Translations under genes and position numbers: made by a program
Origin: an uncultured delta proteobacterium
Lineage (GTDB): Bacteria; Desulfobacterota; Binatia; UBA9968
Length of the DNA stretch: 64,000 bases
NCBI GenBank assembly: GCA_963760795.1
Contig: CAVXEP010000006.1
Span: 68,615 to 132,614, forward strand
Direction: 5' to 3'
Shown here: positions 1-64,000 of the stretch, one piece after another
Position numbering within the stretch: position 1 is the first letter of the stretch
How the letters are laid out: each line of letters begins with the position of its first letter
Notes under the pieces: generated by a model
Database searches by the model: none
The model's input: only the letters and a program-made list of their open reading frames with translations
Told to the model about the DNA's origin: nothing

Positions 1-228
1 AACGCCATCGAAGATTATCAGAAATACGTCTCGGCAATGGATAAGAAAGGCAAAGAATTATTTCAACAAGCCGAAGAATGGTTTTTCGAAACCGATTCCA
101 GCTCGGAGTTCTCCTTTGAAAACATTTGCGACTATCTAAAGCTAAATGCCTGCTATGTGCGCAAGGGGCTATTACACTGGAAAAACGAAAGACGTTATCG
201 CCAGCCAACGCAAAGACTAGCGAGCTAA
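1..228 (+). CDS. Conserved hypothetical protein, 5'-truncated by window edge
   Basis: Frame open from base 1 (NAIEDYQKYV...AEEWFF...FSFENICDYL); resembles a small protein family common in deltaproteobacterial/Binatia genomes. Confidence 0.6.
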   Translation, partial: NAIEDYQKYVSAMDKKGKELFQQAEEWFFETDSSSEFSFENICDYLKLNACYVRKGLLHWKNERRYRQPTQRLAS

Positions 229-300
229 TCACACTGCGCTAAACAAATAAGCCTGCGGCCGTCCCAGCACATAGCGCACCGCATTATCACATGCCGGCTT

Positions 301-441
301 AGGTCGGCATCCAAGCGAAATACATCATCCGCGCTGCATCTTCCATTGCGGCACGCCAGCGCCATGTCGATGGCTATGAGATCGAGTCCCTCTGGCTTTA
401 CTTTGCAGGCTCTCGACCAGCTTTTCTTCCGCCGATGGATC
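301..441 (-). pseudogene. Degenerate duplicated fragments of the two neighbouring genes (nucleotidyltransferase 3' end and amidohydrolase 3' end)
   Basis: 301-386 aligns ungapped to 1334-1419 (DMALACRNG.CSADDVF); 402-441 matches 2140-2179 at 37/40; same order and orientation. Confidence 0.75.
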
Positions 442-619
442 ATAAACCGCACTTTAATGGCGTCCTCAAGCGCCGCAATCTCGACATAACGGCACTGGGA
501 ACTATCAACGAAAGCGCCAAAGAGAGATAAGTAAAAACTCTTATTGCGACAATGTTTGGGGATTTTGGAAAGTAGCTGCGAGGTGTTAGATGGATTACAG
601 GCCAACAACCGTCACGCGC

Positions 620-808
620 TCAATCCGTCAAATACTCGCGCCAATTGATAGGCCGGCGCGGATTATTCTGATAGTAACTCTCGCTGTTGGTGACTACTGA
701 GCCACACCCCGATACCATGGTAATCAGCAAGATCGCTGACAGAACCATTCTCGTTACCGTGAATTTCGGAACCCGAACCAGCCGACGAATTAAATCTGCC
801 ACTTTCAT
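620..808 (-). CDS. Small putative lipoprotein
   Basis: Hydrophobic stretch ending in lipobox-like VSGC, short polar tail; start uncertain. Confidence 0.35.
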   Translation of the reverse strand: MKVADLIRRLVRVPKFTVTRMVLSAILLITMVSGCGSVVTNSESYYQNNPRRPINWREYLTD

Positions 809-1284
809 AATTTCGCCTATTCCTATTGACTGACGACGACTCAAGCGCAACACCCATGCTTAATGACCCGATAGCCATGATAGCACCCGCAATAGTCGTA
901 TTGTAGATGTAAGCCAAAACATTGGACCTCAGCGGCAGCGTTGATTGTGGTACAATTGTCAGCGAAAACATTTTGGCGGCATATTGGGCAGAGACTTTTT
1001 CAGCGGAATCACAATCTAAACAATCCTAGGATCTAGTTCGCATAAGGTCCATTTGCCAAACGGCGAAATAATCAACACGTCCGCGAAAATCGGAGACTTT
1101 GCGCCGTCTCCGAATGTCACCGAGTTGATGCGTCGATCCTCGGGAACGAATAAATCTCGACGCGACGTTTCCTGGGGCGGATATCCGATTGAAGAGCGCC
1201 AAGTGAACTGCGCTATCCATTGGCGGGATTCTGCTGAGTTTTTGGATTGCGACGAGAGCAATTTCAGATGATATCTACGCCCGC

Positions 1285-1992
1285 CTAAGGCCGTGCCGAA
1301 ATATAACTAACCGCGCGTTCGCACTGCCCTACGAGGTCAGCATGGAGAGCAAACACATCGTCCGCGCTACATCCTCCGTTGCGGCACGCCAGCGCCATGT
1401 CGATGGGTTTGAGATCGAGGCTGGGGACTTGAACTTCGTGAAGATATTCGACGGCATGGTCGTTGGATTCCATCGCTAAATTATCCCAGCTGTAAATCAG
1501 CCGCGCGGCGTAGAGAATTGCTCGGATGTACGGTTTGCGGTTGGCCGGCGCCAACTCAGTCAAAGCATTTAGCTCGGGCAATCGCGGTTTCCAGCTTTTT
1601 TCGATGCTGCGCAGCAACTCGTCGCGAATCGCTTGTTTTGTCGGCCGGCGAAACTGTGGCCTGTGTCCGTTGAGCAGCGGCACGCCATGGTCGAGCATAT
1701 CGAGCCGATCTAGGTTCGGTAAGCGTCCCCAGTTAAATTCGGGATTGCCCCAGAAGACGGAAAGTTTTTTGCCGTACTCGGCGTCCAGTGATTTCGCTTC
1801 GGCGATTAAATCTACCATCCGCGGAGGAGCCTCTGGACAGTTCAGCAGCAGGCCAACGTCGATGTCACTGTAGACATTGCTGAAGCCGCCGTGGGCGAGA
1901 CTGCCGAGCTTGTAAGCGTCGACGAGCGACGGCCCTAACCGGTTTTCGAAATGTCGTGCTACGGTAGCGACAAAACTTTCGATGTCAGACAT
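1285..1992 (-). CDS. Nucleotidyltransferase domain protein (Pol-beta superfamily)
   Basis: GS-x-D-x-D motif: LGSLAHGGFSNVYSDIDV; 235 aa. Confidence 0.75.
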   Translation of the reverse strand: MSDIESFVATVARHFENRLGPSLVDAYKLGSLAHGGFSNVYSDIDVGLLLNCPEAPPRMVDLIAEAKSLDAEYGKKLSVFWGNPEFNWGRLPNLDRLDMLDHGVPLLNGHRPQFRRPTKQAIRDELLRSIEKSWKPRLPELNALTELAPANRKPYIRAILYAARLIYSWDNLAMESNDHAVEYLHEVQVPSLDLKPIDMALACRNGGCSADDVFALHADLVGQCERAVSYISARP

Positions 1993-2011
1993 TAACCGCC
2001 CACAGCCAAAG

Positions 2012-2036
2012 AGGGCGACCCGCCGGTCGCCCCTAC
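2012..2036 (-). repeat. GTAG-type REP-like palindrome
   Basis: Minus strand GTAGGGGCGACCGGCGGGTCGCCC, intergenic hairpin; related element at 22178. Confidence 0.6.
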
Positions 2037-2059
2037 AGAACGCTTAGAAACATACCGCC

Positions 2060-3157
2060 TTAACTATCGAGTCCGTACAGCCGGCGCGGATTATCGCAGA
2101 GAATTTTTTTCGCAAACGGCTCCGGGATATCCTCGCGCTTTTGCAGGCTCTCGACCAGTTTTTCCTCCGCCGAAGGATCGTTGTGGCCATAGTCCGAGCC
2201 GATCACGATGTTATCCTCGCCGATGCATTTGGCGAGATAGGGAATATCTTCATCGGCCTCGGCGGCAATGAAAATGTTGGAGGCGCGCAACAACTCGGCG
2301 CTGTTTTTGTACTCGAGCCGGTCTTTAAACAGTCGCCGCAGGATGTGCATCATGAACGGCGCCCAGCCCGCCGACGCTTCGATGAAGCCGAACCGTAGGT
2401 CGGGAAATTTTTCAGGGATACGATTCGCCAGTAAGTCGCGGAAAGCGAAGATCGGCAGCGCGCGCCCATGGGCAAAGGTGTGGTTACGCGCATGCTCGAA
2501 GTACGGCAGCATCCACGGCGCGCCGGAGCCGGTGTGGATGCAGATCGGCATGCCGAGTTTGGCCGCTCGCTCGTATACCGGATGAAAATAGGGATGATCG
2601 ATGGTCTTGTCGCCCTCGATGCCGCGAAAGAATATCCCCACCGCGCCGAGTTCCTTGGCCCGCTGCATTTCTTTGAGCGATTCCGGGATCGAGCGCAACG
2701 GCAGCACCGCGACGAACTTCAACCGGCCGTTGGACTTGCCGCAAGCCGCGCCAAGCCAGGAATTGTAGGCTTTGGCTAACGCCGTATCCAATTCAGGATC
2801 GTCGGTGATATAGACCAAAAATAGCGTCGGATAGATCACCTGTACGTCGACACCGAGCCGGTCCATGTCTTTGACGCGGGCCTCGACGTTGGCGACTTCG
2901 CGGCTGGCAATGGCGATATCGCCGCGCCCTTTTTCCGCCTTCTGCGCCGACGGCGTGACCAGCCGATAACTACCCTTGCCCGCCGGCTTGGGAAAGATTT
3001 GGCCGTCGATCAGCCACAGGGCGTTGCGGTCGCCAAACCAGGTATCCTCCGGCAGCTCTACCAACACCGGCCGGCGCGGCGCCATCTGCTCGTCAATCAG
3101 CTGCCACATCGCCTCGGGCTCGGCGATATGGGTATCGGCATCGACTACTCCGTGCAT
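2060..3157 (-). CDS. Amidohydrolase family protein (Amidohydro_2)
   Basis: DADTH metal motif, IHTG, FIEASAGW, GSDYGH; GGAGG RBS before ATG 3157. Confidence 0.9.
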   Translation of the reverse strand: MHGVVDADTHIAEPEAMWQLIDEQMAPRRPVLVELPEDTWFGDRNALWLIDGQIFPKPAGKGSYRLVTPSAQKAEKGRGDIAIASREVANVEARVKDMDRLGVDVQVIYPTLFLVYITDDPELDTALAKAYNSWLGAACGKSNGRLKFVAVLPLRSIPESLKEMQRAKELGAVGIFFRGIEGDKTIDHPYFHPVYERAAKLGMPICIHTGSGAPWMLPYFEHARNHTFAHGRALPIFAFRDLLANRIPEKFPDLRFGFIEASAGWAPFMMHILRRLFKDRLEYKNSAELLRASNIFIAAEADEDIPYLAKCIGEDNIVIGSDYGHNDPSAEEKLVESLQKREDIPEPFAKKILCDNPRRLYGLDS

Positions 3158-3329
3158 ACAGTTATTCCTCCGTCGGTCGCGATAATTTAGCTTCCTGCGA
3201 TATATACCGGCGCAATCAAGTTTTGCAATCGACGAGAAGACCAACGGACTAAATCGACCGCGAAATCCGCTAGACATTTCACAGCCATTGCAATAAGTGG
3301 GAGCTAAACCAACCGATAAAGGAGTTCAT

Positions 3330-4268
3330 ATGGCCTCAACACTGATCACCGGCTTAGGACTGGTCGGCACTTCCTACGCGCAGCACGCGGTCAAGCGCGG
3401 CGATAGCGTGGTATTTTATGACTTCGCGCCGCGCAAAGATTTTTTGGCGCACAAACTCGGCGCCGCCAACGTCACCGTGGTGCAGCGCGACGTCCGCGAT
3501 CTACCGTCGCTCATCGAAACCATTCAGAAACATAAATGCGACACGGTCATCCATACGGCCGGACTGATCGGCGGCAAGGTCGGCAACCCGATCTACGCCG
3601 GCATGCAGATCAACGTCATGGGCACGATCAACGTCGCCGAGGCCGTACGCCTTACCGGCGTCAAGCGCTTGGTGCAGATCAGCACCTTCGGCGTCTACGA
3701 CCGTCGCCAGGGCGAGCCCAATCCCATCGACGAAAGTTTTCGCCGCGGTCCGGGAGAAGCCTACGGCAACTCCAAAGTCGCCAAGGAACTCATGGTCGAG
3801 GCCTACCAGCGTATGTACGGCTTCGAGCTGATCGTCCTGCGATTGGCCAACGTTTACGGCGTCGGCCACTTCGCCGGCGGCTCCGGCGGCGGTGAGATGG
3901 TCCAGAACATGTTGCAAACCGGCATCAAAGGCGGCGTGGTCAAGATCGCCCAGGAAGTCGCCCGGGATTTCGAATATGTCTATTACAAAGATCTCGGCCG
4001 CGCCCTGGATAAAGCGGTAACTACTCCACTGAAAGAACCGGTGACCCTCAACATCGGCACCGGAGTGGTCATTCCTTTCGATGATTTGGTCGCCACCGCA
4101 GAAAAGCTACTACCGAATTTACAAGTGGAAATCATTCCCGGAGTCAAGCCGCGCTCGGCCAAACAACCGATGGTGATCGAGAAAGCCAAGCAAATTCTCG
4201 GCTGGACTCCCGAGTACGATATCGTCAACGGCTTCAAGGACTACATCGGCGAACTGAAAGCCCTCTAG
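3330..4268 (+). CDS. NAD-dependent epimerase/dehydratase (extended SDR)
   Basis: ITGLGLVG, HTAG, YGNSK (YxxxK), RLANVYG; AAGGAG RBS. Confidence 0.88.
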   Translation: MASTLITGLGLVGTSYAQHAVKRGDSVVFYDFAPRKDFLAHKLGAANVTVVQRDVRDLPSLIETIQKHKCDTVIHTAGLIGGKVGNPIYAGMQINVMGTINVAEAVRLTGVKRLVQISTFGVYDRRQGEPNPIDESFRRGPGEAYGNSKVAKELMVEAYQRMYGFELIVLRLANVYGVGHFAGGSGGGEMVQNMLQTGIKGGVVKIAQEVARDFEYVYYKDLGRALDKAVTTPLKEPVTLNIGTGVVIPFDDLVATAEKLLPNLQVEIIPGVKPRSAKQPMVIEKAKQILGWTPEYDIVNGFKDYIGELKAL

Positions 4269-4330
4269 AGATTCTGGCACCACCAAGGCCTAGCGCGGCA
4301 AAACCGCAAACAAATGGGAACGACCTTCTG

Positions 4331-4400
4331 ATCACGAGGGACACGAAGCTTTCGGAGAAAAGTAATGCCGAACTTCGAGCCCTTCGTGCCTTCGTGGTGA
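4331..4400. repeat. Intergenic imperfect palindromic repeat (cacgaag...cttcgtg family)
   Basis: atcacgagggacacgaag...cttcgtgccttcgtggtga; related copy at 15941-16002. Confidence 0.6.
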
Positions 4401-4420
4401 CTATGTTTCGCTTGCAAGGC

Positions 4421-6898
4421 CTACAATCCCAACTTACCCGTCTTGCCGCTCTTGAAACCGTTATAGCGAATCGTTTGCCCATCGGTCTCCAAGATGATCG
4501 CGCCGTCCTCGTAGGTTTTCAGCACCTCGGCACCGGCAGCAAGATATCGCTCGACGATTTCGTCACGCTTCGCTTCGGCGCGGCTTCTGGCGCCCGCCGA
4601 TAATATCGCCAACTTCGGTTTGACCGCGGCGATGAATTCCTGTGAACTCGCCGTCGCGCTGCCATGGCGGGGAATCTTGACGACGGTGCTGCTAATTGCG
4701 CTTGAACTCTGAGTGAGCTGGATTTCTTCCCGTTTCTCGACGTCGCTGGTGAATAGAAACGACGCCTTGCCATATTCCAGTCGCACCACCACCGGGCTCT
4801 CAGCGCCACCGCTATCCGCGCTGAAAAGGACGCACAGCGGCACCGCATTGAAGTCGCGGCATGGCGTTGCGCCGGTCAATTCTTTGCGGGCAATTTTAAG
4901 CCGGTCCAAGGTTTCATCGAGCTCCTCGAAACGCCGGGTGCCGCCCTTGGCGGCGCCGGACCAGAACTCGCTGGGTGAAAACTCTTGAACCAATGCGCGC
5001 ATGCCGCCGTAGTGATCGATACGCGTATGGCTGACCAGCAGGTAATCGACTTTAAGAATCTTCCGCGATCTGAGATAGGGCGCGACGATGCTTTCGCCGG
5101 TATCGAAATCGCCCACGGCGGCGCCGCCGGCATCGATTACCAGAACTTTTCCGCCGGGAAATTCAACCACGGCGGCATCGCCCTGACCGACGTTCAAGTG
5201 GGTAATGCGCAGCTGATTGCTGTTAAACCGCTGGACGCGCCAATAGTAAACATCGCCGATCAGTAGAAGCAGGAAACTTCCAGCGGCAAAAAATAGCTGC
5301 ATGCGCTTGCGCAGAACGAACAAAGCGATCACGCCGGCGTAAAGCGCGCCGACCTCAAGCAGGTTCGGCGCGGCGACGCGAATACTCGCCAGCGGCAAGC
5401 GGCCGAAGAACTCAACGATAACAATCGTCCAACCGGCGAGCCGATCGCCGAGCCAGGCCAGCGGCCAGGCAAACTCGCTGGCGATCAGAGTCACAAGACC
5501 GACGGTCAAACCGAGGGGTACGATGACGAAACCGACTAGCGGGACGATCAACGGATTGGTGACGAAACCGGCGAGGGAGAGATTGCCAAAATAATGCGCG
5601 ATCAACGGCCCGGTGCCCAAGGTCGCCAGCAGCGGCACCGCCAAATGAAATGTCGCCTGTCGCGCCCGCTCCTTGATCCAACTTTTCTCCTGCGGCAACT
5701 CCTCAGTCCTTTCCCGCGCCAGCCCCTGATAGAGCCGGCTCATGCCCCAGGCGATAAACAGCACGGCGAGAAAAGAAAGTTGAAACGAGATGTCAGCAAT
5801 CACACCGGGCCAGACCAGGGCGATCGCCAGCGCCGCCAAAGTTAGACTGGCGAACACCTCTTCTTCCCGATCCAACAGCACCGCCAACTGGTAAACCCCG
5901 ATCATGATCGCCGAGCGCACCGTCGGCACCATGCCGCCCGCGAGCGCCGTATAAAACACCACCGCCAAAAAAGAAAAAAAGGTCGCCGCTTTGAGCAGAT
6001 TGAAGCGCAGCAGTAAATAACTGCTGAACGACAAGCCGTAACGGATCGCCGCGAAGATCACCACGCCCAACATGGCGACATGCAGGCCGGAAATCGACAA
6101 CACATGATTGACGCCCGCCGCCGTAAAGGCGGCACGAATGTCCTTGCTAATCCCGCCCATCTCGCCCACCGTCAACGCTTTCATCAGAGCGCCGCTGTCC
6201 GGCGCGTAGTTGGCGTCGATGTAGCGGCGGATCTGCCGGCGAATGTCCTCGACGGTGCCGCGGATCAGGCCCGGTTCGCGGGCGACCAGTTCGATCTCGC
6301 TATCGTTTTCCACAAACCCTGTGACGTAGATCTGCCGTTGGGCGAGATAAGTCGCATATTCGAAACCGCCAGGATTGCCGCTGTTCTGCGGCAGGTTGGG
6401 ACGCAGCCAAAAACGAATGCGGTCGCCATATCGCCAGTCGCGCCGCAGCGCGCGCAAGCTCAGTTGGAAATCGCCGCTGACTTCCTCGGCCCCGGTGGCA
6501 TGCCAGATGCGCTCCGCGCGAATCGACCAACGATGACGATTGATCAGTTTCTCCGGCTCGGCTTTGAGCCGGCCTTCGATCAAGACCCGCTCATGGCGCA
6601 GCATGACCGAACGCAAATGATCATCGGGAAATCGCGGGAAAAGGATTTCCCGATGGCGCACATAGCCGACTGAAAATGCCAGGGTAATTAACAACCCCAG
6701 CATCACCCAGCGCCGCCAGCGCCGGTAAAACGGCAACAGCACGAACGGCACCACGGCCAACCCACTGCTATCGGGCATATGCCAGGGAGCCGCGGCGATC
6801 GCTTGGCCAAGCAGCAGAAACAGCGTCGGCACGATCAGCCAAGCCGACGGATGAAAGTCTCCCGAACGTGAACCAGCTACGTCTTGCTGATCCGCCAT
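4421..6898 (-). CDS. comEC: DNA internalization competence protein ComEC/Rec2
   Basis: OB-like NPGGFEY region, HVLSISGLHV competence motif, multiple TM helices, C-terminal beta-lactamase-like domain (NVGQGDA). Confidence 0.93.
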   Translation of the reverse strand: MADQQDVAGSRSGDFHPSAWLIVPTLFLLLGQAIAAAPWHMPDSSGLAVVPFVLLPFYRRWRRWVMLGLLITLAFSVGYVRHREILFPRFPDDHLRSVMLRHERVLIEGRLKAEPEKLINRHRWSIRAERIWHATGAEEVSGDFQLSLRALRRDWRYGDRIRFWLRPNLPQNSGNPGGFEYATYLAQRQIYVTGFVENDSEIELVAREPGLIRGTVEDIRRQIRRYIDANYAPDSGALMKALTVGEMGGISKDIRAAFTAAGVNHVLSISGLHVAMLGVVIFAAIRYGLSFSSYLLLRFNLLKAATFFSFLAVVFYTALAGGMVPTVRSAIMIGVYQLAVLLDREEEVFASLTLAALAIALVWPGVIADISFQLSFLAVLFIAWGMSRLYQGLARERTEELPQEKSWIKERARQATFHLAVPLLATLGTGPLIAHYFGNLSLAGFVTNPLIVPLVGFVIVPLGLTVGLVTLIASEFAWPLAWLGDRLAGWTIVIVEFFGRLPLASIRVAAPNLLEVGALYAGVIALFVLRKRMQLFFAAGSFLLLLIGDVYYWRVQRFNSNQLRITHLNVGQGDAAVVEFPGGKVLVIDAGGAAVGDFDTGESIVAPYLRSRKILKVDYLLVSHTRIDHYGGMRALVQEFSPSEFWSGAAKGGTRRFEELDETLDRLKIARKELTGATPCRDFNAVPLCVLFSADSGGAESPVVVRLEYGKASFLFTSDVEKREEIQLTQSSSAISSTVVKIPRHGSATASSQEFIAAVKPKLAILSAGARSRAEAKRDEIVERYLAAGAEVLKTYEDGAIILETDGQTIRYNGFKSGKTGKLGL

Positions 6899-7054
6899 GT
6901 TGGCTTTCGCTTCATGAGGAACTTCACCGATTGAGCCCGGCACTCAATAACGATTACTTGCGAAGGGCAACCACTGAAGTTGCCCTCATAATACGAATTT
7001 GTGAACGTTGCTCGGCTCCAGTTCCTTCGCTTTCGCTCTCGACAAGCATTGCGG

Positions 7055-8911
7055 CTAATTCTCCGAATCCGCATGGCCGCCCAGAGCGTCGAGCACTTGC
7101 TGGGCGAGCTTTTCGTTCATCGACGGCACCTTCAGGAGATCCTCCAGCGATGCTTCTTCGATGCGTTTGATGCTGCCGAAGGCGCGCAGCAAGGCGCGCT
7201 TGCGCACGCCGCCGACGCCGGGGATGCGGTCGAGTGCGGAGTAAAGAGTCTGCTGCGAGCGCAATTTCCGATGATGGGTGATGGCGAAGCGATGGGCTTC
7301 GTCGCGCACGCGCTGCAGCAGAAACAAAGCGTTGGAGTTGCGCTTCAATACCACCGGATTGGTTTGACCCGGCAGGAACACGCGCTCTTCCGAGCGTTCG
7401 ATCTCGGCGCTGCGCGGCGCTGCTTGAACGCGCATCTTGGCCAAGCCCACTGCCTCGACGCCGTCGATGCCGACTTCGGCCATGGCCACCAAAGCCATGG
7501 CCAATTGTCCCTTGCCGCCATCGACAACGATCAGATCCGGTAGATCGGCTTCTGCCTTGCCGCGGCTGAAGCGGCGCTTGAGCATCTCCAGCATCATGCC
7601 GAAGTCATCGCCGCCGGACTCCGCACCGATGGTCTTGATGCGAAAATGGCGGTAAAGATTTTTGTCCGGTTCGCCGTCGACGAACGTCACCATGGAGCCC
7701 ACCGCATGGGCGCCATGGATCATCGAGATATCGAAGCACTCGATGCGATGGGGGTAATTTTTCAGACGCAGCGAGGTTTGCAACTCGCGCAGCATCTGAT
7801 CGCGCGCCTTCTCTTGATCGTGGCGGTCGGCGAAACTTTGCTTGGCATTGTCGCCCGCCATTTCGACCAAGTGGCGTTTATCGCCGCGCTGGGGACAGAG
7901 AATTTTTACGCTCTTACCCTTATGCTCGGCGAGATACTCCTCGCGAACAGCGGCATCCTCCAGATCCACTGGCAAAAGAATCTCGTCGGGGACGAATCGC
8001 TGGCCTTGATAGAATTGGGTCAAGAGCGAACCCATGATCTCTTCGTCGGGAAATTCCAAATCCGCCAACGAATAAGACTGGTTGCCGGTGAGCTTGCCCT
8101 GGCGCACCAACAGCACCTGAACTTCGATGAAGCCGCCCTCGCGGTACAAGCCGAAAATATCCTGGTCGCTGCCCCAGTGCGCGACCATGCGCTGCTTCTC
8201 CAAAGTCTTTTCGACCGCTTGAATCTGATCGCGCAACCGCGCCGCTGCCTCGAACTCCTGGGCGTCGGACTTTTCCTGCATGCGCTGCTTCAATTCGTCG
8301 ATCAGCTCCTGCTGCCGCCCCTCGATAAACAGCATGGTCTGGCGCACTTGTTCCAGGTAAACTTCCCGCGCCACCGGCAGCACGCAGGGCCCCAGGCAGC
8401 GCTTGATCTGATACTGCAAACAGGGACGGCTGCGGTTGCGAAAGTTATGATCGGTGCAGTTGCGCAGCTGAAAGTGTTTTTCAATCAAGTCGATGGTCTC
8501 GCGCGCCGCCAGCGCCGACGAAAACGGCCCGAAGTAGCGGTTGCCGTCCTTGACGATCTTGCGCGTCGCCAGGATACGCGGCCAGGCGTGCTGGGTCGTC
8601 ACTTTGATGCTCAAATAACTCTTGTCGTCCTTGAGGCGGATGTTGTAGCGCGGCTTGTACTGCTTGATCAGGTTATTTTCGAGGATCAGCGCTTCCTTGT
8701 CGTTGCTCGTCACCAGAGTTTCGATATCGGCGACACGACGCACTAAAAACTGAACCTGCGACCGCTCATCGGGATGATTGAAGTAGGCCCGCACCCGCGC
8801 CCGCAGATCCTTGGCCTTGCCGACATAAATGACCTTGCCGCCATTTTCGCGCATGAGATAGACGCCCGGTCTGGACGGCAAACCGGCGAGCTTTTCTGTC
8901 AGCGTGTTCAC
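7055..8911 (-). CDS. uvrC: Excinuclease ABC subunit C
   Basis: GIY-YIG (PGVYLM...IYVGKAKDLR), RIECFDIS, VDGGKGQ, RDEAHRFA, HhH C-terminus; GTG start inferred. Confidence 0.96.
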   Translation of the reverse strand: MNTLTEKLAGLPSRPGVYLMRENGGKVIYVGKAKDLRARVRAYFNHPDERSQVQFLVRRVADIETLVTSNDKEALILENNLIKQYKPRYNIRLKDDKSYLSIKVTTQHAWPRILATRKIVKDGNRYFGPFSSALAARETIDLIEKHFQLRNCTDHNFRNRSRPCLQYQIKRCLGPCVLPVAREVYLEQVRQTMLFIEGRQQELIDELKQRMQEKSDAQEFEAAARLRDQIQAVEKTLEKQRMVAHWGSDQDIFGLYREGGFIEVQVLLVRQGKLTGNQSYSLADLEFPDEEIMGSLLTQFYQGQRFVPDEILLPVDLEDAAVREEYLAEHKGKSVKILCPQRGDKRHLVEMAGDNAKQSFADRHDQEKARDQMLRELQTSLRLKNYPHRIECFDISMIHGAHAVGSMVTFVDGEPDKNLYRHFRIKTIGAESGGDDFGMMLEMLKRRFSRGKAEADLPDLIVVDGGKGQLAMALVAMAEVGIDGVEAVGLAKMRVQAAPRSAEIERSEERVFLPGQTNPVVLKRNSNALFLLQRVRDEAHRFAITHHRKLRSQQTLYSALDRIPGVGGVRKRALLRAFGSIKRIEEASLEDLLKVPSMNEKLAQQVLDALGGHADSEN

Positions 8912-9157
8912 GGCGCGATTCCCGCTCTGGATCGGGAGTTTCGGTACAACTGCCGGCTCCGAAAGAACAAGCGAGGCACACATCGCGACAGCCAGGGACG
9001 ATCTGACAACGCGCCGGCGGGGATCAAAGTCACTGGCCCTGACAAATCGCTACCTAGCAATACAGCATTTGCGGCAATGCATCGTTGGCATAACTCTTGA
9101 GTAACTATCCGGCTAATCACGCAGAATTCACGACAGGCCAAGGACCAAGGAGCCGTC

Positions 9158-9577
9158 ATGTTCGATATCGAAACACTGATGCAATTGGGTGTGTTCAACC
9201 AGCTCATTCCCATCTGGCAGGTGTTCTTTTTCATTGCTGCACTGCTGCCGTTTCTGCTCATGGACCGGGTTAAGATGTGTCTGCTGGTTACCTATCTGTT
9301 TACTTTCTATCTCGGCTTCATGGTTCAATGGGGCGAATATCTATCCTCCACCGGCTCCATGCAACCCTTTGTTCTCTATTCGCTCAGCGGGCTCGCCATC
9401 GCGGTGTTCTTTGTCGCCACCATCTTCACCGATCCGGCGCCCAATCCCAAAGTGCGCTGGGCCCGCTACGGCCAAGCGTACGGCTACTCTGCCGAAGGAC
9501 CAATTCCTAAAGCGCCCCAAGATCCCATGGAAATAGCGGTCGATGTCACCCACATCTCCGAGTATGAACGGCACTAA
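9158..9577 (+). CDS. Hypothetical membrane protein (about 3 TM)
   Basis: AAGGAG RBS, hydrophobic helices, fills gap between uvrC and uvrB. Confidence 0.65.
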   Translation: MFDIETLMQLGVFNQLIPIWQVFFFIAALLPFLLMDRVKMCLLVTYLFTFYLGFMVQWGEYLSSTGSMQPFVLYSLSGLAIAVFFVATIFTDPAPNPKVRWARYGQAYGYSAEGPIPKAPQDPMEIAVDVTHISEYERH

Positions 9578-9589
9578 TTCTAAGCTTGT

Positions 9590-11632
<2,043 letters not shown>

Positions 11633-11644
11633 GAAGTTGCCAAC

Positions 11645-12649
11645 TTATCGCGCCTGGCCGCCGTAAAGTTTATCGATGTAACCGCTCTTGTCGATATCGG
11701 CGAGCGTGCGCGCGTCGATGAACTCACCGGGTTTGTACTGCGCGTACTTGGGCTGGCTTTCCGCCAGATGATCCAACACCGCCTGCACCGCGCTCTCGAC
11801 CGCGTACGGCTTGGCCGGCATTTTTGCCGTCCATTCCCAAGCCTCGGTCAATCCTTCCGGATCCTTGGTGCCGAGGAACTTGCTGAGAATCTTCGTGGTG
11901 TCGTCTTTGCGCGTCCGGAACAGATGGACACCGCGGACGATTGCACGCATCGCGCGCGCCGCCAGCTGGGGATTTTTCTGAACTAGCGAGCGCCGCGTGG
12001 TGATCGTTGAACCCTGGTACTCCAGTTTCAAGTCGGTCAGATCGACCATGAAATTCATGCCGGCCTTGCGCGCAAACAGCGTGCCCGGCGGCGACAGCAC
12101 TGTCGCCGCCACACGATTGGTATGGAGCGCGCCCCACATCACGTCATTGCTGCCGAGGGCGAGCAGTTTGACGTCCTTGTCGGCATCGAGGCCGATATGC
12201 TTCAAGGCGAAGCGCGCGCTCTTTTCATAGGCGTCGCCGGGACGCTGAATGCCAACGATCTTGCCCTTGAGATCTTGGGCGCTTTTAATATCCGGGCGGG
12301 CGACGAAGACCATGGTAGCGTAGCGCGAAAATCCGCCGAGCATGACGATATCGCGATTCTGCACCGACACGGGAATCATCAGATAAGCCGACATGATCGT
12401 CATATCGACTTCATTGGCCACCAGTGCCATCGGCGCGATGGACCCAGCCGTATGGATAATCTCCGCGTTGATCCCTTCCTCGGCGAAGAAGCCCGCCTCC
12501 TTGGCGACAAACGGCACCGAGTGGGCCACGGCACGGGCGGCGTAACCGATGCGCAGCTTGTCAGTTTTAGCCTGTGCCGGCACCTCTCCGACCGAACCCG
12601 CCACTATTAGGCAAAAGGAAACAATTATCGAACCGGCAAACAACTTCAA
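11645..12649 (-). CDS. ABC transporter substrate-binding protein (NMT1/SsuA-like)
   Basis: Signal peptide, AKEAGFFAEEG, DLKGKIVG; no permease nearby. Confidence 0.85.
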   Translation of the reverse strand: MKLFAGSIIVSFCLIVAGSVGEVPAQAKTDKLRIGYAARAVAHSVPFVAKEAGFFAEEGINAEIIHTAGSIAPMALVANEVDMTIMSAYLMIPVSVQNRDIVMLGGFSRYATMVFVARPDIKSAQDLKGKIVGIQRPGDAYEKSARFALKHIGLDADKDVKLLALGSNDVMWGALHTNRVAATVLSPPGTLFARKAGMNFMVDLTDLKLEYQGSTITTRRSLVQKNPQLAARAMRAIVRGVHLFRTRKDDTTKILSKFLGTKDPEGLTEAWEWTAKMPAKPYAVESAVQAVLDHLAESQPKYAQYKPGEFIDARTLADIDKSGYIDKLYGGQAR

Positions 12650-12765
12650 GGTAGAGCCTCCGGTATGTTATGGCAGAACTTTAGATCATGAGAACAAGCT
12701 GATGGTGAGAAGAATAACAAGACCGTTGGCACGGAGCAACGACGACCTGGAATCACCGCGTTAAG

Positions 12766-13161
12766 ATGAGCAGGTTTATCGAGTATATTAAGGCACAAGC
12801 GCGCGCGCTCAAACGCGAGACCCACGCCCTCTATCTCGCCGGCCGCGATCCGCGCACGCCCTGGCCCGCTAAAGTGGTCATCGCCATCGTGGTCGCCTAC
12901 GCTTTGAGTCCGATTGATTTGATCCCGGACTTCATCCCGGTGTTGGGTTATCTCGACGACGTCTTGTTGCTACCGCTCGGCATCTATCTGGCGCTCAAGC
13001 TTATCCCCGCCGCGGTCCTGGCTGACGCCCGGCATGCCGCTCATCAAGCTAGCTTCAATTTGTCCGCGAGCCGCGCCGCCGCCGTCGTGGTTATCCTGCT
13101 TTGGATGATCAGCATGACGTTGTCGGAGTATTTGTGCTCCGTTACTTTGCACGCGGTTTGA
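12766..13161 (+). CDS. DUF1232/YkvA family membrane protein
   Basis: [22 protein letters not shown] signature. Confidence 0.9.
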
Positions 13162-13170
13162 GATAACCGA

Positions 13171-14616
13171 TCAACTATCGAGATTCGGCCGTTTGCCATA
13201 CCACCCAGTCGCCCGTTCATAAGCATGGCCCACTTGAAACAGCCGCGTCTCATCGAAAGGCGCGCCGACGATTTGCATGCCAATCGGCAAACCGCTGGCA
13301 GAAAAACCACAGCATAAACTCATCGCCGGCAGGCCGGTGACGTTGAACGGAATGGTACAGAGGGTCCCGGTGGTACCGCGCTCGTCTTGCAGCTCGACGC
13401 GCCGGCCATCGACGATGGCGAAACCTTGGCGGCACTCGTCAATCGTTTGCGCCGGCGAGCCGACGGTCGGCGCCACTATGACATCGACCTTATCGAAGGC
13501 CGATTCGAAGGAGTCGCAGATCAACCGCCGCACCCGCTGCGCGGTCACGTAGACATCGGCGGGAATCAGCAACGATTTGATATGCCGATAGAACAGCGGC
13601 GAGCTGTAGTCGCGCGGCGAGTTTTTCAAATATTCATGAGCCGTCGCGACGTTCTCGACGCGGCTGGTGGCCAACTGGACTGCGGCGATCAAGTCGGTGT
13701 AGCGAATATCGAGCTTGACGATTTTCATGCCGAGGGATTTTAATTGCCCAACCGCAGCGTCGAACACGCCGCGCACCGCCGCGCTCATGAATTCATCGAA
13801 GTAGCCATTGATCAATCCCACGCGCAAGCCTTTGACCGATTTGCCGATGGCGCTGATATAGTTCGCCACCGGCTCTCGCGAACTCAGCGGATCTTTCGGA
13901 TCATGGCCGGCGATGGCCTTGAGCATCAAGGCGCAATCCTTCACCGTCTTGGCAAACGGCCCAAAGTGATCCGTCGAAAATCCACCCGTGCCGAGCACGC
14001 CGCCGTATCGGCTGACTCTACCAAAGGTCGCCTTCAAACCGACCACGCCGCACAGCGATGCTGGATGGCGCACCGAACCGGCATTATCCGTACCGATGGA
14101 ACCCAAGCAGAGACTAGCCGCCACCGACGCCGCCGAACCGCCGCTGGACCCGCCGGAAATGCGCTGACGATCCCAAGGATTGGTCGTCGTGCCATAGTAT
14201 GGGTTGATCGTCGTGCTGCCCGACGCCCATTCGTGCATATTGGTTTTGCCAAGAATCACCGCACCAGAGGATTTCAATTTTTCAACGACGGTTGCATCGT
14301 AGTCGGGAATCCAGTTGGCAAGTTGCTTCGACCCGGCGGTGGTTTTCACCCCGCGCGTCGCCAAATTGTCTTTGATGGAAAAAGGAATGCCATGCAGTGG
14401 CCCGCGCCACTTGCCCGCACGCAGTTCGCGATCGAGAGCGCGCGCTTGCTTCAGCGCATCGTCCGCCGTCACTGTTTGAAAAGCATTGAGCGCAGGGTTG
14501 TAACGGTCGATGCGATCAAGAAACCGCTTGGTCAAGTCGACAACGGAGAGTTTCTTCGCCTTGATGACCGGCGCAAGTTCGGCAATGGTCGCGCGCTCGA
14601 GGTCCGGCACCGTCAT
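13171..14616 (-). CDS. Amidase signature family protein (GatA/AtzE-like)
   Basis: IKDN (catalytic Lys), GGSSGGS, GTDNAGSVR. Confidence 0.92.
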   Translation of the reverse strand: MTVPDLERATIAELAPVIKAKKLSVVDLTKRFLDRIDRYNPALNAFQTVTADDALKQARALDRELRAGKWRGPLHGIPFSIKDNLATRGVKTTAGSKQLANWIPDYDATVVEKLKSSGAVILGKTNMHEWASGSTTINPYYGTTTNPWDRQRISGGSSGGSAASVAASLCLGSIGTDNAGSVRHPASLCGVVGLKATFGRVSRYGGVLGTGGFSTDHFGPFAKTVKDCALMLKAIAGHDPKDPLSSREPVANYISAIGKSVKGLRVGLINGYFDEFMSAAVRGVFDAAVGQLKSLGMKIVKLDIRYTDLIAAVQLATSRVENVATAHEYLKNSPRDYSSPLFYRHIKSLLIPADVYVTAQRVRRLICDSFESAFDKVDVIVAPTVGSPAQTIDECRQGFAIVDGRRVELQDERGTTGTLCTIPFNVTGLPAMSLCCGFSASGLPIGMQIVGAPFDETRLFQVGHAYERATGWYGKRPNLDS

Positions 14617-14813
14617 TTTCGCCTCCGATTGCCCGGGCTCCATCGAGGCGCTTTAAAGACACCCATGACTGGCCGAGTCTGCGCTAAATCTATCTGCTTT
14701 AGCCGTTCGAGGACCTTTTCTTGGACCGCCGCCTCCGCGGCGATGCGGTGAATCTCATCCTCACTCAGATTCCAACCATACTGAGCGCTCAGTCGACGCA
14801 CCTGCTCTTCCAT
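14613..14813 (-). CDS. Small GatC/AtzG-like amidase partner protein
   Basis: 66 aa helical ORF with GGGAGG RBS; stop overlaps amidase start (ATGA); EQVRRLSAQYGWNLSEDE resembles GatC-like N-terminus. Confidence 0.55.
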   Translation of the reverse strand: MEEQVRRLSAQYGWNLSEDEIHRIAAEAAVQEKVLERLKQIDLAQTRPVMGVFKAPRWSPGNRRRK

Positions 14814-14923
14814 AATCATCCTCCCGCCGGCAATGGCCCAGCTATACTGCCGGCAAAATGTGAAGTCTAGAAAGAAATTCAGGTAGGCGAATTTGACATT
14901 AACTTACTGAGGGGAGGAAAGCC

Positions 14924-15193
14924 CTAGCGGCCGTTGCCCTTCGAGATCCGCGCCATGCCTTCCGGACTGACCGTGACGAGTCTACCCGGTTGGCCAAACA
15001 TCACCTTCGCCGCGGTCGGCGAAATCTCCCGGCCGAACAAGCACAGGCGATTGGCCTTCAGGCTGTCGCCATTGGCCCACTTGGCGAACTCGTCGGGCGA
15101 CGGCATGTGGCCGATGTCCGCCGCGCAGCGGCGCACGATGAAACCGAGCATCATCTTCGATTCATCGCTTTTGCTTTGGGGAATTCCGGCCAT
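14924..15193 (-). CDS. Hypothetical protein
   Basis: 89 aa ORF filling intergenic space. Confidence 0.5.
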   Translation of the reverse strand: MAGIPQSKSDESKMMLGFIVRRCAADIGHMPSPDEFAKWANGDSLKANRLCLFGREISPTAAKVMFGQPGRLVTVSPEGMARISKGNGR

Positions 15194-15322
15194 GGTTGAA
15201 ATTTATAGAAAAACTTCATGCAGCTTGCAAGATTCTGACCGATTAATTTTCCAATCGCCCGACCGTCGATGGCTTGCGCCAACACGACTTAGTGGCATAA
15301 AGCCAATAGGCAAGGAGGAACC

Positions 15323-15871
15323 ATGGCAAGAATACCACTGGTTGAAAGTAAAGAAAGCTTAGCACCGGAGCATCAAAAGATTTATGACGCCATCGTCAAA
15401 AGCCGCGGCGAGGTGCGCGGTTGTTTTCCGGCGCTACTGCATGTGCCGACCATCGCCGACCACACCGCCAGCCTGGGCGGCTACCTGCGCTTCGACGGCA
15501 AACTCGAACCGAAGGTGCGCACCCTCGCCGCGCTGACCGTCTCGCGAGAATTGGACTGCATTCACGAATGGGCTGCCGGTGTGAAAAACGCCGAGAAGAA
15601 CCGCATTAGCCGTGAAACCCTAGTTGCGGTCCACCAGCGCCAGCCCACCACCGGGCTTCCCCCGGACGAAGCTGAAATCGTCGACTACGTTCGCGCGCTA
15701 CTGCATTCCCATCGCGTCACCGAGCCGGCTTTTCAATCGATGCTCGCCCGCTTAGGCGTCGCCGGCATCGTCGAACTCACGGCAACCATCGGCTATTATT
15801 CGATGATTTCCTGTACGCTCAATGCTTTCGAACTTTCATCCTCGCCCAATCCGGTAGATTTCCCGATATGA
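15323..15871 (+). CDS. Carboxymuconolactone decarboxylase (CMD/AhpD-like) family protein
   Basis: MARIPL start, SRG.VRG.F.ALLH.P, EW, VELTATIGYY; AGGAGG RBS. Confidence 0.85.
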   Translation: MARIPLVESKESLAPEHQKIYDAIVKSRGEVRGCFPALLHVPTIADHTASLGGYLRFDGKLEPKVRTLAALTVSRELDCIHEWAAGVKNAEKNRISRETLVAVHQRQPTTGLPPDEAEIVDYVRALLHSHRVTEPAFQSMLARLGVAGIVELTATIGYYSMISCTLNAFELSSSPNPVDFPI

Positions 15872-15940
15872 CCGATCATTGAAGTAAAAAGGTTCGGCAG
15901 ACTTCGGTGTGGATATGGGTCAAGGTCGATTTGTTTTGTG

Positions 15941-16002
15941 CACCATGAAGAGCACGAATAGTTCGAATGGTTAAGATTCCGAACTTCGTGTCCTTCGTGG
16001 TG
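15941..16002. repeat. Intergenic imperfect palindromic repeat (cacgaa...ttcgtg family)
   Basis: caccatgaagagcacgaa...ccgaacttcgtgtccttcgtggtg; related to 4331-4400. Confidence 0.6.
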
Positions 16003-16084
16003 CAAACATCTTCACCGTAAACCCGGCATAATCCCAAAAAAGAGGCGAGCCGACGAGTCGCCGAATCGTCATGCAATTGGCTCA

Positions 16085-17011
16085 TTGACTGCAACTCTTG
16101 ATATTTTTGTCGGTTGGATTAGCATCATTGTTTGTGCTTTTAGCTGGGGGATTCTACTAAATGCGAGCAAGCGATGGACATCATCATCTATCTGCGGGAA
16201 ACGTTATTCGTTCGAAAAGCTGTCATTGCTTTTTGGCGGTACCGACGACACCGGAGTGGTCCGCGGCAGCGAAATGGTCGGTGACCGTTACCAAGACCTC
16301 CTGCAGGAAATTGCCGCCATCACCGAATATCAATGGCGCTCCGGAACGACCCGAGGCCTGGTAAAAGGGTTCATGCTCAGCGGTCCTCCCGGCACGGGCA
16401 AGACAACCCTGGCCAAACGGCTGGCCTATGAACTCGGTCGCAGGTTTGAGGCCGAGGATGAGCCGCCAGTCGCTTTAGCCTTTATCGATGGCGGTGAGAT
16501 TTCGCGCTCCCGGTATGGTGAGAGCGAAGAAAGAATTCGCGATATCTTTCTCCATGCAAGATCGGGATTCACTGCGCAGGGACAGCGCTCTGTGCTGCTG
16601 TTCGATGACGTCGAATCCATTTTCATGGCGCGCGGCAGTCAACATGCCAAAGAGTGGCACTTTTCTCAGGACAGCGTTTTCTTTCATTCCATAGACGATC
16701 TCGATACGTCCCGCGCCACGATCGTTTTGACAAGCAACCGCCCCGATCTGATCGATGAAGCCATTCGTGATCGCTTCCTGAGTTACGTCGTTGACTATCC
16801 GGATCTCGACACGCTCCTTCAGATGGTCCAGCAAATACCGGCCATTGAACAACTGTCCGGCACGCAGCAGACCACATTAAAAAACGATCTGATTGCCGCG
16901 GTGAAGAATGGCACCGTCCGCAGCATGCGCGATGGCCAACGTTTCGCGATGCGCCACTTCGTGGCAAAGTTGCTGAAAAAGGAATCGCTGGCGCAACAGA
17001 TCGCTGACTAA
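16085..17011 (+). CDS. Single-module AAA+ ATPase (start uncertain)
   Basis: Walker A GPPGTGKT, Walker B LLFDDVE, SRH TSNRPDLIDEAIRDRF. Confidence 0.8.
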   Translation: MTATLDIFVGWISIIVCAFSWGILLNASKRWTSSSICGKRYSFEKLSLLFGGTDDTGVVRGSEMVGDRYQDLLQEIAAITEYQWRSGTTRGLVKGFMLSGPPGTGKTTLAKRLAYELGRRFEAEDEPPVALAFIDGGEISRSRYGESEERIRDIFLHARSGFTAQGQRSVLLFDDVESIFMARGSQHAKEWHFSQDSVFFHSIDDLDTSRATIVLTSNRPDLIDEAIRDRFLSYVVDYPDLDTLLQMVQQIPAIEQLSGTQQTTLKNDLIAAVKNGTVRSMRDGQRFAMRHFVAKLLKKESLAQQIAD

Positions 17012-17041
17012 TTATTTAACACACTGACAAAGGGAATCGTT

Positions 17042-18060
17042 ATGGCAAAGAATTTCTATGAACAATGGCTCGAAACGCCAAACAAACTTCAAGATGAACT
17101 TGAAATCGGCCGCCTGGTAGCCGCGGACAAAGACATTCCATGGGTTTCAACGCCCCATGATGTCAAAGTAAAACTGATGGTTGCGAACCATCTCGGTTTT
17201 GCCACCATGGGCAGCAATGTGCTCAAGTCGGAAATTCCGGTTGGCTGGCATACCGGCAAGCATCGGCACGGTGAAGAGTCGATGCACATCCTCGAGGGTG
17301 AAGGGTTTAGCATTATCAATGGCCAGCGTTTCAACTGGCACAAAAGCAGCACGCTGCAGATTCCATTTTGGGCTGAGCATCAACATTTTAATACCGGCAA
17401 GGTTCCGGTCTTAATCATTCACGGTATGTGTTTCGATCTCGAAGTCCTACCTCCGGGTTGCGCGCATTGAGCAGATCGAGACCTGCGGCCCCAATGATCC
17501 ATCGATGATCGCCGCCGTGCCTGAGGAGACGTCACAGTATTACCCCGATGGCACCCGTGCGATTATCCATCTTGAGCAGGCGCCGACGAACAAAGAAAAA
17601 CTACCTGACGGAGAGAGTTATAATCCGCAGGGCGCCATCGCCGCGACCAAAAACCAGCACGACTTTTCCAACTATCTCGTCGTGCCCAAAAATGGCTTCC
17701 GTGCCGTCAGCGTGGCGATTACCAATCGCTGGATTGAGCCGGGCTTTCCATGAGAGTGGCAGGCACAAGCATCTTGAGGCTGTCGTCTATGCCATTGAAG
17801 GTCAGGGGTACACCGATATGCAGGGCAAGCGGATTCCTTGGGAAGCTGGCGACGTTCTCTATGTGCCGCCGGCCATGTGGGAACACCAGCACATTAACGA
17901 AAATCCAAATTCGATTACCCAGCTTCGTATTGGCTTCAATATTCGCCAGTGGATCACGTCAATCTGGCCCCAAGGTTTTACCAGCACGCGCATCTATGAC
18001 GATGAAGGCGACCCAATTGAAGCAGGCCGTATCGTGCGTAAACGCGAGCGCTCCTACTAA
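17042..18060 (+). CDS. Bicupin protein (gentisate-dioxygenase-like fold), two frameshifts
   Basis: Cupin motifs GKHRHGEES...EHQHFN and GRHKHLEAV...EHQHIN spread over ORFs 17042-17470, 17505-17753, 17548-18060. Confidence 0.75.
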
Positions 18061-18421
18061 TCAAAATTGTTCCGCTGTTCTCATCGACCTTGGTTTAGGA
18101 CCATCTTTATGTTCAGGCTTTGTAAGCTTGGTAATGAGCCGTCCCTGGCAAAGTCGCGTGCACGGCTGCACCATCTACGTGCGCCGACCGCCGTCCGTTG
18201 CTAGCCCATCCTTCAATGCCTTCAGCGCGGACAATATCGTGCTCAGATCTCGCCTCAGATATTTCGCGGCCACCGTCAGGCTGATCCCGCCTATCTTACG
18301 ACCCACATAGGCCGGCTCCGCTCTTAGTCGATTCTCTACTCGTCCTCGGGCTCTGCCAAGTAATTCTCTGGCTGATCAAGCGACTTGCCGTCATCTACCA
18401 AAGTTGCTACCCCGGAGCTGC

Positions 18422-19887
18422 ATGAATAAGCTTTTGGGCGTGCTCGCCCTGGTCGCCGCTGTCCTTGGCGGCGCGCTCGTGATCGGCGTTCAGCGCTTTG
18501 TGCCGCGTCAGATCGACGTCGCCCCCGCAACGCCGATTCAAATCGATGTCGATGCCGCTGCACAACGACTTAGCCGCGCGATTCGCCATCGGACGGTCTC
18601 GCCGGTCGACTGCGGCATCACAGGCTGAGTTCGAACGCTTTCATGCTTTTCTTACCGAGTCATTTCCCGCGTTGCATAAGCGCTTGGCGAGAGAAACCGT
18701 CAATCAGCACAGCCTGCTTTACACTTGGCAAGGCACTCGCACCGAGTTGAAACCGATCCTGTTGCTTGCCCACATGGACGTGGTGCCCGCCGACGCCGAA
18801 GATTCCCCTAGGTGGCACCACCCGCCTTTCGCTGGTGCAGTCGCTGAGGGTTACCTGTGGGGGCGCGGCGCCATGGATGACAAAAGCAGCCTGATGGCAA
18901 GTCTTGAAGCGATAGAATGGCTCGTCAAACAAGGTTACCAACCCGAGCGCACTATCTACTTAGCCTTTGGCCACGACGAGGAAACCGGCGGCCACAACGG
19001 TGCGGCAAAGATCGCGGCGCAGCTCCAAGCGCGCCAATTGCAATTCGAGTACATACTCGACGAGGGCGGCAATATCCTCTCCGGCCTTTTGAAAAATGTC
19101 AGCGCGCCGGTGGCTCTGATCGGCATCGCTGAAAAAGGCTATTTGAGTTTAGCCTTGACGGCGGAAACCGCCGGTGGCCATTCTGCCATTCCACCGATCC
19201 ACAGCGCCATCGGCAAACTGAGCTTGGCCTTGGCCGCCCTGGCGAGCAACCCTTTTCCTTCGCGCCTGTCCGAGCCAACCCGACAGATGTTGGAATATCT
19301 TGGACCGCACATGGCGTGGCCCGAACGCTTTCTCCTCGCCAACCTCTGGCTGTTCGAGCCCGTCATTCGCCACCAATTGGAGCGCTCTCCTCTGACCAAC
19401 GCGGCTATCCGCACGACCCTCGCGCCGACACTCATCACAGGTGGCATCCAGGAGAACGTTTTGCCGAGCAAAGCGCGCGCGGTGGTGAATCTACGGTTAT
19501 TGCCGGGCGACATCACCGCCGCGGTGATTGAACGAGTCCGCAAGATTATTGCTGACAACGCCATCACCATGACGCCGTTGGCCACGCGCGTCGAGCCCTC
19601 ACCCGTAACGCCCACCAGCTCGGCTTCGTTTCAGACCCTGCAACGCACGGTGCGTGAAATCATTCCTGAAGCGATTGTAGCGCCGGGCTTGCTCGTGGCG
19701 ACCACCGATTCGCGCCACTATGCGACGCTATCTAAAAACGTTTTTCGTTTTTTCCCGATGACACTTCGACCGGGAGATACCGAGCGCTACCACGGTATCG
19801 ACGAACGGATCAGTGTGGAGGATTACGCGCGCTGCCGTACGGTTTTATGTGCAACTGATCCGGAACAGCCAAAGTTCTGGAAAATAA
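18422..19887 (+). CDS. M20 family metallopeptidase/amidohydrolase (PM20D1/carboxypeptidase S-like), frameshifted near 18615 and 19833
   Basis: N-terminal anchor MNKLLG..., AHMDVV, GRGAMDDK, HDEE, GGHS, TDSRHY, HGIDERI. Confidence 0.85.
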
Positions 19888-19926
19888 CCGGGGGGATTTT
19901 CCAACCCGCTCTCCTCGGTCCCACGC

Positions 19927-20919
19927 TCAACGGTACAGCGCTTTAATAAACCCGCTGTCGTCCAGCTCCTTAATAAACCGGTTATCCATGAAGTCCGACG
20001 CTTTGACGTTGGGCGTCTGCGGATTGCGCTGGCGGATGAAATCGATCACGCCCTGCAAGCCCTTCTCGCTCACGTAAGGAACCCGTGGAATGATCCGGCC
20101 GACGTAATAATCGTAACTGGCGTTGAGCACATCTTTATCATCCGTGCGCATGTATTTGCTCAGGACTTTCAAGGTAAATTCCCGGTGGGTTTGGGCATAT
20201 TGGATCGCCGCCACGAAACCCTTGGTGAAGCTGCGCACCATATCGGGATTCTCCTTGATCAAAGCGCGCGTCGTGATCATCGACGCGGCTTCGTAGGGAA
20301 CGTTGGCTTGGGAAAGGTCCAATATGGCATGGAAGCCCATCTTCTGCGCCGCCACATAGCCGCCGATGGTGACCACCGTGGCATCAACCACGCCCTGAGT
20401 CATCGCCGCCAGTCTTTCGCTGTCGGTGCCCATGGCGAGAATGGTTACGTCTTTTTCACCGAGTCCCAATTTCTGCACCGCGACCCTGGCCGCGAGATCA
20501 GAATCGGTGCCGGGCCGGCTCGCGCCGATCCGTTTGCCCTTCATGTCGGCGGCGTTGCGGATTTCCTTTTTTGTCACCAGATAGAATAACAACCCGGGTG
20601 TTGCGGTCGCGATCAGCACGGTGTCCATGCCGCCCAACTTGGCGAGCACGGAAGAGCTGGCGCCGAAGGCGCCGAAATGCGCATCCTTGGTCGCCAGGGC
20701 ATTGATCGCGATCGTGCTGCCGCGGAAAAACACCACGTCGACATCCAATCCATATTGTTTATACAACCCGGCTTCGCGAGCGAGCCAAAACGTCGTCAGG
20801 TTTGGCCCGGTGGAACCGAAGGCGAGCACAGCACGATCGAGTTTTTGCGCTGGCGCCGGCGCAGCAATGGAGCTGATCACCATCCCCGCAACGACTAGCA
20901 AACAATGTCTAAACCCCAT
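19927..20919 (-). CDS. ABC transporter substrate-binding protein (NMT1/SsuA-like)
   Basis: Signal peptide, AREAGLYKQYGLDV, MKGKRIG, ELDDSGFIKALY. Confidence 0.87.
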   Translation of the reverse strand: MGFRHCLLVVAGMVISSIAAPAPAQKLDRAVLAFGSTGPNLTTFWLAREAGLYKQYGLDVDVVFFRGSTIAINALATKDAHFGAFGASSSVLAKLGGMDTVLIATATPGLLFYLVTKKEIRNAADMKGKRIGASRPGTDSDLAARVAVQKLGLGEKDVTILAMGTDSERLAAMTQGVVDATVVTIGGYVAAQKMGFHAILDLSQANVPYEAASMITTRALIKENPDMVRSFTKGFVAAIQYAQTHREFTLKVLSKYMRTDDKDVLNASYDYYVGRIIPRVPYVSEKGLQGVIDFIRQRNPQTPNVKASDFMDNRFIKELDDSGFIKALYR

Positions 20920-20944
20920 GCTTCACCTCGGCATCGGAAAAGTG

Positions 20945-22165
20945 CTAAGCGGCCATGCGCTTGAGGCGCGCGCCCAAAAACGCATAACCGACTATCGCTA
21001 GAACAACGGCTCCGGCGGCGATCGCCAACGGCGCGCTGGTCCATTCGGCGACGAAACCGGCTTGCATGCCACCAAACTCACGCAAGCCGCCACCGGTTAA
21101 ACCGTAGAACCCGGAGACCCGGCCACGGAACGCCTCGTCGACGCGCAGCTGAATCGACGTGTTGAGCAGGGTTTCAAATACCGTGCTCAAGGCGCCGATG
21201 GCAACCAAGAGCGCGACGGCGATGGAAAAGTTGCGGCTCAAGGCAAAACCGAACAATGCCGCCGCGAAAGCTAGCAGCATGGAGACCATGAGCCAGCGCT
21301 TGGCCTCCACTCGTCCCAAACTTGCCAAAGTAAACGAACCGAAGATCGTTCCAAGTCCCGGGCCCGCGGCGAGAAAGCCAAAGCCTGAGGCACCCACACG
21401 CAGGACATCTTTGGCGAACACCGGCAGAAGCGTCGCATAGGAACGGCCGAAGATATTAAAAATCGCCGAAACCGCCAAAAAGTTGAAAATGATCGGCTCG
21501 GCGCGCACGTAACGAAATCCGCCGAGCAAGCTCTGCAGCACCGTGCCGCGCCCAGGCTCCTGGACGTTGGCTGGGACGCGTAGCCGGAGCAAGGCCGCCA
21601 CTACAGCCAGGTAACTGACAACGTTGACGTAGAAACATCCGTCGATGCCGATCGTGCCGACGGAAATCCCGACCAAGCTCGGCCCGAGCAATCCGGCGCC
21701 GTTCCAGGTCACGGCGTTTAGCGCCAAAGCATTGACCAGGACATCGCGCGGAATCAATTGCGGCAGCAAAGCCTGGCGCACCGGCTGTTCGAACGCCCAT
21801 GTAGTCGACGTGACCGCGCCGAGCACGAAGATATGCCAGACCTGGATCGTATGACTCGATACCAGCAGCGCCAAAGCAAGTGAGGTGCCCGCGGCGATGA
21901 ACTGAATCCACAACATCACTTTGCGCCGGTCGATGCGGTCCGACATGATCCCGCCGATAATAAAAAAGCTCAGCAGCATGACCATGCGCAGCGAGCTGAA
22001 CAGCCCAAGATAAAGGGGCGACGCGGTCAGATCGAAAAGCAGCCAGCCCATGGCGATGCTCTGCATCCAGGAACCGACGTTGGAAACGAAGTAGCTCGAC
22101 CAAAACCAAAAATAGTCGGGATAGCGAAGCGCGTGAAACGCGCCGTAGGTTTTTGAATCAGTCAT
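20945..22165 (-). CDS. MFS transporter (MFS_3/EntS-like)
   Basis: About 12 TM helices; SNVGSWMQ, DRIDRRK, RGRV motifs. Confidence 0.88.
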   Translation of the reverse strand: MTDSKTYGAFHALRYPDYFWFWSSYFVSNVGSWMQSIAMGWLLFDLTASPLYLGLFSSLRMVMLLSFFIIGGIMSDRIDRRKVMLWIQFIAAGTSLALALLVSSHTIQVWHIFVLGAVTSTTWAFEQPVRQALLPQLIPRDVLVNALALNAVTWNGAGLLGPSLVGISVGTIGIDGCFYVNVVSYLAVVAALLRLRVPANVQEPGRGTVLQSLLGGFRYVRAEPIIFNFLAVSAIFNIFGRSYATLLPVFAKDVLRVGASGFGFLAAGPGLGTIFGSFTLASLGRVEAKRWLMVSMLLAFAAALFGFALSRNFSIAVALLVAIGALSTVFETLLNTSIQLRVDEAFRGRVSGFYGLTGGGLREFGGMQAGFVAEWTSAPLAIAAGAVVLAIVGYAFLGARLKRMAA

Positions 22166-22177
22166 CAAGGCTACGCA

Positions 22178-22204
22178 GTAGGGGCGAAAAATCCTTCGCC
22201 CCTA
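22178..22204 (+). repeat. GTAG-type REP-like palindrome
   Basis: GTAGGGGCGAAAAATCCTTCGCCCCTA intergenic hairpin. Confidence 0.6.
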
Positions 22205-22249
22205 ACCAGATATCATCATGCTAGTTCTTTCGTAAGGAAAAAGAGAAGC

Positions 22250-23302
22250 TTACTGCAAAGCCAACGGATACATCCGTTTGGGATTCTCGAAACAAATCTT
22301 GCGCTTGATGTCCGCGCCGACATCTTCCCGCGCCATAAATCTTTCGATATTCTCGCGAAATTCGGCGCGCGGCTCGTGCGGAAAATCGGTGGCGCAGAAA
22401 AGGATATCATCGCGTAGCTGCCCGGCCACCTGCGGGATGGCGCGATCTTCGAGCTCACAATGAATGAAGATATGACCGCTTTTCAATTGCTCCGAGGGCA
22501 ACCTTTTGCAATCCGGCACTTCCGTGTTGCGGTGATCGTACTCCATGTCCATGCGTTCAAGTAAATACGGCACCCAGCCGCAGCCCGCCTCCGCATAAGC
22601 GATGTTCAAGTTCGGGAATCTGTCGACCACCCCGTTATAAATCATACTGGTCATCTGAATCATCTGACCAAAACCGTGGCTGAGCGTGCGCACTTCGATC
22701 AACCGATCAAAGTTGTCCACCCCGATCCCTTGTGTCGGTGCGGCGTGAACCGCGAGCAGGGCACCGAGTTTCTCTGCGGCTTCGTAAACCGGGAAATATT
22801 TTGGATCGCCAAGCGGCTGGCGCAATCCGACTGCCGGCAAAACCGCGCCGACAAAGCCGAGTTCTTTAACGGCGCGCTGCAATTCCTTTACCGCGTCGGG
22901 AATCGATTGGAGCGGGATAAGCGCCATGCCCTTCAAGCGTTTTTCCGGTTTAGTAAAGGTCTCGTAAAGGTAATTGTTGTATCCAGCGGCGACCGCACAA
23001 GCCCAGTCCTTATCACGGATTAAACCGAAGGTAAGCCCGGCGGTGGGATAAAGCACCGACCAGGCGATTTGATCTTCATCGAGAAAATCTTGCCACTCTT
23101 TCAAACTGCCTTTGGCGATGTAACGGCCTTTGCCATCGGCGACCCGCCGCGCTTGGCGGTGAAACCCGTCGAGAGTGGGAAAGAACGGGAATGCGAGCAG
23201 ATCAGCGCGTCCATGGTACGGTCCCGGTAGAAAATCCAGCAGCTCGGCATCGCTTTCGACCACATGTCCGTCGGCATCGATAAAACCTTTCATTTTCGTC
23301 AT
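22250..23302 (-). CDS. Amidohydrolase family protein (Amidohydro_2)
   Basis: DADGH, VHAA, EAGCGWVP, TDFPH. Confidence 0.9.
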   Translation of the reverse strand: MTKMKGFIDADGHVVESDAELLDFLPGPYHGRADLLAFPFFPTLDGFHRQARRVADGKGRYIAKGSLKEWQDFLDEDQIAWSVLYPTAGLTFGLIRDKDWACAVAAGYNNYLYETFTKPEKRLKGMALIPLQSIPDAVKELQRAVKELGFVGAVLPAVGLRQPLGDPKYFPVYEAAEKLGALLAVHAAPTQGIGVDNFDRLIEVRTLSHGFGQMIQMTSMIYNGVVDRFPNLNIAYAEAGCGWVPYLLERMDMEYDHRNTEVPDCKRLPSEQLKSGHIFIHCELEDRAIPQVAGQLRDDILFCATDFPHEPRAEFRENIERFMAREDVGADIKRKICFENPKRMYPLALQ

Positions 23303-23432
23303 CGTCGCACCGACTTTCTGCGGCAAGCCGCAGCAAATTTCCGACTTCGTTTCTATGCAATGCCGAGCAGATCTCTGTTGTGTAGCAAATCCGCGCTGTA
23401 GCCACTAAAGAAAAACTAAATGCGCTCCGGAG

Positions 23433-24992
23433 TCAATGGAGCAGCTGTTTTTGCCGCAAAAACTCGCGCGCCACATCCTTCGCCTGTCGCTTCTCGCCAT
23501 CCACCGCGTTGTTCAGCTTACGCATCTCATCGACAGTGAGAATGCCGCCGAGCTGTTTCAGCACCTCGCGCAGCGCTGGATATTTCTCCAAAGCCGACTG
23601 GCGCACTACCGGCACCGCGTCGTAGGGCGGAAAATAATGCCGATCGTCTTCGAGTTGAAACAAGCCGTAGCGACTGATCAAACCGTCGGTGGAGTTGCCA
23701 GCGATGAGATCCACCTGATTCTCCGCCAGCGCCCGGTAGGTCAGCGATAAATCCATCTCGCGGGTGGCCTCGAAGTGGAGTCCGTAGGCCTTGGAAAAAC
23801 CCGGATAGCCATCGGCGCGCGACATAAAGTCTTGGCCGAAACCGGCACGCCACTGCGACGAAATCTTCGCCGCGTCGCTGACCGTTTTCAGACCAAGCTT
23901 CTTGGCGTCGTCGCCGCGAACGAGAATGGCAAAAGTATTGTTAAAGCCAAGCGGTTCGCTCCATTCGAGGTTAAAGCGCGTGGCGTACGCCGATTTCACG
24001 CGGCGCAAAACTTCCTGCGGATCGGCCATGGGCTTTTCTTTTAAGATCGCCAAGAGCCCTGTGCCGGTATATTCGACGTAAATGTCGATCTCGCCGCCGA
24101 TGAGCGCCTCATGGGCGAGATTGCCGCCCAGGTCGAAACGACGAACCACTTGTAGGCCAGTTTTAGCCTCGATCGCTTGGGCGACGATCTCGCCGAGAAT
24201 GACTTGCTCGGTGAAATCTTTGGAACCGACGGCGATGCGGCCGCCGGTATTACTGTTGAAAAAGTACACCCCGCCGAGCACCGCCAAAACGACCAGAGCA
24301 CTAGCCCACAGCAGGCTCTTCGACTTGCCGCGCACCGCCGCACCGAGTTGAATGGTTTTTTCGAAATAGCCAAGCAGTAAATCGGCGGCGATGGCGATCA
24401 GCGCCGCCGGCACCGCGCCGGCCAGGATGAGCACGTTGTCGTTGGCGCGCAAACCGCGAAAGATATAGCGGCCCAAGCCTCCGGCATCGATGGCCGCGGC
24501 GATGGTCGCGGTGCCGACGCAAATCACCGTGGCGACGCGCACGCCGGCGATGATCACGCCCAACGCCAACGGCAACTCGACTTGCAACAGCAACTGGCGG
24601 TCGGTCATACCCATGCCGCGGCCGGCGTCGCGAATCGCCGGGTCGACATTACTGATACCGGTAAAAGTATTGCGGATGATCGGCAGGAGTGAGTAGAGCA
24701 CCAAGGCGACGATCGCTGTGCGCGCGCCGATGCCACCGACGATTTTAACCTGGAATAAATAAATATTCAGCGGGATGAGAAAACCAAACAGCGCCAGACT
24801 GGGCACAGTCTGCATGATGTTGGCGAAGCCTAAGATCGGCTTGCTCAGTGCCGGCCGGCGCGTCAGCAAGATGCCTAGCGGCACGCCGATCAGGACGGCG
24901 ATGCCGGTGGAAACAACGACGAGAAAGAGGTGCTCCAAGACCAGTTCGCCGAGCTCGCCGCGATTGTGGGTGAAGAATTCTAATAGTGTCAC
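23433..24992 (-). CDS. Quaternary-amine ABC transporter, fused permease + substrate-binding protein (OpuBC/EgtU-like)
   Basis: QTVPSLAL, EAA-like DAGRGMGM loop, VGSKDFTEQ, YVEYTGT, FPPYDA. Confidence 0.9.
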   Translation of the reverse strand: MTLLEFFTHNRGELGELVLEHLFLVVVSTGIAVLIGVPLGILLTRRPALSKPILGFANIMQTVPSLALFGFLIPLNIYLFQVKIVGGIGARTAIVALVLYSLLPIIRNTFTGISNVDPAIRDAGRGMGMTDRQLLLQVELPLALGVIIAGVRVATVICVGTATIAAAIDAGGLGRYIFRGLRANDNVLILAGAVPAALIAIAADLLLGYFEKTIQLGAAVRGKSKSLLWASALVVLAVLGGVYFFNSNTGGRIAVGSKDFTEQVILGEIVAQAIEAKTGLQVVRRFDLGGNLAHEALIGGEIDIYVEYTGTGLLAILKEKPMADPQEVLRRVKSAYATRFNLEWSEPLGFNNTFAILVRGDDAKKLGLKTVSDAAKISSQWRAGFGQDFMSRADGYPGFSKAYGLHFEATREMDLSLTYRALAENQVDLIAGNSTDGLISRYGLFQLEDDRHYFPPYDAVPVVRQSALEKYPALREVLKQLGGILTVDEMRKLNNAVDGEKRQAKDVAREFLRQKQLLH

Positions 24993-25756
24993 GCCGGTCT
25001 CCTGATTGCCTGGCCGTCGTGAAAGCAGGCGGCGAAGGCGCGCGCCTCCGGATGAGACGATTCGAGCAATTCGGCGGGCGCGCCGAGCAAGACCATCTCG
25101 CCGTCCTTGAGCAGCCCGATGCGGCTGCCGAGGACAAACGCCTCGGCGATATCGTGGGTGACGAACACCATGGTCTTGCCCAGGTTTTGCTGCAAGGCTT
25201 TGAACTCCTCTTGAATACCGCGCCGGGTGATCGGATCGAGGGCGCCGAAGGGCTCGTCCAAGAGAATCACCGGCGGATCGGCGGCCAGCGCGCGTGCGAC
25301 ACCGACCCGCTGGCGCTGGCCGCCGGAAAGCTCACGCGGCATGCTCCCGGCAAAGCGCTCGGCGTCGAGGCCGACCAGATTCAACAGCTCATAGGCTCGT
25401 TGGTGAATGCGTTCCGGCTGCCAACCCTCCAGCCGCGGCACCACGCCAATGTTTTGTTCGATAGTCAGGTGCGGGAACAAGCCGATCTCCTGGATCACAT
25501 AGCCAATGCGCCGGCGCAGTTGGATCGGATCCCAGTCCACCGTCGGCTTGCCATCGATGATTACTTGTCCGGCGGTCGGGTCGATTAAGCGGTTGATCAG
25601 TTTCATCGTCGTGGTCTTGCCTGAGCCGCTGCGGCCAAGCAGCACCAAGGTCTCGCCCCGGCCGACCTGCAAATTAAGATGGGCCAACAGGGTCTTGCCG
25701 CCCGGCAAAACGAAGCTGACATCGCGAAATTCAATGGCGGATTCTGTATTACTCAT
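24989..25756 (-). CDS. Quaternary-amine ABC transporter ATP-binding subunit (OpuBA/ProV/EgtU ATPase-like)
   Basis: GRSGSGKT, LSGGQRQRVG, LLDEPFGALDP, VTHD; no CBS domains. Confidence 0.92.
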   Translation of the reverse strand: MSNTESAIEFRDVSFVLPGGKTLLAHLNLQVGRGETLVLLGRSGSGKTTTMKLINRLIDPTAGQVIIDGKPTVDWDPIQLRRRIGYVIQEIGLFPHLTIEQNIGVVPRLEGWQPERIHQRAYELLNLVGLDAERFAGSMPRELSGGQRQRVGVARALAADPPVILLDEPFGALDPITRRGIQEEFKALQQNLGKTMVFVTHDIAEAFVLGSRIGLLKDGEMVLLGAPAELLESSHPEARAFAACFHDGQAIRRPA

Positions 25757-25811
25757 GATCTCCTGGCGGCGGTCGCATCCGCGTTAGATTTCTTTTATAG
25801 TCACCCGGGCC

Positions 25812-26846
25812 ATGGAACAGCAAACCTTACCGATTATTTTCAGCGCCGATGAAACATCACGCTGGTCCTCCGAACACGCGGGAATCTGGTCGCTGCGCGG
25901 CGCCGATTTCGACTCGGTGCCGACAATGTCGATTTTGACCACGCTGTGGGACCACCCGCGTTGGCTCGAGGCATATCACCTCTACGACGCCCAAGGCTCG
26001 GAACTCTTCGAAGATATCTGCGAACTGCCGGAATACTATCTCACCCGCACCGAGAATAGCATTCTCGAAGTTCAGGCAAAAAACATCATCGCCGCCGCAC
26101 CGGTCAAGTGCATCGTCGAGCTCGGCGCCGGTTACAGCAAAAAAACCGTCCACCTGCTCACCGAACAGTTGCGCCAGCGCGGCAGCTGTCAGTTCGCGCC
26201 CATCGATGTCAGCATCGCCGGACTGCTCGCCTCCCAAGCGGCGGTGCGCCGCGATTTCCCGCAAATCCAGTTCCACGGCATCCACTCGCGCTACGAAGAA
26301 GGCTTCTCCGCCGTCGACAAGAATCTGCCGACGCTTTTCGTGTTTCTCGGCAGCACTATCGGCAACTTCAATCAGACCGAGTTCCCGCGTTTCTTCCGCG
26401 CCCTCGCGGACAACATGGGAGCCAACGATTATTTGCTCCTGGGCGCCGACCGGGTCAAAGACAAAAATATTCTAGAACCCGCCTACAACGACAGCCGCGG
26501 CATCACAGCGGCATTTATTTTGAACGTGTTCGGCAACATCAACCGACTGCTCGGCGCTAACTTCGATCGCGCCAAAATGCGCTATCACTCATGGTTCAAT
26601 CCCGAGTGGCAGCAGATCGAGATGTACGCGGTGGCCAATGAATCCCATTCCATCAGCATCCCCAGCGCCAACGCAGCGTTTACCTGGAATAAGAATGAAC
26701 GCATCCTGGTCGAAATCAGCCGCAAGTTCGAACCCAACCGCTTGCAGGAACAATTGGGCTTCCTCGGCTTACAGCCGGTCGCCCACTACACCGATCCGAA
26801 GGAATGGTTTTCAGTTTTCTTGTTGCGCAAACAAGCTCACAGATAG
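25812..26846 (+). CDS. egtD: L-histidine N-alpha-trimethyltransferase (hercynine synthase)
   Basis: YDAQGSELFEDICELPEYYLTRTE, ELGAG, FLGSTIGNF, AYNDSRGITAAF, EISRKF. Confidence 0.88.
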   Translation: MEQQTLPIIFSADETSRWSSEHAGIWSLRGADFDSVPTMSILTTLWDHPRWLEAYHLYDAQGSELFEDICELPEYYLTRTENSILEVQAKNIIAAAPVKCIVELGAGYSKKTVHLLTEQLRQRGSCQFAPIDVSIAGLLASQAAVRRDFPQIQFHGIHSRYEEGFSAVDKNLPTLFVFLGSTIGNFNQTEFPRFFRALADNMGANDYLLLGADRVKDKNILEPAYNDSRGITAAFILNVFGNINRLLGANFDRAKMRYHSWFNPEWQQIEMYAVANESHSISIPSANAAFTWNKNERILVEISRKFEPNRLQEQLGFLGLQPVAHYTDPKEWFSVFLLRKQAHR

Positions 26847-27810
26847 GGCCGCACCCGCAGCACCGGCGCGCCCTGCGGTAGATCCTGGAGCGCGATGGGA
26901 CCGCGCAGTTGATGCAGGGCCGTGGTGAAATAGCTGCCATGGTATTTGCCTGCCTGAGCGTCGAACCCCTTGGGCAAATCGATCCAGGAGATCGCCGGAT
27001 TGATGTGATGAATACCGTGCAGATTGAAATTCAACAATAAGCCCGCCAGCGGTTTGGGCAGACTGAGATTCTTGGCAAAAAACACATCGCTCACCGCCGT
27101 CTCGTAGTGATAAATATTGTCGAGAAACGAAATCAGCAATGCGCGCGCCGCCAACGCACCGAGCAACAACGGCCAGTGCGGACCGAATGAGTAAAATGCC
27201 AAGACCAACCATCCCATCGTCAACGCCCCGTCGCGGCGAATCTCGCGCAGCGATTCGGCGCCGAGCCAGTTCTGCATCAAAATATTGCTGACGCTCTGCG
27301 CCGGCAGATAGCGCCGCGAAAGCGCTCCAGCCAGCGCCGCGGCAAGAAAAAATAGAGCGGACTGATGACTTCGACAAGGTACAGGCCGAGAAGAATCTGA
27401 AAATAATATCCCGGCGCCGCGCCGGCTTTGCTGCCCTTGTCACGATCGTAGTATTCCGTGCCTTCAACAGGCATGCGGTTGAGCTTGTGGTGCAGCAAAT
27501 GACTCAAGCGTAAGATGCGAAACGGCGACCCGAACACGATCGCCAGCATCCGCCCGATCACCAGGTTCACCGATTTAGCCGAATGCAGCAAGTCGTGAAT
27601 CGCTTCGTGGATCAGGCTCCAGAATGGATTGGTCAATAGCACCAGCGGCAAAAGCAGCCAACCCCATCGCGGGTCACGAGGCAACAGCAATAATGGCAAT
27701 ACGAAAAACTCCAGGAGATTAACGCCGAAGTAGAAGAGCGCGAGAGCGCAGTTGATCGCATCCGGCACTCCAGTGCCGCGTTGCACGGTGGTTTCAGCCT
27801 GGCGAACCAT
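26837..27810 (-). CDS. Membrane fatty-acid desaturase/hydroxylase-like protein, frameshifted near 27300
   Basis: His boxes HEAIH and HLLHH (27277-27810) and HGIHH (26837-27280). Confidence 0.78.
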
Positions 27811-27812
27811 GG

Positions 27813-28458
27813 TCAGAAAGTAAAATTCAAGGTTTGCTTCAAGGGCGACAGGCTTACGAGCACCACAATACCGAAACCGAAGGTCACGACGCCGGAGGCC
27901 CGATGAATCACGGGTAAAAATCCATTACTGATATTGAGCCGGAACAAGGTCAGCCCGGCAAACAACCCCACCCACCACAGCGCCGACCCAATGAAGACAC
28001 CGGCCATCAGACAGCGCCGCCGCCGGGTAGTGACCTTGCAGACTTGGCACATGCCGACCCGCATGGATCGCGATAAACGATAGAATCGTCACCGAATTTG
28101 AAAAGGTCAGAAAAAATGTCGTCGCGTAGGCGCCGAGCAAGCCATTGGTAGAAATCGTCGGGACTTTCACCACCGGTTCGATGCGATAAATCCGATACCC
28201 GAGCACGCACAGAAAGATCCCGCCGATCAAACGCAGCAATAACTGCTGTTCAATAAGAAAATCAGATATCAATGAAATCCCCAGCGCGGCGATGCCGGCG
28301 GCAATCGCATCCGCACTGGCAACACCCAACACGGAAGCGAGGCCAGCGAGAGCACCGAGCATCAGCGATCGATTGATGCATAACAAACCGAGCGGCCCCA
28401 CCGGTACCGCAACCACCAGACCGATCAGCATACCTTGGATGATAAAAAAAATCGGCAT
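27813..28458 (-). CDS. LysE family translocator, frameshifted near 28010
   Basis: AVPVGPLGLLCI, ADAI, GVFIGSALWW. Confidence 0.8.
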
Positions 28459-28483
28459 GAAGTATCTTCGCGATCAGGGCGCG

Positions 28484-29290
28484 CTAGCGAGCACAACGAA
28501 AGCTGATGTTGTGATGGCCCCCGCGCGGATTGCGCGAAACCTGCCGGCCGCGGTGGGTCGTGGTCAATTCGTCGGCGCCAACGTCATGTCCGCCGCCGCG
28601 AGTGCCGCGCACTCTATCCTTGCTCAAGTCTTCCCTACCGTCTTTAGAATTGTAGGGATAGGGCTGATAGGCGCTGTTCACCCACTCCCAACCGTTTCCT
28701 GCCGCATCGAGAAGTCCGTAAGGACTCGCGCCTTTGGGAAAGCTGCCGACCGGCTTGAGATCGTTCCAACCGCCACCGAAATGCGCGCGCGTGCGATCAG
28801 GAGGTTCATTTCCCCAGGGATACTTTCTTGCGTCGGTGCCGCGCGCAGCTTTCTCCCACTCCGCTTCCGTCGGCAAGCGCTTGCCAGTCCATCGGCAATA
28901 GGCAACGGCGCCGTACCAAGACGCTTCGACCACCGGATTATTCTCGAAACCCGTATCCGCCGACCACTGACCGTCACGCCGATGCACCCGCGCGTCGTTG
29001 TCGTCGATGTCAAAATATTTTTCGCCCTGCGGACCGACCGGTCCAATGGCGTTCAAGAATAAGGCAAACTGGGTATTCGTCACCTTAGTGCGATCGATAG
29101 AAAATTCCGCCACCTCGACGCGATGCTGCGGCCGTTCATCGTCGGGGCCGTCATTGCTGCCCATCAAGAACGCCGCCGCGGGAATTCGAATCATCTCGCT
29201 GCTCTCTCTGGACTGAGCGAACACTGCCATGACAGTCGCCAGAATAGTGGCTACGGCTGGACCAAAAAACATTATGAATCGCGGCTTCAT
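28484..29290 (-). CDS. Exported FGE-sulfatase (SUMF1/EgtB C-terminal-like) domain protein
   Basis: Signal peptide; FLMGS, RLPTEAEWEKAARG, GNGWEW, FRCA; lacks the catalytic Cys pair of true FGE. Confidence 0.85.
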   Translation of the reverse strand: MKPRFIMFFGPAVATILATVMAVFAQSRESSEMIRIPAAAFLMGSNDGPDDERPQHRVEVAEFSIDRTKVTNTQFALFLNAIGPVGPQGEKYFDIDDNDARVHRRDGQWSADTGFENNPVVEASWYGAVAYCRWTGKRLPTEAEWEKAARGTDARKYPWGNEPPDRTRAHFGGGWNDLKPVGSFPKGASPYGLLDAAGNGWEWVNSAYQPYPYNSKDGREDLSKDRVRGTRGGGHDVGADELTTTHRGRQVSRNPRGGHHNISFRCAR

Positions 29291-29802
29291 CGCGGTGGTA
29301 AACTCTTGCCGTGATCCTACGCAAAGCCATTGGTCTTGGCAAGCAAACGATTAGCGCGACACCACTTCGTCAGCGAATACGCTCGCGGGTTACGACCGAT
29401 CGACTTTGAGAGAAGAAACCGTTGCCTGGAATATCGTGACCGGCTACGTCCAACCGCTATTCAAAGAAATATCATGGGATTGTTGTGGACCTTGGCCGTA
29501 GCGACGCGGCCGGCGACAAGGACAGAAATTAGTATCATAACCAAAATATCCTTCGGCGGCTTGATTTGCATCGCTTGTCTTTTCCTTGGCCGCGCGACCA
29601 ATCAGCTCGACCTGAGTGATGGGCCGTCTCGCGAACGCGACATTTCGTAGCCTTCGGTATCCATCCCGAATACTCCGCTCGCTGTGCGGTTTTAGCTCAT
29701 CAAAGGTTGCAGATCAGGTTCTTAACATTGCGCTCCTATGACAACCCCTCCCAGCAGTTCTTTCGATATTCAGAGTCTTCCTTAGAACGCTCCCGGATTG
29801 CG

Positions 29803-29818
29803 TGGTGCAGCATTTGCT
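29803..29818 (+). promoter_or_regulatory. Putative sigma-54 -24/-12 promoter
   Basis: TGGTGC-N5-TTGCT with GG/GC at canonical spacing, about 60 bp upstream of the kinase. Confidence 0.45.
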
Positions 29819-29879
29819 TCACCAATCTATCGAATTACCGACAGAAAATTACAGCGAGGTTCTTTAAAACGGACGGGAC

Positions 29880-32204
29880 ATGATTCAGTTCGCCTCAAGC
29901 CTTCGAGCTCGCCTGATCGCCTTCGTTCTGCTCGCGGTATTCCCCGCGTATGGGGTCATTTTATTCACCGATCAGAGACACCGTGCCTCAATTGCCAACC
30001 AGGTACAGAAAAACGCGCTCGGATCGGCGCGAGTCATTGCCACCGAACAGCGACGGATTTTCGAGAACGCGCACCAACTCCTAATTACTCTGGCGCGCCT
30101 ACCACAACTCCGCGAGGGGAATGCCGCTGCATGCGAAAGGATCCTCGCCGGACTCTTGGAGCCGCTTTACGTTGATCTCGGCGTAGTCGATGCCAAGGGT
30201 AATCTGTTGTGCAATGCTTTAGGGTCACAAATCTTCCAAAGCCGGCGCCTGAAGAACTCGTACGTTGGCCGCGTTGTTGAATCCCGGGATATCGCTGTCG
30301 GTGAGATTCAACAAGATGCATCCAACGGCAAGACGGTTATCGAGCTGGGATTCCCCATCGGCGAATCAACCGGTAGTCTGCGCGCCATCGCTTTCATAGT
30401 CCTAGACTATTCCTGGATCGTCAGAATCACGGCAAAGAATCATCTTCCGTCCGGCGCCTCATTTACGATCTTCGATGACAATGGCAAGGTATTTTTCCGC
30501 TACCCCGACGAAGCCGTTGTAGTTGGAACGCCAATTCAAGCGGACAATGCCAGCAAAACAAAACTCATTCGAGGTGTCGAGGGCAATATAGAGTCCACGG
30601 GCGTCGACCAAACTGCCCATCTCTTCACCTACCGGCAGTTAGACCACCGGATCGGCGGAAGTGTGATGTATGCCGGCATCGACATACCGGCGCGGGCAGC
30701 GTTTGCCGAATCCGCGCTCATACTTCGGCAAAACCTCATCATTCTTAGCGTCCTGACGGCGTTAACTTTGATCGCAGCCTGGTTCGGCGCAGATCTCTTC
30801 GTGCTGCGCCGTGTGTCCGATCTGGTGGGTGCAACTAAGGAATTGGCCAGTGGTAACTTGAAGGCGCGGACTGGCCTACCCTATGGCGGCAGCGAACTCG
30901 GCCATCTGGCGCGGACCTTCGACGATTTAGCGAAAACCTTAGAGCAACGCGCCGCCGACGCCAAAGTGGCTGAGACTGAGATTCAAAAGCAACACCTACG
31001 CCAAAGCGCCATCCACGAAATCAGCGCAGCGATGACCTCCAGTCTCGACGTCGGCAATGTTTTGACTGCTCTCTCGGAGGGAGTCGCTCCGCTGTTTCCC
31101 TCGTGCTGTGTATCAATCCGTTGGCTGGATGAGCAAAGCGGCAGGATCGAGCCGATCGCACAGTCACCGCGAATCGACCCCATGGGCCAGTTAGCTGGCG
31201 CGCAGAGCGAAAGCGGCCTTCCTTTGGAGGTCTTCAAACTCAAATCTCCCTTGCTGATATCGAATGCTCAAAATGATCCCCGCGCTTCCGATCCCGAATC
31301 CTTGCGCGCCGCGGGTTTCGTCACTTATCTGGGTCTACCGATGATTGTCAAAGGCGAGGTATTGGGCGTCCTGTCCTTTTACTACAGGGAAACAATCGAT
31401 TTACGGATAGAAGAAACCTTTTTAGCCGACCTCACCCACCAGGCCGCCATCGCACTTTATAATTCACACTTGTTTGAGCAGACCAGAAATCAAGCGGTGG
31501 AGCTGGAGAAGTCGAACCGGATTAAAGACGAATTTCTTGGAGTCATTTCCCATGAGTTGCGGACGCCGCTTAATATCATCATGAACTGCGCTGAAGCGTT
31601 GAACATGGGCATATTCGGCGACATCACCCCAGAACATAGCAAAGGCACAGAAAAAATTCGCGTGCAGGCCAGCCATCTGCTGTCGCTGATCAACAGCATT
31701 CTGGAAATCACCAAGATTGAATCCGGCGGCATGGCCGTCAACCCGGAACACATCGATCTTAAGGAACTCATACGGGAACTCGAATCCGACTACGCCATGG
31801 CGTCCAAGGAAAAAAACTTGGCGATAAACTGGCAGATTCCGGACGATCTGCCGAACCTCGTAACCGACCGCATGAAACTTCGCCAAGTGGCGATCAACCT
31901 GGTAAACAACGCGATCAAATTCACCGATCAAGGTTCGGTGGATATATCATTTAGCTCTGTGCCCGACGAGCCGTTTATCGAATTCTCCGTATCGGACACG
32001 GGAATTGGCATGGCCGAGGAGTTTTTGCCGCACATTTTCGACAAATTCAATCAGATCGACAGCGCCGCCACGCGCCATTATGCCGGCGCCGGACTCGGGC
32101 TTTACCTGGTCAAGAATTTCGTCGGACTACTGGGCGGCTCGCTGAGTGTCCGCAGTAAGCTAGGGGAAGGGACGACGTTCACCGTACGCCTCCCCATTAG
32201 TTAG
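29880..32204 (+). CDS. Membrane sensor histidine kinase (Cache-HAMP-GAF-HisKA-HATPase)
   Basis: Two TMs, HAMP (ELGHLARTFD), [30 protein letters not shown]. Confidence 0.93.
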   Translation: MIQFASSLRARLIAFVLLAVFPAYGVILFTDQRHRASIANQVQKNALGSARVIATEQRRIFENAHQLLITLARLPQLREGNAAACERILAGLLEPLYVDLGVVDAKGNLLCNALGSQIFQSRRLKNSYVGRVVESRDIAVGEIQQDASNGKTVIELGFPIGESTGSLRAIAFIVLDYSWIVRITAKNHLPSGASFTIFDDNGKVFFRYPDEAVVVGTPIQADNASKTKLIRGVEGNIESTGVDQTAHLFTYRQLDHRIGGSVMYAGIDIPARAAFAESALILRQNLIILSVLTALTLIAAWFGADLFVLRRVSDLVGATKELASGNLKARTGLPYGGSELGHLARTFDDLAKTLEQRAADAKVAETEIQKQHLRQSAIHEISAAMTSSLDVGNVLTALSEGVAPLFPSCCVSIRWLDEQSGRIEPIAQSPRIDPMGQLAGAQSESGLPLEVFKLKSPLLISNAQNDPRASDPESLRAAGFVTYLGLPMIVKGEVLGVLSFYYRETIDLRIEETFLADLTHQAAIALYNSHLFEQTRNQAVELEKSNRIKDEFLGVISHELRTPLNIIMNCAEALNMGIFGDITPEHSKGTEKIRVQASHLLSLINSILEITKIESGGMAVNPEHIDLKELIRELESDYAMASKEKNLAINWQIPDDLPNLVTDRMKLRQVAINLVNNAIKFTDQGSVDISFSSVPDEPFIEFSVSDTGIGMAEEFLPHIFDKFNQIDSAATRHYAGAGLGLYLVKNFVGLLGGSLSVRSKLGEGTTFTVRLPIS

Positions 32205-32290
32205 TCGACGGGCTTTCTCGAAGAGGATTGTATCTGCAGCACTTCATCCACCGCTGTCGTTGCTCCGCGCCCATCCATGGAGGTTAAGCA

Positions 32291-33010
32291 TTGATTACAC
32301 GATCCAGTCTCCAACGTTTGATTATCGGCTATTCATCGATGCTGATGCTGATGGTCGCGGTGTCAGGTTATTCGATAATCCAGCTGGGAAAGCTCAGCAA
32401 TGCGGCGAATATCGCGCTCAAGGTTGACCAGCGTATGATCGATTACTCGGAACAACTTGCCGATGCTTTCCTTTCCGAGGTCAGATACGCGGGCCAGTTC
32501 AACGTCACCCATGCCACCCAGCATCATGAGCAATATTTACAGTTCAGATCCGACTTCGACCGGTACACTGCGCTACTAAAACCTCTCGCCCGCTCAAGCG
32601 GCGCGGTTCAGCGCCTGGCCCGTGCTGAGGAGTATCACGCGCAGTATCGCCAATTATTCGAGAAGGAAGTCGTTTACATCAAGACAAAGCAGCCCTATGC
32701 GGAAACCCGCTTTCGCGAGGAAAAGGAGCGCCTCGTCGATTATTTGCTGAGGGAAAGTGAGGCGTTTAAGAGTGATGTCCAGAAAGGCTTGCAGGAAAGA
32801 ATCGAACACATTGAACATGCGGCAATGAAGAGCCAAAAGATCACCCTAGCTGCCACTTTGTTATTGGTCATTGTCGGGATATTTTTTGCCTGCTATCTCG
32901 GCGCCAAAATACCCCAAGAAGGGGAACGGGCGCGCGGCGTGGATCAGACCGCGATAAGGCGATTCTTGTGTTTTCAGTATTGGCGGAAAGGTCATGGTGC
33001 CACGAAATGA
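32291..33010 (+). CDS. Two-TM periplasmic four-helix-bundle sensor-like protein without kinase domain
   Basis: TM - helical periplasmic region - TM - short tail; resembles GlrK/QseE or MCP N-terminus. Confidence 0.6.
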   Translation: MITRSSLQRLIIGYSSMLMLMVAVSGYSIIQLGKLSNAANIALKVDQRMIDYSEQLADAFLSEVRYAGQFNVTHATQHHEQYLQFRSDFDRYTALLKPLARSSGAVQRLARAEEYHAQYRQLFEKEVVYIKTKQPYAETRFREEKERLVDYLLRESEAFKSDVQKGLQERIEHIEHAAMKSQKITLAATLLLVIVGIFFACYLGAKIPQEGERARGVDQTAIRRFLCFQYWRKGHGATK

Positions 33011-33543
33011 AGACCCGAACGTCAAGCAGTTCATTGTGGTGGATAACGCTGCTTTTGGGAGTCTGGCTCTCCGGCTGCTCGTCCATGAATGGAGGCCGGC
33101 CAGTGCCCGCGGTTGCCGTGGTGGAACATCGGACCGACCCCTTCGAGCGAAGCAAAGCGCTATTCTCTCAGGGACAGTATGAAGCCGCCATCAATGAGAA
33201 CCAAAAAATTCTTCAAGACCGCAGCGGTTCCCCCGACCTGGCGCTTTTCAACATGGGAATGATCTCGGCCCATTCGACCAATCCCAAAAAAAACTTTCCC
33301 CGCGCTCTTTCGACCTTTCGGACGCTCGTCAAAGATTATCCTCAGAGTCCGTTAGTTGAGCCCGCCAAGACTTGGATTACTGTCCTTGAGGAACATCAAA
33401 AAATCGCAGAGGAGAAGCGAAGCTTGAGTAAAGAACGGGAAGCTTTGGTACAGGAAAAGGACAAGCTCAAGTACACCATCGAAAAATCACGGCAGGTCGA
33501 TATTGAAATCGAAAAACGGCGGCGGGGGACGCTGCAAAAATAA
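33007..33543 (+). CDS. TPR/coiled-coil lipoprotein (QseG/YfhG-like)
   Basis: Lipobox LSGC, TPR-like LVKDYPQSP, C-terminal coiled coil ending VDIEIEKRRR; ATGA overlap with upstream gene. Confidence 0.7.
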   Translation: MKTRTSSSSLWWITLLLGVWLSGCSSMNGGRPVPAVAVVEHRTDPFERSKALFSQGQYEAAINENQKILQDRSGSPDLALFNMGMISAHSTNPKKNFPRALSTFRTLVKDYPQSPLVEPAKTWITVLEEHQKIAEEKRSLSKEREALVQEKDKLKYTIEKSRQVDIEIEKRRRGTLQK

Positions 33544-33965
33544 TCACGACTCGACTGTGCTCGGCGGCTAAGGCGGTTGATTAGAATAAATCCCGCCGGC
33601 TTCATGCCACCAACCACCTAAGCCTCGCGGTATCCCACTCGTCTAACGCAATCGGGTGACTGTTTTGGCCATCTCGGGATAACGCCAATCTTTTTCCTCT
33701 AGCGATGCTATGCGAGATTGGGTTGCAAGGAGTAAGGCCAAATTTTTTGCTATGGTCGACAGCGCACCGGCGGCGACAAATTGAATTCGGCGCGGGGGAT
33801 GAATACCTATCGCAGCAGAAGCAAAACCGCGATTGACACCTTGCGGGTGTTTCCTGTACAGATTTCTATAACTTAAACGACGCGGCCATGTAGCAGATAC
33901 GCTCGCCCCATGGCCACGCCCAGGCGGATTAGAATCATATTCCAAGTTAGTAGGGAGATAATGAC

Positions 33966-34823
33966 ATGGCAGCCAATCCGGAAGACAAATTCGTTAGCGT
34001 CGATGGACTGAAACTTCGCTATATCGAAGCAGGTACAGGACCCGCTGTGCTGTTTCTGCACGGCGCGTCGCTCGGGAGTTCGGCGGACGTGTTTCTGCGC
34101 AATCTCGACCCTTTTGCCAAATCCGGATTTCGCGCCGTCGCCTTCGACTATCCCGGTTTTGGCCTTTCCGACATTCCCGTCAAGCAAAGCACGGCGCAGC
34201 AACGCAATTCCATTCCGAAATTCATCGATGCCGCGGGGCTGGGCAAGACCGCGCTGATGGCGCATTCACGCTCGGGCGGCTTCGCGATTCAGCTGGCATT
34301 GGAAGATCCCAGCCGCTATTCGCACGTCGTCATTCTTGGCACCGGCTCGCTGCTGCCGCTGCAGACCGAAGCGCAGGTCGGCAGGTACGAAGCGGTACAG
34401 GCGCGGGTCGACAAGGAGATGGCGGAAAAGGAACCGACGCTGGAGGATGCCCGCAAACTCCTGCAGGCGGACACCTTCAACCATGCGCTGATCTCCGATG
34501 AAGACGTCGCCCTACGCCACCGCAGCATGATCGGCCGCAATTTCAAAGCACACCAGGACCGCCAGAGTCACGAGGCCCCCGCGGCCCCCGCCGGGGCCTC
34601 GGCGCCGGCCAAACCGTTATGGGAGAGACTCGCCGACCTGAAGCTGCCGCTATTGATGATGTTTGGCCGCGAAGACCGCGCCCACGCCGGTGAACGCGCC
34701 GAATTGCTGAAAAAACAGCAACCACGGCTCAATCTCCATATTGTCAATGGCTGCAAGCACATGGTGCATTGGGATGCCTTCGACGACCTGATGCGCCTGG
34801 GCGTGCCGTTTTTGAAGAGCTAG
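33966..34823 (+). CDS. Alpha/beta fold hydrolase
   Basis: FLHG, DYPGFGLS, nucleophile elbow AHSRSG, C-terminal HMVHWD. Confidence 0.88.
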   Translation: MAANPEDKFVSVDGLKLRYIEAGTGPAVLFLHGASLGSSADVFLRNLDPFAKSGFRAVAFDYPGFGLSDIPVKQSTAQQRNSIPKFIDAAGLGKTALMAHSRSGGFAIQLALEDPSRYSHVVILGTGSLLPLQTEAQVGRYEAVQARVDKEMAEKEPTLEDARKLLQADTFNHALISDEDVALRHRSMIGRNFKAHQDRQSHEAPAAPAGASAPAKPLWERLADLKLPLLMMFGREDRAHAGERAELLKKQQPRLNLHIVNGCKHMVHWDAFDDLMRLGVPFLKS

Positions 34824-34996
34824 CGAGGCGCCTGGGAGAACCACAGGAGATCAGGGTGAGGTCGTTTCTTTTCATGTGAGTCTTGGACAGCAGGTCTCGC
34901 TGGTCTCGGACCAAATCGCTAAATCATTCCGCGCCTCACGCCGATGAGCAACCGCAGTCATGCTCCTCCAGCATTGCTGTGCGAAATTAGCGCGGC

Positions 34997-36139
34997 ATGA
35001 GACCCGCCAAAACTTTTCACCGCCGCGGCATTGTCGAAGGCTTCTTCGGTCCGCTGTGGTCGATGGCGCACCGGCGCCGGCTGTTCGCATTCGGCGCGCA
35101 GCGCGGCATGAATACTTATCTCTATGCACCGAAGGACGATCCCTATCACCGCCAACTTTGGCGACGGCCTTACCCAGCGGCGCAATGGCGTGAGCTACTG
35201 CGGCTGATTAGAGCTGCGCAAAGAACTCGAATTGACTTCGTCTACGGTTTTCACCCCGGCGCGGGATTGTACTTTAGCGACGATCGCGCCGTTGGCATTC
35301 TGCTGCGCAAAGCGCGGCGCTTCTACGACGCTGGGGTACGCACCTTCGCCGTCCTGTTCGACGATATCCCGTCGCGCCTGAGCGATCCACGCGACCGGCG
35401 CGCATTCAAGAACAGTCTGGCGCGCGCCGAAGCGACTTGGATGGCAAAAATCATCGCCGCCCAGCCGGCGAGCTGGAGCGCTGTCGAGTGGTGGATTTGT
35501 CCTTCTTACTACAGCGAAGATGTTCTGCTCGAACGGGTCTTCGGCCAATTCGAACCGGAGTTTCTCGAAACCTTGGCGCAATATCTGCCGCCAAACATCC
35601 CCTGTTTCTGGACCGGGCCGTCAGTGGTTTCAAAAAGCATCACACTCACCCACGTGTGGCGCATCGCCAAGAAGATTAAGCGACCCCTGCTGCTGTGGGA
35701 CAACTATCCGGTCAACGACCTGTCCATGCGCGACGAACTGCATCTCGCACCGCTGCAAGGACGCGATCCGGGCTTGCCGAAGCATGTCTATGGCTATCTT
35801 AACAATCCATTGCTCCAGGAAGAGTTGAGCTATATGCCGTTGGCAACATGCTTCGACTATGCGCGGGCGCCGGCCAAGTACCGAGCGGAATCGTCCTGGA
35901 CGAAAATCGTTCGCCAACGTTTCGGCGCCGAGGCGTTAAGCCATTGGCGCGCGCTCAGGAGCTATGCTGAAGCAAGCATCGCCGCTGAAAAGGATAAGCG
36001 TCCGCTACAACTCACGATAGCCGAGACGCGCCGCCTGCAGGCCGCATGCAAGTACGTCGAACGAAATCGCCGTCGGTCCTGGGCAAAAGAAATAGCGCCG
36101 TGGCGCGCGGCCATCTTGAAACGGATTGGCGATTTGTGA
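34997..36139 (+). CDS. GH84 O-GlcNAcase-like beta-N-acetylglucosaminidase (stand-alone catalytic domain, no signal peptide)
   Basis: RGIVEGFFG, YAPKDDPYHR, catalytic FDDI, WTG, WDNYPVND. Confidence 0.88.
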   Translation: MRPAKTFHRRGIVEGFFGPLWSMAHRRRLFAFGAQRGMNTYLYAPKDDPYHRQLWRRPYPAAQWRELLRLIRAAQRTRIDFVYGFHPGAGLYFSDDRAVGILLRKARRFYDAGVRTFAVLFDDIPSRLSDPRDRRAFKNSLARAEATWMAKIIAAQPASWSAVEWWICPSYYSEDVLLERVFGQFEPEFLETLAQYLPPNIPCFWTGPSVVSKSITLTHVWRIAKKIKRPLLLWDNYPVNDLSMRDELHLAPLQGRDPGLPKHVYGYLNNPLLQEELSYMPLATCFDYARAPAKYRAESSWTKIVRQRFGAEALSHWRALRSYAEASIAAEKDKRPLQLTIAETRRLQAACKYVERNRRRSWAKEIAPWRAAILKRIGDL

Positions 36140-36201
36140 TGCGCGGCGATATGCGTTAGATCACTGAAAGAAACTCCCCGTTCAACCTCGACACTGCCCA
36201 A

Positions 36202-37632
36202 ATGCCAATGACGATCGCCAGCGCAACCTTCGGCCCCCTCGCCACAATGGGGGCGCGCCAATTGATCGCAACCATGAGCGAGTTCCGCGACCGCTTGCTC
36301 AGCCTGGTCGTCGATCTCGACGATCGGCAGATGATCGGTCCGCGCTTGGCGATCGTCAATCCGCCGCTCTGGGAAATCGGCCATGTCGCCTGGACTCAAG
36401 AGTTTTGGGCGCTGCGACACCTGCGCGGTGAAAAACCGCTCTTGGCGGGCAGCGACCGGCTCTACAATTCCACCGATGTCGCCCATGACACGCGCTGGGA
36501 ACTGTTGCTGCCAAACCGCGCCGACACATTGGCCTACATGAGCGAAGTGCTCGAACGCTGCATCGCCGGCATCGACGCCAAGTCCGAACTATCGGCCGAC
36601 GAGTTTTACTTTTACTGGTTAGCGACATTTCACGAAGGCATGCATGCCGAGGCGCTCGCCTACACGCGCCAAACTCTAGGCTATCCGCCACCGTCGTTTC
36701 TCCAACCCGCTACTTTGGGCGGGACTCGGAACCCGCGCGCTTGGCCCGGCGATGTCGAGATTCCCGACGGCAAGTTCACTATCGGCGCGACCAAGGACAT
36801 ACCGTTTGTTTTCGACAATGAGAAGTGGGCTCACGAGGTCGAGGTGAAATCCTTCCGCATTGCCCGCGCGCCTGTGACCAACGGCGAGTTTTTGCAATTC
36901 GTCGAAGCAGGCGGTTACCGCGAGCGCCAGCACTGGAGCGATGAGGGCTGGCAATGGCTTGAATCCGGCGGCGCGCCGCAGTTGGAGAAATCGTTTGCCA
37001 AGTTCTTCAACACTAACATTACTGAGCCGATGGAAATTGCCGCCTTCAAAGAAAAACTCGATCACCCAGTTTACTGGCAGCAACTCGACAACGGCCGCTG
37101 GCAGCAACGCATCTACGACCGCTATGTCCTGTTGAACGAAGACCTGCCAGTGGTGCATGTGAGTTGGTTCGAAGCCGAAGCCTTCTGCAATTGGGCCGGT
37201 CGGCGCCTGCCCACGGAAGCGGAATGGGAAGTGGCAGCCGCTGGCGAACCCACGGCGAATGGCATCGTGCTGGCGCCGCGGCGCCGCCATTACCCTTGGG
37301 GCGATAATCGCCCCGAACCGCAACACGCCAATCTCGACTGGCACGGCGGCGGTCTCGTCGAAGTTGCCATGCATGAAGCCGGTGACAGCGCCTTCGGTTG
37401 CCGCCAAATGATCGGCAATGTCTGGGAGTGGACCGCGGATAATTTTCTGCCTTATCCAGGATTTAGCGTGGATCCTTACAAGGAATACTCGCAGCCCTGG
37501 TTTGCCACGCATAAAGTCCTGCGCGGCGGCTGCTGGGCAACCTCGTCGCTGCTGATCCACAATGGCTGGCGCAACTTTTACACTCCAGACCGGCGCGATG
37601 TTTGGGCCGGCTTCCGCACCTGTGCGAAGTAA
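36202..37632 (+). CDS. senA: Selenoneine synthase (non-heme iron, EgtB-like)
   Basis: DinB domain NPPLWEIGHVAW and HEGMHAEA iron ligands; FGE-like domain FVFDNEKWAH, RNFYTPDRRDVWAGFR; adjacent to senB. Confidence 0.85.
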   Translation: MPMTIASATFGPLATMGARQLIATMSEFRDRLLSLVVDLDDRQMIGPRLAIVNPPLWEIGHVAWTQEFWALRHLRGEKPLLAGSDRLYNSTDVAHDTRWELLLPNRADTLAYMSEVLERCIAGIDAKSELSADEFYFYWLATFHEGMHAEALAYTRQTLGYPPPSFLQPATLGGTRNPRAWPGDVEIPDGKFTIGATKDIPFVFDNEKWAHEVEVKSFRIARAPVTNGEFLQFVEAGGYRERQHWSDEGWQWLESGGAPQLEKSFAKFFNTNITEPMEIAAFKEKLDHPVYWQQLDNGRWQQRIYDRYVLLNEDLPVVHVSWFEAEAFCNWAGRRLPTEAEWEVAAAGEPTANGIVLAPRRRHYPWGDNRPEPQHANLDWHGGGLVEVAMHEAGDSAFGCRQMIGNVWEWTADNFLPYPGFSVDPYKEYSQPWFATHKVLRGGCWATSSLLIHNGWRNFYTPDRRDVWAGFRTCAK

Positions 37633-37640
37633 AGTGGTTT

Positions 37641-38591
37641 GTGAAAATCCAACTGGTGACCCCCGCGCCGCTGAAGGTCAACAACGGCAACAAGATCACC
37701 GCGCTGCGCTGGGCGACCATACTGAAAAAACTCGGCCACCGCGTTCAGGTGCGCCAGGCCTACGACGGCCAGTCCTGCGATCTCCTGATCGCCTTGCACG
37801 CCCTGCGTAGCGCCGACTCGATCCAGCGGTTTCATGAGGCTCACCCGGACGATCCGCTGATCGTCGTGCTTACCGGCACAGACGTTTACCGCGACATCCA
37901 TGAGAATAAAAAAGCTCAACGATCACTTGAGCTGGCAACGCGGCTGGTAGCCCTGCAAAGCATGGCCGTAGGCGAGCTACCGAAAAAATTTCACGGAAAA
38001 ACTCAAGTTATCTATCAGTCAGCGCAAGCGGTCCGGGCAAAATTTAGAAATCGCAACCATATCTTTAATGTTTGCGTTATCAGCCATCTGCGCGATGAAA
38101 AGGATCCGTTGCGCGCCGCCATCGCCGTGCGCAACCTACCGCAGCAGTCGCGGATCGTAGTCACCCATGTCGGTCAATCTCTAGATCGACGAATTGCCAG
38201 AAGTGCCAAGGCGGAAGTTAAACGAAATCCCCGCTATCGCTGGATCGGCCAACTCTCCCATCGCCAAACCCGCCAGCTCCTCGCTCAGAGTAAACTGGTC
38301 GCCATCACATCGAAGATGGAAGGCAGCTCCAACGTGCTTTCCGAGGCCCTCGCCTCCGATGTGCCCGTCGTCGCGACGAAAATTTCCGGTTTGATGGGAA
38401 CGCTAGGAAAGCGCTTTATCGGCTACTATCCAACCGGCGACACGGATAAACTCCAACGGCTGCTTCTCAGAGCGGAGAGCGACGACAAGTTTTACCGTGA
38501 GCTTAAACGGCAATGCCGCGGCTTTGCTCCTCTCGTGCAACCCGGACGGGAACGGAGCGCCTGGCGGCGCCTGCTTCAGGAAATTGCTTGA
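37641..38591 (+). CDS. senB: Selenosugar synthase (Se-glycosyltransferase, GT-B)
   Basis: GNKITALRW, ALHALRS, LTGTDVYRD, HLRDEKDP, EGSSNVLSE (EX7E). Confidence 0.87.
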   Translation: MKIQLVTPAPLKVNNGNKITALRWATILKKLGHRVQVRQAYDGQSCDLLIALHALRSADSIQRFHEAHPDDPLIVVLTGTDVYRDIHENKKAQRSLELATRLVALQSMAVGELPKKFHGKTQVIYQSAQAVRAKFRNRNHIFNVCVISHLRDEKDPLRAAIAVRNLPQQSRIVVTHVGQSLDRRIARSAKAEVKRNPRYRWIGQLSHRQTRQLLAQSKLVAITSKMEGSSNVLSEALASDVPVVATKISGLMGTLGKRFIGYYPTGDTDKLQRLLLRAESDDKFYRELKRQCRGFAPLVQPGRERSAWRRLLQEIA

Positions 38592-38597
38592 GTAAAT

Positions 38598-39851
38598 TCA
38601 TTCGCGCCGTTCGTCATGAATCCAGCCTTTCACCCACGGTAACAGCAAATACGCCGGCATCGACAGCAAGAAAGTGATCGCGAAGTAGTTGGCGAAGCCG
38701 TACTTCTCCGCCCCCAGTCCGCTAATCGCGCCGATCAAACGCCCGGTGAGGGAAAAGACCGACGAGAGAAATGCGTACTGCACGGTCGCGTGCTCCTTCT
38801 GGCAGACGTTCATCAAGAACGCCAGAAACGCGGCGGTGCCAAGGCCGCCGGAAAGCGACTCGAACATCGAGGCGCCATAGAGACCGAAGCGGCCGAGGTC
38901 CAGCCACTCGACCAACGAATAACCGAGATTGGACACCGCCTGTAACAGACCGAGAAACCACACGCCGTGAAAGATGCCGTAGCGCGAGATGAACGCCCCG
39001 CCCATCAACGCGCCGACGACGCTGAGCACGATGCCAAACGTGGTCGGAAACATGCCGATCTGAAACATCAGCTGTTCCTGCACCGGCCAGATCGTCCTGC
39101 CGTAGTCTACCCAAAACGGTTTCACCATCGGCCCGATGGCGAACTCGCCCAACTTGTAAGTCAGGACGAATAAGATCAGCGGGATCACCTTCCAGGTGCC
39201 GGCCCAACCGGCAAAGCCGGCAAGCCAGTGCTCGCGCGCTGCTGCGGGCAAACTCAATTGCGGCACCGCCAACACGGCAAACGCCAGCGCGGCAAAGACC
39301 ACTCCGGCCAAAACGAAAAGTGCATTCCATGCCAACACGCCGGCAAGAAATACCGAACCGCCGCCGACGAAAACCAAGGCAACCCGATAGGCCGAAGCGC
39401 GCACACCGTTGGCCGCGCCCTCTTCGGCGCGATCGACCAAACCGACGGAGTAGGAATCGATGGCGACATCCTGGGTCGCCGATAAAGTCGTCAGCGCCAA
39501 GATCAACACGAGGACGATCACGCCAACAGCGGCGACGTTCACGAACGGTAGCGCGAACAGCACCGCCGCGATGCCGAGCATGCAAGCCAGTATCCACAAG
39601 CGCCGATCGCCGAATCGATGCACCAGCGGCGACCAAAACACTTTCAGTGAATATGGAAGCTCCAGCAACCGCAGTCCGCCGATGGCGCGCAGCGACACGC
39701 CGTTGATACGAAAATAAACCGGCAGGACTTCCCACAAGATCGCCGCCGGCGCGCCTTGAATGAAATAGAGCAAGGCGATGACGCCGAGCTTGCGTCGACT
39801 TGCCGGCGTGCTATCACCGACACCCAAACATTTCCACATCCACGCTGGCAT
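38598..39851 (-). CDS. AmpG-like MFS permease
   Basis: LYFIQG, LKVFWSPLV, SATQDVAID, ATVQYAFLSS. Confidence 0.85.
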   Translation of the reverse strand: MPAWMWKCLGVGDSTPASRRKLGVIALLYFIQGAPAAILWEVLPVYFRINGVSLRAIGGLRLLELPYSLKVFWSPLVHRFGDRRLWILACMLGIAAVLFALPFVNVAAVGVIVLVLILALTTLSATQDVAIDSYSVGLVDRAEEGAANGVRASAYRVALVFVGGGSVFLAGVLAWNALFVLAGVVFAALAFAVLAVPQLSLPAAAREHWLAGFAGWAGTWKVIPLILFVLTYKLGEFAIGPMVKPFWVDYGRTIWPVQEQLMFQIGMFPTTFGIVLSVVGALMGGAFISRYGIFHGVWFLGLLQAVSNLGYSLVEWLDLGRFGLYGASMFESLSGGLGTAAFLAFLMNVCQKEHATVQYAFLSSVFSLTGRLIGAISGLGAEKYGFANYFAITFLLSMPAYLLLPWVKGWIHDERRE

Positions 39852-40009
39852 ATTCGCATTGTTATAGAGACAAACCGCGAAACTTGCTAGCTCATTGTCA
39901 TCGACTCTTCGCTCCAGCGTTATCGCACAGGCAAATCGCGCCGATAATTATCGCGCGAACGCAAGACAAGATTTTCAGAGAAGGAATGATATCAATATCG
40001 ACCACAGAC

Positions 40010-40678
40010 TCACGGCCTATTTGGTTGTCCAGACGCAAGCCAGCGCGCAAACAGCGCTGCCGCCACGGCGCCAACGATCTGCGCCGCAATAAAATTTATC
40101 ACGCTCTGCGGCGCGATCCCGGCGAAGGTATCGCTCATGGCTCGCGCAATGGTTACCGCGGGGTTTGCGAAGGAAGTCGAAGAGGTAAACCAGTAGGCGC
40201 TACCTATGTAAGCGGCCACCGTCGCCGGCACGGCCTGCGCGCGAAATCGCGACGTCAACAAAATCACCAACACCAATCCGAAGGTCGCAACGATCTCACC
40301 GAAACCTTCACCCAACGATGAGCGCACATGGGTAGAGACTTGGACGATATTCAAACCAAACATCGCATGGGCCGCGGCGACCCCGGCAAGTGCGCCGCCG
40401 ACTTGGGCCAGCGAATAGCTCAACCCCTGTCGCGCCGGCATTTGTCCACAACAAACGCTCACCCAGGAAACCACCGGATTAAAATGCGCGCCGGAAATCG
40501 GTCCAAAGATGACGATCAGGACATACAGGCCGGCGCCCGTGGCAATCGCATTCGCCAACAACGCCACCGCCAGATTTCCCTGGGCGAGCTTTTCCCCCAT
40601 GATTCCCGAACCAACCACGATCGCCAACAGCATGGCTGTTCCAATGACTTCCGCGACCACAGATCGAGACAGCATCAT
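40010..40678 (-). CDS. MIP/aquaporin family channel (arsenic-operon type)
   Basis: GAHFNPV and SFANPAVT motifs; last gene of ars operon. Confidence 0.9.
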   Translation of the reverse strand: MMLSRSVVAEVIGTAMLLAIVVGSGIMGEKLAQGNLAVALLANAIATGAGLYVLIVIFGPISGAHFNPVVSWVSVCCGQMPARQGLSYSLAQVGGALAGVAAAHAMFGLNIVQVSTHVRSSLGEGFGEIVATFGLVLVILLTSRFRAQAVPATVAAYIGSAYWFTSSTSFANPAVTIARAMSDTFAGIAPQSVINFIAAQIVGAVAAALFARWLASGQPNRP

Positions 40679-41172
40679 TGCATTCGGCCAAGCTCGTCGA
40701 GTTTTTCTTTGAGAGCGAGCTTGTTAAGCGTATCGAACGGCAAGTTGACGAACAGCGAAATACGCCGGTAAAGCTCCGTATACGCCCGAAGAAATGCTTT
40801 CCGCTTGTCGTCATCGCTGCCCTGAACCGCCGCCGGGTCATGCACCCCCCAATGCGCCGTCATCGGTTGACCCGGCCAGACCGGGCATGCTTCCGCAGCC
40901 GCCTGATCACACACCGTAAAGACAAAATGCATGAACGGCGCGCCCGGTTGGGAGAATTCGTTCCAATCCTTGCTGCGCAGACCTTCGGTCGGCAGATGAT
41001 TCTTTGCTAGCAGTTCCAATGTTAGTGGATTGACACTACCGGCCGGACGGCTCCCCGCGCTAAAGGCTTTGAATTTGGTTTTCCCGATGGAGGTCAGGAT
41101 GGCCTCCGCCAAGATGCTGCGCGCCGAGTTGCCGGTACAGAGAAATAGAACATTGAGAATTTCCTGTTTCAT
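40675..41172 (-). CDS. arsC: Arsenate reductase (thioredoxin-coupled, LMW-PTP fold)
   Basis: CTGNSARS, TVCDQAAAEACP, HWGVHDP. Confidence 0.92.
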   Translation of the reverse strand: MKQEILNVLFLCTGNSARSILAEAILTSIGKTKFKAFSAGSRPAGSVNPLTLELLAKNHLPTEGLRSKDWNEFSQPGAPFMHFVFTVCDQAAAEACPVWPGQPMTAHWGVHDPAAVQGSDDDKRKAFLRAYTELYRRISLFVNLPFDTLNKLALKEKLDELGRMQ

Positions 41173-41183
41173 AAAAATCTCCC

Positions 41184-41361
41184 TTACGCGCAGCACACAC
41201 TGGTTTTTCTAGCCGTGGAATCAGCGATCGGCGCGGTTTCGCAGCAGGCGCCCGTCTGCGCGCGCGACCTGTCGCCGAAAACGGGAATGGTATCGAGGAA
41301 AGTAAAAACGAATGCTGGCATCGAGATTATCGACGGACACGTGCACATGAAAACGTTTCAT
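41184..41361 (-). pseudogene. Internally deleted ArsI/CadI-family VOC lyase
   Basis: N-terminus MKRFHVHVSVDNLDASIRFY joined out of frame to C-terminus LDTIPVFG...ACC...VCCA*; central core missing. Confidence 0.8.
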
Positions 41362-41735
41362 GATGACCTCCTCTTGGCTTTGGACTTCACTACAGCGGGC
41401 GCACAACAATCTCCCAGTGCGGTCTCCACGACGGTCAGACATTTCTGCGGCATACCGTGACAACAATTCTGCGTCAGAAAGGTCATCAACTCGGCCATCC
41501 GCTCGAAGTCAACGGCGTAGTAAAAGAACTGCCGCTCTTGTCGAGCCGTCACCAAGCCCGAACGCGCCAGTTCCTTCAAGTGGAAGGACAACGTCGCGCC
41601 GGGAACTTGCAACGTCGCACCGATGCGCCCTACCGATTCGCCGTCCCGGCCCGCCTCGATAAGCAAACGAAAAATCGCGAGGCGGGTTTCCTGCGCCAGC
41701 GCTGCTAAAGTCGACACCGCCGCCTTTATTTCCAT
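41358..41735 (-). CDS. arsR: ArsR family transcriptional repressor
   Basis: ALAQETRLAIFRLL, TLSFHLKEL, C-terminal NCCHG...C arsenite site. Confidence 0.92.
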   Translation of the reverse strand: MEIKAAVSTLAALAQETRLAIFRLLIEAGRDGESVGRIGATLQVPGATLSFHLKELARSGLVTARQERQFFYYAVDFERMAELMTFLTQNCCHGMPQKCLTVVETALGDCCAPAVVKSKAKRRSS

Positions 41736-41756
41736 ATTTCTAGTATCATCGAAATA
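41735..41756. promoter_or_regulatory. Putative ArsR operator
   Basis: Inverted repeat TATTTC-N10-GAAATA directly at the arsR start. Confidence 0.6.
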
Positions 41757-41813
41757 AATTTCAAGATCAAGTCCGGCGATGCTCTGCCGCCGCAATTGAA
41801 ACCAAGCGCCAAC

Positions 41814-41873
41814 GTAATCCGCGCGCCACGGTGCGTTCATCGACACTTCATTGGCTCGTCGCACAACCGCAAC
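41814..41873 (+). promoter_or_regulatory. Pho-box array upstream of phoX
   Basis: Half-sites at exact 11-bp period: GTAAT 41814, GCCAC 41825, TTCAT 41836, TTCAT 41847, GTCGC 41858, GCAAC 41869. Confidence 0.65.
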
Positions 41874-41921
41874 ATGATGGGGATACAACTCCGAGAAATT
41901 TTTATTCGCAAGGAGACAGAT

Positions 41922-43931
41922 ATGAAAGATGAGGATATCGTCAGCAACCGGTCCAACAATCCGAGCTTCGAAAAGATCATCGAAGCACGCTTATCCCGGC
42001 GCGGCTTTCTTGGCGGCGGACTTGCCACCGCAGCGACCGTGGCTTTGGGCGGCGTAAGCGCGCTCCTTAAAGCCGTTCCGGCAGCGGCCCAAAAGCATGG
42101 GGGCCCTCTCTTGGGATTCGAGAGCGTGGCCGTATCTACCGCCGACACTGTCGTGGTGCCGGATGGCTACACGGCGAAAGTCTTGATCGCCTGGGGCGAT
42201 CCGGTGTCGGACGGACCGGCATTCAAGCCAGACGCCAGCAACAGCGCGGCGGACCAGGCTCTGCAGTGGGGCATGCACAATGACGGCGTGGTGTATTTCC
42301 CGATCGACGGCTCGAGCCGCGGCCTGCTGGTGCAGAACAATGAGTACACCGATGACGGCTTGCTGTTTGCCGACGGCATCGCCAGCTGGAGCGCGGAGAA
42401 AACCAGCAAGTGTCTTAATGCCCATGGCGTGTCGATCGTCGAGATCGCCAAGCGACGCGATAAGAACGACAAAAACGACAAGGACAAAAAAGGCGGCAAG
42501 CACAACAACGGCGGCGAGTGGCAGATCGTGCGTCCGTCGAAGTACGCGCGCCGCATCACCGGCCAGACGCAGATCCAGATCGGCGGCCCAGCAGCTGGCG
42601 ACGACCGGCTAAAAACCAGCGCCGATGCGACCGGCAAGTTAGTGCTCGGCACGCTCAATAACTGCGCCATGGGCTTCACGCCTTGGGGCACTTATCTCAC
42701 CTGCGAAGAGAACTTCAGCGGGTTCTTCCAAAAAACCGCTGCTAACCGCACTAATATAGAACTCCGCTACGGCATCTCCCCCTTCGGTTCGGGCTTTCGG
42801 CTGCACACCACAGAGCCGCGGTTCAACGCCGATGCCGAGCCCAATGAACCCAACCGGTTCGGCTGGGTGGTGGAGATCGATCCATTCAATCCCACGTCGA
42901 CACCGGTAAAACGCACTGCGCTCGGCCGTCTCAAGCATGAAGGCGCATGGGTGCAGGAGACCAAGCGCGGCAAGATCGTCGTTTATATGGGCGACGACGA
43001 GCGCAACGAATATATCTACCGATATGTCTCGAACCTGCCGTGGCGGGATGCGCGCCGAAAGGGGGTCAACCCACTGGACGACGGCATCCTCTACGTCGCT
43101 CGATTCAACGCCGATGGCACGGGCGATTGGCTGCCACTGACACCGGCCGATGTCCCGGCGACGCCGGACCATCCGACGGGCTGGTCGCTGAACGATATCC
43201 TAATTAACACCCGTGCCGCAGCCGATGCGGTCGGCGCGACGATGATGGATCGCCCAGAGTGGATCGATACTTTTCCGCAGGCGCTCACCGCGATCGCCAC
43301 GCTCACCAACAATAACCGCCGAGGTAGCACTCCAGCGTCGGTCAACGATCCCAACGGCACCACTATCGCCGGGTCCGCTCGTCCAGCCGTGGACACAGCG
43401 AACCCGCGCGTCATCAACAATTACGGACACATCATTACTTGGAAATACGACAGCGATTGGATCGAGCCGGACTTTGAATGGGAAATTTTCGTCCTTGCCG
43501 GCGACCCGGATGCTCTGGTACCCGATGGCTCGGATATCGACGGCGACAAGTTCGGCTCGCCTGACGGCATTTACGTGGCGCCCAGCGGCAGGCTTTGGAT
43601 TCAAACTGACGTGTCGACCTCGACGATCAACGCGGGCGCGTACGCCGGCTTTGGCCATAACCAAATGTTGTGCGCCGATCCCGAAAGCGGAGAAATTCGC
43701 CGCTTCCTGGTCGGTCCGAAACAGTGCGAAATCACCGGGGTATTCGTGACTCCGGACGAACGCGCCCTGTTCGTTGGCATCCAGCACCCAGGCGAAACAG
43801 CCGACGAGTCGCCCAACGATCCCCTCGACCCGAAGAAAAACAGCGACTGGCCCGACGGCCCAACCGGTGGCCGTCCGCGTTCGGCCTGCATCGTAATCAC
43901 CAAGGATGACGGCGGCCGCATCGGCAGCTGA
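41922..43931 (+). CDS. phoX: PhoX family alkaline phosphatase, Tat-exported
   Basis: SRRGFL twin-arginine signal, NNCA...TPWGTYLTCEEN, KHE, MDRPEW, PDG, CEITG, IQHPG. Confidence 0.95.
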   Translation: MKDEDIVSNRSNNPSFEKIIEARLSRRGFLGGGLATAATVALGGVSALLKAVPAAAQKHGGPLLGFESVAVSTADTVVVPDGYTAKVLIAWGDPVSDGPAFKPDASNSAADQALQWGMHNDGVVYFPIDGSSRGLLVQNNEYTDDGLLFADGIASWSAEKTSKCLNAHGVSIVEIAKRRDKNDKNDKDKKGGKHNNGGEWQIVRPSKYARRITGQTQIQIGGPAAGDDRLKTSADATGKLVLGTLNNCAMGFTPWGTYLTCEENFSGFFQKTAANRTNIELRYGISPFGSGFRLHTTEPRFNADAEPNEPNRFGWVVEIDPFNPTSTPVKRTALGRLKHEGAWVQETKRGKIVVYMGDDERNEYIYRYVSNLPWRDARRKGVNPLDDGILYVARFNADGTGDWLPLTPADVPATPDHPTGWSLNDILINTRAAADAVGATMMDRPEWIDTFPQALTAIATLTNNNRRGSTPASVNDPNGTTIAGSARPAVDTANPRVINNYGHIITWKYDSDWIEPDFEWEIFVLAGDPDALVPDGSDIDGDKFGSPDGIYVAPSGRLWIQTDVSTSTINAGAYAGFGHNQMLCADPESGEIRRFLVGPKQCEITGVFVTPDERALFVGIQHPGETADESPNDPLDPKKNSDWPDGPTGGRPRSACIVITKDDGGRIGS

Positions 43932-43958
43932 TCTATTTCGAAATAGTTCATTAACCTA

Positions 43959-44003
43959 TCAGAGGGTCGCGCCCCTTGGGTCATGGGGAGCGCGACTCTC
44001 TGA
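43959..44003 (+). terminator. Stem-loop downstream of phoX
   Basis: tcagagggtcgcgcccc...ggggagcgcgactctctga inverted repeat; no clear U tract. Confidence 0.45.
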
Positions 44004-44154
44004 ATCAATCGCACGACTACTCCAAGTAAAGTACGCCGCACTCGAATTGTAGAAATACCCTGGATATGGATTTGCGGCTCGCTTCCGACCTCTGCCTGAG
44101 AGTTGTTTGCCCCTCGGGCGTGATCAGCCATTTGCTTTGTCGCGGCGGCGAATC

Positions 44155-44181
44155 TTCATCAGACCGTAACTCGCGTTTAAC
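44155..44181 (+). promoter_or_regulatory. Pho-box array
   Basis: TTCAT 44155, GTAAC 44166, TTAAC 44177 (11-bp period). Confidence 0.6.
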
Positions 44182-44226
44182 CCAAGCTCGCCAACATTCC
44201 CGTCAAACACAGTTAAGGAGATAATC

Positions 44227-44784
44227 ATGGGAAAATTAGACATCGGAGCAGTGATTCAAGAGGCGATTTCACGATTCAGTCAAAACCGCATAGGCGACAA
44301 ACCGCCGGTATTCGTCACCCTCGCACCGGCGTTCACGCAGGTGCCGTGGCGCAACCAAACAGCGGAGAATTTCGTGCGCCGGTTTATTTACGAGACCCTG
44401 CTGACGAGCGATCCCGACGCGCCCATCGAAATTTCACTCAGGCGTAGAAGCCGCCTCAACGATCTCAACGCCTTCATCGGCATCAAGCCGAGCTATTGGA
44501 TTCAACTGCGCCTCAGCGGCCGCGGCATTCGCGTCGGGGAAAAATTGATTGACGAACTTTTTGGCGAACTGGGCTTTCGTGTCGAAGAATGGGTCGGCAT
44601 CGTCGGCTCGGACACCCGGCTGGGCATTTTCGGCACCATCGATGCGCCGACGCTCAAAATGGTTTTTTGTCTGGAGTCGGTGCGCCACAAACTGAAATGC
44701 GACCTGTTGCTGCCCATCGACGATGGCACCGTCGCCTCCGATCTGATTGCCAATGACCAGCAAAGCGATTCCGTGCAGCCTTAA
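44227..44784 (+). CDS. Hypothetical protein, possibly degenerate HATPase-like fold
   Basis: AAGGAG RBS, 185 aa; pattern reminiscent of HATPase_c without the N/G-box residues. Confidence 0.65.
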   Translation: MGKLDIGAVIQEAISRFSQNRIGDKPPVFVTLAPAFTQVPWRNQTAENFVRRFIYETLLTSDPDAPIEISLRRRSRLNDLNAFIGIKPSYWIQLRLSGRGIRVGEKLIDELFGELGFRVEEWVGIVGSDTRLGIFGTIDAPTLKMVFCLESVRHKLKCDLLLPIDDGTVASDLIANDQQSDSVQP

Positions 44785-44864
44785 CCGAGTGTTCTTCGCG
44801 TCGTCATTACCCGCTAATACGGCGGTCTTAAGCTATCTCCAGTAAAATCAAAAAAGGAGAACTT

Positions 44865-45407
44865 ATGAAACGCTTGAACAAAATCCTGATACCCACCGAT
44901 CTGTCGGATCACTCCCGGCGCGCCCTTACCTATGGCTATCGCCTCGCCGCGGAAGATAAAGCTTCGTTAGTCGTGCTGCATGTCGCCAACGAACTCAACA
45001 GTTGGAATCTGTCGATGGAGTTCGAACTCTACACCGGCAATCTCGGCCGGGTATGGCCGCTCGATCGCATTCTCAGCGAAGCCTCTCTCGACCTGAACAA
45101 CTTCCTGGAACCCCATCTCGCCGATCTAAAACATCTGTCGAGCGTGACCAAGCGGGTTGTCCTCGGCAACGTTCTAGAACACATTACGTCAACGGCTGAA
45201 GAAGAACATGCCGACTTGATCGTTATGTCGCCGCGGCGCAACCGCGGCCTGCGCCACTGGCTCGGCGGCGCTATCACGGATCGAATCACCCGCATGAGCC
45301 CCTGCCCGGTCTTGTCGATCACCGAGCCGCTGCCGTCGACACCTTGGCGCGGCAAATTCGCGCCGATGTTTTTTGGCTGGCCGAAGCAACGCACCGTGGA
45401 GCTTTAG
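44865..45407 (+). CDS. Universal stress protein
   Basis: KILIPTDLS, VLHV, ADLIVM, SPCPVL. Confidence 0.9.
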   Translation: MKRLNKILIPTDLSDHSRRALTYGYRLAAEDKASLVVLHVANELNSWNLSMEFELYTGNLGRVWPLDRILSEASLDLNNFLEPHLADLKHLSSVTKRVVLGNVLEHITSTAEEEHADLIVMSPRRNRGLRHWLGGAITDRITRMSPCPVLSITEPLPSTPWRGKFAPMFFGWPKQRTVEL

Positions 45408-45666
45408 CAATTTTGCGGGTTCTAGAAATCATGATCGGCGTCCAGCATCAAAGCTCACCGGCGCAGATCGCCGCTCGTGCGCCGATGGCTTTGGTGCCGG
45501 CGGCGGTGCTGACCTTGGCGACTATGACTTCGCCCATGGAACACAGGTTGGTTGAATAACTTCAGCAAACCTGCGAGTCGGCCGAGCCGGCAAACGCCGA
45601 CGCGAATCCATCACGAAATCTGCTGGCCCCAATCCCGGTTCAGTAAAGCAAAGGAGATCGCCGATC

Positions 45667-46026
45667 ATGAGACAGCGACCGCACTCGAAGCAAAACCAAA
45701 CCACCGCCAGTTCCGACGAGGTAGCGCGCCGCCCCTACACGCGGCCAATGAATCGTCTCGCCGAAGATCTGGTTAACCAGTTATGCGTGCTCAACCTTAT
45801 CGTGGCTAAGATTAGAAACCCGATGACCGATCGATCCAACTTTTTAAGTGAGTGCGATTGGCAAACCTTCGATGGTTGCCTTGGTAGGGCAAACTCACTC
45901 GGGGAGCAGATGGCGCAGCTATTGAAGCACCAGCCGGGCAAGGCTGCCGACGACATCCTGCCGCCGGTTAAACCAGAAGGACGAGTGATTCGCCTACTGC
46001 GCATGGTGCCGAAGCGGAACCGCTAA
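45667..46026 (+). CDS. Hypothetical protein, possibly degenerate HisKA-like hairpin
   Basis: LAEDLVNQLCVL resembles H-box LAHDLNNQL; start uncertain (45667 or 45748). Confidence 0.5.
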   Translation: MRQRPHSKQNQTTASSDEVARRPYTRPMNRLAEDLVNQLCVLNLIVAKIRNPMTDRSNFLSECDWQTFDGCLGRANSLGEQMAQLLKHQPGKAADDILPPVKPEGRVIRLLRMVPKRNR

Positions 46027-46078
46027 TTTTTGGTAATTCAACTCACGAACTCTTGGCATCTCTCCGGCTGGCCTCGCC

Positions 46079-46105
46079 GTAACTTATTTTTAACACAATT
46101 GTAAC
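46079..46105 (+). promoter_or_regulatory. Pho-box array upstream of ppx
   Basis: GTAAC 46079, TTAAC 46090, GTAAC 46101. Confidence 0.7.
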
Positions 46106-46149
46106 CTGACGAATGTCGGCTCTTGGCGCTTTATGATATGAAGCTGTGA

Positions 46150-47698
46150 ATGACACAGCACTTCGCAGTGGTCGACGTCGGCAGCAACGCCATGCGCTGT
46201 CAGGTGGCGGTGGTCGACAAGCCCAAACACTATCGAGTCCTCGAACAAGAGCGCCAACCGGTGCGCTTGGGCCATGATGTCTTCAAGAGCGGCAAATTGA
46301 ACCCGCAAACAGTCGAGGCAGCGCTCAAAGTCCTCGGCGATTTCAAGAAGCTCGCCGATCGATTTCACGTCAAAGCGATTCGCGCCGTTGGCACTAGCGC
46401 GTTGCGCGAAGCATCGGACAGCCGGGGATTTATCAATCGTGCCGCCAAGCTCGGCATCCCGCTCGAGGTTTTATCTGAAGAAGAGGAAGCCCGGCTCATC
46501 AGTCTCGGCATCATGAGCGGATTGCGCTTCCATCTCCCGCTCGGCCTATTCCTCGACATCGGCGGCGGCAGCGTCGAATTGGCGGTCGCCAATACCACCA
46601 ATACCTATTGCTTGTTCAGCCTGCCCTTAGGCGCCGTTCGCTTGACCGAAAAGCTCATCGCCCACGACCCACCGCGACACAAGGAAGTCAAGGAGCTGCG
46701 CGAGTATGTTCAGAGCTCGGCTCAAACCGGTGGTGCGGCGCATACACAAAGAAAAATATACCATGGCATTCGGCAGCGGCGGCACGATCACCGCTCTGGC
46801 GGAGACCGACAGCCGCATCACCGGCGATCCTAACCGCGCCGGATCGCTGATCGTACTGCGGCGCCAGCGGCTAAAAATGCTGTTGGAACTTTTGGTCAAT
46901 GAGCCCGCCGCCGAGCGCGCCAAAATGATCAGCGGCGATCCCAAACGGGCCGATATTATTATCGCCGGCGGCTTCGTGCTGCACGAGATCATGTCGGAGA
47001 TCGGCCTGGAATATATTTTCGTCTCCCGCAGGGGCCTGCGCGACGGCTTGATGGTCGACCTGCTGCAACAGCGATATTCCGAAAGCGGCCCATGGCAACC
47101 AAATGCCGACCGCGCGGAATCTTTGGATCAAGTGTGCCAGAAATATCTCTATGACGCCGCGCACGCGCACCATGTCAGCCAATTGGCGCTCAACCTCTTC
47201 TACCAGCTGCACGACCTGCACGGGTTACCGGAAAAATATGCGAGCATTCTCCATGCCGCCGCCATGCTGCACGACATCGGCCTGTTCCTCGCCGGGCCGA
47301 AGCACCATAAGCATTCCTACTATCTGATCAAGAGTTCCGGCATGAACTCGTTCAACCAACTCGATCTCGACCTGGTCGCCAACGTCGCGCGCTACCACCG
47401 CAAAGCACACCCCAGCCCAAAGCATCTGGGTTTCAGCCAGCTGTCGCCGTCAAATCAGGACATCGTTCGCAAGCTCAGCGCATTGGTCCGCGTCGCCGAT
47501 GCGTTTGACTTCAGACATGGCCAACAGGTAGATAACTTGAGCTGCACATTCAAGAAAGCTCACACATTGACCCTATCGGCAGCGTCAGCCGCCAATCTGA
47601 AGGACGAAATCCACTGGGCCGAACAAAAAGGCAAACTTATTCAAGAGGTTTTTAACGTCGATCTAATCATTGAAAAAAAGCCATCGCGTGCGCGTTAG
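46150..47698 (+). CDS. ppx: Exopolyphosphatase Ppx/GppA with HD domain, frameshifted near 46715
   Basis: DVGSN, TSALREA, EEA, DIGGGSVE, GSGGT, RADII, GLRDG, LHDIG, HHKHS. Confidence 0.9.
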
Positions 47699-47719
47699 CA
47701 TGATTTCAAGGAGAAGAAA

Positions 47720-48160
47720 ATGCGTCGAGAGATTCATGACAGAAACATCCTTTTTCTTTGCGAAGACAATACCCAACTCAGCCAGATAGCGGAGGCTGCA
47801 GCCAAACATTTATCGCCGCCGAAAACTCGTATTTTTAGTGCCGGAATCAAGCCAGGCCGGATACCGCCTTCGGTCATCAAAGCGATGAGCGAAATCGGCG
47901 TCCCAATCGCTGGCCAGAAAAGCAAAGGCCTCGCCGAGGTGCCGATCGACGAGATCGACTTGGTCGTCAGCTTCGGCGATGCCGACAAACAATGCGCCAA
48001 CTTGCCCAGACGCATCAAGATCGAACGCTGGCCGGTTACTGACGAGTTTAAGAGCAAGAAGTCCGATGCCGAAGACCTGGACGCGTTGCGCGAAGAGCGT
48101 GACGATATTAAGAAACGGGTTTTCGCCCTGTTCATGGATTATTGGCGCAACGTCGCATAG
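47720..48160 (+). CDS. Degenerate ArsC/LMW-PTP-fold protein (probable pseudo-enzyme)
   Basis: ILFLCEDNTQLSQIAE lacks P-loop Arg; SAG, MSEIG, QKSKGL conserved. Confidence 0.75.
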   Translation: MRREIHDRNILFLCEDNTQLSQIAEAAAKHLSPPKTRIFSAGIKPGRIPPSVIKAMSEIGVPIAGQKSKGLAEVPIDEIDLVVSFGDADKQCANLPRRIKIERWPVTDEFKSKKSDAEDLDALREERDDIKKRVFALFMDYWRNVA

Positions 48161-48180
48161 CCAGTTCAACCACGGAAGTG

Positions 48181-48705
48181 ATGAATCTATACTTCATGCG
48201 CCATGGCATCGCGGTCGCCGCCGATGACCCGAGCGTCAGCCATGACAATGAACGGGCGTTGACCAACAAAGGCGTTAAACGCATGCGCCGTGCCGCGCGC
48301 GGACTGCGCCGGCTCAAAATCGAGTTCGATGGAATTCTCACCAGCCCGTTCCTGCGTGCGCGCCAAACGGCAGACATCGTCGCGGCAGTTCTGGGCATGG
48401 AATCGCGTCTGGAAGAACTCACCGAACTAGCGCCGGAAAGTTCCGTGCAGCATCTGATCTTTGGCTTGACTCGCTATCAGGACCGCGACCATCTGTTGCT
48501 GGTCGGTCATCAACCACTGCTGGGGCAAACACTGGCCAGCTTGATCGACTCAAGCCGGGGAGCCAAATCCGAATTCAATCTGCGTAAAGGTTCTTTGTGC
48601 CGAGTCGAAATTGATGGTCTGCCGGCGGACAAGCCGGGAATGCTGCATTGGCTCATGACGGCCAAACAGTTGCGACTCCTGGCCGACCGTCCAACTAAGA
48701 ACTGA
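48181..48705 (+). CDS. sixA: Phosphohistidine phosphatase SixA
   Basis: MRHGIA, RALT, SPFLRARQTA, VGHQP. Confidence 0.88.
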   Translation: MNLYFMRHGIAVAADDPSVSHDNERALTNKGVKRMRRAARGLRRLKIEFDGILTSPFLRARQTADIVAAVLGMESRLEELTELAPESSVQHLIFGLTRYQDRDHLLLVGHQPLLGQTLASLIDSSRGAKSEFNLRKGSLCRVEIDGLPADKPGMLHWLMTAKQLRLLADRPTKN

Positions 48706-48712
48706 TCCCGTC

Positions 48713-49618
48713 ATGAGCGCCGTGCCAACAGATGTAGTGTCAGCGCAAAGCAAGCTGCTCAAACTGACACGAAAGCGCCTGGAAAAGTACGCCACACTGC
48801 TACCCAAAGTCCTCGTCAGCGACGATCCTGAAACGATCCATGACCTGCGCGTCTGGAGCCGCCGCTTACAACAGGCTTTGCGCGTCATCGCGCCACCGCC
48901 TCAAGGCAAAAAGAGCAAGAGATTACTCGCCGAATTGCGCCATGTCCGGCAAACCTTGGGGCCTTGCCGGGACCTCGATGTCAACATCGCCCTACTCGAG
49001 TCCAAGCGTGAGCATAACGGCACCGGCAGCGTTCAAAGGGCCTGGGAATCCATGCGGAGTGAATTAGCATCGCAACGAGGCGTCTTGCTTGACGGCATGC
49101 GGCGTGACATCGCCGGGCAAGACCTATTCAAATTCATCATCCGAGCTCAAAGTTTGATTGTGCGCGCTGAGCCCGACTTCGATCCGCTCGAACAAATTAT
49201 CAAGGCGACGGCAAAGTCGATGGACGGGTGGGAAGAATCGTTTGCGACGACGCGGGAACAGCCGAACGCCACGGCTTTGCATGCCCTGCGTATCGCCGGC
49301 AAGAAATTGCGCTACCGCGCCGAGCTATTAGCCGCCCTCGGCCAACCTAAAATGAATCCGTTGGTCAAATCCCTTAAAGAAATTCAGACCACCCTCGGCG
49401 ACTGGCATGACCGCTCGGTGCTACTGCACCATGTCGCCGAGTTCATCGGCCGGCCAAGCTTTTTGGCGGACCACCCGGACATCGGACGGATATTGCTGGC
49501 GGAAATGGAAAAAGAACGTTTGCGCAGCGACAGTGACGTGGCAAGCGTACTGCAACAGGCCGCCAAAGTGCGCGAAGCTTGGGCACTTTGGAAAGCCAGC
49601 AGCGCAGCGACTGAATGA
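48713..49618 (+). CDS. CHAD domain polyphosphate-binding protein
   Basis: IHDLRVWSRR, RDLDV, LHALRIAGKKLRY, LGDWHD. Confidence 0.9.
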   Translation: MSAVPTDVVSAQSKLLKLTRKRLEKYATLLPKVLVSDDPETIHDLRVWSRRLQQALRVIAPPPQGKKSKRLLAELRHVRQTLGPCRDLDVNIALLESKREHNGTGSVQRAWESMRSELASQRGVLLDGMRRDIAGQDLFKFIIRAQSLIVRAEPDFDPLEQIIKATAKSMDGWEESFATTREQPNATALHALRIAGKKLRYRAELLAALGQPKMNPLVKSLKEIQTTLGDWHDRSVLLHHVAEFIGRPSFLADHPDIGRILLAEMEKERLRSDSDVASVLQQAAKVREAWALWKASSAATE

Positions 49619-49633
49619 GCAGTCCTTAGGTCT

Positions 49634-50329
49634 CTAAATGCCGTTACTGGCGATGACGCTGTCGACGCGATCGCGCAAATCTTTGAACACATCTTCAACA
49701 GAACTTGAAGCGTCGATAGTACCGAAACCATAGGGTTCGACCATTTTATCGAACTCGGCTAACAGCCATTTCTGATAGCGGATGAAACTTTCGTAAAGAT
49801 CATCGCCCATGCGCAGGTCCATGCCAGACTCCCAATAATCGAATCCACCGCTCTGCAAGACTCTCGTTACCAAGTCGTCGATGTTGACCCGCAGATAGAA
49901 AATCGCATCGGGCTTCAAGGCGAAACCGTAGACCTCGCGCAACCACTCTGGGTCCATGCCGCGCACGATCGCCCGCGCCATCAGAGAGTAAATGTAACGG
50001 TCGGTCAGGACGACAAAGCCGGCGCGCAGCGCCGGGATGATTTCGTTTTCCAGACGATCGGCGAAGTCGGTGGCATAGAACAAGCTCAGAGTGATGCCGC
50101 CGAGAGTATTGCCCTCTTTAGCTTGCTTTAACCGCTTGCCAGCCAGAGCCGAGCGGGTCATGCCGGTGTCGAGCACCGCGTGGCCATGATTTTCCAGCCA
50201 CTGTTTCAACAAGCCGATATGAGTCGAGCGGCCGACACCGTCCGTGCCTTCCAGGACAATAAGCTTGCCTTTCAACTCAGCCAGGTCTATTTCCGGGAGT
50301 CCTTCGCCAAAGAAGCTAAATCGAGCCAT
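49634..50329 (-). CDS. Thymidylate-kinase-like protein, subunit 2 of tandem pair (PPK3-like candidate)
   Basis: P-loop variant EGTDGVGRST, TDRY; overlaps upstream paralog. Confidence 0.8.
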   Translation of the reverse strand: MARFSFFGEGLPEIDLAELKGKLIVLEGTDGVGRSTHIGLLKQWLENHGHAVLDTGMTRSALAGKRLKQAKEGNTLGGITLSLFYATDFADRLENEIIPALRAGFVVLTDRYIYSLMARAIVRGMDPEWLREVYGFALKPDAIFYLRVNIDDLVTRVLQSGGFDYWESGMDLRMGDDLYESFIRYQKWLLAEFDKMVEPYGFGTIDASSSVEDVFKDLRDRVDSVIASNGI

Positions 50330-51021
50330 CGTCTCACCTTGGTTTTCTTGGTTCCTTCTAAGGCCGCGGCAACAATGCGGCGCACATCGGCTTGCTGCTC
50401 TTCGATAGACCGCGTCGCATCGATGGCCACCAGGCCGAATTCGTCGACCATCTTTTCATACTCATCGATAATCTGGCTTTGGAATAACCGGAAGCTCTGT
50501 TCGATATCGTCGCTCAAACCGAGATCCATGCCGGCTTCGTAATACTTGATCGCGTCCCGCCCACCTAAAATCCGTTTCATCGAAACATCCAACGGCGTGC
50601 GAAAATAGAAAGCCACGGTTGGTTTCACCGCAAAAGCGTAAAGATCACGCACCCATTGGGGACTGACGCCGCGCACCACATCGCGGGCAAACGCCGTGTA
50701 GACATAGCGGTCGGCGAGCACCACTGCCCCGGCTTTTAATGGTGGAATAATATGATGCTCGGTGCGGTCGGCAAAGTCGGTCGCATGGATCAGGCTGAAG
50801 GTCATCGGCGTCAACATCTTTTTTTTCTTACCCCGTTTGGTGACATCGTGCACCAGCGGCGAGGAGTTCCATTCGCTGAAGTAGACCACGTAACCCTCGG
50901 ATTCCAACCACTTTTTCAACAACGAGAGCTGCGTGCTCTTACCTGATCCATCGATCCCTTCGACAATAAACAGCCGCCCCGCAAGACGGTGTTTACCGAA
51001 CATTTTCATGCTTGTGGTCAT
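50287..51021 (-). CDS. Thymidylate-kinase-like protein, subunit 1 of tandem pair (PPK3-like candidate)
   Basis: EGIDGSGKST, EWNSS, ADRY, YEAGMD. Confidence 0.82.
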   Translation of the reverse strand: MTTSMKMFGKHRLAGRLFIVEGIDGSGKSTQLSLLKKWLESEGYVVYFSEWNSSPLVHDVTKRGKKKKMLTPMTFSLIHATDFADRTEHHIIPPLKAGAVVLADRYVYTAFARDVVRGVSPQWVRDLYAFAVKPTVAFYFRTPLDVSMKRILGGRDAIKYYEAGMDLGLSDDIEQSFRLFQSQIIDEYEKMVDEFGLVAIDATRSIEEQQADVRRIVAAALEGTKKTKVRRWLDLASLAKDSRK

Positions 51022-51096
51022 GCCAGTTAACGCCTAACTCGGCGAAATCTAACAAAGCTCCTAGGCCAATTGCTAGCCCCTATGGTCCAGGACATT

Positions 51097-51112
51097 GTTA
51101 AATCTATGTTAC
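51097..51112 (-). promoter_or_regulatory. Pho box oriented toward the kinase pair
   Basis: Minus strand GTAAC-N6-TTAAC. Confidence 0.55.
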
Positions 51113-51156
51113 GGAATGGTCCGGTTTCACGGCTAAATTTCAACTTCGAACCGTTC

Positions 51157-51194
51157 TTAATCGATTCTTAACCTTGTCGTTACACTTCGGTCAC
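51157..51194 (+). promoter_or_regulatory. Distal Pho-box array upstream of pstS
   Basis: TTAAT 51157, TTAAC 51168, GTTAC 51179, GTCAC 51190. Confidence 0.7.
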
Positions 51195-51303
51195 GCCCCG
51201 ACTTTATGTTCGGCGTCAAATCGGTACGATGATCACCATTTCGCGAACCCGTTGTAAGTCTTGTTTGCGCTGCAAAAGCCCATGACCGGCTTTCACGACC
51301 GAC

Positions 51304-51341
51304 TTCACGCGACGTTAAAGGGTTTGTAACACAACCGTAAC
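51304..51341 (+). promoter_or_regulatory. Proximal Pho-box array upstream of pstS
   Basis: TTCAC 51304, TTAAA 51315, GTAAC 51326, GTAAC 51337. Confidence 0.7.
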
Positions 51342-51376
51342 ATTGGCTCACTAAACATAAGAGAGGAGAATAACCC

Positions 51377-52366
51377 ATGAAGAAAGCATTATTGGCCATA
51401 TCCATTCTCGCCTTGGTCGGCATCGTGCCTCGAGTGGTCAAGGCGCAAATTATTCAGATCGATGGTTCGAGCACCGTGTTTCCGGTTACCGAAGCGGTTG
51501 CTGAAGAGTTCCAAAAGTCGAAAAAGGGCAAAGTCAAAGTCACTGTCGGCATCGCCGGCACCGGCGGCGGCTTCAAAAAGTTCTGCCGCGCCGAGACCGA
51601 CATCAGCAACGCCTCGCGGCCGATTCTAAAATCGGAGATTGAGGATTGTAAGAAAAGCAACGTGCAATTCATCGAACTGCCAGTTGCCTATGACGCCCTT
51701 ACCGTCATCATCAACCCCAAGAATGACTGGGTTAAGTCCCTTACCGTCGCCGATCTGAAAAAAATGTGGGAGCCTGGAGCGCAGGGTAAAGTGTCCACTT
51801 GGAATCAAATCCGGCCTGAATGGCCCAATAGTCCGTTGAAACTATTCGGCCCTGGTGCGGATTCCGGCACCTTCGATTACTTCACCGAAGCGATCGTCGG
51901 CAAAGCCAAGTCGAGCCGCGGCGATTTCACCGCCAGCGAAGATGACAATGTGTTGGTTCAAGGCGTTGCCAACGACCGCAATGCCCTCGGCTATTTCGGC
52001 TTCGCTTACTACATCGAGAACCAAGCGAAGTTGAAGGCAGTAGCCATCGAAACCGCTAAGGGACCAGTCGCACCGTCGGCGAAGACAGTAGAAGACGGTA
52101 CTTACCAACCACTAGCTCGGCCAATCTTCATTTACATCAGCAAGAAATCCCTGGACACCAAGCCTGATGTAAAAGAGTTCGTCGATTTCTATCTAAAAAA
52201 TGCCTCAAAGCTGGTTAAAGATGTGAAATACGTCGCCCTGCCGCCGGGGGCCTATTCGATCGGCGCGGAGCATATAAAAAAAGGGAAGATCGGCACGGTC
52301 TTTGGCGGCACCGCCGAGGTCGGCGTCAAGATCGAGGATTTAATGAAACGCGAAGCGAGTTTCTAG
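51377..52366 (+). CDS. pstS: Phosphate ABC transporter substrate-binding protein
   Basis: [27 protein letters not shown]. Confidence 0.95.
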
Positions 52367-52381
52367 AGTTAACCAACGAAT

Positions 52382-52406
52382 GGGAAGGGGCCTCCGGCCC
52401 CTTCCC
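52382..52406 (+). terminator. Perfect stem-loop between pstS and pstC (mRNA stabiliser/attenuator)
   Basis: GGGAAGGGGCC-TCC-GGCCCCTTCCC. Confidence 0.65.
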
Positions 52407-52443
52407 TACCCAAAACCTTCTCTAGACTTGAAAGCGAAACATC

Positions 52444-53394
52444 ATGTCAAAATCGGAAGTTGCCGTCGATTATACGGATGTCCGGGAACAAATTCGCAGT
52501 CGCTCAGGAAGTGTCGCATCACGGAAGGTCCGCGAGCGTATTATCGAAGCTGGCATGTTCCTGTGCGCGGTTTTCTCAGTCCTAATTACAGTGGGCATTG
52601 TTTGGGTCTTAGTTTACGAGTCCTGGAATTTTTTTAGGAACGTTTCGATTATTGACTTCCTCACCGATACGCAATGGACGGTTCTATTTGAAAACCCGCG
52701 CTACGGCATCATGCCGCTGGTGACCGGAACTCTGGTTACCTCAATGATCGCTCTGGTCGTTGCCCTGCCGCTGGGGACGATCATTGCTATCTATTTGAGT
52801 GAATACGCTAACTCGACGGTTCGTGAAATCCTCAAGCCGATCCTAGAGCTCTTGAGCGCCGTGCCCACAGTCGTTTTCGGCTATTTTGCACTATTGTTTA
52901 TCACGCCAATGCTCCAAAGTATTCTACCCGAGTTGCCTGGATTCAACATGCTCAGCGCCGGTATTGTCATCGGCATCATGATCGTTCCCTATATCAGTTC
53001 GCTGAGCGAGGATGCCATGAAAGCGGTGCCGGTGACCATCCGTGAAGGCTCCTACGCCATGGGCGCTACTCGAGTGCAAACCGCACTCCGCGTCCTGATA
53101 CCCGCGGCTTTTTCAGGCATAGCCTCCGCCTACGTGCTAGGCTTCTCCCGTGCCGTCGGCGAGACCATGGTGGTCGCCCTTGCGGCTGGAACCCAGCCCA
53201 ACCTGACCCTCAATCCAATGGAAGGCGCGGCAACTATCACTGCCTATATCGTCCAAGTGAGCTTGGGCGATTTGCCGCACGGCAGCGTCGCCTATCAAAG
53301 CATCTTTGCCGCCGGTCTGACGTTGATGGTAATGACTCTGGTATTCAACATCGGCGGTTACTTCCTGCGAAAGCGCTTCCGGGAGGTTTACTAG
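52444..53394 (+). CDS. pstC: Phosphate ABC transporter permease
   Basis: [20 protein letters not shown]. Confidence 0.95.
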
Positions 53395-53396
53395 TC

Positions 53397-54320
53397 ATGG
53401 AGAAACCATCTGCATTGGTCATCGAGAAAAGCGTCGCCGGTAATAAGACCCGCGATAAAGTTTTTGCCATCGTCGGCCTGCTCGCCACCTTCATCGGCAT
53501 GCTCACGTTAGCCGCGTTGCTCTTCGATCTTTCGAGCGACGGACTCTCACGCATCAAGCCGCACTTTTTCACCTCGTTCCCGTCACGCTTCGCGGGCCAA
53601 GCCGGAATTCTTTCCTCCTGGGTGGGCACGATCCTCGTGATGATTGTCACGGCGCTGGCGGCGGTTCCGATCGGAATTGGTGCCGGTGTGTATCTTGAGG
53701 AGTATGCGCCGAAGAACTGGCTTACCGCGCTCATCGAGATCAACATTGCCAATCTCGCCGGCGTGCCATCGATTGTTTACGGATTGATGGCACTGGGCCT
53801 GTTTGTTTATCAATTTAGGTTCGGACAAAGCATTCTATCCGCCGGGCTCACGCTAGCGTTGCTGATTTTGCCCATCATTATCGTTGCCACCCGGGAATCC
53901 CTCCGCGCAGTCCCAGGCAGCATGAGAGAAGCCGCCTACGCCCTCGGCGCAACCAAATGGCAGACCACCAGCGACCATGTCCTGCCCTATTCCATGGGCG
54001 GCATTTTGACCGGTGTCATTATCGGCTTATCGCGAGCCATCGGTGAAACGGCGCCGCTCATCACCATCGGCGCTCTGACCTTCATCGCCTTCCTGCCTGA
54101 CGCGCCAGTCAAGGCGGAGTTTCCATTCATCTCATTTGAGTGGCTCTGGTCGCCCTTTTCGGTCATGCCAATTCAAATGTTTAACTGGGTGTCGCGGCCA
54201 CAGGCGGAGTTTCACCTCAATGCCGCGGCAACTGGGTTGGTGCTGATGGTCATGACCCTGGCGATGAATGCCGTCGCGATCTATTTTCGTTACCGCTTCC
54301 GCAAACGGATCAAGTGGTAG
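53397..54320 (+). CDS. pstA: Phosphate ABC transporter permease
   Basis: [30 protein letters not shown]. Confidence 0.95.
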
Positions 54321-54338
54321 AAGGCGCCCGAGGCAGCA

Positions 54339-55217
54339 ATGACAAAAACACCCAATGGAGGTAGTATGAGCTTACAAGAACCAAGGGAACCGACTGCCGT
54401 GAACCGCCCAGCGATGAAAGCTATGGACACCTCCATGATCACGACCAGCACTGGCAAGCTGCATAAAGACATTATCAGCGTTGAAAACGTTGATTTTTAC
54501 TACGGTGAAAAGCGCGCGCTTAAATCGATCAATCTGGCGATTGGTGAAAAAAAAGCTACGGCGTTCATCGGCCCCTCCGGCTGCGGCAAGACCACCTTGC
54601 TGCGCTGCCTCAACCGCATGAACGATCTTGTCCTAGGGACTCGGGTCACCGGGCAAATAAAGCTCGAAGGCAAAAACATCTATGACCCCGACCTGGACGT
54701 CATCAACTTGCGCCGGCGGGTTGGCATGATTTTTCAAAAATGGAACCCCTTTCCCAAGAGCATTTACGAGAATATCATTTATGGCCTGCGCATCGTCGGC
54801 ATCAATAACCGCGCTTACTTGGACGAGGTGGTCGAGAAAAGCCTGCGCCGCTCCGCGCTGTGGGACGAAGTAAAAGACAACCTGCACAAAAGCGCCGCTG
54901 ATCTGTCGGGCGGCCAACAGCAGCGCCTTTGCATCGCGCGTGCCCTGGCGGTCGAACCGGAGGTATTGTTGATGGACGAACCCTGTTCCGCCCTCGACCC
55001 GATCTCGACCGCGAAGATTGAGGAATTGATCCACGAGCTAAAAGACACGTTTACGATCGTCATCGTCACCCATAACATGCAGCAAGCCGCGCGAGTATCC
55101 GACTACACGGCATTTTTCTATCTGGGTGAACTAATAGAATTCGGCGACACCGGCAAGCTCTTCACTGCACCGGAGAAGCGTCAGACTGAAGACTACATTA
55201 CCGGGCGGTTCGGATGA
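54339..55217 (+). CDS. pstB: Phosphate ABC transporter ATP-binding protein (start uncertain)
   Basis: [40 protein letters not shown]. Confidence 0.96.
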
Positions 55218-55231
55218 TAAGGGAGATATCG

Positions 55232-55918
55232 ATGAAAACCGAGCATACCGACAAGAGATACGAAGAAGAGCTGACAAAGCTCCGCGAAGAGATCCTCTAC
55301 ATGGGAGGATTGGTGGAAGACCAGATTCAGAAAGCGGTCAAATCGTTGGTCGACCGCGATTCCGACCTGTGCAATATCATTATAGAACGCGACCATGAAG
55401 TGAACCGTCTCGATGTCAATATCGACGACCAGTGCATTAAACTGTTGGCATTGCACCAGCCCGCAGGCCGCGACCTGCGCTTCATTACCACTGGATTGAA
55501 AATCACCACCGATTTGGAACGGATCGGCGATATGGCCGTCAATATCTGCGAACGCGCGCTGGAATTGAACCAGGAACCCCAGCTCAAACCGTATATCGAT
55601 ATTCCGCGCATGGCGCGCATCTCCCAGCGAATGATACATGAAAGCCTCGACGCCTTTGTCCGGGAAGACACCGAGCTCGCCTTAAAGGTGTGCAAGGACG
55701 ACGACGATGTCGATCAGCTCAACGCGCAGATTTTTCGCGAGACCCTTACGTTCATGCTCGAAAACGTTCAAACCATCAGTCGCGCGACTAAGATTAGCTC
55801 GATCTCAAAATATTTGGAGCGGATCGCCGACCATGCGACCAATATCGCTGAAATGGTGATCTTCATGGTTAAGGGTAAAAGCATTCGTCACATGAAGGTA
55901 CTCCCGCCATCGGTTTAA
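55232..55918 (+). CDS. phoU: Phosphate signalling complex protein PhoU
   Basis: QPAGRDLR, DLERIGD, YLERIADHATNIAE. Confidence 0.95.
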   Translation: MKTEHTDKRYEEELTKLREEILYMGGLVEDQIQKAVKSLVDRDSDLCNIIIERDHEVNRLDVNIDDQCIKLLALHQPAGRDLRFITTGLKITTDLERIGDMAVNICERALELNQEPQLKPYIDIPRMARISQRMIHESLDAFVREDTELALKVCKDDDDVDQLNAQIFRETLTFMLENVQTISRATKISSISKYLERIADHATNIAEMVIFMVKGKSIRHMKVLPPSV

Positions 55919-55924
55919 TTAATT

Positions 55925-56644
55925 ATGGGAAATGGCGCATACAAGATTCTCGTCGTCGAAGACGAGCCCGATATCCGCAAGCTGGTGCACTACAACCTGG
56001 CTCAGGATCATTACAAAGTTATCGAAGCTGAAAGCGGCGACCAAGCGCTTAAACTTATTCATCGCGATAAACCAAGCCTGGTCATTCTCGACCTGATGAT
56101 GCCGGGAATGTCAGGCTTAGAGGTTTGTAGAGTACTCCGTGGCCAAGACGAAACCGCCAAACTACCGATTCTAATGCTGACCGCCAAGGCGGGTGAAGCG
56201 GATCGCGTTCTTGGGCTGGAATTAGGCGCGGATGATTATCTGGCTAAACCCTTCAGTCCGCGTGAACTGGTCGCCCGCGTGCGCGCAATCCTACGCCGTG
56301 CCAATGGCGCCGGCCGAACGGAAACCCTCCCGGCTTATCAAAAGGGCGGTTTGAAAATCGATTTTGCCACCTACGAAGTATCGGTGCGCGGCAAACCGAT
56401 CAAACTGACGCTCAAGGAGTTCGAGCTTTTAAAATTTCTCGTCGAGAATCCCAGCCGAGTGCTCAACCGCGATCAACTCCTCGATCGCGTCTGGGGCGGC
56501 GAAACCTTCGTCACCCCGCGCACCGTCGACGTGCATATTCGCCGCTTGCGCAAGGCGATCGAAAAGGACGATAGTAATCCCACATGGATTTTGACTCTGC
56601 GCGGAGTCGGCTACAAGTTCGATGAAAAGGCTCTGGAATCTTAG
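55925..56644 (+). CDS. phoB: OmpR-family response regulator PhoB
   Basis: [24 protein letters not shown]; position in pst operon. Confidence 0.92.
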
Positions 56645-58839
56645 TCTCGTTGCTAAAGTATTTTATTCTTACCTTGCGGTCGCTCTGCTGTTGGTCCTGG
56701 GGTTCTATGTTTCCGCCAGCGACCTGATTCGCAGCTTTTATGTCGCCACGCTGAGCAGTCGGATGGACCAAGAAGCCCATCTGCTCGGCCAAGTGTTGCC
56801 ATTTGGCGTGGAAAGCGACGAGCTTGACGCCCTCTGCCGCCAATTCGCCGGCGAACTGGGCTCGCGCATCACCGTGATCGCCCTCGACGGTAAAGTCTTA
56901 GGCGACTCCGCCGAGCCTTCGGCTAAAATGGAAAACCATCGTAGCCGGCCAGAGGTGATCGAAGCGGTAAAATCCGTGACCGGCAGCGCTCAACGCTACA
57001 GCAACACGGTCGGCTTCGACATGCTCTACCGGGCATTTCATCAGCGCGGCGAAAATCAGCAGCGGATCGTCCGTCTCGCCATTCCACTAAAGGACCTCAA
57101 TGGCGTCATCCACGCCATGCGCCGCTCGCTAATCGCGGGATTACTCATGGCTTCGGTAGCCGGACTCTTACTTGCTTGGTGGTTTGCAAAATACCTGGGC
57201 GAGCGCTTGGAACGGCTTGTACACTTCTCTGGCAAGATCGCCCAAGGAAGCTTCCCGCAAGACTTCTTTCCCGGTCACGAGGGAGACGAGATCGGCCTAC
57301 TCGAGCGACACCTGAACGATATGAGCCGGCAAATTCGCGACAATCTTGTCGAAATCACCGGCGAAAAAGAAAAGGCAGATTCGATCTTGCGCTGCATGAT
57401 TGAGGGGGTAGTGGTACTCGATCCAAAGGGTAATGTACTAGTCATCAACGACCAAGCCAAAGCCATGTTTCAATTGCCAGCTGGGCGTGATGTCCACGGC
57501 GCCTCGGTCCTAGAACTCTCCCGCCATCCCGACATCCGGGCGATTTTGAATGAAGTCGTGAAGTTCGATTTTACTAGCCAAAGGTACAGCAAAGAGATCG
57601 AATTCGCGGATGGCATCTGGTTCAGCGTCAACGCAGCGCCGCTACGAAATGCTCAACGTATGACCTTGGGCTCGATACTGGTCTTCCACGAAGTCACCGA
57701 GCTGAAGAGGCTCGAAACCATTCGCTCCGACTTTGTCGCCAACGTTTCGCACGAATTGCGAACACCGCTGACGGCGATCCAAGGCTACATTGAAACGTTA
57801 ATCCATTCTCCACCCAGCAAAGCCGAGGATCGCCAACAGTTCCTCGAAATCATCGAGCGCCACGCCGAAAGACTCGGCCGGTTGACCGAGGATCTCCTGA
57901 CCCTGTCAGATCTCGAGTCGGGCAAGATCCAGATCGCGCCGCGGCCGGTGGATACCTCCCGACTGGTGCAGCAAACACTCGAAGTCTTTTGGAACCGGGC
58001 AGCCAAGAAGAAAATCAAACTCAGCCAAGAAATATCCGCTACATGCGGTAAAATCAGCGGCGACCCGGATCGTTTACAGCAGCTGCTCATCAACCTCGTC
58101 GACAATGCCGTCAAATATACGCCGTCGGGCGGCACCGTGACCCTGAGCGCCGCCGAATGCGAATCGGAAGACGGGGAGCGACAAATCGAAATCTCAGTCG
58201 CGGACAGCGGTGTGGGCATCCCGGAAAAAGATTTACCGCGACTGACAGAGCGCTTCTACCGTGTCGATAAGGCGAGATCACGGGATCTCGGTGGCACAGG
58301 CCTCGGCCTGGCAATCGTCAAACATATCGTTCAGGTTCATCGCGGCGAACTGAGAATCACCAGCGAGCTGAACAAAGGCACGACGATTAGCGTGCGTCTG
58401 CCAATCGCCGAGAACGGTACTGCTGCTAATGCTGGTATTTTATTTCTGTGTACAGGTAATTCTTGCCGCAGCCAGATGGCCGAGGGCTTCGCCCGCCAGT
58501 TGGTTCGCAACGGAGAGAAAATTTATAGCGCGGGAACCAGTCCAAAGGGCGTTCACCCATTGGCGATCCGCGTCATGCAGGAAGTTGGCATCGACATATC
58601 CCAGCCAGGACTCGAAGGGACTCGACGAGATTCCCTTGCAGCAAATAGGTCACCTAATTACTCTGTGCGGCGACGCCGCCGATAGCTGCGCGTCCCTGCG
58701 GGGTGGATTCACGCGCACACATTGGCCGTTGTCCGACCCTGCCGCGGCAGCCGGTACGGAAACAGAAGTCTTGCCCCTATTCCGCACCGTTCGCGATCAA
58801 ATCCAAGACCGGGTCGCCGCTCTCTTCTCCCAGCCATAA
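56622..58839 (+). CDS. phoR: PhoR sensor kinase fused to C-terminal ArsC/LMW-PTP domain (one frameshift near 58602)
   Basis: ENHRSRPEV periplasmic motif, [30 protein letters not shown]; then in frame [17 protein letters not shown]; shifted frame gives [11 protein letters not shown]...HWPLSDP...VRDQI. Confidence 0.88.
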
Positions 58840-58946
58840 ATCTTTTCGTTTTAGTTGAAGCTCCGCGAAACGCGTGATAGATCTCATCGCGTTTCGTATT
58901 CTCGGTTCTCATATTCCAATATTTAACCGTTTTGCTTGGAGCGATC

Positions 58947-59039
58947 ATGGCGAAATTTCAGTTTTTGCCGGCTGAGACGAAATTCTACGACTGGTTTGAG
59001 AAAGCTACGGCGAACCTTCTAGAAGGCGCGGCGGCGTGA
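58947..59039 (+). pseudogene. DUF47 (PhoU-like Pit accessory) N-terminal fragment, truncated at junction
   Basis: GGAG RBS, MAKFQFLPAETKFYDWFEKATANLLEGAA matches typical DUF47 start; stops after 30 codons. Confidence 0.7.
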
Positions 59040-59880
59040 TCCAGGGCTCGGTCCTCGACGCCGCGCTCGTCGATGACTGCATGCGCGAGGCTGGGACCTG
59101 CTTCCATCTCGCAGCCCCGGTGGGGGTGCGGCTGGTGATCGATCGCCCGCTCGACACGCTCGTCGACGGGGTGGAGGGGACGCAGACCGTGGTCGAGGCC
59201 GCCGCCCGCCACGATCGCCGCCTGATCTTCGCCTCGACCTCGGAGATCTACGGCAAGAACAGCACCGGCCGCTCGGCGAGGACTCAGACCGGTTGCTCGG
59301 CTCGCCCTCGAAGTCGCGCTGGAGCTACGCGACGGCGAAGACCTTCGGCGAGGTGCTCGCCTACGGCTATCACCAGGAGCACGGCTCGCGACACGTCGTG
59401 CGGCTCTTCAACACCGTCGGCCCGCGCCAGACCGGGCTACGGCATGGTCCTGCCGCGCTTCGTCGCCAAGCGCTGCTCGGCCAGGACCTGACCGTCTACG
59501 GCGACGGCACCCAGTCGCGGTGCTTCGCCCACGTCGCCGACACGATCGAGGCGCTGATCGCTGCTCGCCGAGCGCGAGGACTCGGTCGGCACCGCGTTCA
59601 ACATCGGCAACCCGAGCTGAGATCACGATCGGCGACCTCGCCGAGCGCGTGATCGAGCGCGCCGAGTCGACTTCGAGATCACCTACGTCCCGTTCGACGT
59701 CGCCTACGAGGAGGGGTTTGAGGAGCTCGGCGTCCGCAAGCCCGACACGACCGCGCTTCGCAAGCTCACCGGCTGGGAGCCGAAGCGATCGATCGAGCAG
59801 GCGATCGACGACGTGATCGCCCCAGCACGAGCTCCTTATCGCGGCCGAACGCGCGCCCGCCGGCCGCGCGTTCGTGAGCG
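59036..59880 (+). CDS. NDP-sugar epimerase/dehydratase, 5'-truncated and multiply frameshifted
   Basis: FHLAAPVGV, ASTSEIYGK, RWSYATAK, RLFNTVGPRQ, VYGDGTQSRCF in different frames. Confidence 0.75.
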
Positions 59881-60879
59881 ACGTCGGCGCGCCGGCGGTC
59901 GGACTCGCCCTCGCGGGCTTCGGCCGGCCGCGATCCGGTCCCGCTTGCGGGCGCTCGCGGTCCGCACCGGGCTTCTTCGACCATCCGGTCGGCTACAAGG
60001 CCCACGGCGCGCGACCCCCTACCTCGGCGGCTTGCGGTGGTGGCGGTTCGGTGCGCCGTGGTCCTGATCGGCGACTTCGCTCGCGGTTCGACCAGCCATT
60101 GGCGTGCGTCTCGCGCCTCCATCGTGGTCGGCACGGTCGACGACCGGGTCAACCTGCCGGTCGCTGCCGGCGTCGCGGTCCAGGTCGGCTGCCGCGATCG
60201 CCCTCTGGACGCGGACCTCGGCTGGGAGCTGTTCGCCAGCGACGCGCTCAACCTCGCGCTCACGGTCCTCTGGGTCGTCGGCCTCGTCAACGCCTTCAAC
60301 CTGATGGACAACCTGGACGGCGCCGCGGGATCGTGTCGCCGCCGCGAGCCCGATCGGGATCGCGTTCTCGCCCTGGTCCACGGCGACCCGCGATCGCCGC
60401 GCTCGCCATCGCGCTCGCCGCCGCGTGCGCCGGCTTCCTGCCGTTCAACCTCGCGCAGCCCTCGCGGATCTTCCTCGGCGACGGGGGCAGCATGCCGATC
60501 GGCCTGCTGGTCGCGGCGCTGATCATGGCTGCGCGTCGTGGGGATGGGCGAGCGCTACCCGCCTTCGCGCCCCTCGCCGGCCTCGCGATCCTCGACACGG
60601 CCCTGGTCGTCGTTTCCCGCGCCGTCGCGGGGCGCCGATGCTGAGCGGCGCCCGCGACCACCTCACCCATCGACTGCTGACCGGCTCGACGCCCAGCGCT
60701 GGTGGCGGCCCGCTGCGATCGGCCAGCGCTGCTCTGGCGCTGCGCGCTCCTCGTCGCTCGCCGAAGCCGGGCGGATCGCGGTCTTCAACGTCGGCGCCCT
60801 CGGCGCCTTCGTCGCGCTCGGCACCATCCTGGCGCTCGGGGCTCGTGCCGAGAGCGCCCGCGCGGAGCGCTCGGGCTGA
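59874..60879 (+). CDS. WecA/TagO/MraY-like polyprenyl-phosphate HexNAc-1-P transferase, multiply frameshifted
   Basis: TPYLGG, NAFNLMDNLDG, IFLGDGGS, RDHLTHRL. Confidence 0.75.
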
Positions 60880-62045
60880 GCCGGATCCGGGTTCTGCGGG
60901 TGATCGCCCGCCTCAACCTCGGCGGACCGGCGCATCAGGCCGCCCTGCTCAGCGGCCGCCGGATGGATCCCGATCGCTTCGAGACCCTGCTCGTCCACGG
61001 TCGCCTCGCGCCGGGCGAGGAGTCGATGGCGGAGCTCGCCGAGCAGGAGGGCGCGCGGATGATCTACCTGCCGACGCTGGGCCAGCCGATCTCGCCACCG
61101 CGCGACGCTCGCGCCCTTGCCGGGCTGCCGGCACGATGGGCGTTTCCGTCCGGACATCGTTCACACCCACACCGCGAAGGCCGGCTTCCTGGGCGCGCGG
61201 CGGCCCGGCTGCGCCCGGCTCCGGCCGGGATCGTCCACACCTTCCACGGCCACGTGCTCGAGGGCTACTTCGGCGCCCGCCAAGACCCGTCTGTTCGCGA
61301 GCTCGAGCGCGGCGCTCGCCCGTCGCACCGACCGCCTGATCGGGGTCAGCCAGGCAACGGTCGACGATCTGGTCCGCCTCGGGGTGGCGCCCGCGAGAGC
61401 AGTTCCAGGTGATCCCGCTCGGGCTCGACCTGCGACCAGTTCGCCGAGGCGATGGGCCGGCACGGGCCATCGAGCTGCGCGACGAGCTCGGGCTCGCGGC
61501 CGACGACGTCGTCTTCACGTCTTCGTCGGTCGCATGGTGCCGATCAAGCGCCTCGATCTTCTGCTTCGTGGGCTTCGCTCGCAGCCGCAAGCGGACGAGC
61601 GCGTCGGCTCGTGATCGTCGGCGACGGCGAGATCGCGATCGGGCTCGAGAGCTCGTGGCGTCCGAGCTCGGCGTCCGCGACGCGGTGCACTTCCTCGGCT
61701 ACCGCAGCGACCTCGCCCGGTCTCCGCCGCCGCGGACCTCGCCGTGATCAGCTCCGACAACGAGGGCACGCCCGTGTCGCTGATCGAGGCCGGCCGCGGC
61801 CGGCCTGCCCGCAGTCGCCACCGATGTCGGGGGGGTGGCGGAGACGATCGTCGGCACGGATCGAGGGCTCCTTGTCTCGCCGGGCCAGTGCCGATGCGTT
61901 CGCAGCCGGCCTGATTCGTCTCGCCGACGATCGCCCCGGTTCGCACGGCATGGATGGGCCGCGATGGCCGACACAGGTGCTGGCCCGAAACGGGGCGGAC
62001 CGTCTCGCACGCCGACCGGCGATCGGTGAGATCATCGAGCTCTGA
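60876..62045 (+). CDS. GT4 glycosyltransferase, multiply frameshifted
   Basis: RVIARLNLGGPA, HTHTAKAG, HTFHGHV, SSDNEGTPVSLIEA. Confidence 0.75.
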
Positions 62046-62159
62046 ACGAGGGGAGTTTCGGCGTCGTCGCGCTCGGCGGCGGGGCTCGCAGGACTCGGTG
62101 TCGCGACCTGCCGAGCCGACCCAGTCACCTGCCGTCGGACTCCGTTTCCCGTTTGAGTC

Positions 62160-63646
62160 GCCGTAGACTCAAGGGCCGCTGCGGGGGAGGGATCGGCGTC
62201 CTCTCGGTCCGTAGCCGTATTCGCCGTACCCATACAGTCCCGAGCGCCCGCGCCCGTGGCCACGACACCGAGGACGTCCGGCTCGCGGCGTCGATCACTA
62301 CCCGCGCCCTCTCGAGTGATCGCGAGTGGTGTGGTTGAGGCGCGCGACGAGGATCACGCCGGAGACCGTCCGAGCAGCGGGCAGCGCGTCGCTGACCACG
62401 ATCAAGGGCGGTGTCGATGACGACCATGTCCGGCTTCGCCCGTCTGCCATCGAGGAGCGTCCATCCGCTCGGACCCGAGGAGGACGCAGGGATTCGAGGC
62501 AGGTGGGTCGGCGGACAGCACGCGCAGACGCCGCCGCCCACGTCGACCTGTCGAGCGGCTCTGGGGTCCGCTCCCCGACGAGGACGGCTGAGCCCGGCCG
62601 AGCGCTCGACGCCAAGTGCGCCCGCCGGCTCGCGGCGACGCAGATCGCCGTCGAGGAGGATGACGTCATGCGCCGCGAGCGCAGCGCGATCGCAAGGCAG
62701 ACGCCACGCGTCGACTCACCGTCCGCGCGGTGGGGCTTCCGACGAGGACGCTCCCGAGCGACCGGTCCACGTTGAAGTAGGTCAGGCTGGCGCGCAGGGT
62801 CTCGAACGCCTCGCGCGCGCCGGGGGCAGGCCGGCGCCCGGGAAACGCGGTTGCGGGAATCGTCGCCAGCAGCGGGGCACCGGTGATCTCCTCGAGCTCC
62901 TCGGTCTCACGCAGGCGGCGATCGAATCTGAGCAGCAGCGGCACCAATGCCGCGACGATCAGCAGGGCGAGGACGAAGCCGACGACGGTGTCGCGCGCGG
63001 GCTGGGGCGAGGCGGGGTCCTCGGGCGGGGTTGCCGGCCCGATCGTCGTCGTTCCGCCCTGACTGGCCCGCAGCGCCTCGAGCTCCTGAACCTGGGCCGC
63101 GCGCTGTTCCTCCTCGAGGGCGGTGTCGGCGGGGTTCGCCTGGCTTTCGAGGGTCTCGATCGCGTCGTCGATCCGCTCCACGGCGCGCTCGGTGCGGATC
63201 TCGCCGACCGTCTCGGCGAACGTGTTCGCGATCGTCGCCGCACGCTGCGGGGTGTCGGCCTCGGCGCGGATCTCGAACAGCTGCGTCACCTGCGACGAGC
63301 GCGACTGAAGTGGGCTCAGCCGGGCGCTGACGTCCTCGAGCAGGTCCTCGAAGCCGGAGGGCGGCTCTCCGAGCTTCTCGAGCACCCGCTTCGCCACCGG
63401 CTCGGTCTCGACCAGCTGGAGCGCGCCCTGCGAGACCGTGACCGAGGTCCCGCCGAGCGTCGTCGCTGTGCTACCTCCGGTCTGCGCCTCGACGGTCACG
63501 GTCGCTGCCCACGTCTTCGGCAGCAGGGAGGAGATCGCGAAGGCGAGCGCGGGGAGCGCGATCAGGATCGCGAGCAGGATCCAGCGGTATCGCCACACGC
63601 GCCGCAGGGCGGCGCGCGGATCGCGTGATCCCCCGGCCTCGTTCAC
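62160..63646 (-). CDS. Polysaccharide co-polymerase/tyrosine kinase (Wzz-CpsD/Wzc-like), frameshifted; 3' end approximate
   Basis: Two-TM Wzz-like N-terminal part, EAFETLRASL, DMVVIDT, GVILVAR. Confidence 0.72.
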
Positions 63647-63688
63647 AGAAGCGGGCAGTGTATAGCCCGGCTATCTTCGCGCCCGACA

Positions 63689-64000
63689 ATGCCTGTGCGG
63701 CCCACCAACCCCGTCCACGACGTCTTCGCGACCGCGCTGGTCCTGATCCTCGTCATCGGTGCCGCCGTAGCGCTGCGCTTCCTGCGCCGGACGCGGCCCG
63801 ACCTGCCGCTTGCCTGGCCGCTGGCGGTGGGGCTCGGCATCAGAGTCCTCATCACCGGCCTGTTGGTGTTGGTCGGTCCAAGCCGGGACTTCCGGGGCGG
63901 CGACGAGATCTTCTTCCTCACCCAGGCCGACGCGATCGCCGACACCCCGTTTGCATCCGAGCTCTGGGTCGAGGCGCTGACCGACCAGCTCCACGTCGCG
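63689..64000 (+). CDS. Membrane protein, 3'-truncated (possible polysaccharide polymerase/GT-C)
   Basis: Open frame to window end with two TM helices followed by GGDE. Confidence 0.5.
   Translation, partial: MPVRPTNPVHDVFATALVLILVIGAAVALRFLRRTRPDLPLAWPLAVGLGIRVLITGLLVLVGPSRDFRGGDEIFFLTQADAIADTPFASELWVEALTDQLHVA

Follow-up and report, generated by a model that had tools for sequence, protein, structure and literature searches.

Selenoneine biosynthesis has been described for the senA/senB/senC cluster of Kayrouz and Seyedsayamdost. SenB puts selenium on GlcNAc, and SenA joins the resulting SeGlcNAc to hercynine, giving a selenoxide. In the available text of the preprint (Kayrouz and Seyedsayamdost), three enzymes suffice in vitro and no glycosidase is needed, since elimination of the selenoxide is spontaneous, and a selenoether was observed in vitro with DTT present. 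The sugar released in the OvsA reaction is 2-acetamidoglucal, and the available part of the ovoselenol preprint calls this reaction analogous to that of SenA. The original mining of sen clusters began from genes overlapping selD; clusters like the one analysed here therefore lay outside that search.

The gene added to the sen genes at this locus encodes a member of glycoside hydrolase family GH84. The two adjacent catalytic Asp residues of its product, and the Lys, Asn, Asp and Asn that bind the sugar, are also found in Clostridium perfringens NagJ, Bacteroides BT_4395 and human O-GlcNAcase (hOGA). NagJ and BT_4395 are long, multi-domain proteins, unlike the protein described here, and hOGA acts on proteins. 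The closest match is the O-GlcNAc hydrolase of Thermobaculum terrenum (5diy), which is the best hit both in sequence (E = 3.6e-69 over residues 7-340) and in a Foldseek comparison with the predicted model (TMq 0.83-0.84). Both are cytoplasmic, lack a signal peptide and carbohydrate-binding modules, and consist of a TIM barrel followed by a helical C-terminal part. The protein of this locus is shorter (380 residues compared with 474 in the deposited chain), falls into a distinct clade marked by the invariant residues W165, W166 and C285, and is encoded in a selenoneine cluster, in a genome in which no O-GlcNAc transferase was found.

The GH84 gene and its neighbours

The features of the window, the 64-kb stretch of DNA that was analysed, are as follows.

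25812..26846, + strand: egtD, histidine N-alpha-methyltransferase (hercynine supply); TIGR03438, 297.2 bits against a cut-off of 290.9
28484..29290, - strand: secreted FGE-sulfatase-family protein of 268 residues; PF03781; N-terminal signal-like segment, no Cys pair
33966..34823, + strand: alpha/beta-fold hydrolase, 173 nt upstream of the GH84 gene; PF00561
34997..36139, + strand: predicted GH84 beta-N-acetylglucosaminidase, 380 residues, ATG start, cytoplasmic; PF07555
36202..37632, + strand: senA, selenoneine synthase (DinB_2 and FGE-sulfatase domains), 476 residues, ATG start; PF12867, PF03781; NF041186, 482 bits against a cut-off of 420
37641..38591, + strand: senB, selenosugar synthase (GT4), start taken as the GTG at 37641; TIGR04348, 402.7 bits against a cut-off of 300
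38598..39851, - strand: AmpG-like MFS permease, convergent with senB; TIGR00901, 241.7 bits, below the cut-off of 350

An earlier note on this DNA had described a signal-less GH84 protein with an intact Asp pair, encoded 62 nt upstream of senA with all of the genes on the + strand. The open reading frames, the PF07555 match and the stop and start positions bear this out: the GH84 TGA ends at 36139 and the senA ATG lies at 36202. The 8-nt gap that it gave between senA and senB is likewise recovered, between the senA TAA at 37630-37632 and the senB GTG. The senB reading frame is open from 37602, the TIGR04348 model begins at residue 16 of this frame and the GTG at 37641 is in frame.

As in the senA/senB/senC cluster, SenA and SenB exceed their equivalog cut-offs, the two genes are adjacent to each other and egtD is nearby. 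The differences are that selD and senC are not linked and that GH84, and often an alpha/beta hydrolase, has been added. The earlier note had found neither selD nor senC in the window, which agrees with the profile search and with a tblastn search of the window using the genome's own selD, neither of which returned selD. The single selD in the genome to exceed the cut-off (378.6 bits) lies on another contig (G000:C11) and is a selenocysteine form, with one in-frame TGA. In 100 related loci (L005-L104), the sequence up to 6 kb from GH84 likewise holds neither selD nor senC. A promoter and terminator scan of positions 33400-40000 gave sites no more numerous than in shuffled sequence, and Rfam gave no matches across the window.

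The GH84 gene is the single one in its genome. PF07555 ('NAGidase') matches its product with 275.8 bits against a cut-off of 25, residues 10-314 covering profile positions 1-287 of 295. The earlier note took the protein for a stand-alone catalytic domain. It does start with the catalytic domain straightaway (MRPAKTFHRRGIVEGFFGP...), without a signal peptide, but it is extended by a C-terminal part of about 70 residues that the AlphaFold2 (AF2) model predicts as three helices (311-332, 341-356 and 361-379), resembling the helical part of bacterial O-GlcNAcases. The model (pLDDT 86.6, pTM 0.87) is a (beta/alpha)8 TIM barrel with this short helical bundle, and all of its top Foldseek matches are GH84 structures (TMq 0.74-0.84). 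The NCBIfam equivalog NF041654 ('GlcNAcase', BT_4395 type, 732 positions) scores 192.6 bits against the required 1000, its catalytic part alone matching. The longer GH84 homologues listed (at least 120, of 666-2000 residues) are all at most 41% identical and carry extra domains; no SenA or SenB domain is fused to GH84 among them.

The FDDIP motif of the protein contains D122 and D123, which align with positions 267 and 268 of the NagJ chain (WDDI motif). These we take to be D297 and D298, if the deposited chain begins at residue 31. Asp298 of NagJ is named as the catalytic acid in the literature. All but one of the 78 clade sequences retain the pair, and K46, Y172, W205, W234, N236, D241 and N270 are invariant in all 78. 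The sugar-site residues G15, K46, N236, D241 and N270, counterparts of hOGA G67, K98, N280, D285 and N313, are each kept in 77-78 of the 78 sequences. In hOGA, the sugar site is formed according to the literature by G67, K98, D174, N280, D285 and N313; the residue offsets in the GH84 protein agree with these, the equivalence being drawn through the NagJ alignment and the offsets rather than from a direct hOGA alignment. Residue 17 is Phe where O-GlcNAcases have Tyr (Tyr69 in hOGA). A reading of this change as a sign of lost peptide binding was dropped because the Y69F variant of hOGA is still active. The prediction that best explains these sequence features is an active beta-N-acetylglucosaminidase of the retaining type, located in the cytoplasm.

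Linkage of GH84 to senA and senB

Conservation of the arrangement was assessed in a census of 123 genomes of the window's order, tallied by hand (relatives labelled Candidatus Binatia), and in a separate scan of 80 species-level loci. Of these genomes of the order, 103 bear GH84, and in 88 it adjoins senA, senB or both. In the scan, same-strand senA and/or senB follows GH84 at 73 of the 80 loci (67 with SenB and six more with SenA and then the contig end), and since the arrangement recurs this often in related species it exceeds chance. Both GH84 and SenB are present in 98 of the 123 genomes; in 84 of the 98 the two genes share a contig and a strand at a distance of 0.3-4.5 kb, and in four further genomes GH84 adjoins SenA at a contig end.

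The other genes of the window provide an internal control, as each non-sen neighbour is conserved in fewer than half of the loci examined. The alpha/beta hydrolase, whose nearest solved relatives are the C-C hydrolases HsaD and BphD (E about 1e-26), is found at 26 of 80 loci and sits between GH84 and senA in other relatives. The AmpG-like permease follows senB at 32 of the 67 SenB-bearing loci. The FGE-like gene, a divergent neighbour of GH84 in many relatives, is present at 27 of the 68 loci having at least 2.5 kb upstream. The link between GH84 and the sen genes, mapped on the GH84 tree, persists through at least ten changes of core gene order. In some genomes senA has shifted by about 1.4 Mb or to another contig, and there GH84 still directly precedes senB. 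It lies 0.1-0.5 kb before senB with no intervening senA in four genomes of the census (G434, G500, G593 and G678) and at four loci of the wider scan (L062, L067, L070 and L071), two sets that may overlap. In many pairs, with start codons assigned heuristically, GH84 and senA overlap by up to about 34 nt or stand up to about 340 nt apart, and these short distances fit a single operon.

The linkage has its exceptions and its boundary. At three loci (L041, L047 and L061) GH84 has at least 6 kb downstream with no sen gene there, one of these genomes having no SenB anywhere, and in G647, G641 and G685 of the census GH84 is unlinked from, or without, sen genes. Among the 123 genomes, SenA was found in every clean case of GH84 with SenB. 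GH84 distances correlate with SenB distances (r = 0.89), as expected under co-inheritance. The earlier note had named a lack of conservation in relatives as a refutation of its reading, and the linkage found within the order does not refute it. Outside the order, in none of eight SenB-bearing genomes of the class does GH84 lie on the SenB contig. With all linked loci in one order, the linkage has effectively one evolutionary origin. Our sampling covers the lineage of the window, and other phyla are represented by the 2026 survey table alone; the available part of that table, on genes near SenA/EgtB-type genes, has no GlcNAcase entry. Both this part of the table and the available preprint text agree with the earlier note that no glycosidase belongs to the pathway as described. 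Joint absence of GH84 and SenB (nine of 123 genomes) was set aside as evidence of co-loss because adjacent genes vanish together in incomplete assemblies, and eight of the nine are 60-87% complete.

Metatranscriptomes contain short contigs (150-370 nt) matching GH84, senA and senB in four libraries from three studies. One of them spans the senA/senB junction (37595-37964); none from the four runs spans the GH84-senA junction. DNA carry-over in these libraries is possible.

Candidate substrates and roles

The link is confined to one order and sen clusters elsewhere in the class lack GH84, which is therefore accessory to the pathway rather than one of its general steps. The earlier note's interpretation is partly supported: the genomes point to a variant of the pathway, and the proposed Se-glycosidase is one of several chemically sensible readings. 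From the genomic evidence, GH84 probably serves the sen pathway as a lineage-specific accessory hydrolase; it would be the fourth enzyme, in one Binatia order, of a selD-unlinked selenoneine pathway comprising egtD, senB and senA.

Our tentative choice of substrate, again on genomic grounds, is the reduced shunt product hercynyl-SeGlcNAc, which the enzyme may convert to selenoneine and GlcNAc. In the reducing cytoplasm some of the selenoxide would be reduced to this stable selenoether rather than eliminating. GH84 would then cleave its anomeric C-Se bond through an oxazoline intermediate by substrate-assisted catalysis, with D122 polarising the 2-acetamido group and D123 as the acid/base; selenoneine would be a good leaving group and the GlcNAc would be recycled. 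EgtE and EgtC of the ergothioneine pathway offer a functional likeness only, in the dedicated removal of a carrier from the chalcogen after C-S or C-Se bond formation; their folds and chemistry are unrelated to GH84, whose proposed reaction would remove a sugar carrier by glycoside hydrolysis.

The linkage, the kept active-site residues, the missing partners of alternative roles, the selenoether seen in vitro and the metatranscriptome contigs speak for hercynyl-SeGlcNAc. Against it stand the single-order link, the spontaneous elimination, the loci without sen genes, the lack of an RNA contig bridging GH84 and senA, and the behaviour of Cys-S-GlcNAc, which is described as 'nonhydrolyzable' by hOGA, so that chalcogen glycosides can resist GH84 enzymes. 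The by-product 2-acetamidoglucal might also block such a hydrolase. It is possible, if doubtful, that GH84 is the first natural Se-glycosidase, with the last step to selenoneine enzyme-catalysed and redox-neutral in place of the spontaneous elimination, and that it may also clear 2-acetamidoglucal. A search confined to open-access literature found no paper linking GH84 to selenoneine; selenoneine together with glucosaminidase returned unrelated fungal work.

2-Acetamidoglucal, freed by selenoxide elimination, is an alternative candidate substrate that the earlier note had left out. As a hydratase, GH84 would salvage or detoxify the sugar released by each eliminating SenA turnover: C2 would be protonated, the acetamido oxygen would close an oxazoline and water would open it to GlcNAc. 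The sugar would be regained and an inhibitor of NagZ and other GlcNAc-handling enzymes removed. The release of this glucal in the OvsA reaction and the presence of SenA in every clean case are in keeping with such a role, and N-acetyl glycals are reported, in the available text of the source, as tight-binding hexosaminidase inhibitors. NagZ, encoded elsewhere in the genome, is a possible target, and the linkage and conservation count equally for a hydratase and for a hercynyl-SeGlcNAc hydrolase. No sequence feature amenable to test tells the two apart, and selenoneine producers without GH84 manage anyway. N-acetyl glycals are also slow hexosaminidase substrates, but they inhibit the GH84 enzymes described so far, which are not known to turn them over rapidly. 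We regard the hydratase as somewhat unlikely.

GH84 could also be an ordinary GlcNAcase of the cytoplasm that acts on chito-oligosaccharides, muropeptides or some other glycoconjugate and whose proximity to sen genes is inherited synteny with no functional tie. Such a role would account for the single origin of the linkage, its absence outside the order and the six exceptions listed above. An AmpG-like permease near the gene in one family also fits, as the AmpG family imports GlcNAc-containing muropeptides. This explanation is nevertheless unlikely: the GH84-sen link is far more conserved than other neighbour relations and outlasts the rearrangements, the short gaps or overlaps with senA fit one operon, and removal of GlcNAc from muropeptides is already covered by NagZ.

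Hydrolysis of SeGlcNAc itself, whether as the SenB product, a diselenide or an imported selenosugar, would yield GlcNAc and selenide and could control the selenosugar level or salvage selenium, with the AmpG-like permease of the window's family as a conceivable importer. GH84-senB is the tightest pair, as the four census genomes and four scan loci without senA between them illustrate, and the permease follows senB at almost half of the SenB-bearing loci. However, such an activity would form a futile cycle with SenB at the expense of UDP-GlcNAc and selenophosphate, the loci of the two other families lack the permease, and with no clean GH84 and SenB genome lacking SenA among the 123, nothing ties GH84 to SenB alone; we consider this role improbable. 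A protein O-GlcNAcase like its T. terrenum relative, the best match in sequence and fold, is the least credible role and very improbable, since a GT41 O-GlcNAc transferase partner (PF13844, detected in control genomes) was found neither in the genome itself (89% complete) nor in any of five single-contig relatives (97-99% complete).

Implications for selenoneine biosynthesis

GH84 accompanies the selenoneine genes throughout an order of uncultured soil bacteria, which suggests that the pathway has a fourth step, so far undescribed, acting on the selenium-carrying sugar. Selenoneine biosynthesis as described consists of three enzymes and a spontaneous elimination, and the fate of the GlcNAc carrier is a loose end: either it is released as 2-acetamidoglucal, one of a group of reported hexosaminidase inhibitors, or it remains attached in a reduced selenoether that is a dead end. 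Across the order, a GlcNAc-specific hydrolase beside senB points to an enzyme that handles this fate and gives a concrete candidate protein. Sen clusters without a linked selD also exist in abundant soil bacteria, and selD-centred mining missed them. If hercynyl-SeGlcNAc, the substrate that we favour, is the true one, no other enzyme known before GH84 would cleave a selenium-sugar bond found in nature, and selenoneine yields in engineered producers could rise. If the glucal is the substrate, the enzyme would reveal how cells clean up after selenoneine chemistry.

The cluster and its GH84 enzyme

The GH84 gene is followed on the same strand by senA (selenoneine synthase) and senB (selenosugar synthase). 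The last four features below had been overlooked in the earlier reading.

34997-36139, + strand: GH84, O-GlcNAcase family, 380 aa; Pfam PF07555, 275.8 bits
36202-37632, + strand: senA, 476 aa; NF041186, 482 bits (cut-off 420)
37602-38591 (ORF), + strand: senB; TIGR04348, 402.7 bits (cut-off 300)
25812-26846: egtD
33966-34823, + strand: alpha/beta-fold hydrolase, ending 173 nt 5' of GH84
38598-39851, - strand: AmpG-like MFS permease, convergent with senB; scores under the family cut-offs
28484-29290, - strand: secreted FGE-sulfatase-family protein

An in-frame GTG at 37641 agrees with where the SenB model begins, and the spacings reported in the earlier note were reproduced with this start (62 nt from the GH84 stop to the senA ATG and 8 nt from the senA TAA to the GTG). 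GH84 is the only gene of its kind in the window's genome and, as had been described, lacks a signal peptide and retains the Asp pair in an FDDIP motif. The reported absence of selD from the window also holds: the only copy (locus L001; G000:C11:1948-2862, - strand) sits on a different contig. It contains an in-frame TGA in the glycine-rich catalytic loop (G-U-A-A-K) and is therefore a SelD of the selenocysteine type; this unlinked SelD would provide the selenophosphate for SenB.

Among solved structures, the closest relative of GH84 comes from Thermobaculum terrenum, whose O-GlcNAc hydrolase (5diy; E 3.6e-69) is cytoplasmic. Modelling with AlphaFold from 11 clade members (pLDDT 86.6; TMq 0.83-0.84 against 5diy) predicts a barrel followed by three C-terminal helices. 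Residues D122/D123 align with chain positions 267/268 of the Clostridium perfringens enzyme NagJ (WDDI motif), which we take to be D297/D298, assuming that the deposited chain begins at residue 31. Asp298 is the catalytic acid of NagJ. Conservation was assessed over 78 clade sequences, namely the window and 77 of the 80 loci of the wider scan described below (L096, L097 and L099, each with a cut or split GH84, were left out). K46, Y172, W205, W234, N236, D241 and N270 do not vary, and the Asp pair is kept in 77 of the 78, with a deletion at that site in L035. W165, W166 and C285 are invariant residues specific to the clade, which also has Phe17 where O-GlcNAcases have a peptide-stacking Tyr; human O-GlcNAcase is still active with this Tyr-to-Phe change.

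A small number of relatives have a GH84 frame that is split, contains a stop or lacks the Asp-Asp stretch (G655:C27:11228-12135, G627:C41:263314-264217, G634:C543:799-1587, L097:6001-7109 and L035:772-1788), and SenB is likewise split in genome G651. The defective GH84 frames reflect either gene decay or misassembly.

Conservation of the GH84-sen linkage

GH84 homologues with 69-100% identity are numerous, and those with a name are labelled Candidatus Binatia. The wider scan took one genome per species and the best 80 of 146 relatives, all at least 56% identical. SenB lies 3' of GH84 on the same strand in 67 of these 80 loci, and in six more SenA lies 3' of GH84 and is followed by the contig end. 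Four loci have less than 3 kb of downstream sequence, and three (L041, L047 and L061) have at least 6 kb without a sen gene. SenB is encoded elsewhere in the genomes of L041 (based on G588, unpublished) and L061; a search of the L047 genome found none.

All 123 genomes available from the order of the window, which overlap the wider scan, were tallied by hand, including four flagged as unpublished (G647, G665, G631 and G628). SenB is present in 109, SenA in 105 and GH84 in 103; 98 have both GH84 and SenB, 11 SenB only, five GH84 only and nine neither. In 84 of the 98, GH84 and SenB are encoded on one contig and strand at a distance of 0.3-4.5 kb. Among the remaining 14, three have a SenA fragment adjoining GH84 at a contig end, G647 and G641 are clearly unlinked, and the others fall at contig breaks. 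The neighbourhood check for which the earlier note had called thus shows GH84 adjoining senA, senB or both in 88 of the 103 genomes that carry it, including G484 (GH84, SenA, contig end), and in 73 of 80 loci.

The window's other neighbours, scored in the same 80 loci, are far less constant: homologues of the alpha/beta hydrolase occur in 26 of 80, of the FGE-like protein in 27 of the 68 with enough upstream sequence and of the permease in 32 of the 67 with SenB, and the histidine kinase and two small ORFs recur in two to three. The core order is GH84-senA-senB in 48 loci, GH84-hydrolase-senA-senB in 13, GH84-senB in four and GH84 alone in three, which takes at least ten changes on the GH84 tree, built with FastTree. 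In loci of the GH84-senB type, senA is 1.4 Mb away in G434, 0.8 Mb away in G593, on another contig in G500 and on other contigs in G678, so that senB is the closest partner of GH84; SenA is present in the genome in every clean case of the order census. Divergence of GH84 and SenB is correlated (r = 0.89 over 60 loci; Mantel 0 of 999), which fits a single origin with co-inheritance and is not independent support for function.

A 201-genome sample of the class includes eight genomes outside the order with SenB, and GH84 is on the SenB contig in none of these eight; one class-level GH84 match comes from G570 (unpublished). The sen clusters outside the order are of the types MATE-senA-senB-egtD, senB divergent from senA, and SenB-EgtD fusion. 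The last, in another family of the class (L109:6500-8761, - strand), is a single 753-aa frame (SenB 358 bits, EgtD 359 bits) that naturally combines the selenosugar step with the hercynine step.

No report tying GH84 to selenoneine was found in the literature searched. The original discovery, in the portion of the account available, mined genes overlapping selD, an approach that would pass over clusters whose selD lies elsewhere. For the 5-kb flanks of all NCBI SenA/EgtB-type genes, the accessible part of a survey from 2026 gives 30 co-encoded families above 1% and three rarer ones, with no GlcNAcase among them.

Neighbouring genes and expression

The alpha/beta hydrolase is distantly similar to HsaD/BphD (E about 1e-26), C-C hydrolases of meta-cleavage products, and has a Ser nucleophile motif. 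It lies between GH84 and senA in, for example, L010, L013 and L014. Because it recurs within the cluster or at its border, it is a candidate for a second accessory enzyme. The FGE-family protein starts with a signal-like segment and has neither a DinB domain nor the Cys pair found in true formylglycine-generating enzymes. In the 27 of 68 loci counted above it is the divergent neighbour of GH84 (for example L016:9445-10260 and L021:6122-6904), and in the family with a relocated senA its gene, GH84 and senB make up a block of three. The AmpG-family permease follows senB convergently in one family only; AmpG proteins transport GlcNAc-containing muropeptides, so by analogy it might move a GlcNAc conjugate.

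Divergent from egtD is a betaine-type ABC transporter (23433-25756, - strand) made up of a ProV-like ATPase and a 519-aa fusion of permease and substrate-binding protein (OsmF and ProW-like matches). This architecture resembles that of the EgtUV ergothioneine importer, and the cargo might be hercynine, ergothioneine or selenoneine. At 40010-41196 (- strand) the gene for a MIP channel shares 4 nt with one for a low-molecular-weight phosphatase/ArsC-like protein. Both recur 3' of the cluster in L025 and L036, whereas L033 has just the ArsC-like gene; metalloid (arsenic or selenium) handling is a possible role of the pair. A sensor histidine kinase (56622-58685, + strand; sCache, HAMP, PAS, HisKA and HATPase) carries a C-terminal segment of the same low-molecular-weight phosphatase/ArsC-like kind, which makes it an unusual fusion. 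Over the last 4 kb (60000-64000, the contig end) G+C climbs from about 0.55 to 0.71-0.73 and the ORFs are nearly devoid of Pfam matches, which could reflect a foreign island or a chimeric end.

Four metatranscriptome libraries, belonging to three studies, contain short contigs that correspond to stretches of GH84, senA, senB and the genes for the hydrolase and the permease. Several of these contigs show 0-4 differences, and DNA carry-over is possible in the libraries. One bridges the senA/senB junction; none in the four libraries bridges the GH84/senA junction.

Candidate substrates of GH84

According to the available portions of the published work, SenB converts UDP-GlcNAc and selenophosphate to SeGlcNAc, and the SenA product is a hercynyl-SeGlcNAc selenoxide that either eliminates spontaneously to the selenenic acid or is reduced to a stable selenoether, as seen with DTT; the eliminated sugar observed in the sister pathway is 2-acetamidoglucal. 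This chemistry therefore offers three possible clients for a GlcNAc-specific, substrate-assisted hydrolase. Our tentative choice is the selenoether, which GH84 would cleave to selenoneine and GlcNAc, with the aglycone expected to be a good leaving group. In the parts of the literature accessible, thioglycoside cleavage by O-GlcNAcase is on record and alkyl S-GlcNAc resists the enzyme.

Action on 2-acetamidoglucal is a possible, if doubtful, alternative, and the computed results do not tell it from the selenoether. Protonation at C2 would directly give the usual oxazoline intermediate of the enzyme. N-acetyl glycals are slow hexosaminidase substrates. They are also tight-binding inhibitors, according to the available part of the source.

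That GH84 is an unrelated GlcNAcase seems unlikely. Muropeptide recycling in particular is an unlikely role because the genome already has NagZ for it (269.6 bits; cut-off 207) and only one of the three families has the AmpG-like permease with the cluster. Action on SeGlcNAc itself is improbable, the census adding no support since SenA is never missing. Protein O-GlcNAc removal is very improbable because the GT41 transferase that it requires gave no PF13844 match in the genome of the window or in five near-complete relatives, while control genomes were detected.

The observation made in the earlier note is confirmed, and its suggestion that GH84 may be a selenosugar-processing step is supported in part. 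What stands, as judged from sequence comparison, is that GH84 is a conserved, intact and lineage-specific addition to a selenoneine cluster without a linked selD.

Follow-up and report, generated by a model that had tools for sequence, protein, structure and literature searches.

The locus studied here raises the question of why a phosphate sensor kinase should carry an arsenate reductase domain at its C-terminus, and whether such a fused protein is actually made. Arsenate competes with phosphate for the same transporters, and bacteria link the handling of the two by gene neighbourhood and by transcription. In the window, which is the whole stretch of 64,000 nucleotides that was analysed, pstS, pstC, pstA and pstB (51377..55217) encode a high-affinity phosphate ABC transporter and are separated by gaps of 77, 2 and 18 nt. 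The fusion gene is the last of a packed pstSCAB-phoU-phoB-phoR cluster, in which the genes from pstC on overlap or stand at most 18 nt apart (Table 1).

The open reading frame 56622..58685 on the forward strand encodes 687 aa and passes without a stop from the HATPase domain, via a 9-residue linker, into the ArsC domain. Reading the window codons directly, no in-frame ATG, GTG or TTG was found between the end of HATPase_c and the ILFLC motif, and the Pfam match of LMWPc starts ten residues after that of HATPase_c ends (residues 606 and 596, respectively). In the AF2 model, long helices occupy residues 8-58 and 157-207, on either side of the sCache_like domain, and residues 254-363, located between HAMP and the DHp domain, are matched by PAS, PAS_4 and PAS_9. 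The H-box reads SHELRTP, with the phospho-acceptor His377 at 57750-57752, and the P-loop of the ArsC domain provides Cys610 (58449-58451) and Arg616 (58467-58469). The second half of ArsC is found in frame +1, from 58603 to 58839, together with both downstream cysteines, Cys682 (58666-58668) and Cys689 (58687-58689), and Asp705 of the DP motif (HWPLSDP; 58735-58737); the two cysteines are out of frame in the window as deposited. The first-pass annotation had described a PhoR-type kinase joined in frame to a complete thioredoxin-type ArsC domain that is interrupted by a single frameshift near 58602. The Pfam domains and the catalytic set bear this out, the open frame confirms the junction, and the extra base is now placed at 58604.

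Table 1. Coordinates of the features discussed, as positions of the window.
Feature	Position	Strand	Basis or remark
Separate ars cluster, 15 kb upstream	38598..41888	-	Pfam
MFS	38598-39851	-	Pfam
MIP channel	40010-40678	-	Pfam
Second three-Cys ArsC	40675-41196	-	Pfam; alignment CTGNSARS...TVCDQAAAEAC...HDP
arsR-like HTH_20	41358-41888	-	Pfam
pstS	51377-52366	+	Pfam PBP_like_2
pstC	52444-53394	+	Pfam BPD_transp_1
pstA	53397-54320	+	Pfam BPD_transp_1
pstB	54339-55217	+	Pfam ABC_tran
phoU	55214..55918	+	Pfam PhoU, 168 bits; 4-nt overlap with pstB
phoB-type OmpR-family response regulator	55925..56644	+	Pfam Response_reg, Trans_reg_C; 3' end overlaps phoR start by 23 nt
phoR::arsC fusion gene	56622..58839	+	738 aa once the extra base at 58604 is omitted
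sCache_like, extracytoplasmic, residues 38-147	56733..57062	+	PF16736, 47.3 bits; flanked by two hydrophobic segments
HAMP, residues 187-240, and PAS, residues 254-363	57180..57710	+	PF00672; PF00989/PF08448
HisKA, residues 368-434, and HATPase_c, residues 480-596	57723..58409	+	PF00512, 77.4 bits; PF02518, 110.8 bits
Linker IAENGTAAN(AG)	58410..58436	+	no stop, no in-frame start codon
ArsC N-terminal half, PhoR frame	58437..58603	+	Pfam LMWPc, residues 606-660; P-loop CTGNSCRS (58449-58472)
Single extra base, frame-breaking	58604	+	omitted in metagenome contigs from 4/4 runs
ArsC C-terminal half and stop codon, +1 frame	58605..58839	+	translation
Terminator-like hairpin, downstream of fusion gene	58872..58892	+	consensus scan, pattern match only
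DUF47/PhoU_div gene, 5' fragment (MAKFQFLPAETKFYDWFE...)	58948..59036	+	PF01865 on L004 ortholog
Foreign high-GC (70-74%) tail	59037..64000	.	contig end; GC profile

This bacterium is predicted to possess no PhoR-type sensor kinase other than the fused one. The kinase is encoded together with an OmpR-family PhoB and pstSCAB-phoU, an order that recurs in relatives and in locus L107, and genome G000 yielded no second PhoR-like match, the next matches (E ~1e-39) covering the kinase core only. PnpS and TIGR02966 are the top-ranked NCBIfam families, yet both remain below their equivalog cut-offs (374.5 vs 400 and 317.3 vs 334.2, respectively), and PRK11006 scores 203 vs 390. Like the PhoR/PnpS kinases (NF046044, TIGR02966), the protein has a HAMP-PAS-HisKA-HATPase_c core, with these as its best NCBIfam match, and is encoded after pstSCAB-phoU-phoB; unlike them, it possesses an additional C-terminal ArsC domain and an N-terminal sCache_like domain.

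The fusion is genuine and old. Of 89 further genomes from its family, 37, belonging to 16 genera, contain a contiguous HATPase-to-ArsC match, and this recurrence of the same unbroken frame rejects a chance open frame. No such match was found in the sister families (0/5 in f2 and 0/28 in f3; 0/33 together); the phylum sample covers at least 111 families. Intact fused open reading frames of 732-751 aa occur in nine of 11 relatives' loci, and all 120 best database matches listed carry HisKA (PF00512), HATPase_c (PF02518) and LMWPc (PF01451) together, which is the domain architecture that the first-pass annotation had proposed to look for. A stop with a separate arsC start at 58410-58440, which had been named as the finding that would speak against a fusion, appears in neither orthologs nor metagenome contigs, and this arrangement is rejected, the window and the contigs from four metagenome runs being free of a stop there. 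Within the genus, an ArsC ortholog lies inside an open frame of at least 546 aa in 14 of 31 genomes. The domain has also been lost repeatedly in this genus: 13 of the 31 members lack it and keep PhoR, and G013 shows a visible deletion scar, with PhoR ending in ...EGILLM*. G018, which has an open frame of 161 aa, was considered as a split pair and rejected, because its PhoR frame runs into an out-of-frame ArsC and thus represents a frame break.

Searched at 50% identity, the fused family comprises about ten representatives matching from query residue 1, among which only P0127 (740 aa) is full length; given this collapse, that search provides no wider census of the fusion. A protein-cluster search with the intact ortholog P0003 returned ordinary PhoR-like kinase clusters only, without LMWPc. 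The phosphate-arsenate link is placed here within one polypeptide that an uncultured soil family has kept in at least 16 of its genera, and this retention permits an argument of the Rosetta-stone type for a joint action of Pho signalling and arsenate reduction.

Related arrangements are known in other forms. The free ArsC proteins of ars operons are about 135 aa long, whereas ArsC, with its predicted activity, here makes up the C-terminal end of a membrane histidine kinase. The Acr3-ArsC protein Rv2643 of Mycobacterium tuberculosis is another fusion of an LMWP-type ArsC to an arsenic-handling protein, but its partner is a transporter and not a signalling kinase. A Smithellaceae MAG (L076) carries pstA-pstB-phoU-phoR, the last with sCache_like-HAMP-HisKA-HATPase, followed by an LMWPc gene, and can be regarded as a split counterpart. 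However, it belongs to a different lineage, its two genes are 26 nt apart, and its LMWPc is of another subtype (CVENSNRS, MGCGDEC) with 35% identity. A Rubrobacteraceae MAG (L013) also possesses a histidine kinase of 656 aa with a C-terminal ArsC-like domain (HisKA-HATPase_c-LMWPc). It differs in having 48% identity over the tail, the P-loop CTHNSARS, no detected PAS or Cache domain, and no pst context on its 3.9-kb contig, and probably arose by a separate fusion event or by transfer. In Halomonas sp. HAL1, PhoBR is described as controlling the arsenite oxidase (PMC4563254), and arsenic islands are described as containing pst/pho genes (bioRxiv 10.1101/870428). In these two accounts the link is transcriptional or by gene neighbourhood, while here the arsenic enzyme lies within the sensor polypeptide itself. 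The first-pass annotation knew of no characterised PhoR with this architecture, and no paper on it was found in the literature searched either, a scope that leaves aside the domain-architecture tables in supplements.

Downstream of the fusion gene, relatives carry a full-length DUF47 gene and then pitA, which together form a pair for phosphate uptake. In the window, the G003 ortholog of the DUF47 gene matches by its residues 1-49 only, an epimerase gene begins mid-profile at the 59036/59037 junction, and all long metagenome contigs end matching at 59036, one of them going on for 626 nt with unlike sequence. The last 5 kb (59037..64000) are probably a chimeric join, which begins about 200 nt past the fusion gene and lies outside the locus.

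The extra base at 58604 was most likely introduced by faulty assembly, and the protein made by the organism is predicted to have 738 aa, the length that the first-pass annotation had estimated. The base is absent from the contigs of all four soil-metagenome runs (four studies), and the intact database protein P0007, likewise of 738 aa, is unbroken across the site, where it reads GIDISHQDSKGLD (..ISHQDSK..). At the junction (58398-58442), the variant letters of X6 and X8 give sense codons throughout when read against the window. The unbroken frame of relatives and of conspecific contigs led to the rejection of programmed frameshifting. The frameshift might instead be genuine in this strain, PhoR then ending in a truncated, inactive ArsC stub of 687 aa as part of a decaying fusion. 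The deposited assembly does contain it, decay of the domain is genuine in relatives (a deletion in G013, loss of Cys in G045, frame breaks in G018 and G087), and the Logan contigs are 95-99% alike to the window and not identical, so that they may derive from sister strains. Against this, besides the absence of the base from every run, the downstream +1 frame is fully open with all catalytic residues intact, and P0007 shares 99.4% identity over residues 1-660 and still 97.4% over the tail. Moreover, nine of 38 syntenic orthologs of G003 match more than one window frame; since about six of these nine neighbouring genes show similar clean, adjacent single breaks and the contig end is chimeric, the assembly appears error-prone, and a genuine frameshift is improbable. 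It is more improbable still that the domain is a protein phosphatase acting on phospho-Tyr, -Arg or -His of PhoR, PhoB or a partner. Its Pfam family is LMWPc, the arginine phosphatase YwlE and phosphatases of the Wzb type are among its distant matches, and the same Pho neighbourhood holds a further LMWPc gene as well as a SixA-like His_Phos_1 gene. However, matches to phosphatase structures reach E 1e-4 or weaker, while those to ArsC structures range from 8e-36 to 1e-25. Among solved structures, the best match is ArsC of B. subtilis (1JL3; E 8e-36, obtained with an ortholog), to which 130 of 139 residues align, including Cys, Arg and Asp; the domain shares its fold family with this protein and with S. 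aureus pI258 ArsC (1LJL, 1JF8). TIGR02691 is matched end to end by P0003 (profile positions 1-128 of 129), at a score of 146.8 vs a cut-off of 174.3. As in ArsC of the TIGR02691 type, there is a C-X5-R P-loop, a second and a third Cys seven residues apart, and an Asp-Pro general acid. These are the C-x5-R, the two downstream Cys (TLCG...SC) and the DP motif that had been claimed at first. In the numbering of the domain, C10, C15 and R16 are present in all 121 fused proteins, and the ArsC-specific C82 and C89, as well as D105, in 119 each. The domain is accordingly predicted, from its residues and structural matches, to be a thioredoxin-coupled arsenate reductase of the pI258/B. subtilis type. 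Its mean pairwise identity is 0.635, compared with 0.62 for PAS and 0.57 for sCache.

The reading that we favour, and hold at even confidence, is a vertically inherited gene fusion in which ArsC acts as an accessory enzyme tethered to the kinase and is not required for signal transduction. Arsenate would enter via the phosphate transporters; the fusion would fix the proportion of arsenate reductase to Pho sensor and hold the reductase at the inner membrane face, beside the Pst/PhoU/PhoR signalling complex. There, As(V) would be reduced to As(III) by a Cys610 to Cys682 to Cys689 cascade with thioredoxin, and As(III) would then induce the separate ars system and exit through it; that system is controlled by ArsR, which senses As(III) but not As(V). 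The domain would thus serve membrane-proximal detoxification and ars-system priming. A second reductase is not obviously needed for detoxification, because an ArsR-linked three-Cys ArsC is encoded 15 kb away. The ArsC domain could also be a regulatory input, although we regard this as rather unlikely: arsenate or phosphate binding in the P-loop, or an oxidised Cys682-Cys689 pair arising from arsenate turnover or thioredoxin depletion, would alter the kinase/phosphatase balance of PhoR and tune the Pho response to cytoplasmic oxyanion or redox status. The first-pass annotation had put forward this idea, in that the domain could sense cytoplasmic Pi or arsenate directly, or keep arsenate from passing for sufficient phosphate. 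Phosphate, sulfate and arsenate are all ligands of LMW-PTP/ArsC P-loops, and ArsC of the pI258 type takes up different conformations when reduced and when oxidised. The domain is covalently joined, through about ten residues, straight to the ATP-binding domain, and the G2 box and the P-loop lie 49-53 residues apart in 114 of 121 fused proteins (those matching the pattern), a near-constant length of the kind that the geometry of a regulatory module could demand. G045 retains the fused domain with C10, C82 and C89 all replaced, which is suggestive of either a non-catalytic role or decay, its phoR being frame-broken as well. On the other side, the linker, although constant in length, is unconstrained in sequence (mean pairwise identity 0.14 in 105 fused proteins), is modelled as disordered (pLDDT <50 at residues 598-602, next to a folded ArsC domain) and extends to about 55 residues in G065; PhoR remains where genus members have lost the domain; and C82 and C89 are needed for enzymatic turnover only. 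A predicted complex of two kinase cores (residues 360-598) with ArsC (600-738) scored 0.00, with a mark of 0.32, and is neither support nor counter-evidence. A somewhat less probable version makes ArsC a built-in cytoplasmic sensor, in which arsenate turnover or P-loop occupancy would drive a Cys682-Cys689 switch and thereby shift PhoR between its kinase and phosphatase modes, owing to the direct attachment of the domain to the ATP-binding domain. Such a cell would distinguish between arsenate and phosphate and set its Pho regulon accordingly, and the protein would be a histidine kinase whose input signal is the catalytic cycle of an enzyme. The strictly conserved cysteines of the disulfide cascade, the short, variable, low-confidence linker and the repeated loss together lean towards the tethered accessory enzyme over an integral sensor.

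Judged from gene spacing alone, the fusion gene may be co-transcribed with the upstream cluster and under Pho control. No Pho-box direct-repeat candidate was found upstream of pstS (51000-51400), and the promoter scan remained at chance level (five found vs 5.3 expected). If ArsC is only a tethered enzyme, the fusion would show cells pre-arming against arsenate when phosphate scavenging turns on; a domain that fed back on the kinase would provide a tractable system for how PhoR-type kinases read cytoplasmic signals.

Finally, the locus bears on annotation. The deposited genome carries a frameshift that is most likely false and a contig end that is probably chimeric, and public records label the fused proteins as 'PhoR', 'ATP-binding protein' or 'arsenate reductase'. 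The NCBI organism names of the matches are inconsistent as well, including Candidatus Binatia, Deltaproteobacteria and Candidatus Limnocylindria.

The phoR::arsC gene encodes a PhoR sensor kinase whose reading frame, in its first 687-aa part, starts with MKRLWNLSL, carries the H-box SHELRTP and the G2 box, and runs without a stop into an arsenate reductase (ArsC) domain. The codons of the linker between the end of HATPase_c and the motif ILFLC (58410-58436), read directly, include neither a stop nor an in-frame ATG, GTG, or TTG able to start a separate arsC. The in-frame junction proposed in the first-pass annotation is thus borne out, as is the single frameshift that it placed inside the ArsC domain, since the +1 frame carries the remainder of the domain, including the second and third Cys and the DP motif.

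Features of the phoR::arsC region and frame breaks in the window
Feature	Position	Strand	Basis or content
pstS	51377-52366	+	Pfam/ORF listing
pstC	52444-53394	+	Pfam/ORF listing
pstA	53397-54320	+	Pfam/ORF listing
pstB	54339-55217	+	Pfam/ORF listing
phoU	55214-55918	+	Pfam/ORF listing
phoB	55925-56644	+	Pfam/ORF listing
phoR::arsC ORF, first part	56622..58685	+	687 aa, ORF listing
ArsC remainder, +1 frame	58603-58839	+	translation, HWPLSDP...FSQP, stop at 58839
sCache_like	residues 38-147 of PhoR-ArsC	+	Pfam
HAMP	residues 187-240 of PhoR-ArsC	+	Pfam
PAS	residues 254-363 of PhoR-ArsC	+	Pfam
HisKA	residues 368-434 of PhoR-ArsC	+	Pfam
HATPase_c	residues 480-596 of PhoR-ArsC	+	Pfam
LMWPc	from residue 606 of PhoR-ArsC	+	Pfam
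Terminator-like hairpin	58872-58892	+	pattern match only, 3' of phoR::arsC
Separate ars cluster	38598-41888	-	arsR-like HTH_20, three-Cys ArsC, MIP channel, MFS
Clean break, phoR-arsC			tblastn with G003 ORFs
Clean break, ppx	46716/46712		tblastn with G003 ORFs
Clean break	28012/28010		tblastn with G003 ORFs
Clean break	27316/27313		tblastn with G003 ORFs
Clean break	17747/17743		tblastn with G003 ORFs
Overlapping break	18549-18613		tblastn with G003 ORFs

An assembly error is the most likely cause of the frameshift. When Logan contigs from four soil-metagenome runs, each of a different study, were aligned to 57900-59500, all four runs lacked base 58604, each being represented there by one contig (depth 2.8-11.1); these contigs are 95-99% alike to the window, not identical, and might come from sister strains. 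None of the four runs has a junction stop in its contigs, and the variant letters of two runs (X6 and X8) at 58398-58442 all give sense codons against the window sequence. An intact fused database protein of 738 aa, P0007, shares 99.4% identity with residues 1-660 of the window protein and 97.4% with the +1-frame tail, and reads GIDISHQDSKGLD across the break. When 38 syntenic ORFs of a close relative, G003, were compared with the window by tblastn, nine were flagged with matches in more than one frame, about six of them as clean adjacent breaks; the three others were rejected as stop-to-stop ORF extension artefacts or weak matches. Pfam bears out the ppx break, matching two separate ORFs (46150-46833 and 46706-47698). 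Some six broken genes in 38 suggest many uncorrected indels in the source assembly.

The right end of the window coincides with the contig end (G000:C6:68615-132614), and its last ~5 kb (59037-64000) have a GC content of 70-74% versus 56-58% in every contig of the genome and about 57% overall. Long metagenome contigs all lose their match at 59036, one of them (4163 nt) running 626 nt further into unlike sequence, and the junction there truncates a DUF47 gene after ~29 codons, while an epimerase gene begins mid-profile. Together, these features point to an assembly that is error-prone and has a chimeric tail, probably through a join to DNA from a different, high-GC organism. The epimerase gene is frame-broken too.

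The fused domain is a complete, selectively maintained thioredoxin-type ArsC, and a short, flexible linker tethers it to PhoR's ATP-binding domain. The ArsC part of the intact ortholog P0003 matched Bacillus subtilis ArsC (1JL3) over 130 residues at E 8e-36 and Staphylococcus aureus pI258 ArsC at ~1e-29; E-values were poorer for glutaredoxin-type and mycothiol-type reductases (1e-16 to 1e-15) and for protein phosphatases (no better than 1e-4). It covers positions 1-128 of 129 of TIGR02691 at 146.8 bits, below the cut-off of 174.3. Among 121 fused proteins (P0003 and the 120 best matches, a set biased to close relatives), Cys10, Cys15, and Arg16 are each present in all, and Cys82, Cys89, and Asp105 each in 119. 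Mean pairwise identity over 105 full-length fused proteins is 0.635 for the ArsC domain, 0.62 for PAS, 0.57 for sCache_like, 0.76 for HATPase_c, and 0.14 for the 9-residue linker. In each of the 114 pattern-matched proteins, 49-53 residues separate the G2 box from the P-loop Cys; the remaining seven of the 121 have variant P-loops that the pattern does not cover. When P0003 was modelled with AlphaFold2 from this alignment (mean pLDDT 80.5, pTM 0.38), residues 605-736 folded into the expected alternating strand-helix domain, with pLDDT below 50 at residues 598-602.

The gene phoR::arsC, from 56622, is the last gene of a compact pst-pho cluster, and the ArsC-tethered kinase within this predicted operon is the only PhoR of the genome; a 660-aa query found no second PhoR-like gene there, the next matches (E ~1e-39) covering the kinase core only. 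In relatives, the fusion gene is followed by a DUF47/PhoU_div gene and then a pitA-like transporter. Further phosphate genes lie upstream (phoX, usp, ppx, degenerate LMWPc, His_Phos_1, and CHAD), with ppx, LMWPc, His_Phos_1 (SixA-like), and CHAD clustered at 46150-49618. This LMWPc (47720-48160), which keeps its position in relatives, is probably not an arsenate reductase; its P-loop is degenerate (CEDNTQLS, no Arg), and it lacks a Cys82 equivalent. Immediately upstream of pstS, two overlapping tandem ORFs of 231 and 244 aa (49634-51021, minus strand) both match the thymidylate kinase profile over its whole length. The separate ars cluster adjoins phoX, and its three-Cys ArsC means that the fused domain is not the sole arsenate reductase of the genome. 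Since phoX and the MFS gene of G003 are direct neighbours, only ~235 nt apart, the arsR-arsC-MIP segment seems to have been inserted here or lost from G003.

The PhoR-ArsC architecture is real and conserved in one uncultured soil family. A 199-aa query spanning the HATPase tail and ArsC was searched in 123 genomes of the order, a contiguous match being one that starts at query residue 1-2 (16 if the contig begins there) and reaches at least residue 193. Such a match to the fusion, whose architecture the first-pass annotation suggested seeking in related genomes, was found in 37 of the 89 other genomes of the source family (16 of its 23 genera), and in none of the 5 and 28 genomes of two sister families. 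One further genome (G065) is also fused, via a ~55-residue linker, and another (G087) with a frame break. A phylum sample of 401 genomes from 255 genera, including just one other genome of the family, gave the fusion in the source genome alone. Two genomes in these counts, the unfused G004 and the fused G093, are marked as unpublished; the conclusions are independent of both. In a public protein collection, 7989 of 8000 scored candidates reached E ≤0.001; the best 120 listed all contain PF01451, PF02518, and PF00512, and are mostly 730-760 aa long; JGI labels them PhoR or 'thioredoxin type arsenate reductase', whereas the NCBI label is 'ATP-binding protein'.

The 660-aa query, searched in 41 genomes including the source, gave full-length matches in stop-free open frames of 745-807 aa in nine genomes of the source genus, at two places in one of them (G008), and extracted ORFs encode intact fusions of 732-751 aa at 9 of 11 relatives' loci. 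At the others, G002 is unfused, its contig terminating shortly afterwards, and PhoR of G013 terminates with EGILLM 172 nt before the DUF47 gene, a gap that has the look of a scar left by deletion of the ArsC domain. Among 31 genus genomes including the source, 18 have an ArsC ortholog at least 54% identical to the fused domain, which lies in an open frame of at least 546 aa in 14; of the remaining four, G016 is cut by the contig start, and G018, G045, and the source genome are frame-broken. The other 13 (completeness 60-100%) have nothing or only paralogs of at most 45% identity. G008 (contamination ~6%) has two full-length fused copies on contigs C141 and C202, 65-67% identical to the query, which may be paralogs or reflect a mixed bin.

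Arsenate enters cells via Pst and Pit, PhoR acts at the membrane together with PstB and PhoU, and phoBR operons are usually autoregulated. The mechanism we infer is that the fusion would couple the supply of arsenate-reducing capacity to that of the phosphate-scavenging machinery, holding the predicted reductase near the arsenate entry point. The signal for ArsR repressors is As(III) rather than As(V); the fused domain could reduce As(V) to As(III), which would then be sensed and exported by the ArsR-controlled system. The ArsC domain might instead serve PhoR as an integral sensor of phosphate or arsenate, as the constant linker length, the second ArsC in the genome, and the Cys-less domain kept in G045 would allow. 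We consider this unlikely, and a tethered accessory enzyme fits better, because conservation is strict at the two Cys that only turnover requires, the linker shows no sequence constraint, and members of the genus have repeatedly lost the domain. The G045 domain (L094, G045:C21:15500-22500) lacks all three catalytic Cys (STTNSCRS, SLGRE, ETAP) and keeps the rest, reflecting either decay or a non-catalytic role; phoR of G045 is divided over two frames.

PhoR-ArsC is a variant combining two well-known kinds, not a new type of system. In the full-text literature, as far as searched by titles and the beginnings of abstracts, a PhoR or histidine kinase-ArsC/LMWP architecture is apparently undescribed. 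Two sources report a transcriptional Pho-arsenic link, PhoBR controlling arsenite oxidation (PMC4563254), and a neighbourhood link of arsenic and phosphate genes in arsenic islands (10.1101/870428).

Finally, two loci outside the family suggest more than one origin for the association between PhoR-like kinases and LMWP/ArsC proteins. In a Smithellaceae MAG (L076, 2432-4608), a separate 135-aa LMWPc gene of a different subtype begins 26 nt after pstA-pstB-phoU-phoR, and a Rubrobacteraceae MAG (L013, 939-2909) encodes a 656-aa HisKA-HATPase_c-LMWPc protein. In addition, a stand-alone arsC (L096, G094:C47, 3317-3952) starts with MKPKSILFLC and shares 78% identity with the N-terminal stretch of the fused domain. 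It may have arisen by fission or may represent the ancestral state before fusion; it is divergent from an MFS gene 67% identical to that of the window's ars cluster.
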